Source: an uncultured Anaerolineales bacterium (GTDB lineage: Bacteria; Chloroflexota; Anaerolineae; Anaerolineales; UBA4823). From it: a stretch of DNA of 61,378 nt. Positions within the stretch are counted from its first letter, which is position 1; every line of letters begins with the position of its first letter. Below the pieces are notes generated by a model. The model did no database searches. It worked only from the letters and a program-made list of their open reading frames with translations, and was not told the origin of the DNA. The stretch lies in contig CALBUI010000075.1 in the NCBI GenBank assembly GCA_937968125.1, forward strand, positions 1 to 61,378, read 5' to 3'. Positions 1 through 61,378 of the stretch are shown here, piece by piece. The translations under genes and the position numbers were made by a program.

Positions 1-176
1 GTCACGATCCGTCGTTCAGATGGTAGTCCAGGTCCTGCTTCCCCATCACCAGCAGTTAGCCTGGCCAATGATTCCTTCAACGGTTTCAGAGCAGCATCAA
101 CGACATCATCACCCAGGACTGTGCGTTGTTTTTCTAAATCCTCAATCGATTTTTCAAGCTGCTCTCGCTCACCCAT
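1..176 (-). CDS. Partial CDS (N-terminus only, runs off the window): coiled-coil leader of a probable adenylate/guanylate-cyclase-type signalling protein
   Basis: Absent from the ORF track because it leaves the window. Reverse translation from the ATG at 174-176 gives MGEREQLEKSIEDLEKQRTVLGDDVVDAALKPLKESLARLTAGDGEAGPGLPSERRIVT. The terminal ERRxVT resembles the start of class III cyclase domains (ERRxVTVLFxD). Confidence 0.4.
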   Translation of the reverse strand, partial: MGEREQLEKSIEDLEKQRTVLGDDVVDAALKPLKESLARLTAGDGEAGPGLPSERRIV

Positions 177-257
177 TTTTCTTTCCCATGAATATTATTA
201 TCCCCCAGCTGACCTCTTAGAAAGTGAGTATTTGACAACCTCGGGCTCAAATAATGA

Positions 258-1838
258 TTATTCTTCTATGGTCACATAGCTGTTGACCAGTTCTTGGGCC
301 ACTGAAGATACTTCCAACCAGAATCGTTTGTTCTCCGGATCGCCTGGAACAAAAAGGTTATCGTACTTAACCCGGTCATCGCCCCTTGGAATCCGCTCAA
401 CTGCCCGGACCGCAAATTCGTGCAGCTGCCTGGCGTTAGAAAGCCTCTCGTTGAGAGCTACATAGTACAGCCCTAGTTTTTCAACGAAATTGATCTCGTG
501 TCCTAACTCCTGACCAGCCTGGGCAAACTGGCTCAGCACAATCAAGATGCGATCCCCGAAACTCATTGGTGGGATGATGAATTGATTTTCAGCCGGCACC
601 CGGCTGAGCAGGTCTTGACCTTTCGGCCGGATAGCCATGCGCTCCTTCATTCCATCCAGGCTGAAACCAGAACTGCCGGCCATAATGAAGACCAATGGCT
701 CAGATCTGGTTAAAGAAGCATCCAGGTAGGGCAGCAAGACATCATAGGGCCAGGCTTCCTGAGGTTTGGCGTCAATTTCGTCAATCAAACATAAAATGGG
801 CGTAGCGGATTCTGCAATAGTGGACAGCGAAGATTCAAATTCTTCCTGCTGGGTTTTGGCGAGGTTGATCTCGTGATATTCGTTTTGCTCTACTTGTGCT
901 GCAGCAATCTGCTGGGCAAAGAATGTTTTCCCGCTGCCAGGAGCAGCCCATATCATGTAATTCTTTCTTGATGAAGATTGATCCGCCAGGGATGAAAGTA
1001 TGCTTTGTTTGGCATCTTTCAAGTCATTGAGCACATGCTCTTCGTAGCGCGTATAATCACCAACGATGGAATAGCGGGGGAGCTTGACAATATCCATCTC
1101 TGCTATCAGCGGATACTGCCAGAAGGGGCTTTGTTTGCCGAAATGCCTCAGAGAGGATTGGTATTCCTCAAAATACTCATCCTTATGAGCCAGGTAATCC
1201 GGCTCTAGTCGCTTACGAAAAAGTGGACCACCGAAGACTTGCGCCCAATCGGAAACCGGCATGATGTAATCTTCTGCCATACGGTAGTAGAGCGACCATC
1301 GTTTGACGTGTTCTTCCGACCGGAAGATATTCATGCGACTTCAATTGAACGCCCCCGTTCCCTCCCGCCACTTCGCGAATGGCGACATTAAATAGGCGAT
1401 CGATGTGGGCGGATCGATCGCCAGTATCTCTTCATCTCGCATACGAACGGAGATAGGTTTTCCACAATCCAAACACATTGTTTCGATGTGAATTTCTTTT
1501 CCTGGGAAGAGCCAGCGCACGGCCAGCACTTCCATACCTCACTGGCCAAACCACTTTTGTTCACCGTCTATGGTAATTTTCAAATGGGTGGGAACATTAG
1601 AGAACGGCGCCCAAGACTCAATATAGTCCGTATCATGGGAGAGCCAGCAGCTGGCGATCGGCGCCGCAGCCGCGGTGTCTCGGATCAGGACCCTGGATTC
1701 GTCTATCTCAATATCGAGGGTATGAGCCAGTTCCACATAATGAGGCGCTCTTCCATGCTCAATAAAATGTTCTAACACACTCGTATATGCCTTCTGAATA
1801 AGTGTATCTTCGCTCATTTTCAAACCATCCTCAGGCAT
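258..1838 (-). CDS. MerB-like (alkylmercury lyase family) domain fused to a C-terminal AAA+ ATPase; candidate selenoprotein with two in-frame UGA codons (1539-1541 and 1341-1343), 526 aa if both are decoded
   Basis: Track ORFs 1539..1838, 1341..1535 and 258..1334 share one frame. They are separated only by TGA-GGT-ATG and TGA-AGT-CGC-ATG. WFGQ-[TGA]-GMEVLAV matches MerB YAW-C96-ALD99-TLIF. MCLDCGKP matches SSH-C117-AATGAP. AFN-[TGA]-SRMNIFRSEEHVKRW matches SF-C159-CHVHFFASVPTAEDW. The C-terminal part has Walker A AAPGSGKT and Walker B LCLIDEID. SECIS-like hairpins follow both TGAs. Confidence 0.6.
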
Positions 1839-1996
1839 CCTGGGATCTTTCCTGAATTATACAATTAAGGTCAACAATAATCAAATTTGTCCTTTGTATT
1901 TGCCTTCCCGACCGTAGTTCCAATTGAGACTAGAATTCTATAAGGTTTGTTTATGCACATTAATACTAAGTGCTCGAGGCTGTACCCTACACCTTG

Positions 1997-2422
1997 CTAC
2001 ACACCGATAACTCTCCTGAGAACTACGATTGCTCCCAGAAGAGCTCCCCAAACCGCATAGCCCACCAGCAGCAACGGTACCAGCTTCAAGCCAGCCCTGG
2101 ATGCAAACCAGGCTGCGAACAGAAACCCGATCGAAGGTATGATGCCCAATAACAAGCTGCTGCTGAATACCTTCATCGTCTCCTGGTCGCCGCTGTTTGC
2201 AGAGTAAACGATCCAAATCGCCAGCGTCGCGCCGATCGGCATCGTGGCGGTAATCGCCGCAGCAAACTTGCTCTGCTTCTCCAGAACTGCGACGAGAATG
2301 ATCACCACTATCGATAGTAGAACTGGGAGTACATCCTGTGTCTTCAATGAGCCCTCCTGATTATGTTCAGAAAATGCACCTTGATGGATTGCGAAGAAAA
2401 TCCTATGAGGATTCAAGAACAT
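1997..2422 (-). CDS. Small integral membrane protein, function unknown (true start probably internal to the listed ORF)
   Basis: Hydrophobic segments VLPVLLSIVVIILVAVL, MPIGATLAIWIVY, LLLGIIPSIGFLFAAWF and LVPLLLVGYAVWGALLGAIVVL. The 5' end overlaps the preceding gene by 20 nt. Confidence 0.5.
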   Translation of the reverse strand: MFLNPHRIFFAIHQGAFSEHNQEGSLKTQDVLPVLLSIVVIILVAVLEKQSKFAAAITATMPIGATLAIWIVYSANSGDQETMKVFSSSLLLGIIPSIGFLFAAWFASRAGLKLVPLLLVGYAVWGALLGAIVVLRRVIGV

Positions 2423-2852
2423 TCTTAAGACGCCGCATATTATTACTGAGAGTGCCCATGTAAATCCGCCTGACTATGAACTTGGGGACAAGACCCCAAA
2501 AATCACCCAGATTGGGCTTGAATAAAAAGGTCACCTTGGTGTCCCCGGATGTCCGCTCCCAAAGTGTCCCCCCTGCGGCCTGCACCGCAGCATTGGGGGT
2601 GCTGACATACATCACCTTTATCATCGGGTCGTAAACTGTGACTTCATACTCGTTGGTAAACGAGCGCCCCATGTAGCGATTATCGTACTTGCGGATGGTT
2701 CCCACCCCGTTTTGCTTCGGATCCGGAGACTGCTCCCAGCCCAGTAGATAGGGCTGCCACTCATGTTCCCGTTCTATATCATCCATGTAAGTGAAAACTT
2801 CTTCCCGCGGCTTGTTGATGACGATACTGTCTTCCAGATCCAGGACAAACAT
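2403..2852 (-). CDS. SRPBCC (START/polyketide-cyclase-like) family protein
   Basis: About 150 aa. The N-terminal pattern SIVINKPREEVFTYMDDIEREHEWQP is typical of the SRPBCC fold family. Confidence 0.6.
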   Translation of the reverse strand: MFVLDLEDSIVINKPREEVFTYMDDIEREHEWQPYLLGWEQSPDPKQNGVGTIRKYDNRYMGRSFTNEYEVTVYDPMIKVMYVSTPNAAVQAAGGTLWERTSGDTKVTFLFKPNLGDFWGLVPKFIVRRIYMGTLSNNMRRLKNVLESS

Positions 2853-2881
2853 TGCAGAAACTCCTTCTTGTCCAAACCAAG

Positions 2882-3598
2882 CTATGAGGAAGGGCTATAT
2901 CCCTGGCGCGCCTCAACCGGGGCGCGGGAAATCACCAGCCACACAACAACCAGGCCCACTACGATTCCCAACAAGGTGAGGTACAGCGTTTGGTTGAGCG
3001 CAAATCCAACCCCAAACCCAGTGGCGACACAGGCTGTCATCCAGCCCGCAGCCTGCAGACGGGGTCGCCTCCAGATTTCAAATTCAGTCATATGTGCTTC
3101 AGAACCAGGCAATCGCTCAGCACGGCGACTGGCGACCAGAAAGCCGATCAAAAGGGCGGGACGGACCAGATTAGCAAAATTCTGCACTGTGTTCCCGGGA
3201 GCCAGATTCCCCGTTGCGGCGATGTCCATCAAGTGTACGATGGTCGCTCCAACGCCGAACACCGTCACTGCGATGACCGTCGCCTCCCGAAAGCCATCCC
3301 TGCGCCCAGCCGCGATGAGGCCCAATATCCCTAGCATGAGGTTGGCGAATGCCACCTCCAGCTGGAAAGGGTTCCCGGCAGGCCAACCGATGAATTCGGC
3401 CACAATATCGGAGATGAAGAAGTGGCTGATAAATCCCGCGATCCCACTGCCGGCAACCCCCAACGAAAATATATAAATTAAGAACAGTTCCAGCCTGCGC
3501 TCCCGTGTGTTGGTCGACTTATCCAAAACAATTTGTGCTCCGGCCACCAAAAGCGGCAGGATTGAATAGATGAAGATACGGATAATTGCAAGGATCAT
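2882..3598 (-). CDS. Integral membrane protein, function unknown
   Basis: 238-aa ORF with about 6-7 hydrophobic helices and no recognisable catalytic motif. Confidence 0.55.
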   Translation of the reverse strand: MILAIIRIFIYSILPLLVAGAQIVLDKSTNTRERRLELFLIYIFSLGVAGSGIAGFISHFFISDIVAEFIGWPAGNPFQLEVAFANLMLGILGLIAAGRRDGFREATVIAVTVFGVGATIVHLMDIAATGNLAPGNTVQNFANLVRPALLIGFLVASRRAERLPGSEAHMTEFEIWRRPRLQAAGWMTACVATGFGVGFALNQTLYLTLLGIVVGLVVVWLVISRAPVEARQGYSPSS

Positions 3599-3693
3599 AC
3601 TATGTTTGTCCTCTGCGGCTCAAGCTTGAGATCATAAAAATTGATAGATTCCATACATTATATATCCAAAATATCGCTTACCTTCGGTTTGGC

Positions 3694-3921
3694 CTGGAAT
3701 TGGCTGAGAACATTTGGGAGATGCTCGCTGATTGGAATGGAGATTATCTACCAGAAGATCAGGTCAATCCTACCGGTCCTGGCACCGGTGGCAGGAAAGT
3801 AGCTCGCGGGGGATCGTGGCATGCCAGCCCGGACCATGTGCGCAGCGCACTACGCACCCACCTTGGCATTGACCAGCAGTTCAACCATGCTGGCTTCTGC
3901 TGCGTAAAATCAATCCCTTAA
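3694..3921 (+). pseudogene. C-terminal remnant of a formylglycine-generating-enzyme/SUMF1-type (FGE-sulfatase) domain
   Basis: AENIWEMLADWNGDY...NPTGPGTGGRKVARGGSWHASPDHVRSALR...HAGFCCV matches the conserved C-terminal about 75 aa of FGE-sulfatase domains (NVWEW..DWY...NP.GP..G..RV.RGGSW....R.A.R.....GFR). There is no room upstream for the rest of the roughly 250-aa domain. Confidence 0.55.
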
Positions 3922-3973
3922 TTGAAGTATTCTGGATAGTTAATAAATTCGCCCCCAACTTGATGATCTTTCC

Positions 3974-4402
3974 TTAACCGGCTCCTCCAGGCAGCGGGCT
4001 GATGATCAGGATATTTGTACCAAAAGGATCTGCTACCGGGCAGAAGCGGATAGGTTCGTACATCAGCTGGTCGCTGGGCGGCTCACCCACTCCTCCCGCC
4101 TCGATAAACGCCGCTTGCAGCCGGTCAGCCTCTTGTGGAGTCTGCATGATGATGTTCATCTCCACATTCTTTGGGTTTCCGGTTTTTCCTTTAAGCAGTG
4201 TCAACCAGGTGTTCCCAAGTCGCCAGCCGCGAGTACCCTGTCCTTCGACATAGCCTGGAGGACCCAAAACCCGGGTGTAATAATCAACTGCGGCTTCATA
4301 ATCTCTGAAATAGAGGGTCGTTCCGTGCAGCCCGCGGAACTCGAACAAGGATTCTGGGGCAGGATCTGCGAAAAATTTTTGGCGATAACTTTCGTAATCC
4401 AT
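3974..4402 (-). CDS. VOC (glyoxalase/bleomycin-resistance/dioxygenase) family protein
   Basis: Beta-alpha-beta-beta-beta module pattern (LHGTTLYFRDYEAAVDYYTRVLG ... PVADPFGTNILII). I chose the start at the ATG at 4402 because AAAGGAGAG lies about 8 nt upstream. Confidence 0.6.
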   Translation of the reverse strand: MDYESYRQKFFADPAPESLFEFRGLHGTTLYFRDYEAAVDYYTRVLGPPGYVEGQGTRGWRLGNTWLTLLKGKTGNPKNVEMNIIMQTPQEADRLQAAFIEAGGVGEPPSDQLMYEPIRFCPVADPFGTNILIISPLPGGAG

Positions 4403-4485
4403 CAAATGGCTCTCCTTTGTTTCATGCCGGTTGATTGTTGAACTGCCAGCCGACAAAAACCAAATTATCGGTACCCCTCAGGTGA

Positions 4486-5220
4486 TTATTCTTTCTCCAT
4501 ATTCTCACTAACCAGAGCCAGGTAGCCTGGCTCATCCCGGATGTTGTCCAAATCCGAATCCGACTTAGACCACTCAATCATGTCTGGACTAAGTGGAAAA
4601 GCCTCTTCTAATTTCTTAATCGCCACCTCTTTATCCCCGATCAATGAGTAGTAGCAGGCCAGGTTGTATAGCGCGCGTCCACGCCAAACTGATTGCTCAT
4701 CCAAATCAATCAAGGTGGCAGTTATTTCCTCCATCAGCTGGTTGCCGCTTTCCTTATCCCCGTGGTGGCTGAAATAAAAGGCGATATGCCCTTGTGGGTG
4801 AAAATACCCGTTATGCACAGTTCGCCTCCACAACGAGAGTCCTTTCATCCAACCATATCGCTGGCCGTCCAGAAGATCATCTTCAGATATTGAATGTACA
4901 TCTTCGACGAGTTCTGAATAGGCACGCACATGGAAATCAATTATTTCCCGCCAAGTTTTTTCCCTATAGCGGTGAAAAATCTCGTCATTTACGGCATCCA
5001 CATCTTCGTAGTTTGCTGGCTCCTCTCCTGACTTGAAGGAGCGAATCCTTTCGCTCGAGATTGATTTCCAGGCGGCTATGTGCACGATTTCATCTTTTAC
5101 TGCCCAGTCCTGCGCGGTCCCTTCTATGGACCTTTCTTCCTCGCTGAGACTGGCTACGAAGGTCAATTCATTGTGGTGTGATTTTTCTAGTAAATCCAGG
5201 AGCTGTTTTTTCTTTTCCAC
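4486..5220 (-). CDS. DinB/ClbS-like four-helix-bundle protein with a TPR-like C-terminal tail
   Basis: The N-terminal 150 aa have the helical-bundle pattern with spaced His residues (VHIAAW ... FHVRAY ... HNGYFHPQGH). The C-terminus ALYNLACYYSLIGDKEVAIKKLEEA is TPR-like. Confidence 0.45.
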   Translation of the reverse strand: MEKKKQLLDLLEKSHHNELTFVASLSEEERSIEGTAQDWAVKDEIVHIAAWKSISSERIRSFKSGEEPANYEDVDAVNDEIFHRYREKTWREIIDFHVRAYSELVEDVHSISEDDLLDGQRYGWMKGLSLWRRTVHNGYFHPQGHIAFYFSHHGDKESGNQLMEEITATLIDLDEQSVWRGRALYNLACYYSLIGDKEVAIKKLEEAFPLSPDMIEWSKSDSDLDNIRDEPGYLALVSENMEKE

Positions 5221-5406
5221 CGCTTTTCCTCCACTTGGTTCTTTACCATCATATGCGTGGCTTATATTTCGATAGAATTAGTCGCAATTGTGAGAATACC
5301 TGAAAACAGTTCTCAAGTCAATGGGATATCGCTCTTGCCGCAGTCCTCAATAGCAATGCCTGCGACAAACGCAATCAAGTGATAGCGAATAAAGCAGTAG
5401 AACTTT

Positions 5407-6120
5407 TCAAATTACCCTTTTAGCCAAAGGTAGGACGTCCACCAAATTCGGCGTGATCAACGTCTCACCGCCCTTTTTGAACAACATACGGCAGTGGTCG
5501 CAGCCCATGCCGATCGTTTCGCTGGCATCCAGACCTATCCCCAGGTAGTGGCTGTAGGTGACATCGCCAAAATTGCAGTATGGAGCCAATTCCATTACCC
5601 CCATCGCATCGTAGAACTTTATCACCGCACATTCGGAAAATTCAAAACCTGCGTCAAATTTATCTCCATCACCCTCTAATAGTACATACACCCAGTCTTC
5701 GGGATATTGTCGTTCCTGGGAGATATCTGCCTGCTTTCCAAATGCCTTCATCGTCCGCTGGCTCACGAGCATCCGTCCCCCCAGCCGGGCTACCGGGCCG
5801 GGTATTTTACGGAAGAGGTCATCAGCCACCTCCGCCCAAATGCTCATCACATCCTTAGCTGTTTTGCCGGTTTCCTTCATCGCCCTGAACATCGCAATAA
5901 TGAAGCCATTCACCACAATAATCGGTGTGTAGTAGTTCTTCATCCCACCCACATAGGGCATTTGCGGGATGATCTCGATAAAATTTTGGCGGGATTCAGA
6001 TACGATGCTCCTCGCGTATTCTGCCCCATAATAACTCAACAATTTCCTCCTGATCGGGCGGAAGGTGAGGTCAAAAAGCTTCAACAAACGATTTTGTCTG
6101 GAGAGATAATAATCTTCCAT
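5407..6120 (-). CDS. L-2-amino-thiazoline-4-carboxylic acid hydrolase-like family protein
   Basis: About 237 aa with the C-terminal Cys pattern FSECAV...APYCNFGD...GMGCDHCRMLF. I recall this pattern from the family; the assignment is tentative. Confidence 0.4.
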   Translation of the reverse strand: MEDYYLSRQNRLLKLFDLTFRPIRRKLLSYYGAEYARSIVSESRQNFIEIIPQMPYVGGMKNYYTPIIVVNGFIIAMFRAMKETGKTAKDVMSIWAEVADDLFRKIPGPVARLGGRMLVSQRTMKAFGKQADISQERQYPEDWVYVLLEGDGDKFDAGFEFSECAVIKFYDAMGVMELAPYCNFGDVTYSHYLGIGLDASETIGMGCDHCRMLFKKGGETLITPNLVDVLPLAKRVI

Positions 6121-6183
6121 TTTTTCTAACCCTCAACTTTCCTTTTGGTATCCCTATCTGGTCAACCCAAATCCACAATCGCA

Positions 6184-7050
6184 TCAACTGGCGAGGACAG
6201 CCTTGATTTCCTCGGAGCGCTGGTCAATTTCCCGCGCGGTCTCACTCAACATGTCATCATAAATATTGCCAGCACCTATCAGCATCCCCTCTGCCTCTGC
6301 CAGGGCTGCGTAAATCAACCGCAGCAACCGTTGTGATTCGCTTGGTACAAGTCCCAGTTGGTGAAGCGTCTTTTCGACTTGGATTGTATGCTGCCTCATG
6401 TGCGACTCGAAGCGGTGCATGCGAAAGCGCAATACCATCGGTTCATCTTCCCAATACTTGGCCGGCAGATCCAATTCAGAGGATTCAACACTGGCAATAT
6501 CGGTTAATACCCTCTCATGTAGATCGCAATGGAAGGATTCTAGTCCGGCTATTGGTCCAGTAATCATATCGTCAATCTCACTATCGCTCATCCCGGCAAT
6601 ACCCAACCAGGTATCATCATCAATTTCAACCAGTTGATCCAATCCCTGGCGGTATCGATCCAGTGAAAACTTGATCACCACATAGAAGCCCAAATCAGCT
6701 CCCACGATATGGGCGATAATCCTGCGCAGGGGCCACTCCCCTTCAGCCGGTGGTTTTTCCTCGTATTCACTACCCACTCCCAAAAGGACAGATTGCAGGT
6801 CATTGTATGCCGCGTGGTATTGAGCCAGGATCCTCTGGGCTTCTGACAGCGGCGTTCCCGCAGCGACGCGCGCCTGGTTGAGTTTCACCGCCAGCTCGCG
6901 CAGCTGCTCAAGGGTGCGGAAGTAGGCAAAGCGGACACCTTCGGATTCATAGGAACCCCAGACCCATTCTCTCTCCAGATCAGAGTCTGTGATCCCTTGG
7001 ACGAGTTCAGCAAAGCGGTAAACTGATTTGGATACGGAATTGTCAAGCAA
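6184..7050 (-). CDS. DinB family protein
   Basis: Helical-bundle His motifs (IIAHIVGADLGF ... MHRFESHMRQHTIQVEKTL) typical of the DinB/YfiT-like metal-binding bundle. Confidence 0.55.
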   Translation of the reverse strand: MLDNSVSKSVYRFAELVQGITDSDLEREWVWGSYESEGVRFAYFRTLEQLRELAVKLNQARVAAGTPLSEAQRILAQYHAAYNDLQSVLLGVGSEYEEKPPAEGEWPLRRIIAHIVGADLGFYVVIKFSLDRYRQGLDQLVEIDDDTWLGIAGMSDSEIDDMITGPIAGLESFHCDLHERVLTDIASVESSELDLPAKYWEDEPMVLRFRMHRFESHMRQHTIQVEKTLHQLGLVPSESQRLLRLIYAALAEAEGMLIGAGNIYDDMLSETAREIDQRSEEIKAVLAS

Positions 7051-7106
7051 AAGTTCACCTCCAACAGGTACCAGTAAATTAAATCTCTATTCTTTCCCCG
7101 ATCTTA

Positions 7107-7898
7107 TCACGCTGAAGATAAATTCTTCTCGAAGCTGTAAATGTCATGCGAACTGAAGACATTCACTTCGTCACCATGTTCTTGAATCAATTGGCGTAGT
7201 TTTGGAACATGCGGTCCGCAGAACCTGTGGGACAATCCTCCAGGTAAAAAGTTCAATGACTGCTGCGCCTCAGGATATCCGTGAATATCCACTTCTTTGT
7301 GGAATGGAGAGGCAGCATCACCACAGTTGAAAATCCACCCCTGATCGCTGGCAACTGCTACTCCGCAGTGACCACGCGTGTGACCCGGGAGAGGTATCAG
7401 GTGCATCTGCGGTGAAATCCCCTCCAGGATATCAATGCGCGGGAAACCCAACCACTTACCATCTACCTGGTCGTAGAATACCCACTTTGGATCATGCGTC
7501 CAATGAGCAGAATCGCAGCCTCGTTCAAGCAGAGTACGCGGCTGGGTAGCTGAATCGAGTTCACCTTTGAAAAGGTGGACATTTGCCTGGGAAAAATCAC
7601 GCAATCCACCGGCATGGTCCAGGTGCAAATGGGTGAGTACAATATGCTTCAAGTCTTGCGGGTCATAACCCAATGATTTCACCTGATAAACCGCCGTCTC
7701 TTCGACCTTGCGCGGGACTCCCATCAGCCGCATAAACCCATCCATCATCGGCGAGGGTTTTTTATAATCCTGGAGACCGAACCCGGTATCGACCAGCACC
7801 GGTCCATCATCCGTCTCTACCAACAAACAGTAGACAATACTGCGCAAGCGGGGGTATTTTGGGGATAATGTCCCGCAGTTCAAATGATGTATCTTCAC
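7107..7898 (-). CDS. MBL-fold metallo-hydrolase
   Basis: Canonical HxHxDH motif in LTHLHLDHAGG, plus downstream PGHTRGH and a conserved Asp/His. Confidence 0.8.
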   Translation of the reverse strand: MKIHHLNCGTLSPKYPRLRSIVYCLLVETDDGPVLVDTGFGLQDYKKPSPMMDGFMRLMGVPRKVEETAVYQVKSLGYDPQDLKHIVLTHLHLDHAGGLRDFSQANVHLFKGELDSATQPRTLLERGCDSAHWTHDPKWVFYDQVDGKWLGFPRIDILEGISPQMHLIPLPGHTRGHCGVAVASDQGWIFNCGDAASPFHKEVDIHGYPEAQQSLNFLPGGLSHRFCGPHVPKLRQLIQEHGDEVNVFSSHDIYSFEKNLSSA

Positions 7899-7954
7899 TT
7901 TTTTGTCGCCTCTTTAAGGTCGCAACTTTGATTGATCAGAGATAAGGCAATTCA

Positions 7955-8392
7955 CTAAGGACCTGGATTAGCCCCACGCTGGGATATTCCAAACAGGTTG
8001 CCATCCGGATCATACAATGCGGCCAGTATAGCCCCCCAGGGCTTTTTCGTTGGCGGGTATTCCACTCTCGCCTCCAGCTCCTTAAACCTTGCAAAGGTGG
8101 CCTCGACCTCCTCCACCTCAAACCAGAGAGAAACCTCTCCAGAAGGAGCAGGCACATCCTCAACCAGGTCAAAACCGAACAATCCACATATCTCTTCTTT
8201 TTGAATAACCGCGATAAATGCGTAGCCCTCCGGGGGTTGGCTGGCCTTGAAGTCCTCAGCAATTTCCTCCCGTGACTCCCCGAAGTAGCTGATCTTGTGC
8301 TCCGGAATCTTGTTTAATCGCATGATGAAATGGATTCCCTGCTCAAGATTTGAATCTCCAGGCGGGAAAATCTTCAGATCAGGTCTCTTCAT
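7955..8392 (-). CDS. VOC-like domain protein (C-terminal half); N-terminal half unassigned
   Basis: The C-terminal VSLWFEVEEVEATFARFKELEARVEYPPTKKPWGAILAALYDPDGNLFGI is a typical VOC module. Confidence 0.4.
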   Translation of the reverse strand: MKRPDLKIFPPGDSNLEQGIHFIMRLNKIPEHKISYFGESREEIAEDFKASQPPEGYAFIAVIQKEEICGLFGFDLVEDVPAPSGEVSLWFEVEEVEATFARFKELEARVEYPPTKKPWGAILAALYDPDGNLFGISQRGANPGP

Positions 8393-8425
8393 GCTGTTTG
8401 ATTTTGGAAATTTTGTGTTTTAAGT

Positions 8426-9208
8426 TTAGCGGACAATATTCAGCATCAAACCTAACTCATCGCTGATCAGGCGCACTTGCTGGATTGTCTCCTCCGGTGG
8501 GAAGATCAATGTTTCGTCTCCTCCGGCGCCCTCTACGCGAGTCCCTTCCAGCCAGAAGACCTCCTGCGAATCAGGCAAGTTATCCAGGACTGATTTTAAA
8601 TCCTGAACACCACTGACTGTTATTTTAACCCACCCATCCGGAGTAATAAAACTGTCTGGCGAGAGGATCTCGTCAGAAGTCTTGCTGCGGTTTGTGCCGC
8701 TGATTAAAGTGAAATGCCACCTATCTTCTTCGAGCCAGGAATATAACTCGTACCCCTTCTCTGAGGCTGGAAATTCCTCTTCCCATTCTAAGACCTCAAA
8801 AGCCCCCTCCTTGATTATCTCAATCTCAATCTGCGAACCACCCTCTGCTGAGATGGTGTGTGTGCCAGGCATTAAATCCACCGGCACTTTCAATTTTGCC
8901 TCACAGTGGTTTACCATGCAGCTCAGCGACCCAACCGGTTCATTGCTTATGTGAACCGCGAAAAGTCTCTGCGATTCGTTGTAGAAATTTCCGCACTCAA
9001 TTTGGTATCCCCCGCTAGCGATGATTATTATCTCGCCACCTGCTAATATCTGCTCAGGCTGGACGGCTTGCAGCTCGGGCCAGATGATCTCCGCCTCCGT
9101 TGGGGAACACTCACTCGGTTGAGGTGTAGGCAAAGGTGGAGGTTGTTGGCATCCCACGATGAAGAGGGCACCCGCCAGCACCGAGAAAATGGTTTTGAAA
9201 CGCATCAC
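8426..9208 (-). CDS. Secreted lipoprotein, function unknown
   Basis: Signal peptide with lipobox MMRFKTIFSVLAGALFIVGC, followed by a Pro-rich linker. The start overlaps the stop of the upstream gene (ATGA). Confidence 0.6.
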   Translation of the reverse strand: MMRFKTIFSVLAGALFIVGCQQPPPLPTPQPSECSPTEAEIIWPELQAVQPEQILAGGEIIIIASGGYQIECGNFYNESQRLFAVHISNEPVGSLSCMVNHCEAKLKVPVDLMPGTHTISAEGGSQIEIEIIKEGAFEVLEWEEEFPASEKGYELYSWLEEDRWHFTLISGTNRSKTSDEILSPDSFITPDGWVKITVSGVQDLKSVLDNLPDSQEVFWLEGTRVEGAGGDETLIFPPEETIQQVRLISDELGLMLNIVR

Positions 9209-9822
9209 AGCCTGGTGTAGTAGAGCGCCTCCAGGAAAAGCCCATGATCTTTACTGGTCTTATCCTCGAAATACAGCTCTTTGAGCGGGCCGCCAAAGCG
9301 GATATGCATCCCATCCAGCCGTTTTGTCCCCCTGGTGGTGGCGATCACCGTCCTGGAAGTACCCAAATCCGGCGAGTCATAAACTTCATACACGTCAAAC
9401 TGGTCAAATATCGGTACCAGAACGATCACCGGGACGACCAGAACAATGAACCCGGTGAATTGAGTTTTGTCCTCAACGAAGGCTGGGTACCCCGAGACGA
9501 TCGCCATTTCTCCGGCGCTGCCCTGAGATTCAACTATTGAAGGGCTGTAACTGACCGGTTTTTGAGCAAGGTACTTTTCCAGCAGGTCTGGTGAGAGGCT
9601 GGACACAATCTCGTCCCTCTGGTCGGACGGCAAATCCTTCAACCCCATCTCAAAGTGTAAGAATGCTTTTGCGCCGGTCGAATAAACGCCTGCTGCTCTC
9701 GCCAGTTCGGAGTGGTCGATGACCTCGTCACCTGATCTGGCAAACATATTGTAGAAGCGACCGCCATTATCAAGGGCACGTCGCGCCCCAAGTAGTGTTT
9801 TGTATGGCTGCAGTTCGCGCAT
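9205..9822 (-). CDS. Hypothetical protein
   Basis: 205-aa ORF, translationally coupled to the lipoprotein gene. No motif recognised. Confidence 0.45.
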   Translation of the reverse strand: MRELQPYKTLLGARRALDNGGRFYNMFARSGDEVIDHSELARAAGVYSTGAKAFLHFEMGLKDLPSDQRDEIVSSLSPDLLEKYLAQKPVSYSPSIVESQGSAGEMAIVSGYPAFVEDKTQFTGFIVLVVPVIVLVPIFDQFDVYEVYDSPDLGTSRTVIATTRGTKRLDGMHIRFGGPLKELYFEDKTSKDHGLFLEALYYTRL

Positions 9823-9958
9823 GCTCTACCTCGGTTCCAGATATTTCTTGATTAAATAATATACCCCCAAGAATTAACCGCGGTTCATGGTTGCCTCAGA
9901 CTGTAGTGATTTAGCCTTTGCTTCAAGTAATTCTCTAGATGCAATAAAACAGGGAAGA

Positions 9959-11044
9959 TTATCCTGGTGCTGATTCCTCCTCCTCAGCATCCTCTTCAGC
10001 TTCAGTTTTGGGTTCTTTGGAGCTCATCAAGCGCGCGATCCAGTGGTTCTGGTCATCTGCCTCCAGGACTAATTCTTTGAACATTAATGTCATCGGTAAT
10101 CCCAGGATCGCCCCTACAGGACCCAGAACAGCCGCCCAGAAAATGACCGAAAAAATTACCATGAACGGTGAGAGATTTAATCCTTCACCCATATACTTCG
10201 GTTTGACTACGTTTTCTGCAAACCCGTTGATCAGCACGATGCCCAGAAAAACGAGCAAGGCATTCACCGGCCCATTTTCAAGCAGGGCAAGCAATGAGGG
10301 TGGGATGGCTGCTAACCAGAAACCAAGCGTGGGGATGTAGCTCATCAGAAAAGCCAGGATACCCCACAGGACTGGAAAACTCACTCCCATAATTATGAAC
10401 CAGATAATATCTAAAACACCGGTTGTCAGGCCCACAATGGTGGTGATGATGATGTACTTGCGCAGCGACTCGCTGACCTGAAAATACCGCTGCAGGTAGG
10501 CGTTGCCAGACTTGATCTCCTCAGCCAGTTTTTCGGGTGCGTTGAAGGCATCCAATAACAAAAAGATGACCAGCAAACCGAGTAAGAGCAGGTTGCTTAC
10601 CGTTCCGAACAAGCCAGATATAAAACTCCCCAGCGCGCTCAGCAGCTGTTCCGGGTTAATGTAAGAAAATATCGAATCAGAGTCTGGTGTGATCAAACCC
10701 TGCGCGCTCAACGTCTCTTGAAAATCAGAGATCGTAGTTTCAATCTCCCCCGCATACTGGGGGATTTCTTCAATAAAGCGGTCCATCGCCACCACCAAAA
10801 CCAGTGTGAAGGCGGCAAACACTGCCAGGATAGCTATCAGGGTCAATGCAAATGAGAGCCAAACCGGGGCGCCTTTGTTGACTAGCCAGTGGAGCAGTGG
10901 GCTGGCAACAAGTACGATGATCCAGGCCAGGAACAAGGAGCTGATCAATTCGGCCCCTTCGCGCATGAACATCAGGGCGAGCCCTGCCGCAGCAATGGAG
11001 ATCAATACCCGCATGGTGAAAGATAGCGATGAATTATTCTGCAT
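9959..11044 (-). CDS. AI-2E family transporter (PerM/UPF0118)
   Basis: About 8 TM helices and the family C-terminal pattern ENVVKPKYMGEGLNLSPFMVIFSVIFWAAVLGPVGAILGLPMT. Confidence 0.8.
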   Translation of the reverse strand: MQNNSSLSFTMRVLISIAAAGLALMFMREGAELISSLFLAWIIVLVASPLLHWLVNKGAPVWLSFALTLIAILAVFAAFTLVLVVAMDRFIEEIPQYAGEIETTISDFQETLSAQGLITPDSDSIFSYINPEQLLSALGSFISGLFGTVSNLLLLGLLVIFLLLDAFNAPEKLAEEIKSGNAYLQRYFQVSESLRKYIIITTIVGLTTGVLDIIWFIIMGVSFPVLWGILAFLMSYIPTLGFWLAAIPPSLLALLENGPVNALLVFLGIVLINGFAENVVKPKYMGEGLNLSPFMVIFSVIFWAAVLGPVGAILGLPMTLMFKELVLEADDQNHWIARLMSSKEPKTEAEEDAEEEESAPG

Positions 11045-11153
11045 TTTGCATTCCCTTAATAGCTGAGCCCGGGAGAATCGAGTGAGATGATCTCTACCAG
11101 GTCTTAATTGATTACCGAATTATAATCCCGGGTTTCATCCCGGATGGATCTGT

Positions 11154-12182
11154 TTAATTCTCCAGGCTTTCGCTGTGTGCTTTCAGAACCCGTAAAGCGC
11201 GCAGCGTGACCCATTTATTAGGTTTTCTCACCTCCCCAAAATCCAACCAGGTCTTTCCGGTGTAGTGATATTCCAGCGACCATCTGCCTTGATCATCCTT
11301 CTTATCGCGAATGATCTCTATGGCATTGGCTAAGCGTGGATCACCACCATATCCCAAAGCCACCAGGGTTTCCACATTCTGCAGTAGATCGGTTATATAA
11401 AAGACCGGGAAACCAAATTTCCACCAGTTGCGGCTGGGTTTATCCGTCCAGCCAGTGGGGTAATCTGCTTCTGCCGGATCCACGCTGAAGAGAAAATCAA
11501 CTCCATGCTGGATAGCCCGCTCAATCAAGGGGGTACGTTTCTCTGCGGGCAGTTGACTGAACGCCAGCATTACCTTGACCCCTCCCCAGGCGCAGGGCAG
11601 CTTATTGTTCGACCCGCAGGCAAAGGTCGGCCCACATTGGCTGGCATAAAACCGCAAGGGGGCTTTGGGCTCGGTATTAGGCGCTAGCCCATCCCCGGTG
11701 ACAGTGCGCGCCATCCATTCAAAAGCCTTCTCTAATCCAGGATCTTCGTATCCCAATTCCAGGAACGCCCAGCACATGTTGCCTTGTAAGCAATCAGCAG
11801 TTCCGGAAGGTGCCCCAGAGGCAGTAAACTGACCTCCTGCTGCAAGTCCGTGCTCGAACAGGTAAGCACAGGCACGCTCAATACGTGCATCAACTTCTGG
11901 TGAAGCGCCCAGCTGTGCCAACAGAATCAGCGACCAGACTGAGGAACGATATTTCGGGTTGTAGCCGGGTCCCGGCCTGGCCCAAAAACCATCCTCCTCC
12001 ATCTCAGCTAGGATCCCAGCAATGGGGCCATCTTTATGGGCTGCCTCCCGGGCTGCCTGAAATTCGGCATCCTCTGGATTGCTGTCCAACAAATCACGCA
12101 TCGCCAGGAAGCGCACTCCGGGATCATCTGGCTCTAATAACCAGGGCAGCGTGTCCGCTTTTAGCCGATCTTGCCAATTCAT
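11154..12182 (-). CDS. Prenyltransferase/squalene-oxidase-repeat-like (alpha/alpha-toroid) protein
   Basis: The N-terminal LPWLLEPDDPGVRFLAMRDLL and repeated aromatic/Gly-rich segments resemble terpenoid-cyclase-fold proteins. Tentative. Confidence 0.4.
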   Translation of the reverse strand: MNWQDRLKADTLPWLLEPDDPGVRFLAMRDLLDSNPEDAEFQAAREAAHKDGPIAGILAEMEEDGFWARPGPGYNPKYRSSVWSLILLAQLGASPEVDARIERACAYLFEHGLAAGGQFTASGAPSGTADCLQGNMCWAFLELGYEDPGLEKAFEWMARTVTGDGLAPNTEPKAPLRFYASQCGPTFACGSNNKLPCAWGGVKVMLAFSQLPAEKRTPLIERAIQHGVDFLFSVDPAEADYPTGWTDKPSRNWWKFGFPVFYITDLLQNVETLVALGYGGDPRLANAIEIIRDKKDDQGRWSLEYHYTGKTWLDFGEVRKPNKWVTLRALRVLKAHSESLEN

Positions 12183-12742
12183 GTTTTCCTTCCCTTCCCG
12201 ATCTTAAAAGTCCAAACACAACCGCCTTCTTCCCAACTCACCTCCGCAGGAACAATGCCCATCTTCGTCGAGGGATGCTCCGGATGGGTGAGATGCATCT
12301 TTTCCACTTCGCATATCTCCCTACCTTCAAAATCAAGGTCGCATTTTTCAGCGATCTCATTTTGTTTCTCCAATCGCAGGCAGTTTTTGAACCGGACGGT
12401 CATCTCGCCGTTCTCCACCTCAGATACTTCATATTCTCCTGGCCGATGCATCATTTGATCCGAGTACAATACCGCGTAGATGGCTTGCTTTAATACCATA
12501 TTCGGCGTTAGCTTCGTAGCTGCTTTTCCCATCACTTCCGCAATTGGACCCATGAATCTACCCATCATTTTGCCATACGCTTCAACAGTATCATCAACCC
12601 AATCCTGGACAGTCCCCAACCTCTTGTGCGTCTTATAGCTGATGGCGTGGTCCAGGGTGAAGAAATCGTGCACCCGGTCCCATTTCTCTTCAATGGGCAT
12701 CTCCTTTAGTTGTGGTTCGATCGGTGTTTCTAGATCAGCCAT
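12179..12742 (-). CDS. Hypothetical protein
   Basis: 187-aa ORF; its stop overlaps the next start (ATGA). It is Cys-containing in the C-terminal part (CLRLEK..CDLDFEGREIC..GGCVWTF). Confidence 0.45.
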   Translation of the reverse strand: MADLETPIEPQLKEMPIEEKWDRVHDFFTLDHAISYKTHKRLGTVQDWVDDTVEAYGKMMGRFMGPIAEVMGKAATKLTPNMVLKQAIYAVLYSDQMMHRPGEYEVSEVENGEMTVRFKNCLRLEKQNEIAEKCDLDFEGREICEVEKMHLTHPEHPSTKMGIVPAEVSWEEGGCVWTFKIGKGRKT

Positions 12743-12797
12743 CTATTACCTCCAATCTACGGGTGAAAAAATAACACAATTCCATTTATTCACCGTC

Positions 12798-13502
12798 TCA
12801 GCTGAGCAATGCCTTCCAATCCAATCCCCCGAGGTTGTTGATCACCTGGTCAACTCCATCTATCTGCTTGTGCTCGACATTCTCCCCAGAGCTTACCGCC
12901 ACAACGTATCCTATTCCGGCCGACCGCGCAGATTGAATCCCGGACAGCGAATCTTCCACCACAATGCAGGCGGCTGGCTGCAGCAACAATCTTTTTGCCG
13001 CCTGCAAATAAACCTCAGGCGCAGGTTTCCCTGGATTGCTACCATCATCATAAACGATTTCACGGGGATCAAACCACCGGTCGAGCAGCAGCTGCTCTCG
13101 AAAAAAATCGATGTTTTCTTTTCCTGAGGCAGTGGCTATCGTGCGGGGTATCTCGTATGCTGCCAGCTGATTCAATAAAATTTCAGCTCCTGGAGACAAC
13201 TTGAATTCATCCCCCAGAGCCAGACAAAGATCGCGGTAGTAGCTCTCCTTTTGCTCGCTGAGCTGCCTCACTTCGTTCTTATCTAGTTCTCTCTTCGAAA
13301 GGAACTCCAAAGTATGGCGATTGTTGCGCCCGTGAACCTCGGTTTCCAGCAACTCATCGGTAAGCGAAATCCCAAACTGCTGCTTAGCAAACCGTCGCCA
13401 GGCCTGCTCCTGAAGCACGCGATCCCACCATAAGACACCATTGAAATCAAAAATGATGCCAGAATATTTCCTCCCGATTCTCAACCCGGAATTGATTTTC
13501 AA
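12798..13502 (-). CDS. HAD-superfamily hydrolase (subfamily IA, beta-phosphoglucomutase-like)
   Basis: Motif I as IIFDFNGVL (DxN variant of DxD) and motif III/IV as VVEDSLSGIQSARSAGIG. Confidence 0.75.
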   Translation of the reverse strand: MKINSGLRIGRKYSGIIFDFNGVLWWDRVLQEQAWRRFAKQQFGISLTDELLETEVHGRNNRHTLEFLSKRELDKNEVRQLSEQKESYYRDLCLALGDEFKLSPGAEILLNQLAAYEIPRTIATASGKENIDFFREQLLLDRWFDPREIVYDDGSNPGKPAPEVYLQAAKRLLLQPAACIVVEDSLSGIQSARSAGIGYVVAVSSGENVEHKQIDGVDQVINNLGGLDWKALLS

Positions 13503-13505
13503 TCT

Positions 13506-14141
13506 CTAGTCAAGTTCCTTAATCACCCGGCAGGGATTCCCGGCCGCGAACACGCCCTCCGGGATATCTTTCGTCAATACGCTGCCCGCACCGATGACGC
13601 TCTGCGAACCAATCGTCACCCCGGGGCTGATCACTGCACTGCCGCCGATCCACACATCTGATCCGATCTCGATCGATTTGGCGAACTCCAGCCCCGTCCT
13701 GCGTTCAAGGTAAGCGGTTGGATGGGTCGCGGTGTAGATCTGGACGTTGGGGCCAAAAAGGGTATTACTCCCGATTACCACCGGGGCCGGATCTAAAATG
13801 ACACAGTTAAAATTAAAGAAGACGTAATCGCCCAAGGTGATATTAGAACCATAATCACAATAAAATGGTGGTTCGATCCAGGTTCCCTCCCCAATGGATC
13901 CGAATAATTGGCTGATGATCGCAGCTCTGCGTTCTTGCTCCTCATCCCAGGAATCATTCAGCTCTTTGAGCAGATTCCGTGCCCGGCGTCTCTCGGATGA
14001 AAGATCTGGGTCCAGGGCATTGTACATCTCTCCAGCCAACATCTTTTGTTTTTCCGTTTTCAATGAAAAACCTCCTGCTCGCTTCTGTAGTAATAGCCCG
14101 AAGGACTCGGGTAGAAATCTATTTTCCCACAACAAGCTCAT
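13506..14141 (-). CDS. Sugar O-acetyltransferase (maltose/galactoside acetyltransferase family, hexapeptide repeat)
   Basis: The N-terminal KMLAGEMYNALDPDL..ERRRARNLLKELN and hexapeptide repeats IGSDVWIGGSAVISPGVTIGSQSVIGAGSVL. Confidence 0.8.
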   Translation of the reverse strand: MSLLWENRFLPESFGLLLQKRAGGFSLKTEKQKMLAGEMYNALDPDLSSERRRARNLLKELNDSWDEEQERRAAIISQLFGSIGEGTWIEPPFYCDYGSNITLGDYVFFNFNCVILDPAPVVIGSNTLFGPNVQIYTATHPTAYLERRTGLEFAKSIEIGSDVWIGGSAVISPGVTIGSQSVIGAGSVLTKDIPEGVFAAGNPCRVIKELD

Positions 14142-14590
14142 TTAGCAAATATTTCATTATGGTCTGCTTTAAATTGGTTTTCTCTTTTGATGAATCCATC
14201 CAACAAGAAAAGGGTACCCAACAGAAATAAAGGCCCAGAGATGATCAGATATACCTCCCATCCGTCAGGTTCCCAGAAGAGCACAATATACAAAATGCCT
14301 AGCAGGATGAACAGAACGCCGCCAATCCATTCCCAACGCCAGGCTATCGCCAACGCGAGCAAGAATATCGCAGTAGGGATAAGGTGCATTAATAACGCCC
14401 AGATGGTCTCCCAAAAACTATATCCTTCCATGAAAACATCCAACGCAAACAAGCTGATAAAGATGGCGAAAAGAAGGCCCAATACCCTCGGCGTCCAATA
14501 TAGAACTTTCTTGACCGTCTCGTTCACCGGGATTCTCTCCTTTAACCTTTCAGGTGGCCTGACCCAATTACTGGTTTGATCTGCGCTCAA
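14138..14590 (-). CDS. Integral membrane protein, function unknown
   Basis: 150-aa ORF with 4 hydrophobic helices, coupled by ATGA to the acetyltransferase gene. Confidence 0.5.
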   Translation of the reverse strand: MSADQTSNWVRPPERLKERIPVNETVKKVLYWTPRVLGLLFAIFISLFALDVFMEGYSFWETIWALLMHLIPTAIFLLALAIAWRWEWIGGVLFILLGILYIVLFWEPDGWEVYLIISGPLFLLGTLFLLDGFIKRENQFKADHNEIFAK

Positions 14591-14644
14591 GACAGTGAAT
14601 TCATATCGATAAAAGCGCTCACAGCATCAAATTCAGCGTACCTT

Positions 14645-15283
14645 TTATATTTCTTGGAGATGCACGCTCTTGATCCAGCCTTGTGGAAATTGTTTCTCGG
14701 GATTGGTCAACAGTGCTATTGCCTTGGCAGTCCTCGATCTGATCGCCACACTGGGATCATTTTGCAGCTGCGAGAGCCGGTTGAGCATGCGCTGGTTTTC
14801 TCCCGGGTATTTACGGCCGATGATGCACAGGCTGGCGATCGCCCAGCTTTTAGTAAATACACTTTCATCTTCGAGCAAGGTGTAAAGGACTGAAATCAGT
14901 TGCTCAATAGAATCCTCGAAAACCGCCAGGTGTCCAAATATCATCGCCAGGTGCATCTTTACCGCCGGCACCTTTTCCGTCTCAGCCAGATCGATCATCT
15001 GCTGGAGGTGCCTGATCAGCAAATCAGGTCTTTCCCGGGCAACTTTTTCGAGTGCATCTGCCGTCCGCGCGCGTATGACCTTATCCGATTCACTCAAACC
15101 GGCTAACAGGTCGCCAAATATTTTGGGGTTCTCCAGCACCACCTGGGCAGCTTCGTTTGCCATCCCGTCAGAGCGCACATCACCGCCAGAAAGCCAGGTC
15201 AGGATTTGATTCGTTTCGTTTGCAGTTATTTTCTTCTCCTCCGCATGAGCACCCACAGTAGGAAGAACGTCGCCGCAGGCCAC
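14645..15283 (-). CDS. HEAT/ARM-repeat protein (DNA-alkylation-repair-like fold)
   Basis: Repeated helical units with VRARTADALEKV.. and VAIRSRTAKAIALL. The 5' end overlaps the upstream gene by 58 nt, so the true start is uncertain. Confidence 0.45.
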   Translation of the reverse strand: MACGDVLPTVGAHAEEKKITANETNQILTWLSGGDVRSDGMANEAAQVVLENPKIFGDLLAGLSESDKVIRARTADALEKVARERPDLLIRHLQQMIDLAETEKVPAVKMHLAMIFGHLAVFEDSIEQLISVLYTLLEDESVFTKSWAIASLCIIGRKYPGENQRMLNRLSQLQNDPSVAIRSRTAKAIALLTNPEKQFPQGWIKSVHLQEI

Positions 15284-15819
15284 ACCCAGGCCAGTTCTCC
15301 AGGCCCTCCCGGACCGGTCAAGGCTTTTGGTCGCTGGATGCGGATCAGGCGGTAGCTTTCCAATAGCTCAAGCAAATCCTGATCGGATAGATTTTTTTGA
15401 TTGGCACCAAACAAGGGGCCCGCAAAACCGCTGGCGCGGAGCACCTGCCGGATAATTTTGGTATTCCCCTCCATTTCGGATACATCCTCGGCGATCCCAG
15501 CCCACCGGCCATCCGGCAGCCATACCTCCACCTCTGGATTGGCCATGATGTTCAGGTACCAATCAGATACCCTGCCAAATCCAGCAGTACAGTAGATTTC
15601 TCCATCAACGATGGCGTAGTTCAACGGCGTGTGACGCGTGAGTCCCGTCTTACGACCGGTGTGCTTGATGACCAAATAAGAGCCGCCAAAGGAGGTCCCG
15701 TTGCCCCACGAACCCAAACCCAGGCGCCAGAGCAGCAGCATAAAGCGGTTAAAGGATTTGAAAATGCTCCGGAGGCTATCTTCCGAGACTTTCATCCCGG
15801 CTATTTGATATTCATACAT
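15226..15819 (-). CDS. Nitroreductase-family deazaflavin (F420)-dependent oxidoreductase-like protein
   Basis: The core LVIKHTGRKTGLTRHTPLNYAIVDGEIYCTAGFGRVSDWYLNIMANPEVEV matches the DUF385/Ddn-like split-barrel family. Confidence 0.6.
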   Translation of the reverse strand: MYEYQIAGMKVSEDSLRSIFKSFNRFMLLLWRLGLGSWGNGTSFGGSYLVIKHTGRKTGLTRHTPLNYAIVDGEIYCTAGFGRVSDWYLNIMANPEVEVWLPDGRWAGIAEDVSEMEGNTKIIRQVLRASGFAGPLFGANQKNLSDQDLLELLESYRLIRIQRPKALTGPGGPGELAWVWPAATFFLLWVLMRRRRK

Positions 15820-16031
15820 GACTACCCCTTTCTCGGTACTCTCTCAGTTCTCCGGTCTGTTGACCAGACTGTTTCACTCAGTTTACAGGAAAACAATATG
15901 TGAAGTCAATCACGAACAGTACAGTAAGCTCAAATACTTAGCAATCTGAGTCCATTCATGAATAACCCCTGTCAGAGCAAAACAATGAAGTTAATTGGTT
16001 CTTAGCGTGAGAATAAACAGCTCAAATGTGG

Positions 16032-16775
16032 CTACCGGCTGGCCAGTCCGCCTGCCGTTTCTCCCCCATCAATCACATAACAACCCCCGGTGATATAGGC
16101 CGCCTCCTCTGAACACAAGAAAGCGAACAGGGCTGCCACCTCTTCTGGTTTTGCGTGCCTGCCCAAGGGGATCTTCTGGTTGACCTCAGCCAGCATCTCC
16201 GGCGTGTATTCTGCCTCCTGCATAGGGGTCATCACGTACCCGGGACAAACAGCTACTACCCGTATCCGGGGAGCCAGCTCGAGCGCCATTGAGCGGGTGA
16301 GCTCTATCACTCCTGCTTTGGAGGCGTTGTAATCAGCATAATAAGGATAGCCCAGCAAGCCATTGGTCGAAGCCATGTTGGCGATCACCCCCAGCTCCAT
16401 CCGCTGGGCAGCTGCCTGAGCCACATAAAAGAGCCCATTAAGATTGACATCGATCACTCGCCGCCATTCTTCGGGCGTGATATCTTTGAATGCATGGCGC
16501 AGGCTGATCCCGGCATTATTGATCAGGATATCCAATCCTCCCAACAGCCTATCAATTTCGTCAAAAGCAATTTCGACCTGTACGGGATCAGAAACATCTG
16601 CCTGGATGAACCCGCTCAATCCAGGCATTTCCTCCTTTATTCGTCTCCCGGCTTTTTCATCTTGGTCGAGAATGAGTACCTGTGCCCCCTCTTCCAAAAA
16701 ACGGAACGCGGTCGCTTTTCCAATCCCGCTCGCCCCACCGGTGATCAAGGTGCGTTTCTCAGTTAAACCACGCAT
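16032..16775 (-). CDS. SDR-family oxidoreductase (FabG-like)
   Basis: TGGASGIGKA cofactor motif, NNAG, and the catalytic YxxxK in YNASKAG. Confidence 0.85.
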   Translation of the reverse strand: MRGLTEKRTLITGGASGIGKATAFRFLEEGAQVLILDQDEKAGRRIKEEMPGLSGFIQADVSDPVQVEIAFDEIDRLLGGLDILINNAGISLRHAFKDITPEEWRRVIDVNLNGLFYVAQAAAQRMELGVIANMASTNGLLGYPYYADYNASKAGVIELTRSMALELAPRIRVVAVCPGYVMTPMQEAEYTPEMLAEVNQKIPLGRHAKPEEVAALFAFLCSEEAAYITGGCYVIDGGETAGGLASR

Positions 16776-16784
16776 CCTGCCTCC

Positions 16785-17345
16785 TTAGACGCTGAACTTC
16801 TTCACATCCCCGGTAAACTTCCCTACATTCATCATGAACTCGGTCTGCGGGATATTGATCCCATAAAGGGTGATGTGGATTAACTCGGTAATTATCCCGC
16901 TCATCTGGCGTGTATCGAGGTACACATAACTAACAAAACCACCTCCGGCCGTTTTGAAATTCGCTTCCAAGAGAACCTCCAGCCCCAACTGCTCAGCCTT
17001 ATCGAGTTTGGCATCCAAATCGCTGACATAAAAGCCCAGATGGTGGAGACCTGGCCCGTACCTATCCAGAAATTCCGTATACACAGGAGCTTGTCGGCTT
17101 TTTTCCTCGAAGATCTCAAGTTGCAACTTCCCCGAATATCCGAAAGCGATATTAAATTCCAGATCCAGTTCCTTCCCTCCGAGTTTAAACTTCTTTTCAG
17201 CATACAAGGGTTCAAACCAGGTATTTATGTTGTACAGTGACTCATAAGCTGGCAGCGAGTCTTGAATGTCATGCACGATGAAACCAAGCTGGCCAACTTT
17301 GGGCAGGCCAAGCTTTTGTTCGAGTATTGAATTGTCAAGCTCCAT
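16785..17345 (-). CDS. VOC family protein
   Basis: Two VOC modules (LGFIVHDIQDS... and LHHLGFYVSDLDAKLDKAEQLG). Confidence 0.65.
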   Translation of the reverse strand: MELDNSILEQKLGLPKVGQLGFIVHDIQDSLPAYESLYNINTWFEPLYAEKKFKLGGKELDLEFNIAFGYSGKLQLEIFEEKSRQAPVYTEFLDRYGPGLHHLGFYVSDLDAKLDKAEQLGLEVLLEANFKTAGGGFVSYVYLDTRQMSGIITELIHITLYGINIPQTEFMMNVGKFTGDVKKFSV

Positions 17346-17464
17346 TACTCACCTTCTTCTGAAAGTCTGGTTAGGCTGACCGAACGGATCATAACATAAT
17401 CCAAAGTTTGCCCAATACCCACACGATGAGCTGAATTTTGAATGGATTGAGGAGATCAATTTCG

Positions 17465-18244
17465 CTAAGGTTTGTGCCCAACCACCGAGAAGATCGTGTC
17501 ATCTTCCTGGGCTGGCTCTTGACTGAACTCGCTGTACAACCTCAGGTCAGTAAATCCTGATTGGTGATAGAGATCCCGGGCCTGGCTCTGTGTATACCAG
17601 CAGGTAGCCGGAGATCGAGAGTGATACTCGGAACTGATGATCTCCCCATCGAGGGAGACTTCGTAGCGCGTCTCTGTGTGCTCCAGCTGCTTGCCCAGGT
17701 CATATCTGGCGCGCGACCAGCGGCGGATCTGGGCGCCATCACCCAGTCGTTCCATTTCCCCATCCGGCACCCATTCTGTTTGGGTTGGTGTCCCCTCCTG
17801 CCAGATGAGCATGAAAGGCATAACCAAGATCCCTCCGGGTTCGAGGTGCTCATAGAACCGGCTCATCGCTCTCCTGGCCATTTTCATCTCTGTCATGAGT
17901 TGAAAAGAGCTGGATGGCACCAGGATGACCTTATACTTGCGCGGCAGATCCAGGTCCTCCATGGACTGCTGGAAGAGAGTTGGCTTCAAACCGAGTTCGC
18001 TGGCCTTCACCTTGCAAAGGGCCAGCATCTCCGGAGAGTTGTCTACCCCATCAATATCCACACCCTCCCCCATGTAATCCAGCAGTAAACGCCCCGTGCC
18101 GCAGCCGACATCCAATACTGGCTGGCCATACTCTGTGATGATATCCCGGTAGAAAAACCGATCTACCCATCCCGATGTATCCCCCCGGAACAAGTCCCAG
18201 GTTTGGGCTAATAAGTCTCTATATTCGTAGTTAACATCGCTCAT
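17465..18244 (-). CDS. Class I SAM-dependent methyltransferase
   Basis: SAM motif I VLDVGCGTGRLLLD and the post-I acidic residue (DGVDNSPEML). Confidence 0.8.
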   Translation of the reverse strand: MSDVNYEYRDLLAQTWDLFRGDTSGWVDRFFYRDIITEYGQPVLDVGCGTGRLLLDYMGEGVDIDGVDNSPEMLALCKVKASELGLKPTLFQQSMEDLDLPRKYKVILVPSSSFQLMTEMKMARRAMSRFYEHLEPGGILVMPFMLIWQEGTPTQTEWVPDGEMERLGDGAQIRRWSRARYDLGKQLEHTETRYEVSLDGEIISSEYHSRSPATCWYTQSQARDLYHQSGFTDLRLYSEFSQEPAQEDDTIFSVVGHKP

Positions 18245-18699
18245 GATAAACCCCCTGTAAGTCTCTCATGCAATTCTTCCAGCCTGGCCGTGTAATACGG
18301 GTTCAAGGCTTTCTTCGCCTCTGCTATTGGGATCCAATAGAAATCGAACAGGATGGGAACCAACGGACCTTCGCTTGGATGGCTTTCGTAATGCTGCCAG
18401 TTTTCTGGAACCTCATCCGGGCACAGCAGGTGGTAGAAATGGCGTTGGTGCTGTTCACCTGGATTGCCGTCAAGTATTTGAATCTCGTCACAACCAAGGT
18501 AAGCTGCCAGCTGCAATCCTTCCAGTCCCGTCTCCTTCAGGGCTTCGCGCAGTACTGCCGATTCGGGCAGCTCGTCAGGCTCCAGTGTCCCTCCGGGAAC
18601 CTGGATGCCCGCCTCGGGGAAATCTACGTGGTTGAAGACCAGCAGCTGTTCGCCATGGGTGATGTAGGCATAGACTTTCTTAACCAGAGGCATAGGCAA
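18241..18699 (-). CDS. NUDIX hydrolase
   Basis: Nudix box PGGTLEPDELPESAVLREALKETGL. Confidence 0.8.
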   Translation of the reverse strand: MPMPLVKKVYAYITHGEQLLVFNHVDFPEAGIQVPGGTLEPDELPESAVLREALKETGLEGLQLAAYLGCDEIQILDGNPGEQHQRHFYHLLCPDEVPENWQHYESHPSEGPLVPILFDFYWIPIAEAKKALNPYYTARLEELHERLTGGLS

Positions 18700-18985
18700 T
18701 GTATTATAAAGGATCAGGAATGAACATGAGCAACCCCAGACATAACGAGGTGCTGCACAATCTGGAACCAGTGAAAATATAGCCCCTTGTGGGTGTTGTG
18801 ATCAGAGAGACCCTAATCGCTAGGTGCGTGGCACTCCATAAAATCCGTTCTCGAATTCATCAGCTCATCCATAAGTGCCACGCACCTTACCGTCAATTTA
18901 ATAAAAATTCCCTGGGTTCAACGTCAAAGACCTTTACCCAGGGAATATTCCTCATTCCTCACCAACCTACTGTATACTATTTCAC

Positions 18986-19741
18986 ATGCGTCTGGTTTGT
19001 CATTTCACATATCTGGGATTAGTGCCCTACCAGGAAGCCTGGGAAATGCAGGATCTACTGGCTGGCGAGATCGCCAATGGTGACCGACCGCCAACCTTGC
19101 TTCTGCTGGAGCACCCCCACACCTACACTTTTGGTCGCAGCGGGGTGGTCGAAAACCTTTTATGGAATGAAGCCAAACTGAACGAGATGGGCATCAGTGT
19201 CCATTGGGTGGATCGCGGCGGTGATGTCACCTATCATGGCCCGGGGCAATTAGTCGGCTATCCGCTGCTGCCATTGGGAAAACCAGACGTATCTCAGAAC
19301 AAAACCGGAAATTCGCGGCATCTCCCCCGGGTCGACTATATCGCATATCTGCGCAAACTCGAAACTGTGTTGATCACCGCCCTGGCCGCTTTAGGTGTCT
19401 CGGCTGAGCAATTCCCCGGACTGACCGGTGTTTGGATCAATTTTCAACCTCAGTCGCTGACTACCGATCCATCTCTCCTGCCCAGCCAGCACCCTTCCAA
19501 GATTGCTTCCATCGGGGTGAAAGTCGACGCGCAGGGTGTCACTAGGCACGGCTTCGCCTTGAATGTCAACCCGGATATGTCGTACTGGGAAGGGATCATC
19601 GGCTGCGGGTTGGAGGGATATCCGGAGACCAGCCTGGCAGAGCTGCTCTCCTCACCACCCTCCATCGAGGCAGTTATGGAGAGTGTAGTCTCTGTCTTTG
19701 CAGAGGAGTTCGACTTCACCATGCAGTCAAAACCACTTTAG
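18986..19741 (+). CDS. lipB: Lipoyl(octanoyl) transferase
   Basis: LLLEHPHTYTFGRSG, RGGDVTYHGPGQLVGYP and the KxxSIG lysine region (KIASIGVKV). Confidence 0.85.
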   Translation: MRLVCHFTYLGLVPYQEAWEMQDLLAGEIANGDRPPTLLLLEHPHTYTFGRSGVVENLLWNEAKLNEMGISVHWVDRGGDVTYHGPGQLVGYPLLPLGKPDVSQNKTGNSRHLPRVDYIAYLRKLETVLITALAALGVSAEQFPGLTGVWINFQPQSLTTDPSLLPSQHPSKIASIGVKVDAQGVTRHGFALNVNPDMSYWEGIIGCGLEGYPETSLAELLSSPPSIEAVMESVVSVFAEEFDFTMQSKPL

Positions 19742-19962
19742 TGCTATTACGCTGAAGGTGCATCACACATCAAATCATGTTTGTGAAATAGGCAGTTCTT
19801 CCGGATGTGCGACAAACCTGTTTCACTTAATTGATATAATCGTTTTCCCACACTATACGCTTATCTGGTAGCAACGCCTGTATTGGACATGTTCTTAGTC
19901 CAATGCTCCAGCGTTGCTACCAGGGAAATTACTGTAAAAAAAGTACCCAATAAGGAGCTATT

Positions 19963-20457
19963 GTGAACCCTACCGATACCCTCACCACCCTGTTCAGTCA
20001 CCACCTCTGGGCAAACCTGCGCCTGCTGGACCAATGCGCCGGTTTAACCAGTGAGCAATTGGCAGCCAGCATTCCCGGCGCGCGCGGCTCCATCCAAGAA
20101 ACATTGGAGCACATTACCAGGGCTGAGCAATCGTATTTTTCCCGCATAAGCACCGGCCAACCATTCCCTCACCCTGAAGATGCCCCGCCGATGACCATCG
20201 CCGACATGATCGAATCGCTGCGTACAACCGGCGAAGGTTTGATCGAATGGGCTTCGAAGGTGCAAGCCGGGGACACGGTTATGCTCGATTGGGACGGTAC
20301 CCCACGCGAGGTGCCCAAGACCATCATCCTCACCCAGGTGATCAACCACGCTACCGAACACCGGGAACAGGTCAAGGCCACCTTGACCGAGATGGGCATC
20401 GAACCGCTGGACTTGCAGTCCTGGTCATATTTCGACAAACTAGATCAGGGCACCTGA
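19963..20457 (+). CDS. DinB family protein (GTG start)
   Basis: LFSHHLWANLRLLDQC ... TLEHITRAEQSY ... INHATEHREQV, the His triad pattern of the DinB bundle. Confidence 0.7.
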   Translation: MNPTDTLTTLFSHHLWANLRLLDQCAGLTSEQLAASIPGARGSIQETLEHITRAEQSYFSRISTGQPFPHPEDAPPMTIADMIESLRTTGEGLIEWASKVQAGDTVMLDWDGTPREVPKTIILTQVINHATEHREQVKATLTEMGIEPLDLQSWSYFDKLDQGT

Positions 20458-20478
20458 CAACTTGCTGGAAAATAGAAT

Positions 20479-20904
20479 ATGCGAATAATTCTTGCGGTCA
20501 TCTTAGGTGCGGATGTCGGCACAATTACCCTATTATTGGTTGGGGTAATAGCTAACGCTATCAATCCGACTCCACCTGAGTTGATGGACCCGGCCACACC
20601 AGAAGCTGTGGCCCAGCGGGTGGCTTCCGCCACAATGAGCACCTGGCTCACGACGATATTTGGACTTGCTTTGGGTGCATTCTTCGGAGGCGTCGCCGGC
20701 GCCAGGGTTGCCAAAGACAGGAAAGTCTGGGTAACTAGCGCCATCGGTTTAGCGCTTTCCCTTTGGGCATTTTATACATTCTACATAGTCTACCCAGAGG
20801 TACTCTGGGTTCCTATTGCAATGTTGATCTCAGCTTTTCTTTTCTCCTATCTAGGAGGATTTGCAGCAACCCAATCACAATCAAAGAAGAGCACAAGCAT
20901 GTAA
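20479..20904 (+). CDS. Integral membrane protein, function unknown
   Basis: 141-aa ORF with 4 hydrophobic helices. Confidence 0.5.
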   Translation: MRIILAVILGADVGTITLLLVGVIANAINPTPPELMDPATPEAVAQRVASATMSTWLTTIFGLALGAFFGGVAGARVAKDRKVWVTSAIGLALSLWAFYTFYIVYPEVLWVPIAMLISAFLFSYLGGFAATQSQSKKSTSM

Positions 20905-21030
20905 TAACTCACCTCAACTTGGACGCTTGATAATTTATGCCAACAAGAATAGTAGGACCTGTTTGACACAGCAAAAAAATAACATTACACTTGGATTATC
21001 CCCAGCTTCACCACCCAACAGGAGGCAGAC

Positions 21031-21666
21031 ATGGCACACCAACTGGTCATGAAATCCGGCCCGGCGCCTGGTAAAGTGTATTCCCTGGAAAAAACCGAGA
21101 TATCGATCGGTCGTGAGGTGGGAAGCGACGTATTCGTAAATGATGAAGGGGTCTCCCGGCGACACGCTCGCCTGACATCGCAATTCGGTGATTATGTGCT
21201 CGAAGATTTGGGATCAACAAACGGCACTTTTGTCAACGGCCAGCGCGCCACCGGTCAGCGCATCGTAAAACCTGGGGATACTATCCTCTTGGGAGAGAAG
21301 GTCAGCCTGGCCTTCGAAGAGGTCCCCTTTGACCCCAACGCCACTCAAGCCAGCCTTTCCAACAAAGAACCACCACCTCCGCCACCCGCGCCCCTCCCTG
21401 ATTATGAACCACCACCGCCGGAGGAAGCACAGTACCCCTCCTCCCCGCCGCCTACCTACGCCGGCCGGGTTCCTGAGAGTCCTGTTGAGCCACTGGTGCC
21501 CGAAGAAAGCAGCCCCCGGCGGACCTGGATTTGGGCTGGTTGCGGCTGCGCATTAGTCCTGGTCTGCGTTCTGATCGGCTCTGCTTACATCTTTGATTTT
21601 CTCAACCTTTATTGTGTACCGCCCTTCCGCAGCGCGATGGTGCTGATCGGCGCCGCCTGCCCTTAG
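21031..21666 (+). CDS. FHA-domain protein with Pro-rich linker and C-terminal membrane anchor
   Basis: FHA core ISIGREVGSDVFVNDEGVSRRHARL...LEDLGSTNGTFVNGQR, then a PPPPPAPLPDYEPPPPEE linker and the TM helix WIWAGCGCALVLVCVLIGSAYIF. Confidence 0.8.
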   Translation: MAHQLVMKSGPAPGKVYSLEKTEISIGREVGSDVFVNDEGVSRRHARLTSQFGDYVLEDLGSTNGTFVNGQRATGQRIVKPGDTILLGEKVSLAFEEVPFDPNATQASLSNKEPPPPPPAPLPDYEPPPPEEAQYPSSPPPTYAGRVPESPVEPLVPEESSPRRTWIWAGCGCALVLVCVLIGSAYIFDFLNLYCVPPFRSAMVLIGAACP

Positions 21667-21702
21667 CATACATAGTTCTTGGGGAAAGTTCGCCGCCCGC
21701 GA

Positions 21703-21733
21703 CCCGGAGTCTGTACAGACTTCGGGTTTTTTT
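21703..21733 (+). terminator. Rho-independent terminator after the FHA gene
   Basis: cccggagtct-gtac-agacttcggg stem (10 bp including one G-U pair), followed by T7. Confidence 0.7.
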
Positions 21734-21871
21734 ACTTAATAGAAAGGTCAGGTTGAAGGAGAGGGAAACTCACTTCCATTTACACTTTTGATAGCACCCA
21801 AGCAATAAGGATGATCAATTGATAGAATGTCCTCGTCTTTATTCTAGTTTGAATGGTTTTTGAGGATTGAT

Positions 21872-22942
21872 ATGGACAGCCAGAAAGCGATCTCCCAAGC
21901 CAAAGGTGCGGCCAGTAAAAATGATTTCACTTCCGCTCAAAAAATACTTAAACAGGTGCTCACCCAGGAGCCCAAGAATGTTGATGCCTGGTTGGCATTA
22001 GCCGAAGTCGTCCAAAAACCGGACATAAAAGCCAAGTGTCTTGAGCGGGTCTTGAAGCTCGATCCCGAAAATGCGGCTGCCCGCCAGCAATTGATGTATT
22101 CCTACCAGGAAGTCTCTGAGCTGGAAAAGTTTAAAGAGACACTTACGTCAGCTGAGCCTCAAACCCTTGATGACCGCCTGCACAGTGTATCAGCTCCCTC
22201 GGCTAAGACGGATGATCCACGGCAAGTTGCTTCCGCTCCTTCTGCTGAGATTGACGCCCCCGGGCAGGGTGCCGCATCGCCCACTGCTGAGATGGATGAC
22301 CCCCGGCAGGGCGCTCCACTGCCCTCTGCTGAGTTGAATGACCCCTGGCAGGTTGAACCACCTCCCCAGGTGGCCTCCAGCGCGACTGCTGCGCCCGCGC
22401 CAGCTTCTGCTCAGAAGCAAAAAAGAGCTGAGCGACCGGTTCAGAAACCGGCTAAAAGAAAAGGCCGCTGGCTTGAAATATCTTTGATCGGTGTTTTGGT
22501 CGTGACTGCACTTTGCGTGTTCGGACTCTTCTTCCTGATCCCCAATCGTGATGCAGTCCGTGGTGAGCAGTTTTCCGCACCAGAAGCCCCCGTCGCTGAA
22601 AACCCGATGAATGTGATCATCGAGAATATTCGAGCTTCAAATGCGGAAAATGTGAACTACTACATGTCGACCATCCATTCAAAAAGCCCCTCTTACCAGA
22701 CCACGAAAAACATGACCAAAGAGGCCTTCTCGAAGTTCGACTTATCCTATAAGGTTTCGGGTTTGAAAATCATCAAGCAGACCAAGAACGAGGTAGTGGT
22801 GGCTTTCACTCTCACGACCAGGAAAATCCGCGGGCCGAATTTCCGTGATAACCACATCAATGGCGAGATGATCCTCCGCAAAGAAGATGGCATATGGAAG
22901 ATCTACAACCAGGTCGTCCACGATGTCAAATACCTGAATTGA
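21872..22942 (+). CDS. Membrane-anchored protein: N-terminal TPR-like segment, 14-aa repeat linker, TM helix, C-terminal NTF2/SnoaL-like domain
   Basis: TPR-like AQKILKQVLTQEPKNVDAWLALAEV; TM helix LEISLIGVLVVTALCVFGLFFLI. The C-terminal about 120 aa have an alpha+beta cone-like pattern. The ATG at 21872 is preferred over the TTG at 21860. Confidence 0.5.
   Translation: MDSQKAISQAKGAASKNDFTSAQKILKQVLTQEPKNVDAWLALAEVVQKPDIKAKCLERVLKLDPENAAARQQLMYSYQEVSELEKFKETLTSAEPQTLDDRLHSVSAPSAKTDDPRQVASAPSAEIDAPGQGAASPTAEMDDPRQGAPLPSAELNDPWQVEPPPQVASSATAAPAPASAQKQKRAERPVQKPAKRKGRWLEISLIGVLVVTALCVFGLFFLIPNRDAVRGEQFSAPEAPVAENPMNVIIENIRASNAENVNYYMSTIHSKSPSYQTTKNMTKEAFSKFDLSYKVSGLKIIKQTKNEVVVAFTLTTRKIRGPNFRDNHINGEMILRKEDGIWKIYNQVVHDVKYLN
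22187..22357 (+). repeat. In-frame 42-nt (14-aa) tandem repeat, about 4 copies
   Basis: SAPSAKTDDPRQVA / SAPSAEIDAPGQGA / ASPTAEMDDPRQGA / PLPSAELNDPWQVE. Confidence 0.7.
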
Positions 22943-23113
22943 TTCCGTAAACGTTTTTCTAGTTCTCGAATTAGATTACAAGTCCTAGCCTCTTCTGGTT
23001 GAACATCTTTCCCCCATCAACAAATCACGAAATAAAAATCCGCGTTTTTCCGTGGCTATCCGCATCCAATTAAAAAGATTTTCGCTCCCAACTGTTTTCA
23101 AGTCAGGATCAAC

Positions 23114-24661
23114 TCAATCCACGCCCAGCCCAACCGCTCCAGCTTCTCCCACCTTGTAAGCACCAATCAAGAATTCCTCCTGCACCCGGTCGAGTTCTCG
23201 CTCAATCTGATCGAGCGCTTTTTTTGCTTCAAGGTAATTTCCCACCCGTAATTGTCGATCAACCTCAACTAGCAGCTCTTCGATGACCAGGTTCTGCGGT
23301 GCTAACGGCCTGCGCAAATAATCGGCTACGATCCCCCGCTGGCGCATCTCCTCTCCATCCGGCAGCCAGGCGGTCAGGAAGTATGCCGAAGGATCGAGCA
23401 AGCGCTGGTACTCCCGGACTGCTTCGTAATAGGCTACTGTCAAGATTACATCTTCATACATATCCGGATTGATGTGCTGCCGGTACAGTTCGGATTTAAA
23501 CTGTTCCTCCATTTGCATTAAAGTCAGTCCAAAATGCTCCTGCAAGGCCAGGTCCAAGGCTTTCGATTGATCGCCGCTGGAGTGGTTCTCGATATCCCGG
23601 TAAAAATCATCGAAGGCACTGTAGCCGTACCTGTTCACCATAAACTCAACCAGGGCGCCACCCTCCAGGTATCCGATTTCATGCTGCGAAGTGTAGAAGG
23701 AATCTGCCAGCTCGGTCAGCGGCAGGTACCAGCCCAGTTCCAACAACGCTGCAGCCCTCGGCAGTAAGGGTTCTCTTTTAAAATGGCCATCCGAAAGGTG
23801 CACCGCCAGCCCTTCAACCAGTATCGATGGCCGCAGCTCTCCTCCCAAGCGGCGATCCAGGATATGGATCATCTCGTGGTGCAGAACCTGGGAAAGGTCA
23901 TTTCCGGCGTAATTGCTGTCGATATAAGAGATGTATATCTCGCTCCCCGCGAATCCCCCATGTCCTAAAACTCTCGGTAAGATGGTGATCGGGATGCGCT
24001 CAACAAAATCGACCCCCATGCGGTCGACCGAGCTCTCTGCCTGATCCTGGATCAAATCGATCAACTCTGGGACATCCTGGGCAAAATCAGTGCCCGAGAT
24101 AAAGTTGATTTCGCAGCAGTCCAGGACGATCGTCTCCCAGGTTGCAGCCGGCTCTGGGCTGGGTACTTCGATTTTGGGCAGCAGGCTGACCGTTTCAGTC
24201 CAGATTGGTCCTTCCGGTTCAACGGAATATTTGACCTGGTATTCTCCTGCTTGCAGGTCCCTGGTATCCCATACCCAATTGAATGTAGCCTGAATGCGCC
24301 CCCCTATGCCGTGCTCCTCAAATTTGGATGATCCCAGGTCGTTGGCTGCCAATCCCGTAATTTGAATTTGAACATTCTTTTCTTTTTGGTTTTCAGTTTC
24401 AGGTGATATAACTTCGATGCTGACCTGGTCACCGACAAAAAGAGGACCATCCGGGTGCAGGCGCACCAAATATCCACCTTCGAGAGGTGGGATTGGCGTG
24501 CTGGTGGGAGTGGGAGTTGGCGTTGGCGTTGGAGCGGGATGGGTGGGAATCGGGGAATTGGTTGGCGATGGCTGCGCGGTATCCGTTGGATCCGGCGCCA
24601 GCGAGCCAACCGCCTGGCAAGCTATCAGGATGAAAAAAGCCAAGAGTAATAAACGTCGCAC
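23114..24661 (-). CDS. Secreted zinc-metallopeptidase-like protein (HExxH)
   Basis: Signal peptide MRRLLLLAFFILIAC, a Pro/Thr linker (PAPTPTPTPTPTSTP) and the HExxH motif in LHHEMIHILD. Confidence 0.5.
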   Translation of the reverse strand: MRRLLLLAFFILIACQAVGSLAPDPTDTAQPSPTNSPIPTHPAPTPTPTPTPTSTPIPPLEGGYLVRLHPDGPLFVGDQVSIEVISPETENQKEKNVQIQITGLAANDLGSSKFEEHGIGGRIQATFNWVWDTRDLQAGEYQVKYSVEPEGPIWTETVSLLPKIEVPSPEPAATWETIVLDCCEINFISGTDFAQDVPELIDLIQDQAESSVDRMGVDFVERIPITILPRVLGHGGFAGSEIYISYIDSNYAGNDLSQVLHHEMIHILDRRLGGELRPSILVEGLAVHLSDGHFKREPLLPRAAALLELGWYLPLTELADSFYTSQHEIGYLEGGALVEFMVNRYGYSAFDDFYRDIENHSSGDQSKALDLALQEHFGLTLMQMEEQFKSELYRQHINPDMYEDVILTVAYYEAVREYQRLLDPSAYFLTAWLPDGEEMRQRGIVADYLRRPLAPQNLVIEELLVEVDRQLRVGNYLEAKKALDQIERELDRVQEEFLIGAYKVGEAGAVGLGVD

Positions 24662-24714
24662 AGCGTAATTATACCCAGCCGCACTGACTGGTAAAATAAA
24701 CTAACAATTGCTTA

Positions 24715-25815
24715 ATGGTATTCTTGCAACCTCCGGAGGTCTCAATGTCACCTATGTTTGTGCCTGGTCCCGTGGACGTGGACGAGGGTGTACTCTTAGC
24801 TCAATCCCAGCCGATGGTACCTCACCGCTCCCAGGAATTTGAAGACTTATACCTGCGGACCAGGGGTAAAGCCCAGCCGCTGTTTGCCACCCAGGCGCAG
24901 GTTTTCATCGTCGCCTCTTCCGGCACTGGGCTGCAGGAGGCCGCGGTCCGCAACCTGGCAAGAAAGGATGTGCTCAGCTGCATCAACGGAGCCTTCAGCC
25001 AGCGCTGGTTAGATGTTGCACTAACTAATGCGAAGCAGGCGGACCGGCTGGAAGCGGATTGGAACCGGCCGATCATGCCGGAGATGGTCGCCGATGCGCT
25101 GAGCAAGAAAAAGTATGAGCTGCTCACCCTGGTGCACAATGAGACTTCGACTGGTGTACAGAACCCTATCCAAGAGGTCGCCGCGGTTGTCCATGATGTC
25201 AGCCCGGACACCCTGATCTGTATCGATGCTGTTTCCTCACTTGCGGGGGTGAAGATCGAGATGGACGCCTGGGGCCTCGACATGGTCTTGACCTCTTCCC
25301 AAAAATGCCTGGCCCTGCCGCCTGGATTGGCCTTGGCCGCAGTCTCCGAGCGCGCCCTTGCATATGCAAAGGATGTGCCGGACCGGGGCTGGTACTTTGA
25401 TCTGGTCCGCTTGGAGGCCCATCTCAACAAGGACTCCACCCCAGCCACCCCTGCCATGTCTTTGATCTATGCCCTGGAAAGACAGCTGGATCGCATCCAG
25501 AAGGAAGGCTTGGAAAACCGGTTCGCCCGGCACAGCACTATGGCAAAGCATGTTCAAAGTTGGGTGACTGCCAATGGGTTTGAGGTTTTTGCGCAAGATG
25601 GTTATCGGTCCAACACGGTAACGGCAATAAAAAATAACTTGGGTCTCGAATTTGAGGCGCTGAACTCGTTTCTCATATCTAGAGGCATGCGTATCGCCAA
25701 TGGTTATGGGCAGCTGCGGGGAAAAACCTTCCGCATCGCTCACATGGGGGAAACTAAACTCACGGATATTCAAAATTTATTGGCTGCAATAGAAGACTAT
25801 CTTAAAATAATATAA
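24715..25815 (+). CDS. Class V PLP-dependent aminotransferase (serine-pyruvate/alanine-glyoxylate type)
   Basis: FVPGPV start region, HNETSTGV, and the PLP-lysine region SSQKCLALPPGLA. Confidence 0.8.
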   Translation: MVFLQPPEVSMSPMFVPGPVDVDEGVLLAQSQPMVPHRSQEFEDLYLRTRGKAQPLFATQAQVFIVASSGTGLQEAAVRNLARKDVLSCINGAFSQRWLDVALTNAKQADRLEADWNRPIMPEMVADALSKKKYELLTLVHNETSTGVQNPIQEVAAVVHDVSPDTLICIDAVSSLAGVKIEMDAWGLDMVLTSSQKCLALPPGLALAAVSERALAYAKDVPDRGWYFDLVRLEAHLNKDSTPATPAMSLIYALERQLDRIQKEGLENRFARHSTMAKHVQSWVTANGFEVFAQDGYRSNTVTAIKNNLGLEFEALNSFLISRGMRIANGYGQLRGKTFRIAHMGETKLTDIQNLLAAIEDYLKII

Positions 25816-25820
25816 CCATC

Positions 25821-27068
25821 ATGAATAATCAGCAAAAGGGATCAGAGACCTTCGAAATTACCTTGGAGAACCCGGCTTATGGTGGCGATACCATCGGCCG
25901 CTTGCCGGATGGGAGGGCTGTCTTCGTCCCGTACGGCATTCCTGGCGAGAGAGTCAAAATCCGCATAGTCAGCGACAAGAAGAAGTACGCGCGTGGTGAG
26001 CTGCTAGAAATCCTGGATCCATCTCCTTTCCGGATTCAACCTCGCTGCCAGCATTTCGGCGATTGTGGAGGCTGTCACTACCAGCATATTTCGTATGAAC
26101 AGCAGATGATTATTAAGCAAAAAATTCTGCGCGATCAGCTCGAAAGGATAGGACGATTGGAGGAGCCAGTTATTGAGCCAGTCATCCCCTCCCCAAAGAT
26201 TTTTAATTACCGCAACCATGTGCAGTTTAAGGTCGGGAAAAATAAGAAGCTAGGATTTTACCGGAGCAGCAAAAATGGGGTATTGGAGATCGATGAATGC
26301 CACCTTCCGGATGAAATGATTGATCAAATCTGGCCAATGCTGGAGATAGATCCTCAGACGGGGATCAAATCTATTGGATTGCGTAAAGGTGAAGGGGAGG
26401 ATATGCTGTTGATCCTAGAATCGCCCCAGCTATTCGATGCCGATTTCGATGTAGAGACCCTACCAGTATCAGTTGCTCATATCAGTCCTGAAGGAGAGCA
26501 GGTGCTTGCAGGCAGCCCTAATAACATCATTCAAGTAAAAGAGAGAAACTTCCTGGTCTCAGCGGGATCATTTTTTCAAATTAACATACCTCTTGTTGAG
26601 CAGGTGATCGATTTGATTGAAACTAGAATACCTGACCAGGTTGGTTTGGCGCTTGAGTTGTATTCAGGTGTGGGATTATTCAGTGCTTTTTTGGCAGGAA
26701 AAGTAGAGAGACTGATTGCAATTGAATCTTCTGAATCCGCAGGAGAAGATTTTGTTACAAACCTTGACCAATTTGAAAATGTAGAACTATATCAAGGGAA
26801 TGTCGAGAAGATTTTACCCTTCCTTGACATAGAGCCAGAAATTGTATTAGTCGATCCGCCTCGGACAGGATTAAAGAGGGTAGTTCTTGCTAACTTAATC
26901 GAAAAAAATCCAGACTTGATTGTGTACATCTCATGTGATCCAGCCACATTAGCCAGGGATAGTCGTATAATGACTGAGGGTGGATACATACCGGAAAAAT
27001 TCATCCCATACGACTTCTTCAGCCAGACATTCCATATCGAAACTGTAAGCTTTTGGCGTAAAAAATAG
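25821..27068 (+). CDS. rlmD: TRAM-domain 23S rRNA (uracil-5)-methyltransferase, RlmD/RumA family
   Basis: N-terminal TRAM-like barrel, Fe-S cysteines CQHFGDCGGCHYQH, a SAM site (LELYSGVGLFS) and the catalytic YISCDPATLARD. Confidence 0.75.
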   Translation: MNNQQKGSETFEITLENPAYGGDTIGRLPDGRAVFVPYGIPGERVKIRIVSDKKKYARGELLEILDPSPFRIQPRCQHFGDCGGCHYQHISYEQQMIIKQKILRDQLERIGRLEEPVIEPVIPSPKIFNYRNHVQFKVGKNKKLGFYRSSKNGVLEIDECHLPDEMIDQIWPMLEIDPQTGIKSIGLRKGEGEDMLLILESPQLFDADFDVETLPVSVAHISPEGEQVLAGSPNNIIQVKERNFLVSAGSFFQINIPLVEQVIDLIETRIPDQVGLALELYSGVGLFSAFLAGKVERLIAIESSESAGEDFVTNLDQFENVELYQGNVEKILPFLDIEPEIVLVDPPRTGLKRVVLANLIEKNPDLIVYISCDPATLARDSRIMTEGGYIPEKFIPYDFFSQTFHIETVSFWRKK

Positions 27069-27083
27069 CCACATTTTCCTGAC

Positions 27084-27240
27084 CTTCGGACAAAAAATCG
27101 GACATCAGAACCCAAGTGCCTGTCATTGCGAGCCGCAAGCGTTGTCCTTGCGGCGTGACAATCTCCCAGTGATGAGATTGCTTCGCAAAAAACGCTCGCA
27201 ATGACATCCAAAATAGGTTTGTCCGAACTCTTGTCCGAAC
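27084..27240. repeat. MITE/REP-like nested palindromic element
   Basis: Terminal inverted copies of TTGTCCGAA (left: cttcggacaa 27084-27093 and tcggaca 27099-27105; right: ttgtccgaac 27219-27228 and 27231-27240). The core palindrome is gtcattgcgagc (27122-27133) with gctcgcaatgac (27194-27205). Inner stems are cgcaag/cttgcg and caatctc/gagattg. It belongs to the widespread cattgcgag...ctcgcaatgac palindrome class. Confidence 0.45.
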
Positions 27241-27254
27241 TTGAGATTTTCTCC

Positions 27255-27298
27255 TTGACACAGAACAGATGTTCTGATATAAATAGAACATCTGTTCT
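27255..27298 (+). promoter_or_regulatory. Sigma-70-type promoter (TTGACA-17 nt-TATAAA) overlapped by two Cheo-type LexA boxes
   Basis: -35 TTGACA at 27255-27260 and -10 TATAAA at 27278-27283. AGAACAGATGTTCT (27262-27275) lies in the spacer. AGAACATCTGTTCT (27285-27298) lies over the expected transcription start site. Both fit GAAC-N4-GTTC perfectly. Confidence 0.6.
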
Positions 27299-27323
27299 TT
27301 ATCGTTACATCAAGGAGATCAAA

Positions 27324-28127
27324 ATGGTCACCAGTTTAATTCCCTCTGTTTGGCGAGAAACTCGAAGTCCAGTTGCTCCCGAGATTAATGTTCAACAATT
27401 TCCTCCCCAAGAAATAAGAAATTCAACACCAAGTATTTATTCTATTTACGAATCTTATGGACCTTTTCCAAATCAATCGTTAATGGTTGGAATTTGTGCC
27501 GATGGTTTTCCATTTATGCTGGATCTAAATAATTCGAGATCGGGTTCGGTTTTGGTTATTGGGGAAAATACTCATGAGAGATCCCAAATATTGAAGACAA
27601 TGTGCCTGTCAGCAAGCCTGATCAATAAACCTGAGCAAATCACCATTTTCGTGATCACAAATAAACCTCATCAATATGCAGATCTTTCAAAATATCCAAA
27701 CTGCCAGGCAATCATTTCTCCTTATGAAAGATCTTCCGGTGAATTGGTGATCGAATTAGCATCGATTGTTGAACAACGACGATCTGGAAGGGAGCGTGGG
27801 GGTTCATTGATGTTATTAATTGATGATTTCCAAAGCATTAATGCGATTTTGAACGACTTCAGCGTCTATTTGAACCTGAAATCAATGGTTAATACTGGAC
27901 CACAAAATGGTGTGTGGCCAATCATTTCCATACAACCGGATGACGTTCATTCCTCCAGGGGACAGTTATTACGCTCTTTTGGTACATATATCTTTGAAAA
28001 GGTTGACAACAATCAAGTCTTCCTCCCAGAAAATGGTGAAATGGATCCAAGTGATCTAGTTTATACACCCAATTTCAATGTCATTGTCGGTGGAAGATTA
28101 ACTCCAATCAGTAATTTGTTAGCTTAA
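27324..28127 (+). CDS. FtsK/SpoIIIE-like P-loop-fold protein with degenerate Walker A/B motifs
   Basis: ATG at 27324 with AAGGAG 6 nt upstream. It is colinear with the FtsK motor core: VGICADGFPFMLDL..GSVLVIGENTHERS (in place of GxxGSGKS), LMLLIDDF (in place of DE) and ISIQP (in place of ATQRP). Confidence 0.45.
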   Translation: MVTSLIPSVWRETRSPVAPEINVQQFPPQEIRNSTPSIYSIYESYGPFPNQSLMVGICADGFPFMLDLNNSRSGSVLVIGENTHERSQILKTMCLSASLINKPEQITIFVITNKPHQYADLSKYPNCQAIISPYERSSGELVIELASIVEQRRSGRERGGSLMLLIDDFQSINAILNDFSVYLNLKSMVNTGPQNGVWPIISIQPDDVHSSRGQLLRSFGTYIFEKVDNNQVFLPENGEMDPSDLVYTPNFNVIVGGRLTPISNLLA

Positions 28128-28148
28128 ATCGATTAAAAGGAACAATTT

Positions 28149-28409
28149 ATGAACGTCGGCATGTTGTGGTTCGATAATGACAATAAATCGGATTTACCAG
28201 CTAAGGTGAATCGCGCCGCGACTTATTATCATGGTAAATATGGGGTACATCCTAATCTTTGTTTCGTCCACCCGAGCATGGCAAATATTGCTAAGCCGGA
28301 TAAACCAGAGCCAAAATCAATAAAATCTGGCGATGTCGAAGTCAGGCTGACAAAATCCGTGCTTCCCCACCATTTTTGGATTGGAGTACATCAGCAGGAA
28401 ACCAATTAA
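28149..28409 (+). CDS. Small hypothetical protein, co-transcribed with the FtsK-like gene
   Basis: 86-aa ORF 21 nt after the upstream stop. No motif recognised. Confidence 0.45.
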   Translation: MNVGMLWFDNDNKSDLPAKVNRAATYYHGKYGVHPNLCFVHPSMANIAKPDKPEPKSIKSGDVEVRLTKSVLPHHFWIGVHQQETN

Positions 28410-28410
28410 G

Positions 28411-29409
28411 TCAATTGATTTCGGCGATCAAGAGGTCAACATTCAAATCACCGGGCATCACACCGGTTTTCAATTCTTTGTCGATTTCTAATAAGCGTCG
28501 ATAGATCCCTGCTAATTGGTTTAGAGTAAATTGACGCGCTTGTGAAGCGATCTTTCCGCTAACATAGGGATGGGTTTTTAATTTTTCAGTTATATCACCT
28601 TCTCTGCCATTTTGATCAATTATTTCCCTGGATAAGAGCAGCAATCTAAATTGCCGGACGATCATTCCAAAAACTCTCTGCGGGTCTTGATCCGCCAGCA
28701 GGCGATGATATTCAATAATTGCTTGCTTACGATTTCTGTTTCCTAAGGCATCAACAAAATCAAATATCGCTCCCTGTTGTCCGCCTTCTGTTAGCCGATC
28801 AACGTCTTCCTCATTAACTGGTCTGTCATAATTAACATACGTCAACAGTTTTGTGATTTCCTGGTCTGCCAGACGGACATCTTCTCCAATGAGCGCGGCC
28901 AGTCTACTCGCTGCTGGAGGCTCAACCTCGCCGCCTGCTTTTATGGCTCGGGAGAGTATCCAGCCTGTCATCTGTGGCCCTTTTGCTGAGTTGAACTCCT
29001 TGCTGTAGAATTTTTCCCCCAACGTTTGCCCCCATTTTTCTAGCCAATGTGTTTTTCCCCGATTTCTTTCCCTCATACTCAACAGGGGTTTGAATTCGGC
29101 GAGAACCACAGCATTCTCTTTTGGCAGATCTTCAAGAAATGCCAGTACCCTTTTGCGATTCGATTCGTCCTTCAGGTATGCCAGTGGATGATTGAGGATG
29201 GTCAACCGGCGTTCCGCCAGAAAAGGTAAGGATTTGCTTGATGTCTCGAATTCTTCTATCGAGAGCGAGCGACCATCCAACGAAGTCAGGTTCAAATCGA
29301 CCGAAGCTGGATCCCCTAATTTCGATTTGAGATTTTCAATCGCTTCACTAATAGCGAGTTCATCATCCCCATGAAACAGGTAAACAACCGGTTTCTGATC
29401 TGGTGCCAT
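28411..29409 (-). CDS. holA: DNA polymerase III delta subunit
   Basis: N-terminal VYLFHGDDELAISEAIENLKSKL and overall delta-subunit length and pattern. The ATG at 29409 is preferred over the TTG at 29412. Confidence 0.8.
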   Translation of the reverse strand: MAPDQKPVVYLFHGDDELAISEAIENLKSKLGDPASVDLNLTSLDGRSLSIEEFETSSKSLPFLAERRLTILNHPLAYLKDESNRKRVLAFLEDLPKENAVVLAEFKPLLSMRERNRGKTHWLEKWGQTLGEKFYSKEFNSAKGPQMTGWILSRAIKAGGEVEPPAASRLAALIGEDVRLADQEITKLLTYVNYDRPVNEEDVDRLTEGGQQGAIFDFVDALGNRNRKQAIIEYHRLLADQDPQRVFGMIVRQFRLLLLSREIIDQNGREGDITEKLKTHPYVSGKIASQARQFTLNQLAGIYRRLLEIDKELKTGVMPGDLNVDLLIAEIN

Positions 29410-29412
29410 CAA

Positions 29413-29958
29413 TTAATTCCTGGTTGTAACTCGGTGCGCCTTCATCCTCCCTTTCCGGCTAACCACAATCTCCACCACCTGCATGTTTCCCGGGTTGGCA
29501 GAGGTTGTCACCCGCTCCTGCAAGAAGAACCCTAATGGTTGGGAGAAGATCAAGGCGATAGTGGCTAAGAACATTGCCGCTGGCAGGCGCTCCAGTTTAT
29601 CTCGCATTCGGTTTCCAACACCGAACATGGCTACCACTGCTGCCAAACCCGCCAGGATGCCCGAAGTCACGAAGTTGGTCCCGCAATTGCGGTGGACTGC
29701 CAGGTGTTTTTCCCCGTTCTTTAGCCGGGAGAGCGCTTCCTCAACCGATTCATAAACATCCTCTATCGTCACATCTCCAATTATCCAGAATCCACCAGTA
29801 TCTGAGTGCCCTGCCAGGCTTTGTTTGGGATAACGCTGCGACAGGATGTGTAGTGTAGCGTGTTCCAGCCCGTGATTCCGCTGCACGCGAGAAATTACCG
29901 GAATGTCCCGCTTCTCTATTGCCTGCAAGTTCTTGCTTTCTACCATTTTATTCTCCAA
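29413..29958 (-). CDS. Conserved hypothetical membrane-associated protein
   Basis: RNHGLEHATLHIL and HRNCGTNF motifs plus two hydrophobic helices. It abuts holA with no spacer. Confidence 0.5.
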   Translation of the reverse strand: MENKMVESKNLQAIEKRDIPVISRVQRNHGLEHATLHILSQRYPKQSLAGHSDTGGFWIIGDVTIEDVYESVEEALSRLKNGEKHLAVHRNCGTNFVTSGILAGLAAVVAMFGVGNRMRDKLERLPAAMFLATIALIFSQPLGFFLQERVTTSANPGNMQVVEIVVSRKGRMKAHRVTTRN

Positions 29959-30155
29959 CTTACCAAAGGTAATCTAACCTGGCTATTATAACCCTCCCGT
30001 GCAAACCGATGTTATTTCGTCTGTGCAGAGATAGAACTCCCTGTTATCCAATTTTTGTCCGCGTTTTCTGTGATTAGTGGTGTCAAATTAATCAAGTACT
30101 TAAAACCCCCTCAAAAACTCTTGAATCAAATTTCAGTGTTTATTCGCATCCAATA

Positions 30156-30794
30156 TTAAGCTGGCCCGTTTGAGCGGCTGCCGCGCTGGTAAGCCTCATA
30201 GGTTTCAAGGAGAGTGATTTGGATGCGGTCAGTAAACCGGTAGATCTTGCGAAAGGTATCGCTCCACGCTTTGGGAGTTTGAATTGTTGATTCTTCATAC
30301 ACTGAGAGCATGGCATCCAACAGGACATTGCGGAAGAAGATGAATGCACGCGAGGCTTCCGCAGCCGTAAGTCCTCTTCGCCAACCCCTGGAGGCATATT
30401 CAAAACCCAGCGATCTGGCTTCTGAATCGTCGTAAGCACCGTCTGCAGCCAGGGATTCCAGCAGACCTTGCAGCAATGCCCGCCCGCTGCGGCGATATTG
30501 ATCGCGGGCTTCCTCATCCAATTTTCCGTACCAGCCTTCGTTTTCCAGGCTGCCTTCGCTGACCCTGACCCGGATGTTCTTTAATGCCGCCTGAACCACC
30601 AGGTGCCCTTCGTCCAGGCCTTCTTCCCGGTGAGTTTGAATCCACATCTCCACTTCGGTTCGCCGATAGCGCCGGTGGCCCCCTTGTGTGCGGTGAGCAG
30701 GCAGATGCCCCTGGTCTGACCAGCTGCGCACCGTGCTGGGGTGTACTCCCAGCATGCCTGCCACTTCACTTAAACTTAACCAATCTTCTGCCAT
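30156..30794 (-). CDS. MerR/excisionase-type helix-turn-helix regulator with a helical C-terminal domain
   Basis: LSLSEVAGMLGVHPSTVRSWSDQGHLPAHRTQGGHRRYRRTEVEMW. Confidence 0.6.
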   Translation of the reverse strand: MAEDWLSLSEVAGMLGVHPSTVRSWSDQGHLPAHRTQGGHRRYRRTEVEMWIQTHREEGLDEGHLVVQAALKNIRVRVSEGSLENEGWYGKLDEEARDQYRRSGRALLQGLLESLAADGAYDDSEARSLGFEYASRGWRRGLTAAEASRAFIFFRNVLLDAMLSVYEESTIQTPKAWSDTFRKIYRFTDRIQITLLETYEAYQRGSRSNGPA

Positions 30795-30854
30795 ATGCCC
30801 TCATATCCAATAAGAAAGTCGCTTTTTTCTACCAGTTCCCTTTTGCTGTACATG

Positions 30855-32162
30855 CTATACATCACTTGCCAGGGCTGCCCTTTCCATCACCGTTGTGGAT
30901 TCTGCCTCCCGCCGGAAAGCGGACACATCTATGCGTCGCAGGAAGATCAGAGAAATGAACAACAGCAGCGCCAGGATGCTGAAAACAGACACATAAGCAA
31001 GAACCGGGTTCTGCATAACTTGAGTCAGCACATCCCGCACCACGCCGCTCAACAGGGCACCGATCAACCGCGAAGCCGCGTTGGCCATCCCCCAGGCCCC
31101 AATGAACAGGCCTATTTTTGAAGCAGTGGTCATATCGAGCATCAAGGACAGGTTCGATACTGTTGATAATCCAGTACCGGTGCCGAGCAGGATCACGCCC
31201 GTGTAGAAAACGGTTGTGCTCATCAAGATGCCACTGGAAGCGATAAACACAAATCCAAACAAAGCAACCCCGCCGCCCCAAAAAGCGATCGTCCGCTTGC
31301 TTATCCTGCGTTCCAAAAATCCTGCTGCCAACAGAGCAACCAGCATGAATGCTCCCCAAATCGAGGTGATGCGTGTCGTTTCTTGAACAGCCATACCAAA
31401 CGCTTCACCCCCAAATGGTTCCAATAAGATGTCCTGCCCGAGCAGCGCGATCAGCAATATGATCAGGTAAACAAAAAAGGTTGTCGCCTGCTTATTTTCT
31501 AAAATCGAGTCGGCAAGCACCCGCCAGGTGTAGCGCTCCTCGCTCTCGACGCCGGCGGTGCTGGTTCGTTTCTCGAGTTTAATCAAACCCGTCATTCCCA
31601 GAACTAAAGCCACTATACCGACAATCCAGAAAGAACGCACCAGTGCTTCCGGCGAATATGGGGTCACCAGCCGGCTTATGAGCAGCGAAGTCGATATGAT
31701 CCCGATGATCATCATGAAGAACATCACTGATATAGTGCCACCGCGTTCCTTTTCGCTTGATAAATCGGTGGCCAAAGAAAAGTATGATACCGTGGCAAAG
31801 TTGAATCCCATCCCCCAGGCTCCAAATGCAATCAAACCAAACAGCAGCCCAATCCAAAAATTCTCCGCCAGCACAAAGGCCGCTAACGGCGAAAGGACCA
31901 CGCCCAGAACACAAAACAGCAGCCCAAGGGCGATATACGGCGTGCGATGCCAGCCCAAGACAGGATGCCGGTCAGAAAATGACCCGATAAAAACCTGGAT
32001 TGGAGAAAATAAATATGGCAGCGAGGCGAGTATAGCTACCAGGGTAGCCGAGAAGGCCAGCTCCTTGATCATGACTCGGTTCAAGGTGCTGTTGATCGGA
32101 ACCAGCGTCATTGCCACTGCCAGATGAATCAGTCCCAATTGAAGGCGTTTCAAGTACATCAC
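30855..32162 (-). CDS. MFS transporter, BCD/PucC family
   Basis: 12-TM profile and the N-terminal family pattern LGLIHLAVAMTLVPINSTLNRVMIKEL. Confidence 0.7.
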   Translation of the reverse strand: MMYLKRLQLGLIHLAVAMTLVPINSTLNRVMIKELAFSATLVAILASLPYLFSPIQVFIGSFSDRHPVLGWHRTPYIALGLLFCVLGVVLSPLAAFVLAENFWIGLLFGLIAFGAWGMGFNFATVSYFSLATDLSSEKERGGTISVMFFMMIIGIISTSLLISRLVTPYSPEALVRSFWIVGIVALVLGMTGLIKLEKRTSTAGVESEERYTWRVLADSILENKQATTFFVYLIILLIALLGQDILLEPFGGEAFGMAVQETTRITSIWGAFMLVALLAAGFLERRISKRTIAFWGGGVALFGFVFIASSGILMSTTVFYTGVILLGTGTGLSTVSNLSLMLDMTTASKIGLFIGAWGMANAASRLIGALLSGVVRDVLTQVMQNPVLAYVSVFSILALLLFISLIFLRRIDVSAFRREAESTTVMERAALASDV

Positions 32163-32375
32163 GATTTTTTATGCTCCAAGAATCTCGCTCCAGCTGCAAG
32201 AATTACCGCGTCACACACTTATAGCGCGGGCGGATATTAATCATCAATCCGACCAGATAAATTTAACAGATTAATTCGCCTCCCGTCAATGTAGGTTTAT
32301 ATAGATTTTTGGGTAATATTTATGAAGATTTCTTAAGGTTTTAGATATTACAGAAGCGATCTTCACTTAGCTGGG

Positions 32376-33773
32376 TCAGTCTTTCAATAATGCCTGATCC
32401 AGCGCCTTGCGCAGCGAACGCGCTTCGATCACTTCGATCTCACTCGGCCAGGGTTCGCTTCGTCGCAGCCGACCTGGCACGATAGCAGTTTTAAATCCCA
32501 GGTTTGCTGCTTCTCGCAAACGTGTCGGCATCTGGCCCACTGAGCGCAGCTCCCCGGAAAGACCGATTTCGCCGACCAACACTGTCTCCGCCCGTACTGG
32601 TATGTCCCGGGTAGACGAGGCAATCGTGGCCGCAATCGCCAGGTCCGCAGCCGGTTCGCTGACTTTTAAACCACCCACCACATTGACAAAGACATCCTGC
32701 TCGGATAAGCGCAGCCCAATCCGCCGGGTTAGCACAGCCACGATCAAAAGCAGCCGGTTGAAATCTACGCCGTTTGGGGTGCGGCGTGGGTTGCCAAAGG
32801 AGGTTGAGCTGGTCAGGCCTTGAATTTCGACCAGCAGCGGCCGGGTGCCTTCCATGGTGACTGCAATCGCTGAGCCAGGTGCGTTGACCAGGCGTCCCGC
32901 CAGGAAGGATTCCGACGGATTGGAGACTTCGATCATGCCCCGTTCCTGCATCTCGAATACGCCCACCTCCGAGGTGGCTCCAAAGCGGTTCTTCACCGAG
33001 CGCAGCAGCCGGTAGGATTGGAATCGATCGCCCTCCAGGTAGAGCACTGTATCCACGATATGCTCCAGGACACGCGGGCCGGCGATGGTACCTTCTTTGG
33101 TGACATGCCCGATTAGCAAAACAGATATCCCCGCCGATTTTGCCAGTTCACGCAGTCGGGAAGCGCTCTCCCGCACCTGGGAGACAGACCCCGCTGAAGA
33201 CTCTAACTCGGGCAAGGTCGTGGTTTGGATCGAATCCACTATCAAGAGCCGGGGCTTCACCTGCGAGACATGCCCCAAAATGACCTCCATGTTCGTTTCG
33301 GTAACCAGCAGCAGATCATCCGGCAGATCCGGGCCATCGCCATCTGTCCCTTTACGCAGACGGAGGGCTCGCATCTTGATCTGACGCTCCGACTCTTCCC
33401 CGGAAACATAAAGAACCCGATCCCTACGCGCCATTTCCAACGCCGTTTGCAGCAACAGCGTGCTCTTTCCGATTCCTGGATCGCCCCCAATGAGCACGAT
33501 CGAGCCCGGCACAATACCTCCCCCCAGCACCCGGGCAAATTCTTGAATTGGGAGCAGCATGCGCTCATCTGCCCCTTCTCCAATTTCGGAGAGCCGCTGC
33601 GGGGTAGAATCTCCACCCAGGCCCTGAATCCTGGAGGCTCCCTTTTTGCTCGTCTGCGCGATCACTTCCTCTACCATGCTGTTCCAGGAATTACACTGCG
33701 GGCAGCGCCCCATATCTTTGGCTGATACTCGCCCGCACTGCTGGCAGACAAATTGAGTTCGCAACTTCGGCAT
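32376..33773 (-). CDS. radA: DNA repair protein RadA/Sms
   Basis: Zinc finger FVCQQCG...CPQCNSWNS, Walker A GGDPGIGKST, KNRFG motif and a Lon-like C-terminal domain. The start is at MPKLRTQF (ATG at 33773). Confidence 0.9.
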   Translation of the reverse strand: MPKLRTQFVCQQCGRVSAKDMGRCPQCNSWNSMVEEVIAQTSKKGASRIQGLGGDSTPQRLSEIGEGADERMLLPIQEFARVLGGGIVPGSIVLIGGDPGIGKSTLLLQTALEMARRDRVLYVSGEESERQIKMRALRLRKGTDGDGPDLPDDLLLVTETNMEVILGHVSQVKPRLLIVDSIQTTTLPELESSAGSVSQVRESASRLRELAKSAGISVLLIGHVTKEGTIAGPRVLEHIVDTVLYLEGDRFQSYRLLRSVKNRFGATSEVGVFEMQERGMIEVSNPSESFLAGRLVNAPGSAIAVTMEGTRPLLVEIQGLTSSTSFGNPRRTPNGVDFNRLLLIVAVLTRRIGLRLSEQDVFVNVVGGLKVSEPAADLAIAATIASSTRDIPVRAETVLVGEIGLSGELRSVGQMPTRLREAANLGFKTAIVPGRLRRSEPWPSEIEVIEARSLRKALDQALLKD

Positions 33774-33922
33774 AATCAAATTATAACTTAGTGGCGTGTC
33801 CCTAGACAATTTTCCGGAGTTTAGAGCTTGTCCCGCATTGAGGGGGCTTTGTGCCCGGTTCTGGATCAAAAAGAGCACAAGCGTTTGCCTGTGCCCTTTG
33901 AGTGTTAAATATCTTTACGTTA

Positions 33923-36412
33923 TTACCCTGTCGCTAAAGCCTCCTCCTGCTCAATGGGCTTTTCTTCGCTGGGGTAAAGCTTAATCTCTCCATCGACAGC
34001 GTCGACGATGATCGTATCCCCGTCTTCAAAATCACCAGCCAAAAGGGCGTCAGAAAATGCATCCTCAATATGTTGTTGGATAACCCTCTTCAACGGTCTG
34101 GCGCCAAACTCCGGATCATAACCCATCTCCGCCATCAGCTCCAAAGCCGCCGGTGTGATGTTGATCACAATATCGTGATCCTCAAGGCGCAGGCTGACTT
34201 TATCCACCTCGAGATGGACGATCTCCTTGATGCTCTCCATGCTCAAAGCACGGAAGACGATCACTGCATCCACCCGGTTGATGAATTCGGGGCGGAAGAC
34301 CCGCTTGAGCGAATCGAGCAGTTTCTTGCGCATCTCCTGATACGCCAGTTTCTCCTCCAGCTCTTCATCGCGCTTGATATCGAAACCGATCGATGTCTGG
34401 CGCTTGATCATATCCGCGCCCACGTTCGAAGTCATCACGATCAAGGCGTTCCGGAAATCAACCGTGCGCCCGCGGGCGTCAGTCAGATGCCCTTCTTCCA
34501 TGATCTGCAGCAGCATGTTGTGCGCTTCAGGGTGTGCTTTCTCGATCTCGTCAAAGACGACGATCGAGTAGGGCCGCCGCCTCAGGGCCTCGGTCAGCTG
34601 TCCAGCCTCCTCGTAGCCCACATATCCTGGTGGCGCTCCCACCAGCCGGCTGACCGAGTGACGCTCCATGAACTCTGACATGTCCAGCTGGATCAGAGAA
34701 TCTTCACTTCCAAACAGGAACCGGGCCAGGGCTTTGGTCAATTCTGTCTTTCCAACCCCTGTAGGTCCCAAAAAGATAAAGGAACCGATCGGGCGGCGCG
34801 GGTCTTTCAAGCCAGCTCTGGCTCTACGCACAGCCTTTGAGATCGCCTCGATGGCTTCTTCCTGGCCGACGATGTGTTCCTGCAGATCGTCTTCCATCTG
34901 CAGCAGGCGGATTGATTCTTCTTGAGCGATCTGCATTACGGGGACACCCGTCCACATGGAGACCACTTCAGCGATATCTTCTGCTGTTACGATCGGGCTG
35001 CTGCTGCGGTCCCAGACGTTTTGCAGGCGGTCTAACTGGCTTTCAAGAGCCTCCTGTCGTTCGAGGATCTCCTGTGCTTCTTCATAGCGGCCATCTTCAA
35101 GTGCTAATCCATGATTCGCGCGGATTTCTTTGATCTGGCCGATCAATTCTTTTGCAGTTTTTGCCGCTGGGCTTTTATACATGCGTACTCGTGATGAAGA
35201 CTCATCGATCAAGTCGATGGCCTTGTCCGGCAGGAACCGGTCTGTGACATAGCGGGAAGAAAGCTGCGCAGCAGCATCGAGAGCATCATCAGAAATAGAC
35301 AGCCGGTGATGTTCTTCATATGCTGAGCGGATACCGCGCAAAATTTCAATCGTCTCCTCGACATCCGGCTCTTCAACCTGCACTGGCTGGAAGCGGCGTT
35401 CCAGCGCCGAGTCGCTTTCTATGTGCTTGCGATACTCGTCATGCGTAGTCGCTCCAATCACTTGCAGTTCGCCACGTGAAAGGGCTGGCTTAAGGATGTT
35501 GGCTGCATCTACGGATGAACCAGCTGCGCCTGCCCCTACTAACATGTGCACCTCATCAATGAAGAGGATCGCCTCAGCCTGTTTCAGCTCATCGATCACC
35601 CGCTTGAGCCGTTCTTCAAACTGGCCGCGATACATCGTCCCTGCAACCAATGAGCCCACATCCAGCTGCAGCACGCGCTTATCTAATAGCGGTGCCGGAA
35701 CATCCCCTTCAAGGATGCGCTGGGCTAAACCTTCGACGATGGCCGTCTTGCCAACCCCTGGTTCGCCTATCAAGGCCGGATTGTTCTTCGTCCGCCGGGC
35801 GAGAATCTGGATAACCCGTTCGATCTCCATAATACGTCCGACAACCGGATCGAGTTTGCCATCCTCTGCCAGGACGGTCAGATCAACTGCCAGCTGGTCA
35901 ACCATAGGCGTCTTCTGTTGCTGTTTCTCCTGTTGGGACGATTTCCGTTCGCTGCTGCTGCGCCTCGACGAGCTGCTTTCCTGCAGCACGCGGCGTGTCT
36001 GCCGGCGAATTTGCTCTGGGGTGACGCCTAATTTTCTCAATACATCATTGGCGACACCTTCACCATAGCGAACCAATCCAAGCAGGAGATGTTCCGTACC
36101 AATATAATGGTGTCCGAGGCGACGAGCTTCATCCACTGCATATTCAAGCACCTGTTGGGTACCAGGGGACAGGTCTAACTTCCCGCCCGTGGACGTGCCG
36201 GTCCCGGTCAGTCTCTCAACAATTTCCTGGACCCGCTCGACCTCTAAACCTAATTCACGCAATACACGTCCTGCGACACCACCATCTTCTCGGATCAATC
36301 CCAAGAGAAGATGTTCTGTGCCGATATAATTCTGCCGCATTTGCTCAGCTTCCTGATGGGCTAGGCTGAGCACTCGGCGAGCTCTTTGGGTAAAACGCTC
36401 CATACTGGACAA
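33923..36412 (-). CDS. clpC: ATP-dependent Clp protease ATP-binding subunit ClpC
   Basis: Double Clp-N repeats ([10 protein letters not shown] twice), two AAA+ modules ([16 protein letters not shown]) and a linker between the AAA+ modules. Confidence 0.9.
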
Positions 36413-36663
36413 AGCGTACCTCCTACGATCTCACAAATACCAATGTCACCTAATCTAACCTTAGTTAGTGAGTAGTCTGATTACGAGACTTTTAGTCCAA
36501 TTGCATTTTACCAGAGATCCTTCTGGCAACCTGCGATTCAGCTATCGATTCAGGACAAGTTAATAAAACTCTTAGGTTCTATTCGATCAGCACTTACTGT
36601 AGATTACAAATACGTTAGAATCCCCTGCCGCTGGCTGATTTTAATTGGACAAATCCCTTGGTT

Positions 36664-36694
36664 AAACAAAAAAGCGCGCCAGAAGTGGCGCGCT
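36664..36694 (-). terminator. Rho-independent terminator after rpsA
   Basis: On the minus strand: AGCGCGCCA-CUUC-UGGCGCGCU (9-bp stem) followed by UUUUUUGUUU. Confidence 0.65.
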
Positions 36695-36706
36695 GTAATA
36701 GATATT

Positions 36707-38698
36707 TTATTCCTCGATGCCAGAATCGCCCGAATCCTCGCTCTCCTCCAGTGGTTTTTCTGCTTCAACCACATTTTCGAGAACGACTTCTTCCTCACTG
36801 TCGCCTTCCTGGGGCTCTTCTACTTCCGCTTCTTCTTCACTACCCTCAGGCATTTCAGGTTCTTCGGCTTCAGCCTCTACTTCGGCACTCACTTGGGACG
36901 CTTCTTCAGCCTCATCAACGAGGTTTTCTTCAGCTTCTTCGGTTTCCTCTGTGGTTTCACTCTCTTCGCTGGGGGCTTCCGCTTCAGCGACTTCTATATC
37001 TTCCACAGATTCGGCTTCTTCCTCCTCGGTTTCTGCCTCTGCAGTCTCTGCTTCTTCAGCAACTTCAACTTCATCAACTTCGGCTTCGGCTGTCTCACTT
37101 TCCTCTACGGTCTCGGTCTCTTCTAGAACAACTTCCGCCTCTGCAACCTCTGCTTCTTCAGCGGCTTCAGATTCATCAACCTCGGCTTCGGCTGTCTCGC
37201 TTTCCTCTACGGTCTCGGTCTCTTCGAGAATAACTTCTGCCTCTGCAATCTCTGCTTCTTCAGCGGCTTCAGCTTCATCAACCTCAGCTTCGGCTGTCTC
37301 GCTTTCTTCTATGGTCTCGGTCTCTTCAAGAACAACTTCCGCCTCTGCAATCTCTGCTTCTTCAGCGGCTTCAGTTTCATCAACCTCAGCTTCAGCTTCT
37401 GCGATCTCGCCACCCTCGACTGCGGCTTCTTCACCCTCGGCCGGCTCTTCTTCCTCATCCTGGCTACCTTCCACCACCTCGGCCAAAGTCATCTTCCAAT
37501 CGAAATCTGTATACGCTGGAGAGTCAACCTTGCGCAAACTCAATCCGATGCGATGGCGTTCTGGTTCAATCTTAATCACTCTCAAGGTAACCACATCACC
37601 CTCGTGCAGGACCTCTTTTGGATGGGTGACGCGCTGTTCACTGATTTCGGAGATGTGGATCAAGCCCTCTAAATCTTCGTCCAGACGAGCAAATGCACCG
37701 AACTTGGTTAAGTGGGTGATTGTCCCTTCGATCAGCTGGCCCTCTTTCAAATTCTCGACCTTCTCGACCCAGGGATCTTCTTGAAGCTGGCGAATGGAGA
37801 GGCCAATTCGTTTGCGGTCCCGGTCAACACCGATCACCTTGACCTGCACTTCCTGGCCAACGCTCAACACTTCCCGGGGATGCTCGATCCGATCCCAGGA
37901 GATTTCTGACAGGTGCACCAGTCCATCAGCGCCATCGATATTGACGAAGGCGCCAAAATCGGCTAGGCTTGTCACCCGGCCCGTGCGCACATCGCCTTCG
38001 GATAATTCATCCAACAGGCGTTCTTTTAACGATTCGCGTGTCTCTTGCAGGGCGACTCTTTCAGATAGGATGAGGCGGCGGCGTTCCCGATCGACTTCAA
38101 TGACAGACACAGTGATCGGTTCATCCACCATCGCTCCCCACCGCTGTTCAGGAGTGCTTCCGCTCGAGTCAATTCTTCGTAATAAACTAACTTGAGATGC
38201 TGGTACAAACCCCCGTAACTGTCCAACCGGAATAATCAATCCGCCTTTATTAAAACCGACGATTTTTCCATCGACGGTTTCACCAGAGGCAAGCAGCGAT
38301 TCGGCATACAGCCAATCTTTTTCTTCAAGTGCGCGAACAAAGGAGAGTAAGACATTGCCATTCTGATCTTCTGGGTTGACCACATAGACAGTTATCTCGT
38401 TTCCAACGGTCAGTTCTTCTCGCATTTCGGGATCAATCTGATCGATTTCTCGAGCAGGAATCACCCCTTCCGATTTGGTCCCGATGCTGACGAGGATCTC
38501 TGAATCAGATACTCTGGCAACGTTTCCTTTGCGGATGTCCCCTTGACGAGGGAAATCAAATCCCACGTCCTCATCACCTAACAATTCTTCCATTGTTGAT
38601 GATTGTTCTTCTTCTGCGGTTTGTTGGTTTAGTTCCTCTTCTGGTTGTTCGCTCTCGGTTGTTGCCTCCTGCCCATCTAGGGCAAAATTCTGATTCAT
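36707..38698 (-). CDS. rpsA: 30S ribosomal protein S1 with acidic N-terminal leader and about 250-aa acidic repeat C-terminal extension
   Basis: Four S1 (OB-fold) domains, e.g. GTITHLTKFGAFARL, GRVTSLADFGAFVNI. The C-terminus is E/A/T/V-rich with 34-aa repeats. Confidence 0.85.
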   Translation of the reverse strand: MNQNFALDGQEATTESEQPEEELNQQTAEEEQSSTMEELLGDEDVGFDFPRQGDIRKGNVARVSDSEILVSIGTKSEGVIPAREIDQIDPEMREELTVGNEITVYVVNPEDQNGNVLLSFVRALEEKDWLYAESLLASGETVDGKIVGFNKGGLIIPVGQLRGFVPASQVSLLRRIDSSGSTPEQRWGAMVDEPITVSVIEVDRERRRLILSERVALQETRESLKERLLDELSEGDVRTGRVTSLADFGAFVNIDGADGLVHLSEISWDRIEHPREVLSVGQEVQVKVIGVDRDRKRIGLSIRQLQEDPWVEKVENLKEGQLIEGTITHLTKFGAFARLDEDLEGLIHISEISEQRVTHPKEVLHEGDVVTLRVIKIEPERHRIGLSLRKVDSPAYTDFDWKMTLAEVVEGSQDEEEEPAEGEEAAVEGGEIAEAEAEVDETEAAEEAEIAEAEVVLEETETIEESETAEAEVDEAEAAEEAEIAEAEVILEETETVEESETAEAEVDESEAAEEAEVAEAEVVLEETETVEESETAEAEVDEVEVAEEAETAEAETEEEEAESVEDIEVAEAEAPSEESETTEETEEAEENLVDEAEEASQVSAEVEAEAEEPEMPEGSEEEAEVEEPQEGDSEEEVVLENVVEAEKPLEESEDSGDSGIEE
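37084..37389. repeat. Three complete 102-bp tandem repeat units (partial units on both sides) inside the rpsA 3' region
   Basis: Units start at 37084, 37186 and 37288 (cttcggctgtctc...), with a few substitutions per unit. In frame, each equals 34 aa. Confidence 0.85.
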
Positions 38699-38813
38699 GC
38701 GTTTAGATACTCCGGTTTACAAAGATAGGCCTACATTATAAAAGCATATAGATAACTTGACAACCTTTGTGATAAGATTGGGTCTCGATTATAATCAAGG
38801 CAAGAGGACACCT

Positions 38814-39908
38814 ATGCCGCCAATTTACCCCTTTACCGCTGTTGTCGGACAAGAACGGATGAAGCGTGCTCTTGTGTTAAATGCCGTTGCGCCTCGCATA
38901 GGAGGCGTCTTGATCCGCGGTGAGCGAGGCACTGCCAAATCCACCGCCGCGCGGGCTCTCGCAGCCCTGTTACCCGATGTACAGGTGGTCGTGGAATGCC
39001 GCTTCAGCTGCGACCCGGAACGTCCTACGACATGGTGTACTGAATGCCGTGAAAGAGTCGCTCATGAGGACCCTTTACCGGTCATGAAACAGCCGACTCC
39101 TTTCATTAACTTGCCCGTGTCCGCCACTGAAGACCGGGTAGTGGGTACTCTGGACATCGAAAAAGCGATTCAAAAAGGGGAACGCCAATTTGAGCCGGGT
39201 GTTTTGGCAGCCGCTAACCGGGGGTTGCTTTACATTGACGAGGTAAACCTGTTGGACGACCACGTGGTCGATCTGCTGCTGGACTCGGCTGCCATGAGCA
39301 TGAACATTGTCGAACGTGAAGGCATTTCCTTCTCACACCCCTCCCGTTTTATTCTGGTGGGGACGATGAACCCCGAGGAAGGCGACCTGCGTCCTCAATT
39401 GCTTGATCGTTTCGCCCTTTCCGTGGAAATCCTTGGTCTCCGCGACGCTCGCGACCGAGTCTTGATCATGGAGCGCAATCTTGGTTTCGAGGCCGACCCG
39501 GACGGATTCCGAGAAGAATGGCTGGGTAAAGAAGGAGACCTTTCCCACCAAATTGAGGCCGCCCGCCAGATTCTCGACCAGGTTACCTATACCCAACGCG
39601 ATTTGCTTTCCATCGCTGCCCTGACAGCCTCCCTAAATGTCGACGGGCATAGAGCCGATCTGGTCATCCTGAAAACTGCCCGGGCGCATGCAGCTTTTGA
39701 AGGGCGCACCTCGATTAACGACCGGGATATCGCCCTGGCTGCCGAACTAGCCCTGCCCCACCGCATCAAGCGGGGTCCTTTCCAGCAGGCAGAGATCACC
39801 ATGGATGACCTGCAGGAGAAGATCGAACAATTACAGGGCGGCTCTACAACCGGTGAACCAGAGCCGGTCCCTGGTGAGACGGAAAGCGTCGAAAAAAAAA
39901 AGGTTTGA
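38814..39908 (+). CDS. BchI/ChlI-like AAA+ chelatase ATPase subunit (non-photosynthetic type with Cys-rich insert)
   Basis: IYPFTAVVGQERMKRALVLNAV, Walker A GERGTAKST, Walker B LLYIDEVNLL and the insert CRFSCDP...WCTEC. ATG at 38814 with AGAGGA upstream. Confidence 0.8.
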   Translation: MPPIYPFTAVVGQERMKRALVLNAVAPRIGGVLIRGERGTAKSTAARALAALLPDVQVVVECRFSCDPERPTTWCTECRERVAHEDPLPVMKQPTPFINLPVSATEDRVVGTLDIEKAIQKGERQFEPGVLAAANRGLLYIDEVNLLDDHVVDLLLDSAAMSMNIVEREGISFSHPSRFILVGTMNPEEGDLRPQLLDRFALSVEILGLRDARDRVLIMERNLGFEADPDGFREEWLGKEGDLSHQIEAARQILDQVTYTQRDLLSIAALTASLNVDGHRADLVILKTARAHAAFEGRTSINDRDIALAAELALPHRIKRGPFQQAEITMDDLQEKIEQLQGGSTTGEPEPVPGETESVEKKKV

Positions 39909-40852
39909 GCCAAGAGGTATTGGAAGAGGGGACTGAACAAGGTCCTCTAAGCCCGGCTCCCCAATCAGTCTTCGATTCTGGCAACGCTACCTGGTGGGAT
40001 GGCGGCGAGAAGGTCAATATCGGCCAATCCTTCACTCCCCGCAAGTTCGACTCCCCTCTCGACAAATTATCTCGTAAAAAGACCGGTCGCCGCTCGCGCT
40101 CGCATACCGAACGTAAGCGCGGTCGCTATATCCGCGCCCGCCCAGCAAAAGGCAAAGCCACCGACCTGGCCTTTGATGCCACAATTCGCGCCGCTGCCCC
40201 TTACCAGCGACAGCGCGGCGAGCAGCGCAAGCGCGTCGCCTTCGCCATTCAGCCGGATGACTTTCAGCGCAAGGTACGTGTAAAGCGCACCGCCAACCTG
40301 GTCTTATTTGTCGTAGACGCCTCCTGGTCGATGGCCGTTGCTGAACGCATGGCGGCTACCAAAGGGGCTATTCTCTCGCTGCTGACCGACGCCTACCAGC
40401 GCCGGGATAGGGTCGGGCTGGTCGTGTTCCAAAAAGATCGCGCCACGATGGTCTTACCCCCCACGAACTCTATCCATCTTGCCCGGCGGGCTCTGGCCGA
40501 CATCCCCGTCGGCGGCAAGACCCCTCTTTCTGCTGGTCTTTTCCTTGCCCACCAGACCATTGAGCGGGAAAAAGTATTCCATCCGGATGTCCTACCCTTG
40601 GTTATTTTGCTCACCGATGGCGCCGGCAACGTCTCCATGAGCGGTTTGCCGCCCCAGGAAGAAGCCCACCAGATCGCCGAACAGATCGCAGACAATGAAA
40701 TCCGCTCAGTGGTCATCAATATGGAACACTCCGCCTTCGACCAGGGTCTCGCCCAGGCCCTCGCCGAACACCTCAGCGCCCCCTGCTACACACTAAACGA
40801 GCTCAAGGCGGAGAACTTGTACCGTGCTGTCAGGGAGGAGATGAATGGCTGA
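39905..40852 (+). CDS. VWA-domain protein (BchD/ChlD C-terminal-half-like)
   Basis: MIDAS DxSxS in VVDASWSM, followed by GLVVFQKDRATMVLPPT and GGKTPLSAGL. The listed start is a TTG overlapping the upstream stop, and there is no ATG in the first ~140 codons. Confidence 0.75.
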   Translation: MSQEVLEEGTEQGPLSPAPQSVFDSGNATWWDGGEKVNIGQSFTPRKFDSPLDKLSRKKTGRRSRSHTERKRGRYIRARPAKGKATDLAFDATIRAAAPYQRQRGEQRKRVAFAIQPDDFQRKVRVKRTANLVLFVVDASWSMAVAERMAATKGAILSLLTDAYQRRDRVGLVVFQKDRATMVLPPTNSIHLARRALADIPVGGKTPLSAGLFLAHQTIEREKVFHPDVLPLVILLTDGAGNVSMSGLPPQEEAHQIAEQIADNEIRSVVINMEHSAFDQGLAQALAEHLSAPCYTLNELKAENLYRAVREEMNG

Positions 40853-40989
40853 TCATTTCCTTAATACTCCCCGATGACTGGCTTGCAGATTTTTTCAATG
40901 TGATACGGGTTTGATCTCTATTTCCCAATGTGGAAAGTTAAATCCATTAAGGGTCTTTCCTCGATTTATAAACCCCTCGACAATCCCTC

Positions 40990-42480
40990 ATGATCATCAA
41001 GTTGAAATTCGTCGCAGCATTCATCACCCTGCTACTAATCATCCTGGTGAGTGGCTGCAGCACCACTGACCAAGAGAACACTCCCACAGTAAACTCAACT
41101 GGTTCCAATCCGGAACCTACACCCACGAATCTCCCCACTGAATCTGTCGAAACCCCGCAACCCTCTCCCACACCCACTCCAATTCCTGAGATGTTGAGCA
41201 GGTACACCCTATCCGCGATTCTGGATTATGCTGCACATACCGTTCAGGTCGAAGAACAGATATCCTATGTAAACACCACCGGTTCAGAAATAAACGACCT
41301 GCTTGTGCTGGTCGAACCCAATAGTTATCCCAGCGGGTTTACCCTCAACAACCTGACCTGGGAGGATGGGACCCCCATCACCAACTTCACCTTGAATGGC
41401 CGCGAATTGAGCATCCCTCTCCCCGAGAACTTGCTCCCCGGATCCTCGGTTGGGATGGACCTTTCCTTTCAACTTAACTTGCCCAACCAGAACGCTCCTT
41501 ATGGTTACACAGAACGACAAACGAACCTTGGTGATTGGTATCCGTATCTTCCCCCGTATATACCTGGTGAAGGCTGGCTCGTCCGGGATGACGCCTTCTT
41601 TGGTGAACATTTAGCCTACGAAATGTCTGAATTCCTGGTGGATATCCAGATGGCCAACCCATTCTCAGCCAGTGGTGCAGAATTGGTGCTGGCCGCCAGT
41701 TCATCTCCCACCATGGATGGGGAAATTTACAGATTTCATCACACGCCCGCCCGTAATTTCGCCTGGACTGTCAGTGATTTGTACCAGATGCTGGAGACCC
41801 AGGTTGGAGAAGTCCAGGTCAAGGGTTATTCTTTCCCTTTCCATCCCCAGGCGGACGGACCTGCCCTGGACGAAACCGCAAAATCTTTAGCCATTTTCAA
41901 CGATCTTTTTGGACCGTATCCACATGAATCTCTCTCGGTTGTTGAAGCGGATTTTTTAGATGGCATGGAATATGATGGGCTGGTCTTTCTCAGCCATGCC
42001 TTTTACGATTTCTATACGGGTGACCCGCAAAGCAACCTGACGATCATTGCCGCGCATGAAGTCGCTCACCAGTGGTTTTACGGGCTGGTCGGCAACGATC
42101 AAGCCCTGGAACCCTGGCTGGATGAATCTTTGAGCACCTTCAGTGAGATTTACTTCTACGAGCAGGCTTATCCTGAACTGGTGGATTGGTGGTGGGAGAA
42201 TCGCATCACCTTTCACAACCCGCAGGGTTGGGTCGACAGCACGATTTATGAAGCAAGCGGATTTTACCCCTATCGGGATGCAGTTTACCTGCGCGGGGCC
42301 ATGTTCTTGGGCGATCTGCGCCAGGTGATGGGTGATGAAGCTTTCCTTGCTTTCCTGAGGGACTACCTGGAGCAATATCGCGCTCACCAGGCGACTGGGG
42401 ATGATTTTTTCAACCTGCTTTCCAGCCACACCTCCGAAGATTTGAGCGGCTTGATCGCCAATTACTTTTCCCGGCGCTAA
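40990..42480 (+). CDS. M1-family (gluzincin) metallopeptidase-like lipoprotein
   Basis: Lipobox LIILVSGC, a Pro/Thr linker, HEVAHQWFYG (HExxH) and the distal Glu in WLDESLSTF. Confidence 0.75.
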   Translation: MIIKLKFVAAFITLLLIILVSGCSTTDQENTPTVNSTGSNPEPTPTNLPTESVETPQPSPTPTPIPEMLSRYTLSAILDYAAHTVQVEEQISYVNTTGSEINDLLVLVEPNSYPSGFTLNNLTWEDGTPITNFTLNGRELSIPLPENLLPGSSVGMDLSFQLNLPNQNAPYGYTERQTNLGDWYPYLPPYIPGEGWLVRDDAFFGEHLAYEMSEFLVDIQMANPFSASGAELVLAASSSPTMDGEIYRFHHTPARNFAWTVSDLYQMLETQVGEVQVKGYSFPFHPQADGPALDETAKSLAIFNDLFGPYPHESLSVVEADFLDGMEYDGLVFLSHAFYDFYTGDPQSNLTIIAAHEVAHQWFYGLVGNDQALEPWLDESLSTFSEIYFYEQAYPELVDWWWENRITFHNPQGWVDSTIYEASGFYPYRDAVYLRGAMFLGDLRQVMGDEAFLAFLRDYLEQYRAHQATGDDFFNLLSSHTSEDLSGLIANYFSRR

Positions 42481-42515
42481 ATAGGGCAATCGACTCTCGC
42501 TACCAAACCTGTGTC

Positions 42516-44051
42516 ATGAAATTCAGATTTTCGCTCTTGTCCCTGGCTCTGCTCACTTCATTTATATCTGCTTGCACTTCTCCCCAGGTACCGATCTCAA
42601 CTCCAAGCCCACCGAACCCTTTTACTCAATCTCCTCAATCACAGACAAACACCCCAACCAGCCCTCATCCAACTGCTACTTCAACCGTCCCAGTGACGCC
42701 AACTGCTGGCCTACCGCAGCAAGCAACAGCCACTCCAGAATCTCCTGGCATTTCGCTGCCTCAATATACTCTTTCCGCAGTTCTGAATTATGCTCAACAT
42801 CACCTCTCCGTTGAAGAGCAAATAGACTACACTAATAATTCTTCCGCAGCACTTTCAGACCTCCTTCTGATCGTCGAACCATCTCGGTACCCTGGTGTAT
42901 TTCAGCTGGGCGATCTTACCTGGGGGGATGGCCAGCCGGTTACCGATTATGAAAGGGAAATTGGTCTCTTGCGGATACCCTTGGCAGAAGATTTGCAGCC
43001 TGGAGAGCAGATCAGTCTCTCCATTACCTACCAGCTAGACTTACCTTCACCCAGTCCTTCCTATTACGGTCGGCCGGTGCCTTTTGGCTATTCAAGCCGG
43101 CAGACCAACCTGGTAGATTGGTATCCCTTCATCCCTCCTTATGTTCCTGGTGAAGGTTGGCTGGCTCATAATGCAGGTCCATTTGGCGAGCACCTGGTTT
43201 ACGACTTGGGAGACTTCACGGTCGATATCCAACTGAGCGACTCAAATCCAGACCTGGTGATCGCCGCCAGCGCTCCTGCTGTCACAAATGATGGCTGGCA
43301 CCATTATGAACATAATAATGCCCGTAACTTTTCCTGGTCCGTCAGCGATCAATATGTATTAACCACGACTACCGTTGATTCAACTGTCGTGTTGGCTTAT
43401 CATTTTCCTTTTGATGATGAAGCAGGTGAGGTCGTCCTGGATACTACAGCCGAGTCTTTAGAACTTTTCAACACTCTATTTGGACCTTATCCTCGCAAGA
43501 CTCTGAGCGTAGTGGAAGCGGATTTCCTGGATGGGATGGAATATGATGGTTTGTTTTTTCTGAGCAAAGGCTTCTACAACTCGTATTCGGGAGGGACGGG
43601 CGATTATTTGATCGCCATTGCAGCCCATGAAACAGCCCATCAATGGTGGTACGGCGCACTTGGCAACGATCAGGCCCTTGAGCCCTGGCTGGATGAAGCC
43701 TTGTCAACCTACAGCGAACGCTTTTATTATGAAAACCTGCACCCAGAAGCACTAGATTGGTGGTGGACATACCGTATCTACTATTACCAGCCGCGCGGCT
43801 GGGTGGATGGCACTATCTATAATCCGGAGGGCTACTGGGCTTACCGCGATGCCATATATTTGAATGGTGCGCTTTTCATGGATGATTTGCGCAAAGAAAT
43901 GGGAGATGAGGCCTTCTTTGAATTCATTCGAGTATATGCAGCTGAACACGTTGGCCAGATCGTCACCGCTGACAACTTTTTCGACACACTGGCCTCGTTC
44001 ACCCCGTCTGATTTGTCTCCCCTTTTGGAAAACTATTTTAAAAACCGCTAA
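42516..44051 (+). CDS. M1-family metallopeptidase-like lipoprotein (tandem paralog)
   Basis: Lipobox FISAC, a Pro/Thr linker, HETAHQWWYG and WLDEALSTY. It is colinear with the upstream gene throughout. Confidence 0.75.
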   Translation: MKFRFSLLSLALLTSFISACTSPQVPISTPSPPNPFTQSPQSQTNTPTSPHPTATSTVPVTPTAGLPQQATATPESPGISLPQYTLSAVLNYAQHHLSVEEQIDYTNNSSAALSDLLLIVEPSRYPGVFQLGDLTWGDGQPVTDYEREIGLLRIPLAEDLQPGEQISLSITYQLDLPSPSPSYYGRPVPFGYSSRQTNLVDWYPFIPPYVPGEGWLAHNAGPFGEHLVYDLGDFTVDIQLSDSNPDLVIAASAPAVTNDGWHHYEHNNARNFSWSVSDQYVLTTTTVDSTVVLAYHFPFDDEAGEVVLDTTAESLELFNTLFGPYPRKTLSVVEADFLDGMEYDGLFFLSKGFYNSYSGGTGDYLIAIAAHETAHQWWYGALGNDQALEPWLDEALSTYSERFYYENLHPEALDWWWTYRIYYYQPRGWVDGTIYNPEGYWAYRDAIYLNGALFMDDLRKEMGDEAFFEFIRVYAAEHVGQIVTADNFFDTLASFTPSDLSPLLENYFKNR

Positions 44052-44177
44052 ACTGCCAATACCGTATATCTAATATCAAGTATCTAATACCTTGAACTAA
44101 TTGCGGCCTGTTTGTTTAACTCTGATCTATTTATTATCTTATTAGTTTTTTAATTAAATCGTAGTAGCAGTAGGTAT

Positions 44178-44465
44178 TGTGGATAAGTGGATAAGTGCAT
44201 TTTTACGTCACGAATCCAGAGTATTGACAAATATCCAAAGGCAACTTTGCGCCGGGAAGATGAAAATAAATCCACAACCCATATGTGGATAAACGATAAT
44301 AATCCAAAGACTGAAGAAGGTATTTTCAAAGGATTTCGCTATATGGAATGATTGAATTGGATACCCCCACATATGGGGGTAGTGGTAGAGACGTTATTTC
44401 GAACATTCGGGCGACTTTTCCCCAATTTAATCACTTTATCCACAGATTTCAACAAGTTATCCACA
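44178..44465. other. DnaA-box cluster (candidate oriC core or DnaA-regulated/titration locus)
   Basis: Perfect 9-mers: TGTGGATAA at 44178-44186 and 44284-44292; TTATCCACA at 44436-44444 and 44457-44465. Near-perfect: AGTGGATAA at 44186-44194 and AAATCCACA at 44268-44276. An AT-rich tract lies at about 44111-44160. Confidence 0.55.
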
Positions 44466-45139
44466 GAAAACTTTCAATTCCGCAAGGTGGGGCTACCCCA
44501 GGGAGTGGGGAAAGAATTATTAGAAAAGCTTGACAAGCAGGGTCTGTTAGACTCTAACCTATATTAGATATATATCAAATAAAGATGTATATCTAATAGA
44601 CGAATATCTAACAGCGATTGAGTTATCATGTTGTTTAGGAGACTGTCATGAACCAGGACTATTATGAATAGCTGTAGTTCAGCCCTCTTCGACAGGCTCA
44701 GTGCAGTGCCTGTCCCGCCAGATTTTAAGGCGGGGCTCTTGTGGGCGTTGTAGTTGATCTAAACGGGCACAAGACCCTCGCAAGACGAGGCAAGCTCTAA
44801 ACTACGGTATGTTAAAAATTTTAGTATTTATGAACACACCACATAAATGGAATTGCTTAATTCCTGCTCTCGGCGGCGAGGACGCCGCCGAGTCTGCCCA
44901 GACCAGACTTGTTCTCTTGATTGAATGCCCGTTCCAGAAAAACGCAGGCTTGAGATGACCATTCTCCTGGCTAATCAAAATTTCTCCAATATCCAATAAC
45001 CAATACCTGTCCCGGGAATGAACAGACCGGGGTCTAATATCTAATATACAATAGCCAAGAATAAATGTAACCTTTTGAGTAAAATTGCATCTCACTATTG
45101 TGAGATATTACACAAATTTGTACGGAGGCATTATTTATA

Positions 45140-45544
45140 ATGGAAATGGTGATTGATTTTCCGGGGGGCGCCCGCGTAGACGCGCATTTTGGCCCTTACA
45201 CAGTCAGCACAGACCAACCCCCTATCGGTGGCGGTGAAGGTTCGGCGCCATCCCCTTTTGAGGTATTCCTTTCATCTATAGGTACCTGCGCCGGGATTTA
45301 TGTGCTCGGTTTCTGCAAACAGCGTGGTTTGTCGTCAGAAGGTATCCGCATCGTACAGCGCGTGCACACCGATCCCCAATCCCGCATGATCGGCAAAGTT
45401 GACCTTGAGATTCAAGTCCCGGGGGATTTCCCGGAAAAATACCGCGATTCGCTGGTGCGTTCGGCTGAGCTGTGCGCGGTGAAAAAACACATCGAGCGCC
45501 CGCCACAATTTGATGTATTCACCAAAGAGGTGGCGGCCGCCTAA
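45140..45544 (+). CDS. OsmC/Ohr family protein
   Basis: GGGEGSAPSPFEVFLSSIGTCAGIYV and the second Cys in AELCAVKKHI. Confidence 0.8.
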   Translation: MEMVIDFPGGARVDAHFGPYTVSTDQPPIGGGEGSAPSPFEVFLSSIGTCAGIYVLGFCKQRGLSSEGIRIVQRVHTDPQSRMIGKVDLEIQVPGDFPEKYRDSLVRSAELCAVKKHIERPPQFDVFTKEVAAA

Positions 45545-45674
45545 TCCCAGCCCAAATTCAGTAAGTTCGATAATGAGCGATGCATAGTTTCAGTGCGTCG
45601 CTCTTCTGATTCCCGCGTGCTATAATCGACCAAAACCAGTCCAAATATTTGTCAATCTGATAAAGGAGTTTCCT

Positions 45675-46046
45675 ATGCCGAGGGTTCAACACTTTGAGAT
45701 CAGCGCGGATGATCCCGAAAAGGTCGCCGCGTTCTACGAAAATGTATTTGGCTGGAAGATCACCAAATGGGAAGGCCCGGTGGAATACTGGTTAGTCGAT
45801 ACTGGCGATGAGAGCGAGCCAGGTATCAATGGCGGCATCTCCCGCCCCGAAGGCGTCATTTCCGGCACCGTCAACACTATTGGGGTCCCCAACATCGATG
45901 AATATCTCGAGAAGGTTACTCAACACGGTGGAAAAATCTTCATGGACAAGCATCCCATCCCTGGCGTTGGGTACAACGCCTACTGCCAGGATGTGGAGGG
46001 CACACTTTTTGGCGTTCACCAGGAAGATCCTGGCGCAAGCATGTAG
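45675..46046 (+). CDS. VOC family protein
   Basis: VQHFEISADDPEKVAAFYENVFGW ... CQDVEGTLFGVHQ. An extended -10 (TGcTATAAT, 45618-45626) lies upstream. Confidence 0.75.
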   Translation: MPRVQHFEISADDPEKVAAFYENVFGWKITKWEGPVEYWLVDTGDESEPGINGGISRPEGVISGTVNTIGVPNIDEYLEKVTQHGGKIFMDKHPIPGVGYNAYCQDVEGTLFGVHQEDPGASM

Positions 46047-46072
46047 ATAATAAGCCTATTCGTTTTCCCCCA

Positions 46073-46774
46073 TCACGCCCAGAAAGCCTTCTCCAGGTCA
46101 GAAAACTCTTCCACCGGACCATCGAACTTGTTGCGCCCCAGGTCCAACACGTACACATAATCCGCGATCTTCAATGCCTGGCGTATCTCCTGGTCAACCA
46201 ATATAATCGTAAGCCCATCCCGGTCACGCAGATCAACTAGCATTTGGTAAACTTCCTGCGAAAGCAGTTTTGCCAGGCCCGCGGTAGGCTCATCCACCAG
46301 GATCAGCGTAGGGTCAGTCATCATGGTGCGTGAGAGCTCGACCATCCGCTGCTGTCCCCCAGAAAGTTCTCCAGCCTGTTGCTTCCTTTTTTCCTTCAGA
46401 ATCGGGAAGCGCTCATAATTCTCGTCAATCTTCTGCGTTAACCTCTTCTTGTCCCGCCTGAAAGTCCAGCCTCCCAATTGAATGTTCTCTTCCACAGTTA
46501 ACCAACGAAAAATACCTGTCTGCTGCGGGATGTAAGATATTCCCAGGTTAATTAGTTGGAAAGTTGGGGTACCATCTACCCGTTGGCCATCTAGATAAAT
46601 CTCCCCGGCATTGGGTTTAAGAAAACCGTAGATCGCCTTAAGCAAGGTTGATTTTCCAACCCCGTTTGCTCCCAGAACAGTCGTGAGTTTTCCGGTCTCG
46701 GCTTTGATATCGATACCCTGGAGGATATTTAAATCTTTGTAATACCCGACATAAAGATCGCGTACTTCAAGCAT
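46073..46774 (-). CDS. livF: Branched-chain-amino-acid-type ABC transporter ATP-binding protein (LivF-like)
   Basis: Walker A GANGVGKST, signature LSGGQQ and Walker B LILVDEP. The start is at MLEVRDL (ATG at 46774), overlapping the livG stop. Confidence 0.8.
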   Translation of the reverse strand: MLEVRDLYVGYYKDLNILQGIDIKAETGKLTTVLGANGVGKSTLLKAIYGFLKPNAGEIYLDGQRVDGTPTFQLINLGISYIPQQTGIFRWLTVEENIQLGGWTFRRDKKRLTQKIDENYERFPILKEKRKQQAGELSGGQQRMVELSRTMMTDPTLILVDEPTAGLAKLLSQEVYQMLVDLRDRDGLTIILVDQEIRQALKIADYVYVLDLGRNKFDGPVEEFSDLEKAFWA

Positions 46775-47504
46775 CTTCGTCCTCCTCTTCATCTTTACCC
46801 AGGTAGGCTTCGATGACCGCCGAATCGTCCTTAACTTTTGCTGGATCGCCGTCAGCGATGACTGCGCCGAAATGCAGCACCACCAGCCTTTCACTCAGGG
46901 TGAAAATAGAGTCCATGTCGTGGCTGATGAGAATAATGGCTTTCCCATCTGAATGGGCTTTGTTGATGTAACTGTAGATTGCTTCCTGGAGTTTGGGGTG
47001 TACTCCAGCAAATGGTTCATCAAGGATGATGAATTGGGGATCGAGCATCAGCAATCGGCCCAGTTCGAGCAGCTTCTGCTGCCCTCCTGAGAGCCCCCGA
47101 CCAAGTTCATTCGCCAGGTGCTCAACAGTTAAAAATTCCAGCACCTCGTAAGCCTTCTGCTCTACCTCGCGGCGGTTAGCACCTGGATGAAGCGCCAAGG
47201 CTGGAACGAGCATATTTTCCATGACAGTCATCCGCCTGAAAGCGCGTGTGACTTGAAAGGTCCTCCCCAGGCCACGTCTTGCGATTTGATATGGAGGCAT
47301 TTTGTCCACTCTTTCATTGTTGAGCCATACCTCCCCCTCGGTGGGCTTGTACACTCCATCTATAATATTAGTTAATGTCGTCTTGCCAGCACCGTTTGGC
47401 CCGATCAATCCGACGATCTCTGGCTTATCAATCGATAGAGAGACATGATTGAGCGCTTGCAGCCCCCCAAAATTCTTAACCACATCCCGGACTTCAAGGT
47501 TCAT
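46767..47504 (-). CDS. livG: Branched-chain-amino-acid-type ABC transporter ATP-binding protein (LivG-like)
   Basis: NFGGLQAL, Walker A GPNGAGKTT, signature LSGGQQ and Walker B FIILDEP. Confidence 0.8.
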   Translation of the reverse strand: MNLEVRDVVKNFGGLQALNHVSLSIDKPEIVGLIGPNGAGKTTLTNIIDGVYKPTEGEVWLNNERVDKMPPYQIARRGLGRTFQVTRAFRRMTVMENMLVPALALHPGANRREVEQKAYEVLEFLTVEHLANELGRGLSGGQQKLLELGRLLMLDPQFIILDEPFAGVHPKLQEAIYSYINKAHSDGKAIILISHDMDSIFTLSERLVVLHFGAVIADGDPAKVKDDSAVIEAYLGKDEEEDEDA

Positions 47505-48598
47505 TCTTCGCTCCTCTCCTGAGCAGCAGTCTCCTCAACAGGCGCTGGTTGGCGTTTTGCAACAGTCTCTGCTTGTGCTTCCTGGCGGGTTAAGCGTTGA
47601 ATGATGGGATAAATCAATCCGTTTTGCCAGAAACGCAGCGTGACCATCAACAAGATACCAAACCCGACCATTCGCCAGGCATTAGTCTGGATCGCCCGCT
47701 CTGTGAGCGCGAAGCCAAGGTTCTCCAAGGCGGGCTTAAACTCTACAATTCGGGGCATCAGAGCCGCGGGAATTGGGATTTGTTGGAGCCACTCCAGCGA
47801 GAAGTGGATGAATATCGCTCCTAAGGTAGCCCCGATTAAACTTTCTATTCCTCCAATCACCGCCATCGCGATCACCAGGCTCATCCGCCCAATGATTAAT
47901 TCGCTGGGGGCGATGAATCCGATGAAATGGTGGTCTACTGCCCCAGCAAGACCGGCTATCATGGCCGTGACTACAAAAGCCATGATTTTGTACCGCACTA
48001 CGTTAACTCCCATCGCAGCAGCAGCTTCTTCGTCTTCGCGGATCGAGCGAAAAAATAGACCGAAGCGAGAGTTCGCCAAAGCATACATAAAAGCCAGTGA
48101 ACCCAGGAGTAAACCAAGAATAAGGTAGTAATACGGCACATAGGATGTTGTCTGGATTAATGGTTCGAGATACAATCCCATTGGGCCACCGGTGAAATCC
48201 AATTCGGCATTTATTGCCAATCGAACAATTTCCGCAAAGGCGATCGTGAATAATGCCAGATAGGTCTTTCGCAGGCGGAGACACAAGAGGCCGATAATCA
48301 ACCCTACCAATCCAGCCACCAAAGTGCCGATAATTATGCCTGAAAGTGGCGACCAGCCTAAATCACGGCCCACAATCCCGCTGAAATACGCGGCTATGGC
48401 CATAAGGGCTATATGTGCGAATGAAAATTGCCCCGCGTAGCCCGCCAGCAACGCCCAGCTGGAAGCCAGGATCGCCCAGAAGTAGGCCTGGGTTGCGACA
48501 AATAACCAGTACTGTTTATCTCTCAAGATCAACGGTAATGCCAATGTAATCGCAATGCCGCCTATGATCAGAACCCATATAACTGGTGAGCGCTTCAT
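47501..48598 (-). CDS. livM: ABC transporter permease (LivM-like)
   Basis: Polytopic membrane protein in the HAAT-family gene order, with overlapping start and stop codons. Confidence 0.75.
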   Translation of the reverse strand: MKRSPVIWVLIIGGIAITLALPLILRDKQYWLFVATQAYFWAILASSWALLAGYAGQFSFAHIALMAIAAYFSGIVGRDLGWSPLSGIIIGTLVAGLVGLIIGLLCLRLRKTYLALFTIAFAEIVRLAINAELDFTGGPMGLYLEPLIQTTSYVPYYYLILGLLLGSLAFMYALANSRFGLFFRSIREDEEAAAAMGVNVVRYKIMAFVVTAMIAGLAGAVDHHFIGFIAPSELIIGRMSLVIAMAVIGGIESLIGATLGAIFIHFSLEWLQQIPIPAALMPRIVEFKPALENLGFALTERAIQTNAWRMVGFGILLMVTLRFWQNGLIYPIIQRLTRQEAQAETVAKRQPAPVEETAAQERSEE

Positions 48599-49539
48599 AG
48601 GTCTCTCCCAAAAAGTCCAGTGGGTTTAATCAACAGAACTAGGGCAAAGATTAATAAGCCGATCGCATCTTTATATGCCAGCGCCCGGCCGGGATCGGGG
48701 ATTAATCCCGCCCCGAGCGATTCGACCACTCCTAATATAAGACCACCCAAGACCGCACCTGGCATCGAGCCCATACCACCTAATACGATCACGATAAAAG
48801 ATTTACCGGAGGCAGGTACCCCCACCCAGGGCACCCAAGAAAAAACTGCCACTAAGACCGCGCCGGACATTCCCGCTAACATGGTTCCTAAGGAAAATGC
48901 CAGGGTATTCATCTTCAGCGGATTTATGCCGACAACGGCTGCTGCCTGTCGATCCTGGCTGACAGCCTGTAATCCGCGTCCGAGCCAGGTTTTGGCCATA
49001 AAGAAAATTGTCGCGCTGATCAAAATCGCGGCTGTGACGGCCGCGATCAAGCGATTGCCGCTGAGGGGAACTTCAAAAATTCTTAGCGTCGTGGCTGTTG
49101 TCACGAGAATGTCTGTGCTTATTTCGGGTAAATCAAAAAATCGGGCTGCTTTCTTGGGAAATGGTCCCACGATGGCGATCATCAGGAACTGCAGGAAGAA
49201 AGCCAGTCCAAAGGTGATCAGGATGGCGTATTCTGCAGGTCGTTCGATTTCCCCCTTGGCTAGAGGCTGCAGGAGCAGACGTTCAGCGATAAACCCGATC
49301 ACGAAAGTAACCAGTCCCGCTATTAGGACAGCAAAATAGGGATGTAAATTCGTAAACCGCTGTAGTACAAAGTAGACAACATAGCCGCCGATCATGTAAA
49401 ACTCGCCATGCGCGAAGCTGACGATGCCCAAAACGGAGAAAATTAAGGTCAATCCTAATGCCATCAGAGCGTAAATTACGCCGATGAGCAGCCCGTTAAG
49501 CAGCAAGTTCAGCATGTATTGGCCGGTAATATCAACCAT
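48595..49539 (-). CDS. livH: ABC transporter permease (LivH-like)
   Basis: N-terminal LLNGLLIGVIYALMALGLTLIFSVLGIVSFAHGEFYMIGGY is typical of LivH. Confidence 0.8.
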   Translation of the reverse strand: MVDITGQYMLNLLLNGLLIGVIYALMALGLTLIFSVLGIVSFAHGEFYMIGGYVVYFVLQRFTNLHPYFAVLIAGLVTFVIGFIAERLLLQPLAKGEIERPAEYAILITFGLAFFLQFLMIAIVGPFPKKAARFFDLPEISTDILVTTATTLRIFEVPLSGNRLIAAVTAAILISATIFFMAKTWLGRGLQAVSQDRQAAAVVGINPLKMNTLAFSLGTMLAGMSGAVLVAVFSWVPWVGVPASGKSFIVIVLGGMGSMPGAVLGGLILGVVESLGAGLIPDPGRALAYKDAIGLLIFALVLLIKPTGLFGRDL

Positions 49540-49740
49540 GCCTGACTCCCGAGGAAATTGTGATAGTTCTTTCTGGTAAGTAGTTAGAACTTGTATGGCC
49601 GGGGATTGGATAAGTGTGATCGGTTGGTTTTACCACCAGAACACATCTACTGTCTCCTTAACCACATAAGATTTATTAAATTGGGGAGAAGGGGCGCCCG
49701 AAAAGCAGACGCCCCTTCGACGTTATGAGTTGCTCTCCGA

Positions 49741-51144
49741 TTACGGTGATTCACCAAATGGAATCAAAAGAGTATCGTGAGTTTGATATTGGGGCGGCCA
49801 GACAACGGCGGCATCGTCCGCGCTCTGTCCTTCTTCAAAGTACTGCAAGAACAGCACGGCCACGTCAGGCCACTGGTGCCACATCCAATCTGGCTGATCG
49901 GCGGGAACTGGATTCTGTGTCCCATATGGGAAATGGTAACGTCCCTGGGCCAGAGTAATGTCAGTTGCTTCAAGAGCCGCGATAATTTCATCTGGATCGA
50001 GCGAACCAGCGGTTTCAATCGCATTCGCCATCAGCATCAATGAGTCATAGGCCTCGAGGGCGTACGATTCTGGGAAGCGATCGAATCTCTCCCGGTATTT
50101 TTCCTCGAACGCCAGGGTGACATCATTTGCCAGAGATGGAACCAGGCCAACTTTGCGGAATGAGCAGTAATTTCCATCCGGCACATTGGTCCAGAATTCC
50201 TCTGAATTGATTGCGACCTGGTTGGCAATGCAGATCGTCTCCGCGGTGGGCATCAGGCCTGCTTCAGCTGCCTGCTGCTCGAAATTGTAAGAGGTTTCTC
50301 CGGTCAGCAGTACCAAAACAGCTTCAGGAGTTTCTCCTGCCTGGATGCGGGCGATTACCGGGGCAAAATCTTGTGTGCCGATATCAGCTGAGAAAGTATC
50401 AGATTCGATACCCTTTGCGGCTAATTGTTCGGTAGTTGCCTCAGCCGCAGGGATGCCGTAATCGCTGTTTTCGGTGACGATGACCACATATTCCAATCCC
50501 AGGGCTTCCAGGTAATTGGCGTCAACTGCGGCCACGATGGAGGAAGCTGGCGCAATGCGGAAGACTTCCTCGTATCCAACACCGGTGATGGTGTCGTTCC
50601 AGGTTTCAGCAAATACTGTCGGGATGTGGTACTTTTTTGACACTTCCTTCATGGCCACACCAGCCGAGCTGTGGTACTCGCCGACAACAGCTGCCACACA
50701 TTCCTGCGTGATCAGGTATTCCATCGCCGCGGTACCGCGCTCTGGCAGGCTGGCTGTGTCGTAAAAGATTACATCCACATCTTTGCCGAGAATGCCGCCC
50801 CCAGAATTAATTTCATCGACTGCGATATTGAAAGCAGTCTGCATAGCCAGACCACCAACAACTGAGCCCGGTGCAGATTGGGGAAGCGTGGCACCGATTT
50901 TAATCGTCTCAACCTCGTCTAGGCTCATTGGCGCGCAGCGCCCCGCAACCGGCGTCGCTTCGACGATTACCTCAACTTCTTCTGTGACCACCACCTCTTG
51001 GGTGACGATAACTTCAACTTGTTCTGTGACCACAACTTCCTGTGTGACCACGACGGTTTCAACGACCGGTTCCGATGCACATGCTGACAAAATAATCGCT
51101 GAAACCACAAGCAAGAATACAGATATATATATTTTTCGAGACAT
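49741..51144 (-). CDS. ABC transporter substrate-binding lipoprotein (LivJ/K-like, periplasmic binding protein type I)
   Basis: Lipobox ILSAC, a V/E/T low-complexity linker, then a type I PBP domain (IKIGATLPQSAPGS...). A hairpin at 49688-49718 lies between it and livH. Confidence 0.75.
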   Translation of the reverse strand: MSRKIYISVFLLVVSAIILSACASEPVVETVVVTQEVVVTEQVEVIVTQEVVVTEEVEVIVEATPVAGRCAPMSLDEVETIKIGATLPQSAPGSVVGGLAMQTAFNIAVDEINSGGGILGKDVDVIFYDTASLPERGTAAMEYLITQECVAAVVGEYHSSAGVAMKEVSKKYHIPTVFAETWNDTITGVGYEEVFRIAPASSIVAAVDANYLEALGLEYVVIVTENSDYGIPAAEATTEQLAAKGIESDTFSADIGTQDFAPVIARIQAGETPEAVLVLLTGETSYNFEQQAAEAGLMPTAETICIANQVAINSEEFWTNVPDGNYCSFRKVGLVPSLANDVTLAFEEKYRERFDRFPESYALEAYDSLMLMANAIETAGSLDPDEIIAALEATDITLAQGRYHFPYGTQNPVPADQPDWMWHQWPDVAVLFLQYFEEGQSADDAAVVWPPQYQTHDTLLIPFGESP

Positions 51145-51272
51145 TTGTCTCCTCCTCTTTAGAAATTATCGAACTTGGACATTGTTGGGTGATACTAGAT
51201 ACCGAGCAAATTATTTGATTGCCTTGAAAATATGACATCACCTCCTTTCGATGAGTAGTACCAGATCAAAAT

Positions 51273-52064
51273 TCACTTATTGCCTATAGAATCCTGAGTG
51301 AGCCCAAATTCGCGAGAAATTTGGTCTGCGGTCTGTATCACTTGCGGGGAAACTTCAACAATGCGAGATCGGGTAAGACGGTAACTGGGACCAGAGACAC
51401 TCACGCAGGCAATAACACTTCCTTCGTGATTGCAAATAGGGGCTGAGATGGCGTGCAAGCCTTCTTCTATTTCGTCGAAGCTCGTGGCGTAACCTTGAGA
51501 GCGCACTTGCTGTAACTGGTGCCGGAGGCTATTCGCATCCGTTATCGTGGCAGGTGTCAGCGTTGGAAGATTAGATGTTAACAAGGTCTCCACTTCATCA
51601 TCTGGTAAGTGGGCTGCGATAACTTTACCTCCTGAGGTGGCGTGAAAAGGTATCTTGTATCCGGTTCCACCAGCACGCACAACTAATCTTCCTCTAAATT
51701 CGATTTGATCCAGGTTGATGATATCGGTATCCACCAAAATGCTAAGACTGGTCGTTTCTTCCAGAGTATCTGCTAGACTACGTAAATGTGGACGAGCGGT
51801 CCGACGGAGATCGCTGTAAACGAAAACCGAATTGGCCAGAGGGATGAGTCTTAGGCCCAGGTGATATAAACCAGTTTCCGAATTTTGAGAAATGAAACCC
51901 CTTGATTCCAGCGTGGTGAGCAGGCGAAATACCGTGCTCTTTGGTAAGTTGACGCGGCGGCTGAGCTCACCAACGCCGAGTCCTGGCTCCTCAGCAGAAA
52001 AGGACTCCAGAATGTCGATGGCGCGCTCTACAGATTGAACGGATGGATTGCGTTTAGTGTTCAT
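51273..52064 (-). CDS. IclR-family transcriptional regulator
   Basis: N-terminal winged helix VQSVERAIDILESF...LGVGELSRRVNLPKSTVFRLLTTLE and a C-terminal effector domain. The start is at the ATG at 52064. Confidence 0.8.
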   Translation of the reverse strand: MNTKRNPSVQSVERAIDILESFSAEEPGLGVGELSRRVNLPKSTVFRLLTTLESRGFISQNSETGLYHLGLRLIPLANSVFVYSDLRRTARPHLRSLADTLEETTSLSILVDTDIINLDQIEFRGRLVVRAGGTGYKIPFHATSGGKVIAAHLPDDEVETLLTSNLPTLTPATITDANSLRHQLQQVRSQGYATSFDEIEEGLHAISAPICNHEGSVIACVSVSGPSYRLTRSRIVEVSPQVIQTADQISREFGLTQDSIGNK

Positions 52065-52442
52065 GGAGCCCCATTTTGTGCCGCAGGATGGAACAGCGTT
52101 CTGTATTATAGCACTTGTCAAACGAGCGCGCAGAGAAAGAATTCAGAAAGTCTGGGATCATTTCTTGCAACGATTGGAGTGGGCGAAGAACAAAACTTTG
52201 GTCAAATGTCATTTACATGGAGAAATGAGCCTTTGCCATTCTCACTTATTTGGGTTGGAAATGCTGCACACTTATTTTTGGCTTTTCTTTTGTGAGACAC
52301 CCAAATTGTGCGAAATATGGTTCTGATATAATCGAACAAGGATCCTTCATTGCAGCAACTTTGGGGAGTTTATTCATGTGGATATTAGTCAGATAGCTTG
52401 TACTTTCAATGGCCAGCAAAGTAACGTAGAGAGCGATTACTA

Positions 52443-54059
52443 ATGGAGCCAGCAGAAATACCCCAACAAGATAGGCAAACAGGCGGGAGCGAAGAGAATT
52501 TTCAATCACAAGATCACCAATCCATAATTGATGACTTGAAGGAGAAACGGGAGAAGCTCCCTGATGAAAGGCGCCTTAAGCGCATCGAAGCCCAAAAAGC
52601 AAAAGGGAAACAAACCGCGAGCCAGCGAATCCGCCTTCTTCTTGATGAAGGCAGTTTCCGAGAGATCGATTCCTTCCAGACGCATCGCCATAGCGATTTT
52701 GGATTAGACAAGAATCGCCATCCTGGGGATAGCGTTGTGGTGGGCTATGGCAAAATCGAAGGGCGGATGGTGTGTGTGTATGCCCAGGATTTCACCATTC
52801 TTGGTGGCTCTTTCTCGGAGGTGCAAGGTCAGAAGGTAGCCAAGATATTAGATCTCGCCATGGACTCAGGTGTTCCCGTGATTGGCCTGATGGATTCGGT
52901 TGGCGCACGAATCCAGGAAGGGGTCTATGCACTGGCTGCTTTTTCTGAACTTTTTTGGCGTAATACACAAGCCAGTGGCCTCATTCCTCAGGTCAGTGTC
53001 ATATTGGGACCCTGTGCTGGTGGATCGGTGTATTGCCCGGGATTAACCGATTTCGTGATCATGACCAAGGGCACCAGCCACATGTTCATCACAGGACCAA
53101 AAGTGATTGAAACCGTCACCCGCGAGGAAGTTGATCTAGAGACACTCGGTGGTGCCATGGTGCATAATTCGGTTAGCGGTGTAGCCCATTTTGCTGCAGA
53201 GTCGGATGCCAATGCTTTGGAGATCACTCGAAAATTAATCACTTATCTCCCCGCTAATAATGCCGAACCCCCTCCAACCATTCCTGCGGAAGATGATCCC
53301 TGGCGGCAGGATATTGATCTCGACAATATTGTGCCAATCGATCCCACAGAAGCGTATGACATGCACATCGTGATAGAGAAGATTTTCGACCAGGGAAGTT
53401 TCTTTCCAGTACATGGGCATTTCGCGCTTAATGCAATTGTGGGTTTTGCCCGCCTGCATGGGCAGGCGGTTGGGGTGGTCGCCAACCAACCTCAGTTCTT
53501 GGCTGGAGTGCTGGATATTGACGCCTCAGATAAGATCGCCCGCTTTGTGCGTTTTTGCGATGCATTCAATTTCCCCATCTTTTCCTTTATTGATACCCCC
53601 GGTTACTTGCCTGGGGTTAGGCAGGAACACGGCGGCATAATCCGGCATGGGGCAAAAATTGTTTATGCTTATTCGGAAGCTACTGTGCCGAAAATCGCGG
53701 TCATCACTCGTAAAGCTTACGGGGGCGCTTATATTGTAATGAGCAGCAAATACATTCGCACAGATCTGGTCTTCGCCTGGCCGACAGCTGAAATTGCGGT
53801 GATGGGCGCCGATGGAGCGTTCAACATCTTGCACGGTACGCATCTTGAAGATAGGGGTGAACACGAAGAAGCGCAGAGGAAATTTAATACCGAATTCTGG
53901 GAGAAATTTTCCACTCCTTACCCCTCTGCCGCTAGCGGTCATGTAGATGAGATTTTGATCCCCTCGGAGACCAGGCCCAGGTTGATCTCCTCATTGGAAT
54001 TGCTCAAGGATAAGCGCGTCGAGTCCCGCCCTAAGAAGCACGGAAATATGCCTCTATAG
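52443..54059 (+). CDS. Acyl-CoA carboxyltransferase subunit (methylmalonyl-CoA decarboxylase alpha / PccB-like)
   Basis: Full-length two-lobe carboxyltransferase (RIRLLLDEGSFREID, GPCAGGSVYCPGLTDF, TRKAYGGAYIVM). Confidence 0.85.
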   Translation: MEPAEIPQQDRQTGGSEENFQSQDHQSIIDDLKEKREKLPDERRLKRIEAQKAKGKQTASQRIRLLLDEGSFREIDSFQTHRHSDFGLDKNRHPGDSVVVGYGKIEGRMVCVYAQDFTILGGSFSEVQGQKVAKILDLAMDSGVPVIGLMDSVGARIQEGVYALAAFSELFWRNTQASGLIPQVSVILGPCAGGSVYCPGLTDFVIMTKGTSHMFITGPKVIETVTREEVDLETLGGAMVHNSVSGVAHFAAESDANALEITRKLITYLPANNAEPPPTIPAEDDPWRQDIDLDNIVPIDPTEAYDMHIVIEKIFDQGSFFPVHGHFALNAIVGFARLHGQAVGVVANQPQFLAGVLDIDASDKIARFVRFCDAFNFPIFSFIDTPGYLPGVRQEHGGIIRHGAKIVYAYSEATVPKIAVITRKAYGGAYIVMSSKYIRTDLVFAWPTAEIAVMGADGAFNILHGTHLEDRGEHEEAQRKFNTEFWEKFSTPYPSAASGHVDEILIPSETRPRLISSLELLKDKRVESRPKKHGNMPL

Positions 54060-54088
54060 AAAATCTTTTAATTACAGGAGATTGCACG

Positions 54089-54379
54089 TTGAGTAGTATT
54101 TCTCAAGGGTTAAGTCTGGGTTTAGCAGGTATTCTGATCACCTTCGCCTATTTTGGGTTGTTGATTCTGGTTATGGTGCTTCTAAGAGAAATCTTCAAAG
54201 TTCCGCCACAAGATAAGAAGCCAGATAAGCAAAAGTCTGCTCAAGATATTGACCGTATGAAGGCAGCTGGTATTGCTGTTGCGATACTGAAATCCAAGGC
54301 ACAACCGGATGCAAGTCTAGGTCACTTACTTGAGACTCCCCCAGGCAGGTGGTGGAGAAGTGCTCGCCATAGGGGATGA
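54089..54379 (+). CDS. OadG/MmdD-like small membrane subunit of a Na+-translocating decarboxylase
   Basis: Single N-terminal TM helix followed by a charged tail, positioned between the carboxyltransferase and the biotin carrier. TTG start. Confidence 0.6.
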   Translation: MSSISQGLSLGLAGILITFAYFGLLILVMVLLREIFKVPPQDKKPDKQKSAQDIDRMKAAGIAVAILKSKAQPDASLGHLLETPPGRWWRSARHRG

Positions 54380-54822
54380 TGATGGATAATTCAAACCAGC
54401 GAGTTGTCGTGAAAGTCAATGGTCAGGAATATTTGGTTGAAGTGGGCGATCTGAATACCACGCCTGTCATCGTAGTGGTTGATGGTCATACCTATGAGGT
54501 AGTTGTTGAAAACCAATCTACTGGCGAGCAATCAAAGCCCACCGCTACCGAGAGTACACCTCCAGTTGAGAAGCCACCAGAAGTACGGAAGTCTGGTACA
54601 GCTCCCGGCGAAGCCCATGTGCTGGCACAGATTCCAGGGGATATCGTCGAGGTTGAAGTTCAACCTGGCCAACAGGTGAGCAGAGGGGATACGCTTTGTG
54701 TTATCGATGCGATGAAAATGAGAAACGAAATTCGTTCGCCTCGCGATGGACGAATCGCACAAGTGGAAGTCAGTATTGGACAGTCGGTAGATTACGGGGA
54801 CGTGTTGATCACCTTCGAGTGA
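54376..54822 (+). CDS. Biotin carboxyl carrier subunit
   Basis: Biotinylation motif CVIDAMKMRNEI in a C-terminal biotinyl/lipoyl domain, with a Pro/Ala/Glu-rich linker. Confidence 0.85.
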   Translation: MMMDNSNQRVVVKVNGQEYLVEVGDLNTTPVIVVVDGHTYEVVVENQSTGEQSKPTATESTPPVEKPPEVRKSGTAPGEAHVLAQIPGDIVEVEVQPGQQVSRGDTLCVIDAMKMRNEIRSPRDGRIAQVEVSIGQSVDYGDVLITFE

Positions 54823-54829
54823 AACCACA

Positions 54830-55960
54830 GTGGATATAGATACTCTCATCCAATTGTTACAGGCTCCCTTGGCCCTGACCTGGAAGAATCTGGTCATGAT
54901 GGCTGTGGGCGGATTGCTCATATATCTGGCGATTGCCAAAGATTACGAGCCAATGCTTCTGTTACCGATTGGTTTTGCAGCCATCCTGACGAACCTGCCC
55001 CTGACGGGGATCGCGGATGCTGGCGAGTATGGTTTTTTAAGCGTGCTGTTTAACGCGGGCATTACCACAGAACTATTTCCACTCTTGATCTTTATTGGCA
55101 TAGGGGCAATGACCGATTTTGGACCACTGCTCGCTAACCCCAAGCTCGCCTTGTTGGGAGCAGCTGGTCAAATTGGCATCTTTATCACGCTGTTATTGGC
55201 ACTAACCCTGGGATTTGATCTTAACGAATCCGCCTCAATTGGTATCATCGGGGCGATCGATGGACCGACAGCGATCTACGTTTCAAACAAACTGGCGCCC
55301 CACTTGCTGGGTCCAATCGCCTTAGCCGCCTATAGTTACATGGCCCTGGTCCCTATCATTCAACCACCTATCATGAGACTGTTGACCACCGACGCGGAAC
55401 GAAAAGTGCGCATGCCTTACATCCAGAGGGAGGTCTCTAAAACTGCCAGGATTCTTTTTCCTATTGTAATCACTATCGTGGTTTCACTTCTGTCGCCGAA
55501 AGCCGCCCCACTGATTGCCACGCTTATGTTCGGCAACCTGATGCGCGAATCGGGCGTTGTGGAGCGGTTGAGCCGATCCGCTCAGAATGAAATCGCCAAT
55601 GTGACCACTATCTTTCTGGGATTGACCATCGGAAGCACAATGACAGGCAATAACTTTGTCCGCTCAGAAACAGTAATGATCCTGGCAATTGGATTATTGG
55701 CTTTCGTGTTGGATACAGTTGGTGGTGTTCTTTTTGGTAAATTAATGTATGTACTGTCAGGAAAAAAGTTCAATCCCTTGATAGGGGCCGCCGGGATCAG
55801 TGCCTTCCCGATGTCTGCTCGTATCGTTCAAAGGGTGGGGCAACAGTACGATTTCGAGAATTTCCTTTTGATGCACGCCATGGGCGCCAATACCGCCGGG
55901 CAGTTAGGCAGCGTGGTAGCAGGGGGTGTGATATTGATCTTAATGTTGGGCATCATTTAA
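54830..55960 (+). CDS. Na+-translocating decarboxylase beta subunit (OadB/MmdB/GcdB family)
   Basis: Polytopic protein with FPLLIFIGIGAMTDFGPLLANPK and GAAGISAFPMSAR motifs. GTG start. Confidence 0.85.
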   Translation: MDIDTLIQLLQAPLALTWKNLVMMAVGGLLIYLAIAKDYEPMLLLPIGFAAILTNLPLTGIADAGEYGFLSVLFNAGITTELFPLLIFIGIGAMTDFGPLLANPKLALLGAAGQIGIFITLLLALTLGFDLNESASIGIIGAIDGPTAIYVSNKLAPHLLGPIALAAYSYMALVPIIQPPIMRLLTTDAERKVRMPYIQREVSKTARILFPIVITIVVSLLSPKAAPLIATLMFGNLMRESGVVERLSRSAQNEIANVTTIFLGLTIGSTMTGNNFVRSETVMILAIGLLAFVLDTVGGVLFGKLMYVLSGKKFNPLIGAAGISAFPMSARIVQRVGQQYDFENFLLMHAMGANTAGQLGSVVAGGVILILMLGII

Positions 55961-56040
55961 GATGAGATTCCGGAGGTTAATCGCCAGCACACATGCCGCG
56001 AGGATCTTGTCCTAATGGTGGCGATTAGGCAGTATGCTAT

Positions 56041-57408
56041 TTACTTGATCTCCTGCCATACTTCGAGAACTACCTCTCGCAACAGACCTACCATCACGTC
56101 AATCTCTGCCTCGGTGATGATGAAGGGTGGCGCGATAAGCAAATGGTCACCACGCACTCCATCCACGCTGCCAGAGCCTGGGTAGAAGATAACCCCCCGC
56201 TCAAAAGCCAGGTCTCCAACTCGACGGTTGAATTGTGCCTCCGGAGGGATCGGGTCTTTTGTCTTCCGATTGGCTACGAACTCAACTCCCCACAGCATTC
56301 CCAATCCACGGATATCACCAACGCAGGGTAGCTCACCCAAATCATCCTTCAGTTTCTGGCCCAGGTAGGTGCCAAGTTTGGCTGCAGCGGTCACCAGGTC
56401 GTGCTGCTCAAGATAATCCAGAGTCACCAGAGCGGCAGATGCTCCGACGGCATGGTGAGAAAATGTGCCCCCGTGGGCAAAGTCTCCGTGCTCGTTAAGT
56501 ACTATCTGGACATCTGAATCCCGGACAGCAGTGATGGACAGCGGGAAGTACCCTGAGGTTACTCCCTTGCCCATCGTGATAATATCCGGTTCTACGCCGA
56601 AGTGCTGAATACCGAACCAGCGCCCGGTGCGCCCAAAACCAGCCATCACCTCGTCCACGATAAGAAACAAGTTGTATTGGTCACAGATCTGAGCTATCCT
56701 GGACCAGTAGCCCTCCGGTGGTACCACAGCCCCGAGTGTGGCTCCCCCCACCGACTCAGCGATGAAGGCCATAACCCGGTCTGTTCCCTGGTTTAGAATC
56801 TCGGTTTCCAATGCTTGCGCGCAGGCCAGGTCACAGGAAGGATAAGTAGCTCCAAAGGGACAGCGATAGCAGTAAGGTGGTGGGATGTGTGGGTGATCGC
56901 GAATGAGCGGAGCGAACGGCGTGCGCATTTTTGGTTTTCCGGTGGCAGCTAAGGCTCCCAATGTTGTACCGTGGTAGGAGCCCCACCGAGAAATAATTAC
57001 CTCACGAGCAGCCTCACCTCGTGCAAGGCTCACCTGCCGGGTGAACTTGAGCGCTGTTTCTACAGCCTCGGACCCGCTGGATAGATAATAGAAGCGGGGT
57101 GTCTCTATAGGTGTAATCCCAGCTAACCGTGCACTGTAATCTTCCATCACGTCGGTCGAGAACATGGTGCCGTGGACGTAGGCGACCTGGGCAGCCTGCT
57201 CGGCCATCGCCTGGGCTATCTTTGCCACGCCGTGACCGATGTTGACTACAGCCGCGCCGCCTGAGCCATCAATATAACGTCGGCCATTTTTGTCCCACAG
57301 ATAAACCCCTTCCCCCCTCTCAGCAAGCGGATGGAGATGTGCCAACCGGCGGTAGAAGATATGGCTATCAGGCATTTCATCCCCTGTCTGGTTTTGATCG
57401 AATCCCAT
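56041..57408 (-). CDS. Class III (omega) PLP-dependent aminotransferase
   Basis: YLWDKNGRRYIDGSGGAAVVNIGHG, SGSEAVETALK, DEVMAGFGRTG and the PLP Lys in TMGKGVTSG. Confidence 0.85.
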   Translation of the reverse strand: MGFDQNQTGDEMPDSHIFYRRLAHLHPLAERGEGVYLWDKNGRRYIDGSGGAAVVNIGHGVAKIAQAMAEQAAQVAYVHGTMFSTDVMEDYSARLAGITPIETPRFYYLSSGSEAVETALKFTRQVSLARGEAAREVIISRWGSYHGTTLGALAATGKPKMRTPFAPLIRDHPHIPPPYCYRCPFGATYPSCDLACAQALETEILNQGTDRVMAFIAESVGGATLGAVVPPEGYWSRIAQICDQYNLFLIVDEVMAGFGRTGRWFGIQHFGVEPDIITMGKGVTSGYFPLSITAVRDSDVQIVLNEHGDFAHGGTFSHHAVGASAALVTLDYLEQHDLVTAAAKLGTYLGQKLKDDLGELPCVGDIRGLGMLWGVEFVANRKTKDPIPPEAQFNRRVGDLAFERGVIFYPGSGSVDGVRGDHLLIAPPFIITEAEIDVMVGLLREVVLEVWQEIK

Positions 57409-57426
57409 TTCTAAACCTTGGCAAGA

Positions 57427-58650
57427 TTACTCTTTCAGGATCTCTATTACTCCTTGCTCCAGGAGCTGTTCAACCTCACTCTCATCGTATTCGAGCAGAT
57501 CCTGAAGAATGGGGCGGGTGTGCTCTCCTAGTTTCGGGGCAGGTGTGGTAGGAATTTCTGGGGCAGATGACAGGTGAAGTGGACTACGGGCATACTTGCG
57601 TGGTCCGGCGATGGGGTCATCTACCGTGACCAGCATTTCTCGGGCTGCGATGTGTGGATTCTCAAAAACATCCTCAGCGGTATAGACCGGACCGGAAGGC
57701 ACCCCTTCCTGCTCCAAGAGGTCCACAGCCTGTACCCGGGTTTTGTCAGCCAGCCAATTCTCGATGATCGGGCGGATGAAATCAGCATTGGTTCCCCGCG
57801 CCGTGCCATCAATAGTGCGCGAGTCGTTCTGCAAGTCCTCCCGTCCGATGGCTATGCAGAGACGTCTCCATTGGATATCATCAGGTACATTGAGTGCCAG
57901 GTAGCCATCCAGACAGCGAAACGCACCCCTGGGATAAATGTGTTTCATCAACCCACGTTCAGGCGATTCTCCTGTGAAAGAATATTGGACTACCATGCGT
58001 TCATTGAGCGCCAGCATATTATCGAGCATGGCACTGTCTACAAACTGTCCTTCTCCGGTTTGCTCCCGCATGAAGAGGGCCAGCATTACCCCATAAGCTG
58101 TGACCATTCCGGTATAGATGTCAGCCATACCATAAATAGTCCACGATGGTGGCTTGTCAGAAAAGCCAACCAGGTTCATCACGCCACTCATTGCCTCGGC
58201 CACAATGTCAAACGCCGGACGCTGAGCATAGGGACCGGTGTGACCTTCCAACCGACCAAAGCCTGAGATGGCGGCGTAAACCAGCCGGGGATTAATTTTG
58301 CTTAAGTGCTTATATCCCAGTTCCATCTTGTCGATAGCACCAGGCCGGAGGTTCTCGACCACCACGTCTGATACACGAACTAATTTTTGTAGAATCTGGC
58401 GACCTGCCTCCTCTCGCAAATTGAGAGCCAAGCTCTTTTTGTTGCGATTGTAGCCGATGAAACCCCCAGCCACACGCTGACCTTCATCGTCGACCGCATA
58501 GGGCGGAATGGAACGGCGGGGATCACCCCGACCGGGCCTTTCGATCTTGATCACTTCTGCGCCAGCGTCAGCCAGCAGCAGAGTGCAATAGGGCGCGCTC
58601 ATGTACTGTTCCAGAGCAATGATCCGTGTTCCGGTTAAAGGACGAAGCAT
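57427..58650 (-). CDS. CaiB/BaiF family (class III) CoA-transferase
   Basis: GTRIIALEQYMSAPYCTLLLADAGAEVIKIERPGRGD and a catalytic Asp region. Confidence 0.85.
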   Translation of the reverse strand: MLRPLTGTRIIALEQYMSAPYCTLLLADAGAEVIKIERPGRGDPRRSIPPYAVDDEGQRVAGGFIGYNRNKKSLALNLREEAGRQILQKLVRVSDVVVENLRPGAIDKMELGYKHLSKINPRLVYAAISGFGRLEGHTGPYAQRPAFDIVAEAMSGVMNLVGFSDKPPSWTIYGMADIYTGMVTAYGVMLALFMREQTGEGQFVDSAMLDNMLALNERMVVQYSFTGESPERGLMKHIYPRGAFRCLDGYLALNVPDDIQWRRLCIAIGREDLQNDSRTIDGTARGTNADFIRPIIENWLADKTRVQAVDLLEQEGVPSGPVYTAEDVFENPHIAAREMLVTVDDPIAGPRKYARSPLHLSSAPEIPTTPAPKLGEHTRPILQDLLEYDESEVEQLLEQGVIEILKE

Positions 58651-58678
58651 AAACCTACCCTCCCATCTCCATATTTAC

Positions 58679-59926
58679 CTAGTCCAACCACTCAACAATT
58701 GTCGAGACCCCCATACCCACACCCACACACAAAGTGGCAAGACCATAGAATGGGCGTTTTTCATCGGGCGCACGACGCTTCATCTCATGTAAGAGGGTAG
58801 TGAGGATTCGCGCACCGGAACACCCTGTTGGATGCCCCAAAGCGATAGCGCCGCCGTTCACGTTAGTGATTTTGTGATCCATGTCCAGTCTGTGCATCAC
58901 CCCCAATGCTTGGGCGGCAAATGCCTCATTCAATTCGATAAGGCGAATATCATCCAAAGTTAGCTCCAATCGCTTGAGAAGCTTCTGAGTGGCTGGCACA
59001 GGACCATAGCCCATCACACCGGGGTCAACACCCCCTACAGCCGATCCCAGCCAGCGTGCCATTGGTTTAAGCTCTAATTCCTGGGCTTTGTCACTGCTCA
59101 TCAACAACAGTGCTGCGGCGCCGTCGTTAATACCGCTGGAATTGCCAGCTGTCACCGTTCCTCCTCGGCGGAAGGCAGGCTTTAATCGTCCCAAACCCTC
59201 CATGCTGGTATCTAGCACATATTCGCCATCCACGATCTTATAGCGTGGGTGTTCGTCAGTATCTACGATCTTCGGTGGGCCTTTACGCTGGGGGACTTCG
59301 ATCGGCACAATTTCAGCTTTAAATTTACCATCTCTAATGGCTTCCATCGCCCGGCGGTGACTTTCGACGGAAAAGGCATCCTGTTCTTCACGGGTGATTC
59401 CAATATCATCAGCGATATTACAAGCCGTCTCTCCCAGGCTGATGATCGGATATAGGGCTTCCATTTTGGGGTTGTTGTATCGCCAACCGACGGTTGTATC
59501 CCAGATTTTGGGATGCCCAACAGGCTGTGGTCGCTCTGGTTTGGGCATAGACCATGGGGCTCGACTCATACACTCCACACCGGCACCGATGAAGATTTCA
59601 GCCTCGCCTGCAATTATGGACTTGGCTGCCAGGTTTACAGCCTCTAAACCAGAGGAACAATTTCGATTGACGGTGATGCCACTTACCTCGACCGGAAAAC
59701 CGGCTAGCAAGGCTGACATCCGGGCTACATCACGGTTATCCTCGCCGGCCTGATTGCCACAACCAGCATAAACATCTTCGATGAGCGCCGGGTCGATTCC
59801 GACGCGGTCTACTAATGCCCGTAGCACGTCAGCAAGTAAATCGTCAGGCCTTACACTCGACAGTGCGCCATTATGCTTACCTATCGGAGACCTGACACCC
59901 TCAACGATGACCACTTCTTCACGCAT
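58679..59926 (-). CDS. Acetyl-CoA C-acyltransferase (thiolase)
   Basis: [12 protein letters not shown], active-site Cys in [21 protein letters not shown], and C-terminal [19 protein letters not shown]. Confidence 0.9.
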
Positions 59927-60294
59927 AAGAACTCCTCCTGCCTTTCAGTCCCGCTCGTATTTGATTAATTTCAGCCATGAGCTACAAATAAGAATGCCTC
60001 CATTGACGTTGCTCAACTCCAAATTGATCGACATCGACTAACAGTACCCCGATGTCACCTAACAGTATTTAACAAGATCGCCCTTCAAAATCCGGTTTGT
60101 TTGTAATCATCGAAAAATGGAGCTAACAGATTCTAGCACTTGTCTGATCCATGGTCAATATACTGCAGCAGGGGTAGGGATGCTTAGCAATTAACACCTG
60201 TAGGGGTCAGCTCAACAGAGGTGGACTGCCCTTTCGTTAAATTCATGAAGTCCTTTATTTGCTATCTTGATAAATTGTGGGCTAATATGCGCCT

Positions 60295-60525
60295 CTATTT
60301 ACCGCTTCCAATGTTATTCAAAAATAGATTCGATACATACCTAAATGAATTTGGATCCAACCACATAAATGGACGTTCGACATAGTAATTGATATCTTCT
60401 TTATATGCCTGAGAGGCGTGCAGATTATCTGGAAACAGGATCAATGTCTCACCTTCCCCATTTATCTCATAGTGAACCGATAATCTTTCAATCTTAACAA
60501 CAGGCATTATTTGCTCCAAGTACAT
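60295..60525 (-). pseudogene. N-terminal fragment of an alpha/beta-hydrolase-fold gene
   Basis: VKIERLSVHYEINGEGETLILFPD resembles the first strands of alpha/beta hydrolases. The ORF ends after 76 aa, before any nucleophile elbow. Confidence 0.4.
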
Positions 60526-60527
60526 TT

Positions 60528-60827
60528 TTATTTATTATTCTCCCCACCTTCATTTTCGAAAATCTGCGCAGTTTTCTCCACATCTTCTCGAATTTGCTTC
60601 TCTTTGCGCTCCGTATTCCAGCGCTTGACTTTCTTCTCATTGGCGCGGGCATCTTCTTTGGTCTCGAATTCCCCAACCCAAACCAGTTCCACCGGGCGGC
60701 GTGATTTTGTGTAAGATCTCGGAATCGCTCCTGACTGGTGCTGCTTATACCTGCGCAGCAGATCCCCTGTATAGCCAGTGTAATAAGTGTCGTCCGAACA
60801 TCTCAGAATGTAGACAAAATATGCCAT
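60528..60827 (-). CDS. GIY-YIG nuclease superfamily protein (YhbQ/UPF0213-like)
   Basis: FVYILRCSDDTYYTGYTGDLLRRYKQHQSG ... PVELVWVGEFETKEDARANEKKVKRW. Confidence 0.8.
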   Translation of the reverse strand: MAYFVYILRCSDDTYYTGYTGDLLRRYKQHQSGAIPRSYTKSRRPVELVWVGEFETKEDARANEKKVKRWNTERKEKQIREDVEKTAQIFENEGGENNK

Positions 60828-60846
60828 AATATTTTTTGCTACATTA

Positions 60847-61378
60847 CGGCCGTAACTGCCCAGAACAGCATCCAGGTCGATGAGGTTCAGTTCTTATCGC
60901 CAGATTTCGTTTCAGCACAACTCGAATCCGTCTTGTCTGATTATGGTGCGCATGCAGTAAAAACTGGCTTCATAGGAAGCGCCGAGTTGATCAACGTCAT
61001 TTCCCAAAAACTCCAAACCTTCAAACCATCGTTCTTGGTTGTGGATCCCGTGTTGGTCAACCAGTACGGAACCGCCATGTTCTCCCGACAAGTGACAGAT
61101 GCCTACCGCAAACATATGCTGCCCCTGGCCAACCTGATCACACCAAATTGGCATGAGGCCGCCCTTTTGTCCGATCTCCCCCTCAAACACATCCAGCAGC
61201 ATGGACTAACAACGGCCGTAGCGCGACTTCACGCCTTAGGTACAATCAACGTGCTAATCACGGGTGCGAGTGATAATGAACAAATGATCGATTACTACTC
61301 TGATGGCAGCCAACTTTTTCAACTTCCTACCCCGAAGATAGAAACCAACAACCGCCATGGCAGTGGTGACACGCTGTC
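60847..61378 (+). CDS. thiD: Hydroxymethylpyrimidine/phosphomethylpyrimidine kinase, partial: lacks the N-terminal about 35-40 aa and any start codon, and runs off the window
   Basis: Absent from the ORF track. Translation gives TAVTAQNSIQVDEVQFLSPDFVSAQLESVLSDYGAHAVKTGFIGSAELINVI...VVDPVLV...LITPNWHEAALL...NRHGSGDTL, matching ThiD from the TAxTAQN motif onward. The GSDxSGGAG start region is absent. Confidence 0.7.

Follow-up and report, generated by a model that had tools for sequence, protein, structure and literature searches.

Organisation of the locus and its current annotation

Near one end of the window, i.e., the whole stretch of 61,378 nucleotides that was analysed, three minus-strand open reading frames (1539..1838, 1341..1535 and 258..1334) lie in one shared frame. 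The frame 1838..258 (-) is interrupted solely by TGA 1541-1539, followed by GGT-ATG, and by TGA 1343-1341, followed by AGT-CGC-ATG, and it ends at the terminator TAA 260-258. This arrangement had been described in the initial annotation and was confirmed on the sequence. The 526-residue product proposed there is correct as a count of codons from ATG 1838; the likely start, however, is ATG 1817, since in the relatives L001 and L002 the upstream region contains stops and the proteins begin with MSE... Judged from the sequence, the product is thus likely to comprise 519 aa with selenocysteine (Sec) at positions 93 and 159. The features of the locus are listed below.

258..1838, minus strand: proposed single recoded coding sequence, from ATG 1838 (526 codons) or, more probably, ATG 1817 (519 codons)
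1856..1884, minus strand: TTGATT-17-TATAAT, which precedes the first piece and resembles a sigma-70 promoter by consensus match only
1653..1817, minus strand: N-terminal three-helix, winged-helix-like subdomain, predicted from the secondary structure of the P0155 model; weak Foldseek matches to wHTH regulators
1239..1604, minus strand: MerB-fold core (PF03243), with inferred Sec, Glu103 and Sec replacing Cys96, Asp99 and Cys159, and a conserved CLDC motif (Cys122, Cys125)
1539..1541, minus strand: UGA codon 1, inferred Sec100 (Sec93 from the 1817 start), in the MerB Cys96 column
1505..1533, minus strand: SECIS-like hairpin 1, GGAAG.GCUGGC-CGUGC-GCUGGC.CUUCC, 5+6 bp
1341..1343, minus strand: UGA codon 2, inferred Sec166 (Sec159 from 1817), in the MerB Cys159 column and the SaoL Sec column
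1312..1327, minus strand: SECIS-like hairpin 2, UCUUCC-GGUC-GGAAGA, 6 bp (7 in most relatives)
261..1091, minus strand: C-terminal AAA+ ATPase module, with Walker A GSGKT at 938-924 and Walker B (LCLI)DE at 782-777
1..176, minus strand: following gene on this strand, of which only the start lies in the window; the L001 ortholog codes for a class III cyclase + AAA_16 (STAND) + TPR protein of 1167 aa

Gene callers break the coding sequence into pieces of 99/92-97, 64 and 358 aa, because an ATG lies just downstream of each TGA in the window, and the relatives L085, L086 and L087 are split identically. GenBank calls only the last 358 aa, as an 'AAA family ATPase'. The annotation is wrong in all database copies examined, where the gene appears either as three ORFs (GenBank/IMG) or with UGA translated as Trp under code 4. 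Between the three pieces there is no minus-strand promoter match comparable to that at 1856..1884. A scan of the window for in-frame TGAs gave no convincing candidate for another selenoprotein gene.

The MerB-like and AAA+ modules

Residues 79-200 match the Pfam family MerB (PF03243) with 63.9 bits vs. a cut-off of 27 (E = 1.9e-17), and the other architectures of the family score 66-74 bits. HMMER alignment to 3f2g, 1s6l and 5c17 places the first TGA on Cys96, Glu103 on Asp99, Cys122 on Cys117 and the second TGA on Cys159, exactly the correspondence that the initial annotation had put forward. The Glu in the Asp99 column is invariant (alignments A1 and A5). A structural model of the Cys/Cys homolog P0155 has a pLDDT of 93.4, and all 11 of its significant PDB matches are MerB or MerB2; this result is taken from the model of the homolog, not of the window protein itself.

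The AAA+ part matches Pfam AAA (PF00004) over residues 295-395 with 27.5 bits (cut-off 21.2). An AF2 model of the 358-aa ORF from the window (pLDDT 87.7) matches spastin, RuvB, p97, Vps4, Lon and ClpX, the Foldseek hits to spastin, RuvB, p97 and Vps4 being at E of about 1e-7. No variation in GSGKT or (LCLI)DE occurs among 49 sequences. A sequence search of this part against the PDB gave a best E of 0.26, and no specific subfamily was assigned. These comparisons establish the MerB and AAA+ folds.

The two UGA sites in related loci

The codons at both sites were surveyed in 84 related loci, 45-88% identical, comprising 80 metagenomic loci (the closest of >563 relatives) and four genome loci. The search patterns by which related loci were found left out the two UGA sites; the 80 metagenome loci, being the closest relatives, are not phylogenetically independent. 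The site 1/site 2 codons are TGA/TGA in 78 loci, TGC/TGA in four, TGC/TGC in one and aberrant in one. Site 1 taken alone thus has TGA in 78 loci and TGC in five, while site 2 has TGA in 82 of the 84 and TGC in L004. Neither TAA nor TAG occurs at either site in the 84 loci, there is no further stop between the sites, and no frameshift was seen in close or distant relatives that keep both TGAs. Double-TGA orthologs are present in the complete chromosomes CP070764.1 (Chloroflexota bin26) and CP070639.1 (Anaerolineales).

It might be supposed that the locus is a decaying pseudogene, a former MerB-AAA gene hit by two chance nonsense mutations. The gene is indeed annotated everywhere as separate small ORFs, and one lineage (L064, L090/P0129) has truly lost both sites, L090 being a Ser/Trp variant. 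This explanation can be practically discounted. Both TGAs are shared by 78 of the 84 loci, without any other stop or frameshift, which is far beyond chance, as the initial annotation had expected of two stops falling on catalytic Cys codons, and the stop is always TGA. Nor do relatives show the extra stops and frameshifts by which decay would have been recognised. The dN/dS values against L001 are 0.076, 0.037 and 0.05 for the three segments, i.e., 0.04-0.08 in every segment, with dS saturated (>1.2); near-clonal copies are excluded by dS >1.

In alignments the homologs form a single protein in which one or both TGA columns hold Cys, in agreement with the Cys/Sec interchange that had been postulated. 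Cys/Cys homologs are L004, P0155/L089, P0158 and P0215, the Cys codons of P0155 having been verified on DNA in L089. The members L003, L023, L030 and L033 are of the Cys/TGA type, and Cys is found at site 2 in P0018. There are 44 protein clusters in which site 1 is Cys and the protein terminates exactly at site 2. Taken together, the data demonstrate one reading frame conserved under purifying selection, with Sec/Cys interchange at both columns.

The ATG that follows each window TGA (TGA-GGT-ATG and TGA-AGT-CGC-ATG) and the invariant Met after site 2 could also be read as signs that translation stops at each UGA and starts afresh at an ATG 2-3 codons further on, so that three polypeptides arise, a MerB in separate parts and an ATPase. 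The comparison makes this scarcely credible. Only 32 of 78 sequences have Met two codons downstream of site 1, and the others have Leu, Ile, Phe or Val there, written with CTC, ATC, TTT and similar non-start codons. The Met after site 2 is structural, because the all-Cys homologs and SaoL have it too. Coupled stops would be expected to drift among TAA, TAG and TGA, whereas about 160 observed stops are all TGA. The homologs with TGC in the site columns are one continuous protein. Finally, a split gene would cut the MerB fold at both ligand positions and would need three chains to reassemble it.

Stem-loops downstream of the UGA codons

A search for SECIS elements had been suggested in the initial annotation, and bSECIS-type hairpins are present after both TGAs. 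The loop of hairpin 1 (CGUGC) lies at 1521-1517, 17 nt from the UGA, and its folding energy is -15.7 kcal/mol (z = -2.5). The loop of hairpin 2 (GGUC) is located at 1321-1318 with a spacing of 19 nt, within an extended structure at about 1298-1339; the energy is -7.3 kcal/mol for the hairpin alone (z = -2.8) and -11.7 over 48 nt. An NGU motif is common to both loops. The bSECIS model (PMC13188914, Fig. 2) calls for a loop of 3-9 nt, an upper stem of at least 4 bp and a G within the first two loop positions, and further for a distance of 16-37 nt from the UGA and an MFE of -7.5 kcal/mol or lower. All of these criteria are satisfied by both hairpins. The permissive bSECIS criteria are also satisfied by 14% of random TGAs in the window, and because of this background rate the weight of the argument rests on conservation and synonymous-site constraint.

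The pairing of hairpin 1 is kept in 92.6% of cells (69 sequences) vs. 29-58% in slid controls, and that of hairpin 2 in 94.8% of cells. In hairpin 2 codon choice is nearly fixed: CTC in 73/73, TTC in 78/78, CGG in 76/78 and TCG in 78/78 sequences. Synonymous-codon entropy is 0.44 (0.435) for hairpin 1 and 0.30 for hairpin 2, compared with 0.81 +/- 0.16 (0.813) elsewhere, and the 12 lowest-entropy 6-codon windows are all located directly 3' of the TGAs (Mann-Whitney p = 1e-5). Covariation is weak: compensatory changes are found only at pair 13-33 of hairpin 1, which is itself unpaired in 19 of 69 sequences. There is little covariation signal because the stems are almost invariant, and synonymous-site entropy was relied on instead. 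These measurements establish RNA-level constraint on both hairpins.

The members that have Cys bear on the same question. The Cys/Cys locus L004 is without both hairpins, and in L023 and L030, where site 1 is Cys, hairpin 1 is degraded via synonymous changes with hairpin 2 intact. L089 (Cys/Cys) and L090 (Ser/Trp) still have both hairpins; the two loci may have been converted recently and carry relic SECIS elements, or else the RNA conservation is partly of other cause.

Under a stricter rule (stem of at least 6 bp, [N]GU loop of 4-5 nt, spacing of 16-20 nt), which was defined after both elements had been seen, 3 of 2295 window TGAs pass, and two of the three are UGA sites 1 and 2. The third TGA with a similar hairpin is at 13125 on the plus strand, antisense to a HAD hydrolase gene. 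At gathering thresholds, Rfam gave no match in the window.

Inferred selenocysteine insertion

Read-through could in principle occur without Sec, with Trp or Cys inserted by a near-cognate or suppressor tRNA or under a code-4-like reassignment. JGI pipelines gave Trp at both sites in many members (P0121-P0128 and others), and no Sec machinery is seen in the available sequence: selA, selB, selD and tRNA-Sec were found neither in the 61-kb window, where Pfam was applied to 47 long ORFs without revealing any sel gene, nor in the flanks of 51 loci. The 'W' residues, however, are TGA in the DNA (L088); for short contigs the pipelines had fallen back on code 4. As the initial annotation had maintained, TGA serves as a normal stop in the window, where it ends 14 of the 37 stop-to-stop segments of at least 250 codons. 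A genome-wide reassignment of UGA was rejected. The family spans several standard-code phyla, both sites fall on catalytic Cys positions, Cys is the only residue that replaces them in functional-looking homologs, and hairpins of SECIS geometry are under synonymous constraint at both sites. Insertion of another amino acid thus appears very unlikely.

ARAGORN reported no tRNA at all in the window and no tRNA-Sec in the 51 locus flanks. The tRNA-Sec of Chloroflexi and Actinobacteria is of the atypical 8/4 type, for which such a negative is uninformative. Both Chloroflexota and Actinobacteria are documented as Sec users (PMC5389517, PMC13326102). The Sec competence of the host is assumed here from its phylum, as the source genomes were not scanned.

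Overall, we consider that 1838(1817)..258 (-) constitutes a single gene, whose product is a selenoprotein of about 519 aa that contains two selenocysteines, with a probability of roughly 0.85; insertion of Sec is inferred, and there are no selenium data. On this reading both in-coding stem-loops would serve as bacterial SECIS elements, at which SelB is recruited together with Sec-tRNA(Sec), and the ribosome would insert Sec at each UGA instead of terminating. As far as can be told from sequence comparison, the two-UGA MerB-like family is widespread, with >563 metagenomic loci and members in Chloroflexota, Actinomycetota and Desulfobacterota.

Comparison with known systems

The initial annotation knew of no Sec-containing MerB-family enzyme. 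This does not hold, since SaoL, a MerB-family protein with a single Sec at the Cys159-equivalent position, has already been described (Haft & Gwadz, bioRxiv 10.1101/2022.07.06.499078; J Bacteriol 2023). Within the SAO system, SaoL (NCBIfam NF040728) is the selenoprotein classed as a MerB-like organometallic lyase. It shares the MerB fold with the window protein, its Sec aligns exactly with site 2, and a downstream MN(F/L)F motif is common to both. Like the present gene, SaoL stands outside the classical mer operon, and its database copies are routinely truncated at the UGA. The identity is only 23%, however, and the window protein scores 39.7 bits (34-47 across all architectures) against the NF040728 cut-off of 140. 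SaoL has a CU dipeptide at the site 2 position and Cys at the Cys96 position, whereas the window family has AFN-U and a second Sec, respectively. SaoL belongs to a nine-gene SAO neighbourhood (SaoA/B/P/T/X/C/E and others) of strict anaerobes, mostly Firmicutes; around the loci examined for the two-Sec family this neighbourhood is absent, and the neighbours are unrelated and not conserved. No fusion of SaoL to an AAA+ or cyclase domain has been reported.

MerB of R831b (3F0P, 3F2F, 1S6L) and MerB2 (5C17) share with the window protein the Pfam family, the fold and the three active-site columns, and Cys117 corresponds to Cys122. They have Cys/Asp/Cys where the window protein has the inferred Sec/Glu/Sec, and the identity is about 17-20%. 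Against the MerB models NF033555 and NF009710 (EC 4.99.1.2) the window protein scores 23 and 26 bits, compared with cut-offs of 200 and 193. In contrast to MerB, it lacks a merA/R/T/P context and adds a C-terminal helical extension and the AAA+ ATPase.

Two further systems are similar in part. The SaoP permease dimer, an example of bacterial proteins with paired selenocysteines, also has two selenium atoms so placed that they may share a ligand or join in a diselenide, whereas the window protein has both inferred Sec in a single polypeptide of enzyme fold, separated by 65 residues and served by one putative SECIS apiece. Proteins of the LipJ type (hydrolase + class III cyclase) and P0116-P0120 have the same output modules behind an enzyme-like N-terminal domain, which is an alpha/beta hydrolase there and the two-Sec MerB fold in the window family. 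No description of a two-Sec MerB-like form was found, with a 2026 review table and NCBIfam release 20 as indirect checks. A MerB fold that contains Sec is already known from SaoL; the novelty lies in the additional Sec and in the domain architectures.

Domain architectures and possible function

Since Sec, Glu and Sec would take the positions of Cys96, Asp99 and Cys159, the N-terminal module is inferred to be a MerB fold with a diselenolate (two-selenium) site. The site might accommodate a soft metal or metalloid, although there are no binding data. In the window protein the module is fused to an AAA+ ATPase that is presumed catalytically intact from its Walker motifs, in the absence of activity data. 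On the reading favoured here, by analogy with MerB, an organometal(loid) compound would be bound and probably cleaved protonolytically, and in the fused forms occupancy of the site may be coupled to ATPase or cyclase output. Enzymatic activity is an inference, and any specific biochemical role remains tentative at best.

The term 'organometal lyase' is itself inferred from the fold, and ligand sensing is a serious alternative because there is no mer operon context and because cyclase and AAA+ fusions occur. In such a sensor the two-Sec module would bind a soft metal, an organometal or an electrophile and switch the AAA+ or class III cyclase output. Among 74 complete loci the fusion partner of the module is a class III cyclase (PF00211) in 24 and the AAA+ domain in at least eight. 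AAA+ modules of the window type also stand behind an alpha/beta-hydrolase domain in P0116-P0120, and the fused cyclase is nearest to that of LipJ, a hydrolase-cyclase fusion. The cyclase-STAND-TPR gene comes next on the same strand both in the window and in L001. Mer genes that would take up Hg(II) were detected neither in the window (Pfam on 47 long ORFs) nor at L085-L087, L089 and L090. Bonds between Hg and Se are very strong, which would hinder product release. On the other hand, the module stands alone, enzyme-like, in 42 of the 74 loci, and the position of the proton donor (Asp99 in MerB) is an invariant Glu, which suggests retained catalysis. Cyclase genes are numerous in the host phyla, so that adjacency is weak evidence. 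We regard a sensor in place of a lyase as possible but doubtful, and the more specific proposal that the diselenolate site senses a soft metal or organometal (e.g., methylmercury) and drives cAMP synthesis or the AAA+ motor as somewhat unlikely.

If the assignment of two selenocysteines is true, MerB-type chemistry exists with selenium as both metal ligands, and the consequences for mercury and other soft metals or metalloids should be large, in affinity and pKa as well as in release of the product. It would also suggest that abundant bacteria of sediment and soil that lack mer operons handle or sense organometals in a way so far overlooked. Selenoproteome catalogues at present hold the single-Sec SaoL alone for the MerB fold; a family profile would add a two-Sec family to them and correct hundreds of annotations. 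The cyclase and AAA+ fusions provide assayable outputs for ligand finding. Should the sensory interpretation be right, the module would be the first selenocysteine-based sensory input domain, and the organometal-handling system would lie wholly outside mer operons and the SAO system.

Conservation of the neighbourhood is informative among close relatives only. A generic MerR-family HTH gene is found at 30159-30794, 28 kb away.

A probable single recoded protein with a MerB-type site

The best-supported account of the three minus-strand ORFs at 1539..1838, 1341..1535 and 258..1334, for which no experimental data exist, is SelB/SECIS-dependent insertion of selenocysteine (Sec) at both intervening UGA codons, each served by its own intragenic SECIS. 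Recoding would yield a single protein with a MerB-type site of Sec, Glu and Sec. The initial annotation had placed the ORFs in one frame broken only by TGA 1541-1539 (site 1) and TGA 1343-1341 (site 2), which was confirmed. Its read-through product stands as one open frame, but the proposed start at ATG 1838 does not hold up as well: ATG 1817 is the likely start codon, since relatives carry upstream stops and begin at MSE... The product from ATG 1817 is 519 aa long, with Sec93 and Sec159. TGA acts as an ordinary stop codon in this genome: of the 37 longest stop-to-stop segments in the window, 14 terminate in it. A sigma-70-like promoter match directly precedes the first piece; the stretches between the three pieces have none.

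With both TGAs read as Cys, the translation matches Pfam MerB (PF03243) at residues 79-200, scoring 63.9 bits where the cut-off is 27; residues 295-395 match Pfam AAA (PF00004). HMMER alignment with solved MerB and MerB2 chains places site 1 at Cys96, Glu103 at Asp99, site 2 at Cys159 and Cys122 at Cys117, in agreement with the columns originally proposed. Cys122 opens a near-invariant CLDC(G) motif (Cys122-Leu-Asp-Cys125, window 1464-1475, minus strand) whose second Cys has no MerB counterpart; the Cys pair may provide auxiliary thiols for metal hand-off or redox.

The MerB-like fold was modelled on P0155, a Cys/Cys homolog 40% identical to the window module, with a 54-sequence alignment (pLDDT 93.4, pTM 0.89). 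MerB or MerB2 chains account for all 11 significant PDB matches (E 1.6e-10 to 2e-7), and the next match has E = 0.15. The model of the window's C-terminal 358-aa ORF (pLDDT 87.7) matches the AAA+ ATPases spastin, RuvB, p97, Vps4, Lon and ClpX at ~15% identity, and no specific AAA+ subfamily emerged among these structural matches. Two of its motifs are invariant in 49 sequences:
938-924, minus strand: Walker A, GSGKT
782-777, minus strand: Walker B, DE

Decay of the gene is ruled out by selection: dN/dS against the related genome locus L001 is 0.076 for the N-terminal piece, 0.037 for the middle and 0.05 for the C-terminal one (dS >1.2), so all three are protein-coding and constrained.

Codons at the two sites in relatives

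A read-through search returned more than 100 clusters of ~358 aa, 54-95% identical and drawn from MAGs of Chloroflexota, Anaerolineales and Actinomycetota; each begins with MN[IL]FRSEEHV directly after site 2. In a further 44 clusters site 1 is Cys and the protein stops exactly at site 2, and P0018 begins just past site 1, with Cys at site 2. Among genome loci, L001 and L002 carry TGA at both sites, L003 (Desulfomonilia) has Cys and TGA, and L004 (Miltoncostaeaceae) has Cys at both. Cys at both TGA columns in homologs, which the initial annotation had named as support, is found in L004 and in the proteins P0155 (verified on DNA), P0158 and P0215.

A metagenome scan with patterns that left out both sites reported >563 relatives, and 80 loci were kept. 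In these and the genome loci, the site 1/site 2 codons are TGA/TGA in 78, TGC/TGA in 4, TGC/TGC in 1 and aberrant in 1, with neither TAA or TAG at either site nor a further stop between them. The sampled loci are the closest relatives and are not mutually independent.

Database proteins with "W" at both sites (34 full-length) evidently reflect a fallback of the gene caller to genetic code 4 on short contigs, since in L088:39-746 (P0123) these residues are TGA codons in the DNA. Such calls, of ~235 aa and mostly from JGI, include P0121-P0128, P0137, P0152, P0161 and many of P0195-P0223. Code-4 translation thereby masks selenoprotein candidates as apparent Trp.

A small lineage, L090:661-1377 (P0129, P0130) and L064, has lost both Sec codons by single-base changes to non-Cys codons: site 1 reads TCA (Ser), and site 2 either TGG (Trp) or GTA (Val). 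The frame is still open and the two hairpins described below are retained; in L064 an extra TGA precedes site 1 by one codon. The lineage may represent a non-catalytic derivative or the onset of decay.

RNA hairpins after the UGAs

The sequence after each TGA, where the initial annotation had proposed to look for a SECIS, holds a conserved hairpin:
1533-1505, minus strand: hairpin 1, GGAAG.GCUGGC-CGUGC-GCUGGC.CUUCC, UGA-to-loop 17 nt, -15.7 kcal/mol
1327-1312, minus strand: hairpin 2, UCUUCC-GGUC-GGAAGA, UGA-to-loop 19 nt, -7.3 kcal/mol alone and -11.7 in 48 nt

Each hairpin passes the published bSECIS model (PMC13188914) on its four criteria. The model is permissive: 14% of the 2295 TGA trinucleotides of the window pass it. 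Under a stricter rule set post hoc (stem >=6 bp, 4-5 nt loop with [N]GU, spacing 16-20 nt), three window TGAs remain: the two sites and one antisense to a hydrolase gene. Stronger RNA evidence, independent of protein sequence, is the constraint on synonymous codons. Normalised synonymous-codon entropy, computed over 78 distinct loci, is 0.44 and 0.30 for the codons of the two hairpins and 0.81 +/- 0.16 elsewhere, and the 12 lowest-scoring 6-codon windows are all found immediately 3' of the two TGAs (p = 1e-5). Examples of the constrained codons are Leu CTC (73/73), Phe TTC (78/78), Arg CGG (76/78) and Ser TCG (78/78). Stem pairing reaches 93-95%, whereas slid controls give 29-58%; the stems vary so little that covariation is weak.

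Where Cys replaces Sec, both hairpins are gone in L004 and hairpin 1 is degraded in L023 and L030. A hairpin persists despite Sec loss in L003, L033 and L089 (Cys) and in L090 (the Ser/Trp variant); we read these as recent conversions, but their persistence remains a caveat. A 10-bp inverted repeat, GGCGATCGAT...ATCGATCGCC (window 1395-1422), lies in the coding sequence between the UGAs and has a terminator-like score on both strands. It does not look conserved, as its codons have normal synonymous diversity across relatives.

Relation to SaoL

The initial annotation knew of no Sec-containing MerB-family enzyme; one, SaoL, had in fact been described (Haft & Gwadz). Its Sec aligns with site 2, whereas at site 1 SaoL has Cys and the window family a second Sec. 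SaoL is only 23% identical to the window protein, and its CU motif and SAO gene neighbourhood are absent from the window family, which scores 34-47 bits on the SaoL profile (cut-off 140) and 23-41 bits on MerB profiles (cut-offs 193-200). In the 2022 and 2026 reviews, the deep-Sep tables and BSepDB, SaoL is the sole entry for the MerB fold (Haft & Tolstoy 2025 being outside this scope), and NCBIfam release 20 holds no model for the two-UGA family. What appears new is the inferred second Sec in a MerB-like family; a one-Sec MerB relative was already known.

Domain architectures and possible function

Of the 74 complete loci, 42 encode the two-UGA module alone (~235-240 aa), 24 link it to a class III adenylate/guanylate cyclase (PF00211), and 8 share the window's arrangement with the AAA+ module. 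The cyclase-fused loci include L014, L018, L021, L035 and 20 others (proteins P0182-P0194); databases list the cyclase part on its own, as 232-aa proteins named "class 3 adenylate cyclase" whose first residue directly follows site 2. The fused cyclase most resembles the cyclase of LipJ, a hydrolase-cyclase protein. In P0116-P0120 (550-583 aa) an alpha/beta-hydrolase domain replaces the MerB-like module before the same AAA+ module (~60% identical), which suggests that the N-terminal input domain is exchangeable.

Mercury in MerB is bound by Cys96 and Cys159, with Asp99 as the proton donor (Haft & Gwadz). By analogy, the module's two selenolates should together bind a soft metal or metalloid, and cleavage of a carbon-metal bond may follow, although experimental data are lacking. 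A sensing or capture role is favoured by the fusion to signalling and motor domains, by the lack of a mer operon and by the tightness expected of Hg-Se bonds; the invariant Glu, however, favours retained catalysis, and the two readings cannot be separated computationally. That the host can insert Sec is an inference from its phylum and is not shown.

Gene neighbourhood

No mer, SAO or sel genes were found in the neighbourhoods examined (window and relatives' loci), which are not conserved apart from an adjoining gene in the window and L001. This next same-strand gene encodes a class III cyclase, AAA_16 (STAND) and TPR protein, 1167 aa long in L001:
1-176, minus strand: cyclase-AAA_16-TPR gene, cut by the window edge; ortholog L001:5850-9353

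In L002, L085 and L086 the cyclase gene is instead a small one, three genes downstream and on the opposite strand. In L002 (CP070764.1) a masked run of N at ~3400-3500 breaks the gene upstream, affecting ORF calls there and not the locus.

The gene order upstream (window 2400-15300) is common to L085:1-9400 (JGI contig Ga0451568_002977; ortholog 88% identical) and comprises HEAT, Mac/hexapeptide acetyltransferase, HAD hydrolase, DUF1706/DinB, methyltransferase, AI-2E transporter and glyoxalase genes. Judged from this shared order and identity, the window comes from a close relative of that contig's Anaerolineales-like population. Further genes are as follows, all but the PucC-family, ChlI/BchI-like and VWA-domain entries being housekeeping:
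28414-29412: holA
30858-32162, minus strand: PucC-family MFS protein
32379-33878: RadA-like
33926-36412: ClpC-like
36710-38698: ribosomal protein S1
38757-40849, plus strand: ChlI/BchI-like AAA protein, then VWA-domain protein
46076-51144: Liv-type ABC transporter

Follow-up and report, generated by a model that had tools for sequence, protein, structure and literature searches.

The SECIS element of Escherichia coli fdhF has a GGUC loop with GU at positions 23-24 and, a few nucleotides before the loop, a bulged U; hairpin positions are here counted from the U of the UGA codon. What we take to be the fdhF sequence folds with the GGUC loop at positions 22-25. Bacterial SECIS (bSECIS) elements are described by the consensus model of Zhang & Gladyshev, for which PMC13188914 and PMC10778597 give summaries. 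In the consensus the apical loop measures 3-9 nt and the upper stem 4-16 bp, the minimum free energy does not exceed -7.5 kcal/mol, and a G occupies one or both of the first two places in the loop, with G or U as the usual next nucleotide (PMC13188914, Fig. 2); the UGA and the loop are 16-37 nt apart (PMC13188914).

The closest described selenoprotein is SaoL, a MerB-like organometallic lyase with its own model, NF040728 (Haft & Gwadz, bioRxiv 10.1101/2022.07.06.499078). In SaoL a single Sec is present, as part of a Cys-Sec dipeptide; Cys99 and Asp102 are retained, and the gene lies in the nine-gene SAO locus of anaerobes (bioRxiv 10.1101/2022.07.06.499078). Its database entries are usually truncated at the UGA. 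MerB itself (PF03243; PDB 3f0o, 5c17) uses Cys nucleophiles and an Asp acid.

The stretch of DNA analysed here, in the following called the window, is 61,378 nt long and contains a gene with two in-frame UGA codons, each followed by a hairpin. Judged from comparison of sequences, we consider the two hairpins to be bacterial SECIS elements, one per UGA, in a double-selenocysteine MerB-like protein, with a probability of roughly 0.93.

Gene and predicted protein

The only stops inside the 527-codon frame are the TGA codons at 1541-1539 and 1343-1341, both in frame, and the homologues align through both of them. The coordinates of all features are collected in Table 1. The true start is likely to be the ATG at 1817, which matches the place where the homologues begin (MSEDTLIQKAYT). 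When U was replaced by C, the Pfam model PF03243 matched residues 79-200 with an E-value of 1.9e-17 and 63.9 bits, as compared to a cut-off of 27, and in the alignment with MerB2 (PDB 5c17) UGA-1 and UGA-2 both stand opposite a catalytic Cys of MerB. The Cys/Cys homologue P0008 (52% identical) was modelled with AlphaFold (pLDDT 82.6); the model had MerB chains as its only PDB matches (E about 2e-7, TM 0.55-0.64), and from this homologue model a MerB fold is predicted for the window protein as well. The models for true organomercurial lyase MerB, NF033555 and NF009710, gave 23-26 bits, below their cut-offs of 193-200, and the SaoL model NF040728 gave 39.7 bits, below its cut-off of 140.

The double-Sec MerB-like domain occurs by itself as well as in fusions with AAA or adenylate-cyclase domains, and the AAA fusion seen in the window recurs in 24 related loci. 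Between the two predicted Sec codons the family has a CxDC motif, with both Cys columns of the alignment at 98-99% and the Asp column at 100%. To our knowledge, E. coli MerB is without this motif.

Table 1. Positions of the gene, its domains, the recoded codons and the putative SECIS elements in the window.
Feature	Position	Strand	Remarks
Gene	258..1838	-	Single 527-codon frame, 526 sense or recoded codons and TAA (translation)
MerB-like part	N-terminal, about 235 aa		Joined in frame to C-terminal AAA ATPase
MerB (alkylmercury lyase) domain	1239..1604	-	PF03243, covers both UGA codons
AAA ATPase domain	654..956	-	PF00004, aa 295-395, E 4.6e-6; Walker A motif GSGKT
UGA-1, codon 100, predicted selenocysteine	1539..1541	-	Equivalent to MerB Cys96
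Glu103, +3 from UGA-1	1530-1532	-	Equivalent to MerB Asp99
UGA-2, codon 166, predicted selenocysteine	1341..1343	-	Equivalent to MerB Cys159 and the SaoL Sec
Cys-Leu-Asp-Cys motif, codons 122-125	1464..1475	-	Between both predicted Sec codons; family alignment
Sigma-70-like promoter match, TTGATT-17-TATAAT	1856..1884	-	5' of gene; consensus scan, 10/12, pattern match only
Putative SECIS-1, full hairpin	1505..1533	-	Minimum-free-energy structure, -15.7 kcal/mol
Putative SECIS-1, conserved core	1511..1527	-	Stem GCUGGC/GCUGGC, positions 15-20 and 26-31; loop CGUGC, 21-25
Putative SECIS-1, loop G22 and U23	1520 and 1519	-	Invariant in 92 sequences
Putative SECIS-2	1312..1327	-	Stem UCUUCC/GGAAGA, positions 17-22 and 27-32; loop GGUC, 23-26; minimum-free-energy structure
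Putative SECIS-2, loop G24 and U25	1320 and 1319	-	G24 invariant, U25 in 98/99

Distribution of the gene

For the comparison a set of 163 loci was used, made up of the window, 2 look-ups, 80 genome loci and 80 metagenome loci. The bacteria that carry the gene (>160 loci) are from soil, sediment and groundwater, and belong to at least five phyla: Chloroflexota, Actinomycetota, Desulfobacterota and relatives, Nitrospirota, and Gammaproteobacteria. As raw counts, with shared ancestry included, 151/163 loci have TGA at both sites and 12/163 have Cys (TGC or TGT) at site 1 together with TGA at site 2. Site 2 is TGA in all 163, and in 4 further, more divergent loci, and neither site is TAA or TAG in any locus of the set. 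Among the genomes with the gene are some that are closed or nearly so: the closed MAG chromosomes CP070764.1, with a protein of 85% identity, CP070639.1 and CP070811.1, and also OY970333.1 and Desulforhabdus sp. TSK.

The public gene calls cut the locus into fragments of 99, 64 and 358 aa, examples being P0014, a 158-aa 'organomercurial lyase', and P0048, a 358-aa 'AAA family ATPase'. Such a split is what would be seen if the gene were decaying, with inactivating TGA codons, fragments that are remnants or separate genes, and hairpins that are incidental, and an ATG does occur within 2-3 codons after each TGA. Roughly half of the sequences have Leu in place of the Met that follows TGA-1, and this Met is thus not a conserved start. 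The same two TGA positions recur across phyla in the 151 loci, both are positions of catalytic Cys residues, and across the whole set the frame after each TGA is open and free of frameshifts, with a protein that is strongly conserved across and after both codons. Decay of the gene seems extremely unlikely in the light of this. Programmed decoding as Sec, which the preliminary description preferred to decay, is further supported by the conservation of the hairpins, their covariation and their coupling to TGA, as described below.

Structure of the hairpins

The hairpins had first been described as 11 pairs with a U-U mismatch and loop nucleotides G22/U23 at 1533-1505, after UGA-1, and as a 6-bp stem with a GGUC loop at positions 23-26, at 1327-1312, after UGA-2; the coordinates and the pairs proved exact in both cases. 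Folding of the 63 nt downstream of each UGA gives them as the minimum-free-energy structures, and both were also recovered from the family alignments with RNAalifold. Hairpin 1 has the sequence GGAAG-U-GCUGGC / CGUGC / GCUGGC-U-CUUCC, where 5 + 6 pairs, two of them G-U, flank the U-U mismatch, which is C-U in some homologues. On the antisense strand its upper stem falls apart on folding, and the earlier suggestion that the structure is specific to the mRNA sense was correct.

The likeness to bSECIS elements lies in the placing of each hairpin in coding sequence, directly 3' of an in-frame UGA that is aligned with Cys. Both hairpins are within the consensus limits for the loop (5 and 4 nt), the upper stem (6 bp) and the spacing (17 and 19 nt), and both have a G within the first two loop positions (CGUGC and GGUC). 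Hairpin 1 also lies within the energy limit of -7.5 kcal/mol, but the core of hairpin 2, with -7.3 kcal/mol, is just short of it; in its 45-nt window context hairpin 2 reaches -10.0 kcal/mol, and the family consensus with C16-G33 reaches -15.5 kcal/mol. The difference is that here two elements are present in a single gene, with stems that are unrelated to each other.

Hairpin 2 shares its GGUC tetraloop with the E. coli fdhF SECIS, but its stem is perfect and lacks the bulged U 5' of the loop. In hairpin 1 the place of this bulge is taken by the U-U or C-U mismatch, located 7 nt from the loop on its 5' side, and positions 21 and 24 in its 5-nt loop, C-GU-G-C, covary like a closing pair, unlike fdhF. 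The loop GU had been placed within 1 nt of what we take to be the fdhF register (23-24), and this holds at both sites, with hairpin 1 having it at 22-23, 1 nt closer to the UGA, and hairpin 2 at 24-25, 1 nt further away.

Conservation of the hairpins

Synonymous variation in the gene falls away only in the 4-5 codons that make up each hairpin. Of the 76 degenerate codon columns that are conserved, the 9 that rank lowest in synonymous entropy are exactly those at +5 to +8 after TGA-1 and at +5 to +9 after TGA-2, and the median entropy ratio outside the hairpin codons is 0.96.

In hairpin 1, 14 of the 17 core positions are invariant among 92 sequences of <90% identity, the exceptions being G18, C21 and G24, plus C27 at 91/92. 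The third positions of its codons are held, with frequencies of 1.00 for GTG,.87 for CTG,.87 for GCC,.88 for GTG and.97 for CGC. In 91 distinct sequences 93.6% of the cells are paired, as compared to 35-56% when the partner is slid along the alignment. Every substitution in the upper stem preserves pairing (A-U after G18>A, G-U after C27>U), and the loop pair 21-24 covaries, being CG in 79 sequences, AU in 3, GC in 3, GU in 2 and UG in 1. The lower stem, GGAAG/CUUCC, is partly dictated by Glu and Phe codons, and its pairs 9-37 and 13-33 are retained in 58/91 each, which means that beyond the GAR/UUY triplet the lower stem is not a conserved feature.

Hairpin 2 is essentially invariant in 99 sequences of <90% identity. 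Its codons CTC, TTC, CGG and TCG are used in 100% and GAA in 96%, where the background frequencies are.26-.74; 96% of the cells are paired, and the sole change in the stem, A30>G, gives U-G. The stem has 6 bp here and 7 bp in most homologues, where the outer pair 16-33 is C-G, or U-A in L104, L108 and L133. Since the core does not vary, there are no compensatory changes in it, and the evidence for hairpin 2 is the invariance of synonymous sites and not covariation. The 16-mer occurs once in the window, in which 0.05 matches would be expected with up to 2 mismatches. A 'CAUG/CAUG' lower stem around hairpin 2 is paired in only part of the sequences and is not claimed. That the stems are kept through synonymous drift, which had been proposed as a check, is thus seen as a suppression of variation at the hairpins only, as changes that keep the pairing, and as covariation of the pairs 21-24 and 16-33.

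It is conceivable that the hairpins are a by-product of constraint on the peptides E-x-L-A-V-R-W-L-F and L-F-R-S-E-E and have no role as RNA. The codons for Glu (GAR) and Phe (UUY) are reverse-complementary, giving 3 pairs each in the lower stem of hairpin 1 and in hairpin 2, so that a part of the pairing comes free with the peptide, and the peptides are also conserved in forms with Cys. Constraint of this kind does not explain why third positions are fixed inside the hairpins only, with CGG, TCG and CTC at 100% and CGC at 97% against a background of 26-34%, while other invariant residues use codons at background entropy. Furthermore, where Cys orthologues have these peptides, they are encoded by different codons and the stems are gone: several Cys-site-1 forms without hairpin 1 keep the peptide LAVRW, in L169 it is encoded with CTC GCG GTG CGC and the stem is broken, and in L163, which has Cys at site 2, IFRSED is encoded by ATA TTT CGT TCT GAA GAC and hairpin 2 is absent. 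We regard a by-product of the protein sequence as highly improbable.

Coupling of the hairpins to UGA

The coupling between hairpin and TGA was counted on distinct 45-mers. Hairpin 1 is present in 111/111 sequences with TGA at site 1 as compared to 3/16 with Cys there, these being raw counts that include shared ancestry, with Cys-site-1 sequences from few lineages. L017 and L032 are examples of genes with Cys at site 1 in which hairpin 1 has decayed. Hairpin 2 is present in 125/126 sequences with TGA at site 2 and in 0/2 with Cys, a control of two sequences. The expectation that Cys orthologues would be without the hairpins was in this way clearly borne out, with few exceptions. In divergent Cys/Sec branches, with 37-66% identity to P0008, CTCTTCCGGTCGGAAGA is still found after TGA-2. 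That the hairpins are conserved across phyla, and mostly lost where UGA has become Cys, means that they are almost certainly signals for the insertion of selenocysteine.

Conservation as such shows that there is selection on the RNA, not what the RNA is for, and the hairpins could in principle serve ribosome pausing, mRNA stability or the binding of a regulator and follow the UGA codons by coincidence. Coincidence would have to account for each hairpin standing in the same register after its own UGA, with the GU within 1 nt of the fdhF register. It would also have to account for hairpin 1 decaying only where site 1 is Cys, in genes where hairpin 2 is intact, which ties each element to its own codon. 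Another role for the RNA is, to our judgement, exceedingly improbable.

A different question is whether UGA is read as something else than Sec, either through reassignment to Trp or Gly in the whole genome (codes 4/25), or through near-cognate or Cys read-through stimulated by the hairpins. The JGI gene calls render TGA as W in P0001-P0007 and P0013, and the L165 lineage truly has TGG at site 2, together with TCA at site 1. In the window, TGA is the terminator of 21/58 long ORFs and hence an ordinary stop elsewhere, which speaks against reassignment. The sites align with Cys, the usual counterpart of Sec, in MerB and in members of the family, and the hairpins have the hallmarks of bSECIS elements, a GU loop and a spacing of 17-19 nt, hairpin 2 also having the GGUC loop that we take fdhF to have. 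Many of the hosts come from lineages rich in selenoproteins, Syntrophobacter and Desulfobacterota among them, which also counts against such readings, and we find these readings very unlikely.

Folding energy and positional chance

Stems more stable than shuffled sequence, which the preliminary description would have required, were not found by total energy. Against dinucleotide shuffles the folding energy is unremarkable: over 63 nt, z is -0.43 at site 1 and -0.14 at site 2, and over 121 nt it is -1.17 and -0.12. The 63-nt shuffle test is insensitive to an element of 16-29 nt, and we therefore do not take z-values near zero as refuting the hairpins. By position, in contrast to energy, the hairpins do exceed chance. 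A scan of the window for hairpins whose stem has 6 bp or more and whose loop of 3-6 nt carries GU at loop position 1-2 gave 0.0013 of them per nt. The chance that one starts in a 5-nt register is about 0.0065 after one codon, and about 4e-5 after both. A search of Rfam gave no relevant match in window positions 1-3000 at E up to 10. The comparative evidence, which we consider decisive, outweighs by far all of these single-sequence statistics.

Selenocysteine machinery and gene neighbourhood

No tRNA, and with that no tRNA-Sec, was found in the 61-kb window, and no tRNA-Sec in 60 related loci. None of the 20 window ORFs scanned, which included all of the size of SelA, SelB or SelD, was selA, selB or selD; these ORFs encode ribosomal protein S1, a ClpC-like protein, parts of ABC transporters, aminotransferases and the like. 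The window was also scanned for further in-frame TGA codons. The best candidate, at 15370 on the reverse strand, has an upstream frame that is nonsense-like, and a second selenoprotein gene was therefore not seen there. The neighbours of the gene in the window are unrelated small genes. In 160 loci there are no neighbours conserved across taxa, only synteny at the level of lineages, and no mer or SAO operon.

Proposed mechanism

We infer the binding of SelB, the actual insertion of Sec, and the presence of selA, selB, selC and selD in the host genome. During translation, SelB-GTP with Sec-tRNA(Sec) would bind the hairpin apex that starts 11-13 nt after the UGA, where a closing pair (C21-G24 in the first hairpin, G23-C26 in the second) would present the GU dinucleotide. 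SelB would then hand over Sec-tRNA(Sec) to the UGA in the A-site, and selenocysteine would be inserted instead of termination taking place. The ribosome would melt hairpin 1, translate 66 codons, and repeat the event at UGA-2 with hairpin 2. The product would be a single polypeptide of 526 residues, with the MerB-like domain followed by the AAA ATPase domain. Its predicted active site consists of Sec100, Glu103 and Sec166, corresponding to Cys96, Asp99 and Cys159 of MerB, and both metal-binding nucleophiles would then be Sec.

Comparison with MerB and SaoL

The present protein seems to share its fold with MerB, and the two nucleophiles and the acid are at the same alignment positions, but the identity is only about 13-16%. 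A predicted Sec pair and Glu in place of the Cys nucleophiles and Asp would make the chemistry analogous but not identical. The present protein also differs from MerB by the conserved CxDC motif and by its C-terminal effector domains, and it is not found in a mer operon. With SaoL it has in common the MerB superfamily and a Sec, here predicted, at the position of MerB Cys159. Contrary to SaoL, it would have Sec at the equivalents of both Cys96 and Cys159, and has Glu for Asp; site 2 reads as Asn-Sec and not Cys-Sec, there is no conserved neighbourhood, and the domain frequently has an AAA or adenylate-cyclase partner fused to it.

We have not found a description of a MerB-like protein in which both catalytic Cys are selenocysteine, the form predicted here from the sequences, and the double-Sec MerB-like family is absent from NCBIfam release 20 and from two reviews of prokaryotic selenoproteins. 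The putative SECIS elements are nearly identical in nucleotide sequence from Chloroflexota to Desulfobacterota, which implies either that the gene has spread horizontally in recent time, or that the recognition code of SelB differs far less between phyla than is assumed at present.

Implications

For annotation, the finding would mean that a gene which public pipelines split in three, or mistranslate with Trp, encodes one protein, the fragments of which are now labelled 'organomercurial lyase', 'AAA family ATPase' or adenylate cyclase. The selenoproteome would gain a MerB-like family with two predicted active-site selenocysteines. The family offers two natural SECIS elements of very high conservation within a single mRNA, as well as natural Cys controls at one or both sites, and may be useful for defining the recognition by SelB outside E. 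coli and for bettering SECIS predictors.

Selenocysteine in the place of both MerB nucleophiles would bear on how microbes handle organometals, including mercury. Its fusion partners, cyclase and AAA domains, point to a role of the family in sensing. It is possible, and we put this forward tentatively as a less than even chance, that this undescribed and widespread two-Sec family is mostly not a detoxifying lyase but a sensory module, for a soft metal, an organometal or an oxidant (through a diselenide), which controls the class III adenylate cyclase or the AAA ATPase to which it is fused. It would in that case be the first signal-input domain based on selenocysteine.

A MerB-like gene with two in-frame TGA codons

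The minus strand of the window carries a reading frame in which TGA at two places is the sole break, and which gene finders cut into ORFs of 99, 64 and 358 aa. With the TGAs read as Cys, residues 79–200 match Pfam MerB (alkylmercury lyase; 63.9 bits, cut-off 27) and residues 295–395 an AAA ATPase domain. The top PDB match by sequence search was MerB2 (5c17); both TGA codons align on its two catalytic cysteines, and a Glu three residues past the first TGA stands at the place of Asp99 of E. coli MerB. Genome-wide reassignment of UGA was ruled out, because TGA terminates 21 of the 58 long ORFs in the window. The start of the homologues is the equivalent of the second candidate ATG (1817). The neighbours of the gene are a run of small unrelated accessory-type genes, none of them mercury- or selenium-related, and no conserved neighbourhood of the gene was found across related loci.

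Features of the MerB-like gene and its surroundings (window coordinates; hairpin positions counted from the U of UGA as 1)
Feature	Position	Strand	Remarks
MerB-like/AAA gene frame	1838..258	minus	527 codons
UGA-1 (site 1)	1541-1539	minus	codon 100
UGA-2 (site 2)	1343-1341	minus	codon 166
Hairpin 1	1533-1505	minus	GGAAG-U-GCUGGC / CGUGC / GCUGGC-U-CUUCC; positions 9-37, loop G22, U23
Hairpin 2	1327-1312	minus	UCUUCC / GGUC / GGAAGA; positions 17-32
Cys-Leu-Asp-Cys motif	1464-1475	minus	codons 122-125, between the Sec codons
AAA ATPase part	258-1130	minus	
Sigma-70-like promoter match	1856-1884	minus	TTGATT-17-TATAAT; ~20-40 nt upstream of candidate starts 1838 and 1817
Perfect 10-bp inverted repeat	1395-1422	both	GGCGATCGAT...ATCGATCGCC, 8-nt loop; flagged by terminator scan; within coding sequence between both UGA codons, encodes AIDPPTSIA
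Neighbouring genes	1997-9208	minus	SRPBCC/polyketide cyclase-like, DUF6790, DUF1706, ATC hydrolase-like, DinB-like, metallo-beta-lactamase, glyoxalase-like

The matches of a protein search fell into four kinds: full-length proteins (about 235 aa) in which both sites are Trp, shorter ones (about 158 aa) ending exactly at site 2, N-terminal fragments ending exactly at site 1, and 358-aa 'AAA ATPase' fragments that begin just past site 2. The Trp residues at both Sec positions of the JGI gene calls of about 235 aa (P0001, at 896–1609 of the related locus L001, P0002–P0007 and P0013) are not real variants; the DNA carries TGA at both positions, as seen in L001, so these are mistranslations made with a UGA=Trp code. 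For the proteins of about 158 aa, the DNA of locus L002 shows a Cys codon at site 1 and a TGA at site 2, beyond which the frame runs on into a cyclase domain. Scans of genome and metagenome collections added 160 loci. TGA is found at both sites in 151 of the 163 loci in all, and TGC or TGT at site 1 with TGA at site 2 in the other 12; neither TAA nor TAG occurs at either site in any of them. The hosts are Anaerolineales and other Chloroflexota, Acidimicrobiia and other Actinomycetota, many Desulfobacterota/Syntrophales/Geobacterales, Nitrospirota, some Gammaproteobacteria and others. GCA_002403855.1 has, about 1 kb downstream of its Cys/Sec gene and on the opposite strand, a further short ORF that matches Pfam MerB (L166 2912–3163, minus strand), perhaps also a MerB-like gene that a UGA has split.

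Structure of the hairpins

The base-by-base preliminary description of both hairpins proved exact in coordinates and pairs, and they are the predicted minimum-energy structures after their UGAs. Hairpin 1 is, as proposed, specific to the mRNA sense, since its upper stem breaks on the antisense strand. The total folding energy is unremarkable (z = -0.43 at site 1 and -0.14 at site 2, 63 nt); the stems do not exceed shuffled sequence in stability, which taken literally speaks against the call, and we judge this test insensitive because the hairpin elements are so short. At the rate in the window's own sequence, a GU-loop hairpin of at least 6 bp would start in the right 5-nt register with a chance of about 0.0065 at either site and about 4e-5 at both.

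The consensus for bacterial SECIS (bSECIS) elements has a loop of 3–9 nt, an upper stem of 4–16 bp, a G within the first two loop positions and an energy of -7.5 kcal/mol or lower (PMC13188914, Fig. 2), with 16–37 nt from UGA to loop (PMC13188914, Fig. 2; PMC10778597). Both hairpins fit this consensus, the spacings being 17 and 19 nt and the energies -15.7 kcal/mol for hairpin 1 and, in context, -10.0 for hairpin 2 (-7.3 for its core alone). The SECIS loop of E. coli fdhF is GGUC. Hairpin 2 has the same loop with its GU 1 nt further from the UGA, whereas the GU of hairpin 1 is 1 nt closer, and both thus keep within 1 nt of the fdhF register as had been suggested.

Selection at the RNA level

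We aligned the codons of 99 sequences less than 90% identical to each other and ranked 76 columns by synonymous entropy, leaving out the variable Val/Ser/Ala column at +4. The synonymous entropy of conserved residues is close to background through the gene (median ratio 0.96) and collapses at two places only, the codons of hairpin 1 and those of hairpin 2, which are exactly the nine lowest-entropy columns. Val-Leu-Ala-Val-Arg after UGA-1 is coded by GTG (100%), CTG (87%), GCC (87%), GTG (88%) and CGC (97%), and Leu-Phe-Arg-Ser-Glu after UGA-2 by CTC, TTC, CGG and TCG (each 100%) and GAA (96%), as compared to background frequencies of 26–74% for the same codons.

It is the structures that are under selection. 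In hairpin 1, 93.6% of cells are paired, as compared to 35–56% with the partners slid, and all changes in the upper stem keep pairing (A-U from G18>A, G-U from C27>U). Covariation between loop positions 21 and 24 (CG 79, AU 3, GC 3, GU 2, UG 1) means that the loop is best read as a closing pair 21-24 presenting G22-U23, like the GGUC loop. The 16-nt core of hairpin 2 is essentially invariant, its sole stem change being A30>G, which gives U-G; a seventh pair is optional, and most sequences form it as C16-G33 and three loci as U16-A33, while in the window the two positions do not pair. RNAalifold recovered both hairpins, and the expectation that the stems would be kept despite synonymous drift is borne out. 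The loop of hairpin 2 varies naturally in rare cases, as GGGC without the U (L045 2335–2379), AGUC (L042 and L052) and GGUU (L123), and these variants could be used to test which of its bases SelB requires.

Coupling of the hairpins to TGA

Counted as distinct 45-mers, hairpin 1 is present in 111/111 sequences with TGA at site 1 and in 3/16 with Cys, and hairpin 2 in 125/126 with TGA at site 2 and in 0/2 with Cys; the one TGA exception has the loop GGGC on an intact stem. The hairpins are coupled to TGA, and Cys orthologues with the same hairpins, which the preliminary description said would refute the call, are mostly absent. Nor can the stems be explained by amino-acid constraint, because several Cys forms reach an unchanged peptide by different codons (CTC GCG GTG CGC for LAVRW in L169, ATA TTT CGT TCT GAA GAC for IFRSED in L163). 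In genes with Cys at site 1, hairpin 2 stays intact behind the remaining TGA, and in divergent Cys/Sec branches (37–66% identity to the Cys/Cys homologue P0008) CTCTTCCGGTCGGAAGA is still present after TGA-2. In one lineage (L165 661–1374, protein P0010, GCA_036704645.1) site 1 reads TCA (Ser) and site 2 reads TGG (Trp) with both hairpins intact, and P0011 is similar. Sec decoding appears to have been lost here recently, through single-base changes; such an escape would leave a catalytically odd protein.

Codon constraint confined to the hairpins, changes that keep the pairs and coupling to TGA all bear out programmed decoding by two SECIS hairpins, and we consider it very likely, with a probability of about 0.93, that both are functional SECIS elements. 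This is also what a specialist would expect given two UGAs at catalytic Cys positions. One mRNA would use the standard bacterial mechanism twice: at a set distance past each UGA, SelB carrying GTP and Sec-tRNA(Sec) would bind the apical stem-loop and deliver Sec to the A site, and we infer Sec insertion at both UGAs. Neither the window nor the flanks of related loci yielded any Sec machinery, which says little because such genes need not be linked.

A probable new form of MerB-like selenoprotein

In the PDB, MerB structures are the only matches to an AlphaFold model of P0008 (pLDDT 82.6). With NCBIfam scores that fall far short of the cut-offs, the family is not canonical MerB. SaoL, the only MerB-like selenoprotein found in the literature searched, carries only one Sec, which belongs to a Cys-Sec dipeptide and lies where MerB has Cys159, retains Cys99 and Asp102 and is located in the SAO locus (bioRxiv 10.1101/2022.07.06.499078; PMC13188914; PMC9312934). 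The present family, in contrast, has predicted Sec at both nucleophiles, Glu as the acid, an extra conserved CxDC motif and no conserved neighbourhood, and its NCBIfam score for SaoL is below the cut-off; we therefore rejected SaoL. In the Cys-Leu-Asp-Cys motif the Cys columns are 98–99% and the Asp 100% conserved, and Cys64 of a Cys-Trp pair is 88% conserved in the family. E. coli MerB is not known to have this motif, which might act with Cys64 as a thiol relay or provide a second metal site.

Three architectures were observed: stand-alone proteins of about 235 aa (47 loci), which end at an FW motif where the fusions run on, fusions to a class III adenylate/guanylate cyclase (69 loci, mostly Acidimicrobiia/Actinomycetota, including L002 3001–4185), and fusions to an AAA ATPase (24 loci including the window, mostly Anaerolineales). 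The family was not found in NCBIfam release 20 or in the selenoprotein reviews consulted, and the public annotations that we met with split or mistranslate the gene. The hairpins add new members to a well-known class of element, and the gene is a new form of a known kind of selenoprotein. What is unexpected is an active site with predicted Sec for both nucleophiles, two SECIS elements that each stay near-identical in nucleotides across phyla, and the fusion of the double-Sec domain to effector domains. The cyclase and AAA fusions suggest, as a speculation, that the domain can act as a sensor.

What the first reader, a model, noticed from the sequence alone, without database searches (positions are those of the whole stretch)
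27255..28409. A promoter with two LexA boxes drives a catalytically degenerate FtsK-like protein plus an 86-aa partner: possible new SOS effector
Seen in the sequence: a near-consensus promoter (TTGACA, 17 nt, TATAAA) carries two perfect GAAC-N4-GTTC palindromes. AGAACAGATGTTCT sits in the spacer and AGAACATCTGTTCT sits over the expected start site. This is the classic repressor-occlusion layout. The Cheo-type box is the LexA operator of Gram-positive bacteria and has been reported for Chloroflexi. The first gene (27324-28127) is colinear with the FtsK/SpoIIIE motor core, but GxxGSGKS is replaced by GENTHERS, the Walker B DE by DD, and ATQRP by SIQP, so it probably cannot hydrolyse ATP. My inference is that a DNA-damage-induced inactive FtsK mimic could poison or cap FtsK hexamers, or block septum closure and chromosome translocation during repair. 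That role would parallel SulA, YneA or SidA but use a different fold. The operon is visibly more A+T-rich than its neighbours. It sits directly downstream of a MITE-like element and ends 1 nt from the convergent holA stop.
Basis: partly seen in the sequence, partly recalled or inferred. Interest (0 to 1): 0.65.

Follow-up and report, generated by a model that had tools for sequence, protein, structure and literature searches.

The report
LexA-repressed pseudo-FtsK two-gene operon
A sediment Anaerolineales bacterium keeps a two-gene operon (a single-domain FtsK-like protein that has lost its ATP-binding loop, plus a very conserved 86-aa protein of unknown fold) behind a promoter carrying two operators of the type found at this order's own lexA genes, so it is very probably an undescribed DNA-damage (SOS) module linked to chromosome translocation.

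Summary
TTGACA-17 nt-TATAAA carries the window's only two perfect GAAC-N4-GTTC sites. One lies in the spacer and one lies over the expected start site.

The layout is conserved. The -35, the half-sites and the -10 are invariant in nine distinct orthologous loci, down to about 27% protein identity, while N4 and the flanks vary.

The same promoter design stands in front of lexA in Anaerolineales MAGs, so the LexA assignment is now comparative evidence, not just motif resemblance.

- **Gene A:** it has an FtsK/EccC-type RecA fold (best matches EccC/EssC D2-D3, then the FtsK motor). Its P-loop is destroyed in this lineage (GENTHERS), but 15 of 78 relatives keep GxxxxGKT.
- **Gene B:** it is more conserved than A, and has no Pfam, PDB or viral match.
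- **New finding:** at Anaerolineales lexA loci, a B paralogue (33% identity) ends a LexA-linked cluster. That cluster holds an intact soluble FtsK alpha/beta ATPase and a small membrane protein.

So A-B looks like a reduced, non-catalytic sibling of an SOS-linked FtsK-like module. The "FtsK poison / division block" mechanism is plausible but untested. LexA binding and damage induction remain unmeasured.

The parts
27085..27239 (.). MITE-like insertion between the rumA-type methyltransferase stop codon and the promoter. It is not part of the operon. It shows that the promoter is self-contained.
   Evidence: It has 20-nt terminal inverted repeats (85%) and a perfect inner 13-nt inverted repeat. 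It is absent in orthologous loci, whose intergenic region is about 80 nt. Sediment contigs carry it in other contexts.
27255..27260 (+). -35 hexamer TTGACA
   Evidence: Read. It is invariant (CTTGACA) in 9 distinct orthologous promoters.
27262..27275 (+). Operator 1, AGAACAGATGTTCT, inside the -35/-10 spacer. Its 3' end, with the next base, forms the extended -10 'TGn'.
   Evidence: The half-sites are invariant and N4 varies in orthologues. The same placement occurs at Anaerolineales lexA1, lexA2, EAD7 and FtsK-like genes.
27278..27283 (+). -10 hexamer TATAAA, preceded by TGA (extended -10)
   Evidence: Orthologues have TATAAA, TATATT or TATAAT at the same distance. The scanner rejects it because position 6 is A.
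27285..27298 (+). Operator 2, AGAACATCTGTTCT, over the expected transcription start. It is the reverse complement of operator 1.
   Evidence: It is present in all 11 distinct A-B loci examined, including the most distant ones, L012 and L142.
27312..27317 (+). Shine-Dalgarno AAGGAG of gene A
   Evidence: GGAG is conserved in 8 of the 9 aligned orthologous promoters (L013 has GGAGC shifted in the alignment).
27324..28127 (+). Gene A: a 267-aa stand-alone FtsK/EccC-type RecA-fold domain. It has a disordered N-terminus (residues 1-32, with a conserved P7/W10 motif), a degenerate Walker A (GENTHERS, 27561-27584), and Walker B LLIDDF (27813-27830).
   Evidence: Pfam FtsK_SpoIIIE E=1e-3, below threshold. 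The family profile hits EccC 4nh0 at E=3e-13. AF2 pLDDT is 75.7 and Foldseek top hits are EccCb1-D2, EccC D2/D3, EssC D3 and the FtsK motor. Motif table.
28149..28409 (+). Gene B: an 86-aa small alpha/beta protein of an uncharacterised family, marked by GMLWFDND ... C38 ... H41-P42 ... E64 ... H75-x-WIG. It always lies directly downstream of A.
   Evidence: It has 550 homologues, and 27 of 86 columns are invariant. There are 1835 clusters at 50% identity. No Pfam, NCBIfam, PHROG or PADLOC hit. AF2 pLDDT is 82.4 with no significant PDB or BFVD fold match. A paralogue lies at lexA loci.
28411..29412 (-). Convergent holA (DNA polymerase III delta). It bounds the operon, and no separate terminator is present.
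   Evidence: Pfam DNA_pol3_delta and DNA_pol3_delta_C. The same convergent arrangement is found in orthologues, where the genes overlap by 8 nt in L001.

Best explanation
This is a chromosomal two-gene operon of Anaerolineales (Chloroflexota), repressed by LexA in the SOS manner.

**How repression would work (inferred).** Two LexA dimers sit on operator 1, in the -35/-10 spacer, and on operator 2, over the start site. Together they occlude RNA polymerase. DNA damage would lead to RecA-stimulated LexA cleavage and so to derepression.

**What the genes encode.**
- Gene A encodes a single FtsK/EccC-type RecA-fold domain. In this lineage it has lost its P-loop, so it cannot bind or hydrolyse ATP in the canonical way. 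It is a pseudo-ATPase.
- Gene B encodes a small, very conserved alpha/beta protein. It is the constant partner of FtsK-type ATPases in this order.
- A paralogue of B closes a LexA-linked cluster made of an optional Cys-rich protein, an intact soluble FtsK alpha/beta ATPase and a small membrane protein.

**Most likely role (inferred).** A-B is a reduced, non-catalytic sibling of that SOS-linked FtsK-like module. On induction, A acts as a scaffold or adaptor together with B. It would modulate DNA translocation, chromosome segregation or division while repair is under way. It could do this by engaging the FtsK-like motor or its partners, rather than by pumping DNA itself.

**Confidence by step.**

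| Step | Confidence |
|---|---|
| The dyads are functional operators | ~0.9 |
| The repressor is LexA | ~0.8 |
| A is an FtsK/EccC-fold protein with a dead P-loop | ~0.9 |
| A-B acts on the FtsK-type translocation or division pathway | ~0.3-0.35 |
For: **The operators are real**
- They are the only two perfect GAAC-N4-GTTC sites in 61 kb, and they lie 9 nt apart inside one promoter.
- In 9 distinct orthologous loci the -35, both pairs of half-sites, the -10 and the SD are invariant, while N4 and the upstream DNA vary.
- The two most distant A-B pairs, L012 and L142, still keep the box right after the -10.
- No other perfect GAAC-N4-GTTC site occurs in most of the 6-13 kb orthologous loci scanned; L142 holds one further site about 4 kb downstream of the operon.

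**The repressor is LexA**
- A metagenome scan for paired AGAAC-N4-GTTCT found lexA next to the pair in 14 of 120 loci.
- L036, L065 and L042 show the identical design of TTGACA, box, TATAAT, box.
- The L036 LexA is 81-84% identical to NCBI 'repressor LexA [Anaerolineales/Anaerolineae bacterium]'.
- In the MAG loci L135 and L139, lexA1 and an EAD7 gene have one box each, and lexA2 has two boxes.
- Y-family polymerase genes (5) and LysM genes (3) also flank such pairs.
- Organisms with the A-B operon are named Anaerolineales or Chloroflexota.

**Fold and degeneracy of A**
- Searches give the fold. Searches give the motif status.

**Operon structure**
- B follows A within 13-24 nt, or overlaps it, in every locus.
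- One contig from an RNA-seq-labelled run spans the A/B junction and ends at the B stop codon. Another starts at 27310, downstream of operator 2.

**Link to FtsK-type motors**
- The B paralogue p82 is 33% identical (E=2e-18).
- It lies in lexA2 - FtsK(alpha+beta, GTTGSGKT, FIDEVADL) - TM protein - p82.
- FtsK-like genes of this type sit directly behind TTGACA-box-TATAAT-box promoters in L080, L112 and L090; in L115 and L017 they lie directly downstream of a paired-box site by coordinates, with the promoter itself not read.
- The A family matches that FtsK-like protein at hhalign probability 96.9%.

**Precedent**
- E. coli ftsK is SOS-induced from the dinH promoter (PMC4080785).

**Core-genome status**
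- Synteny of aminotransferase-rumA-A-B-holA-DUF6391-MerR-MFS-radA is kept at 44% identity.
- There is no match in phage or plasmid collections.
Against: - No LexA binding or damage-induction data exist for any member.
- lexA of the window's own genome was not seen. The inference rests on order-level relatives.
- The dyad is not exclusive to LexA. 22 of 141 ORFs flanking paired AGAAC-N4-GTTCT sites in metagenomes are TetR regulators, often with a divergent alpha/beta hydrolase.
- Anaerolineales have two LexA paralogues. LexA2 usually lacks the Ala-Gly cleavage site. If LexA2 is the main repressor here, induction might not follow the classical RecA route.
- The -10 lacks the T at position 6.
- The two boxes also form a covarying 14-bp hairpin that a scanner scores as terminator-like.
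- Relatives with intact Walker A show that nucleotide binding is not universally dispensable.
- It is unknown whether genomes with A-B also have the FtsK-like/p82 module. None of the A, B or LexA hit lists share a contig.
- The biochemical activity of B is unknown.
Confidence: 0.55

Rival explanations
1. The regulation is the same (LexA/SOS), but A-B has nothing to do with FtsK motors. In this reading it is a stand-alone repair or damage-tolerance factor. A would be a RecA-fold DNA- or protein-binding ring or scaffold. B would be a small enzyme or metal-binding factor, given its invariant D9/D11, C38, H41, E64 and H75, acting on damaged DNA or stalled complexes.
For: - B is the most constrained partner and has enzyme-like invariant polar residues.
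- The B family is very large, with 1835 clusters at 50% identity, all small stand-alone proteins.
- The neighbourhood holds replication and repair genes, holA and radA.
- Co-occurrence with the FtsK-like module in one genome is not shown.
Against: - In most loci examined B-type proteins are encoded with an FtsK-fold ATPase: A-type, or the 390-aa alpha+beta type. The exception is L078, where a B-like gene follows a Cys-rich ORF and a membrane protein with no ATPase gene.
- No nuclease, glycosylase or other repair fold was detected for B.
Confidence: 0.25
2. The dyads are bound by a repressor other than LexA, such as a TetR- or MerR-family protein. Or they act mainly as a DNA/RNA hairpin, for example as the terminator of the upstream rumA-type gene. 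In either case the operon would not be SOS-regulated.
For: - TetR genes are the commonest neighbours of paired AGAAC-N4-GTTCT sites in metagenomes.
- A MerR gene lies 2 kb away and is syntenic in close orthologues.
- The two boxes form a -23.4 kcal/mol hairpin (z = -5.65) followed by a T-rich tail. N4 covaries between the boxes.
Against: - No TetR gene lies near any A-B locus.
- MerR is absent from the rearranged loci L012, L013 and L142, which still keep the box.
- Each box is itself a dyad with invariant half-sites, which a terminator does not need.
- Box 2 persists alone in L012 and L142, where no hairpin can form.
- The identical design occurs at lexA itself.
- Paired boxes elsewhere are as often direct copies (38) as inverted copies (27).
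Confidence: 0.1
3. A-B is an SOS-triggered toxin/antitoxin-like or anti-phage module, or a prophage or mobile-element remnant.
For: - It is a two-gene cassette of unknown function with low GC and a MITE next to it.
- FtsK/HerA-like ATPases occur in defence systems. There are weak PADLOC SspH and HerA similarities.
- An EAD7 conflict-system adaptor domain gene is LexA-boxed at the lexA locus.
Against: - Core-genome synteny is conserved at 44% identity, with no integrase or other phage genes.
- There is no hit in 50,697 phage or 72,556 plasmid records.
- No PADLOC or PHROG family reaches significance for A or B.
- The low GC is confined to one subclade.
Confidence: 0.07

Closest known systems
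Gram-positive-type LexA operators (Cheo box, GAAC-N4-GTTC) at autoregulated lexA/dinR and other SOS promoters
   Same: - The half-sites are the same.
- The operators overlap the -35/-10 spacer and the start site.
- There are multiple boxes per promoter.
- The clade's own lexA genes have the same design.
- PMC3323433 summarises GAAC-N4-GTTC as the LexA motif of Firmicutes and Actinobacteria.
- From my own knowledge, not re-read here: binding of this motif by Dehalococcoides LexA was shown by Fernandez de Henestrosa et al. 2002.
   Different: - The flanks here are A...T (AGAAC-N4-GTTCT) rather than CGAAC...GTTCG.
- Box 1 doubles as the extended -10 TG.
- The two boxes are inverted copies whose centres covary.
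- The controlled genes are not in any described SOS regulon.
SOS-inducible ftsK of E. coli (dinH promoter)
   Same: An FtsK-family gene under LexA control. It links DNA damage to chromosome segregation and division (PMC4080785).
   Different: - E. coli FtsK is a 147-kDa membrane-anchored active translocase with alpha, beta and gamma domains.
- Gene A is a 267-aa soluble beta-domain-only protein without a P-loop, and it has a dedicated small partner.
- The better analogue of E. coli ftsK is the 390-aa FtsK-like gene at Anaerolineales lexA loci.
Degenerate ATPase domains D2/D3 of type VII secretion EccC/EssC
   Same: - They give the best sequence and structure matches.
- They are single beta-type FtsK domains of about 260 aa.
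- From general knowledge of EccC/EssC: they show reduced or absent catalysis and act as regulatory or substrate-binding modules that bind a small partner protein.
   Different: - A is a stand-alone protein. It is not part of a multi-domain membrane ATPase.
- There are no other T7SS genes. B is alpha/beta, not a WXG100 helical hairpin.
- The NCBIfam EccCb score is 27 bits against a cutoff of 347.
SOS-induced division inhibitors (SulA, YneA, SidA/DidA, ChiZ)
   Same: They are small LexA-controlled effectors produced on DNA damage.
   Different: There is no sequence or fold relationship, no membrane or LysM segment, and no evidence of FtsZ or divisome binding. The function here is untested.
[quoted passage not shown]
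   Same: An FtsK-like ATPase is encoded with a small membrane partner. This resembles the FtsK-like/TM-protein pair at Anaerolineales lexA loci. The paper is cited in PMC9380542, reference 18.
   Different: It is not reported as LexA-regulated. No B-type protein is involved. The A-B operon has no membrane component.

Membership tests
LexA (SOS) regulon of Anaerolineales | Operator matching the clade's LexA motif | tested here: met
   Both boxes are AGAAC-N4-GTTCT. The same 14-mers stand at lexA1, lexA2 and neighbouring genes in Anaerolineales MAGs and metagenome contigs.
LexA (SOS) regulon of Anaerolineales | Operator placed so as to occlude the promoter, and conserved in orthologues | tested here: met
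   Spacer and start-site positions are invariant in 9 distinct loci. Box 2 is present in 11 of 11 distinct loci.
LexA (SOS) regulon of Anaerolineales | The same motif upstream of lexA, recA and uvr in the same genome | not testable with these tools
   The window has no lexA or recA. The rest of the genome is not available, so the evidence comes from order-level relatives only.
LexA (SOS) regulon of Anaerolineales | LexA binds the site, and transcription rises after DNA damage | not testable with these tools
   This needs EMSA or ChIP and expression data. RNA-seq-labelled contigs only show that the operon is transcribed in sediments.
FtsK/SpoIIIE (PF01580) P-loop ATPases | RecA-like beta-domain fold of the FtsK/HerA clade | tested here: met
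   Foldseek E=4e-10 to 1e-8 against EccC, EssC and FtsK motor domains, with TM 0.57-0.65. The family profile hits EccC at E=3e-13.
FtsK/SpoIIIE (PF01580) P-loop ATPases | Score above the Pfam gathering threshold | tested here: not met
   18.9 bits against a cutoff of 24 for the window protein. Some orthologues with an intact P-loop do pass.
FtsK/SpoIIIE (PF01580) P-loop ATPases | Walker A GxxxxGK[ST] and Walker B hhhhDE | tested here: not met
   The window protein has GENTHERS and LLIDDF. 15 of 78 relatives keep Walker A, and almost all have DD rather than DE.
FtsK/SpoIIIE (PF01580) P-loop ATPases | Full FtsK architecture (membrane anchor, alpha, beta and gamma domains) | tested here: not met
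   The protein is 267 aa with a beta domain only. There is no FtsK_alpha or gamma hit and no predicted TM helix in the model.
Type VII secretion EccC/EssC | Multi-domain membrane ATPase with T7SS neighbours and WXG100 substrates | tested here: not met
   It is a single domain. NCBIfam gives 27 bits against a cutoff of 347. The neighbours are rumA and holA. The B fold is alpha/beta.
SOS division inhibitors (SulA/YneA/SidA class) | Damage-induced block of FtsZ or the divisome | not tested
   There is no homology. This needs a filamentation or interaction assay.
Known anti-phage defence or toxin-antitoxin families | Match to a PADLOC or PHROG model, or a mobile context | tested here: not met
   The only hit is a weak SspH-tail similarity (E=2e-3). 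There is no hit for B. Nothing matches in phages or plasmids, and the synteny is that of the core genome.

The most novel reading that the evidence does not exclude
A-B is a new kind of SOS checkpoint effector. On DNA damage, a LexA-derepressed pseudo-FtsK, together with its conserved 86-aa partner, engages the FtsK-like translocase, the divisome, or their shared B-type partner. This holds chromosome translocation or septum closure until repair is finished. It would be a functional analogue of SulA, YneA or SidA built from a dead motor subunit, in a phylum where no SOS division inhibitor is known. More broadly, the B family would define a previously unrecognised accessory subunit of SOS-linked FtsK-type motors.
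Probability: 0.2. Interest if true: 0.8.

Novelty: new variant of a known kind. Interest (0 to 1): 0.6.

Why it matters
- **An undescribed regulon.** The SOS regulon of Anaerolineae, abundant and mostly uncultured sediment and sludge bacteria, has not been described. This locus and the lexA loci found here give a concrete operator design and several regulon members. These are two lexA paralogues, an EAD7 gene, an FtsK-like ATPase cluster, and the A-B operon.
- **A named context for an unknown family.** The 86-aa protein belongs to a large family (more than 1800 clusters at 50% identity) with no annotation. That family is now tied to FtsK-type ATPases and to LexA control.
- **A new route to a damage checkpoint.** If the pseudo-ATPase regulates a translocase or division, it would be a new way to build such a checkpoint. 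It would also be a natural example of a motor family spawning a regulatory dead paralogue. The gradual decay of the P-loop can be seen among living relatives.

Tried and rejected
- **Other regulon members in the window.** I found none. Sites with up to 2 mismatches occur at chance level: 24 found against 23 expected.
- **lexA or recA in the window and first loci.** None found.
- **Literature on LexA in Chloroflexi or Anaerolineae.** Nothing specific is held. The 2002 Dehalococcoides paper could not be opened.
- **Identity of B.** No hit in Pfam, NCBIfam, PHROGs or PADLOC, no PDB sequence match, and no significant PDB or BFVD fold match. The weak HK97-capsid and phage matches (E > 0.02) were rejected as noise.
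- **Mobile-element origin.** Rejected on synteny and on the absence of any match in phages or plasmids.
- **Low GC as a sign of horizontal transfer.** Rejected, because it is confined to one subclade.
- **T7SS membership.** Rejected (and the gene context).
- **MerR neighbour as the regulator.** Rejected, because the box persists where MerR is absent.
- **Linking lexA and A-B to one genome through shared contig lengths in the hit lists.** This failed. There was no overlap.
- **Transcription start from RNA contigs.** Only suggestive. One contig begins at 27310, but three of the runs are only guessed to be RNA.
Full report
**1. What is in the sequence**

The promoter reads TTGACA (27255-27260), a 17-nt spacer, then TATAAA (27278-27283). 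AGAACAGATGTTCT (27262-27275) lies in the spacer. AGAACATCTGTTCT (27285-27298) lies immediately after the -10.

These are the only perfect GAAC-N4-GTTC sites in the 61-kb window. A pair this close is expected about 6e-4 times by chance. Relaxed matches occur at chance level.

The -10 lacks T at position 6, so the consensus scanner reports no promoter. However, the end of box 1 provides an extended -10 'TGn'.

An SD (AAGGAG) precedes gene A (27324-28127, 267 aa). Gene B (28149-28409, 86 aa) follows after 21 nt. The convergent holA ORF begins 1 nt after the B stop codon.

The operon is GC-poor, at 0.39-0.43 against 0.50 for the window. A 155-bp MITE-like element (27085-27239) lies between the upstream rumA-type gene and the promoter.

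**2. The operators are under selection**

Gene A has 77 close relatives of about 267 aa, all from Anaerolineales or Chloroflexota metagenomes. At 44% identity the neighbourhood is unchanged: aminotransferase, rumA, A, B, holA, DUF6391, MerR, MFS, radA, clpB. This is therefore core chromosome, not an island.

- In nine distinct loci the alignment of the upstream 90 nt is invariant exactly at CTTGACA, AGAAC, GTTCT, TATA, TAGAAC, GTTC and the start codon, with the SD GGAG kept in 8 of the 9. N4 and everything upstream of the -35 vary.
- A rearranged distant locus, L013, keeps both boxes. There A is 27% identical and has an intact Walker A.
- L012 and L142 keep only the box after the -10. In L142 A is a 426-aa relative.
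- The MITE is absent from all of these loci.

**3. Is it LexA?**

The window and the first loci hold no lexA or recA, and the held literature is silent on this clade. I therefore scanned metagenome contigs for paired AGAAC-N4-GTTCT sites with other spacings.

- lexA lies next to the pair in 14 of 120 loci.
- Three of these (L036, L065, L042) have the very same design: TTGACA, box, TATAAT, box.
- The L036 LexA is 81-84% identical to proteins that NCBI names 'repressor LexA [Anaerolineales/Anaerolineae bacterium]'.
- In two MAG loci (L135, L139), lexA1 and a small EAD7 gene each have one box in the spacer, and lexA2 has two boxes.
- A Pfam census of 141 ORFs flanking such pairs gives LexA/S24 (11), Y-family polymerases (5), FtsK-like (4) and LysM (3).
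- The same census also gives 22 TetR regulators with alpha/beta hydrolases. So the dyad alone is not proof of LexA.

For this locus the LexA reading is favoured for three reasons. The design is identical to that at lexA itself. No TetR gene lies nearby. The box persists where the neighbouring MerR gene is absent.

One caveat remains. LexA2 usually lacks the Ala-Gly cleavage site, whereas LexA1 is canonical. Which paralogue acts at this promoter is unknown.

**4. Gene A**

- Pfam FtsK_SpoIIIE is sub-threshold (E=1e-3). NCBIfam EccCb is far below its cutoff.
- The family profile hits the EccC structure at E=3e-13.
- The AlphaFold model has pLDDT 75.7 and pTM 0.76, with a disordered N-terminus over residues 1-32.
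- Its best structural matches are EccCb1-D2, EccC D2/D3 and EssC D3, then the FtsK motor and TcpA.
- A is a beta-domain-only protein, with no alpha domain, gamma domain or membrane part.
- Walker A reads GENTHERS here. Across 78 relatives, 15 keep GxxxxGKT, most keep only the lysine, and the window's subclade has even lost that.
- Walker B is hhhhDD almost throughout.

So the loss of nucleotide binding is progressive and lineage-specific, while family-specific motifs remain nearly invariant or invariant. Examples are EQRRxGRERG, FGTYIFEK and GGRLxPI.

**5. Gene B**

- It has 550 homologues, and 27 of 86 positions are invariant. These include GMLWFDND, K19, R22, YY, KYG, C38, H41-P42, E64, H75 and WIG.
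- A profile search finds 1835 clusters at 50% identity, all small stand-alone proteins.
- There is no Pfam, NCBIfam, PHROG or PADLOC family, no PDB sequence match, and no significant fold match, despite a confident model with pLDDT 82.
- B always follows A.
- B evolves much more slowly. It is 60% identical where A is 25-27% identical.

**6. The unexpected link**

Downstream of lexA2 in Anaerolineales MAGs lies a 390-aa soluble FtsK alpha+beta protein with intact GTTGSGKT and FIDEVADL motifs. After it come a 120-134-aa membrane protein and an 82-aa protein that is a clear B paralogue, at 33% identity and E=2e-18. In some contigs a Cys-rich protein precedes the ATPase.

FtsK-like genes of this type sit directly behind TTGACA-box-TATAAT-box promoters in L080, L112 and L090. 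In L115 and L017 they lie directly downstream of a paired-box site by coordinates, though I did not read those promoters. The A family aligns to this ATPase with hhalign probability 96.9%.

Two architectures therefore pair an FtsK-fold protein with a B-type protein, and both are tied to LexA operators. E. coli offers a precedent for SOS control of ftsK through the dinH promoter (PMC4080785).

I could not establish whether both modules coexist in one genome.

**7. Expression**

Contigs from runs labelled RNA-seq, from marine sediment, cover both genes at 100% identity. One contig begins at 27310, downstream of box 2 and 60 nt beyond the repeat. One spans the A/B junction and ends at the B stop codon. 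This is consistent with one transcription unit. It says nothing about induction, and DNA carry-over cannot be excluded.

**8. Mechanism and rivals**

- **Shown:** operator conservation, the fold, the motif status, the operon structure and the paralogous LexA-linked module.
- **Inferred:** LexA occupancy and damage induction (about 0.8), and a role in modulating FtsK-type translocation, segregation or division (about 0.3-0.35).
- **Rival, FtsK-independent repair factor (0.25):** B would be the catalytic part.
- **Rival, non-LexA repressor or mainly a hairpin/terminator (0.1):** the boxes form a -23.4 kcal/mol hairpin whose centre covaries.
- **Rival, defence, toxin-antitoxin or mobile remnant (0.07):** this is contradicted by synteny and by the absence of any match in phages and plasmids.

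**9. Verdict**

The LexA and FtsK-fold parts of the interpretation are supported by new comparative evidence. The 'poison' mechanism stays a hypothesis.

This is a new variant of known things: an SOS operon and an FtsK-family protein. It comes with an uncharacterised partner family and a newly visible SOS gene set in Anaerolineales.

Noticed in passing
L135:2496-4603 and L139:2149-4609 (Anaerolineales MAG lexA loci): There are two tandem lexA paralogues. LexA1 has the canonical GRIAAGEP cleavage site. LexA2 usually lacks Ala-Gly but keeps the Ser and Lys residues. Their recognition helices are alike. lexA1 has one operator and lexA2 has two.
   Followed up: partly
L135:3412-3855, L139:3410-3859: A small stand-alone EAD7 gene (effector-associated, death-like adaptor domain, PF19960) lies between the two lexA genes. 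It has its own TTGACA-box-TATAAT promoter. A conflict-system adaptor domain thus appears to be under LexA control.
   Followed up: no
L135:4861-6978; L112:1790-3947; L080; L090; L042; L035; L078:2472-3691: A LexA-linked cluster is made of an optional Cys-rich protein of about 150-200 aa, a soluble FtsK alpha+beta ATPase of 390 aa, a membrane protein of 120-134 aa, and a B-like protein of 79-82 aa. In L078 the ATPase gene seems to be missing, and a second, truncated B-like ORF is present.
   Followed up: partly
window 27262-27298 and orthologous promoters; 163 paired boxes in all loci: The two operators are inverted copies whose central N4 covaries among orthologues: AGAT/ATCT, ACAT/ATGT, AAGT/ACTT. 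Across 163 unique pairs, 27 are perfect reverse complements and 38 are identical, against about 0.6 expected for each. The RNA hairpin has dG -23.4 and is called terminator-like. The cause is unknown. It could be conversion, selection for equal affinity, or a hairpin function.
   Followed up: partly
window 27085-27239: A MITE-like element has 20-nt terminal inverted repeats and a perfect inner 13-nt inverted repeat (GTCATTGCGAGC). There is a single copy in the window. Sediment contigs carry it at higher depth and in several contexts. It is inserted without disturbing the promoter.
   Followed up: partly
metagenome loci L015-L134: Paired AGAAC-N4-GTTCT dyads also mark TetR regulator / alpha-beta-hydrolase divergons: 22 TetR_N and 14 hydrolase ORFs out of 141. 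This is an unrelated regulon that uses a look-alike operator.
   Followed up: no
window 27324-28127 compared with L001, L004, L007, L008, L011, L013 and L142: The low GC of gene A (0.386) is confined to the window's subclade (L004 is 0.411), which is also the subclade with the most decayed P-loop. Other orthologues have GC close to that of their locus. B is slightly GC-poor everywhere.
   Followed up: partly
window 27324-27360 (A residues 1-12): A short N-terminal motif, M1...P7..W10, is nearly invariant across the family. It sits ahead of a disordered linker of about 25 residues. It may be a docking peptide.
   Followed up: no
window 29413-33878: A syntenic block runs downstream: DUF6391 adjacent to holA, a MerR/RsbRD_N regulator, an MFS transporter and radA. 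None of them has a LexA-type box.
   Followed up: no
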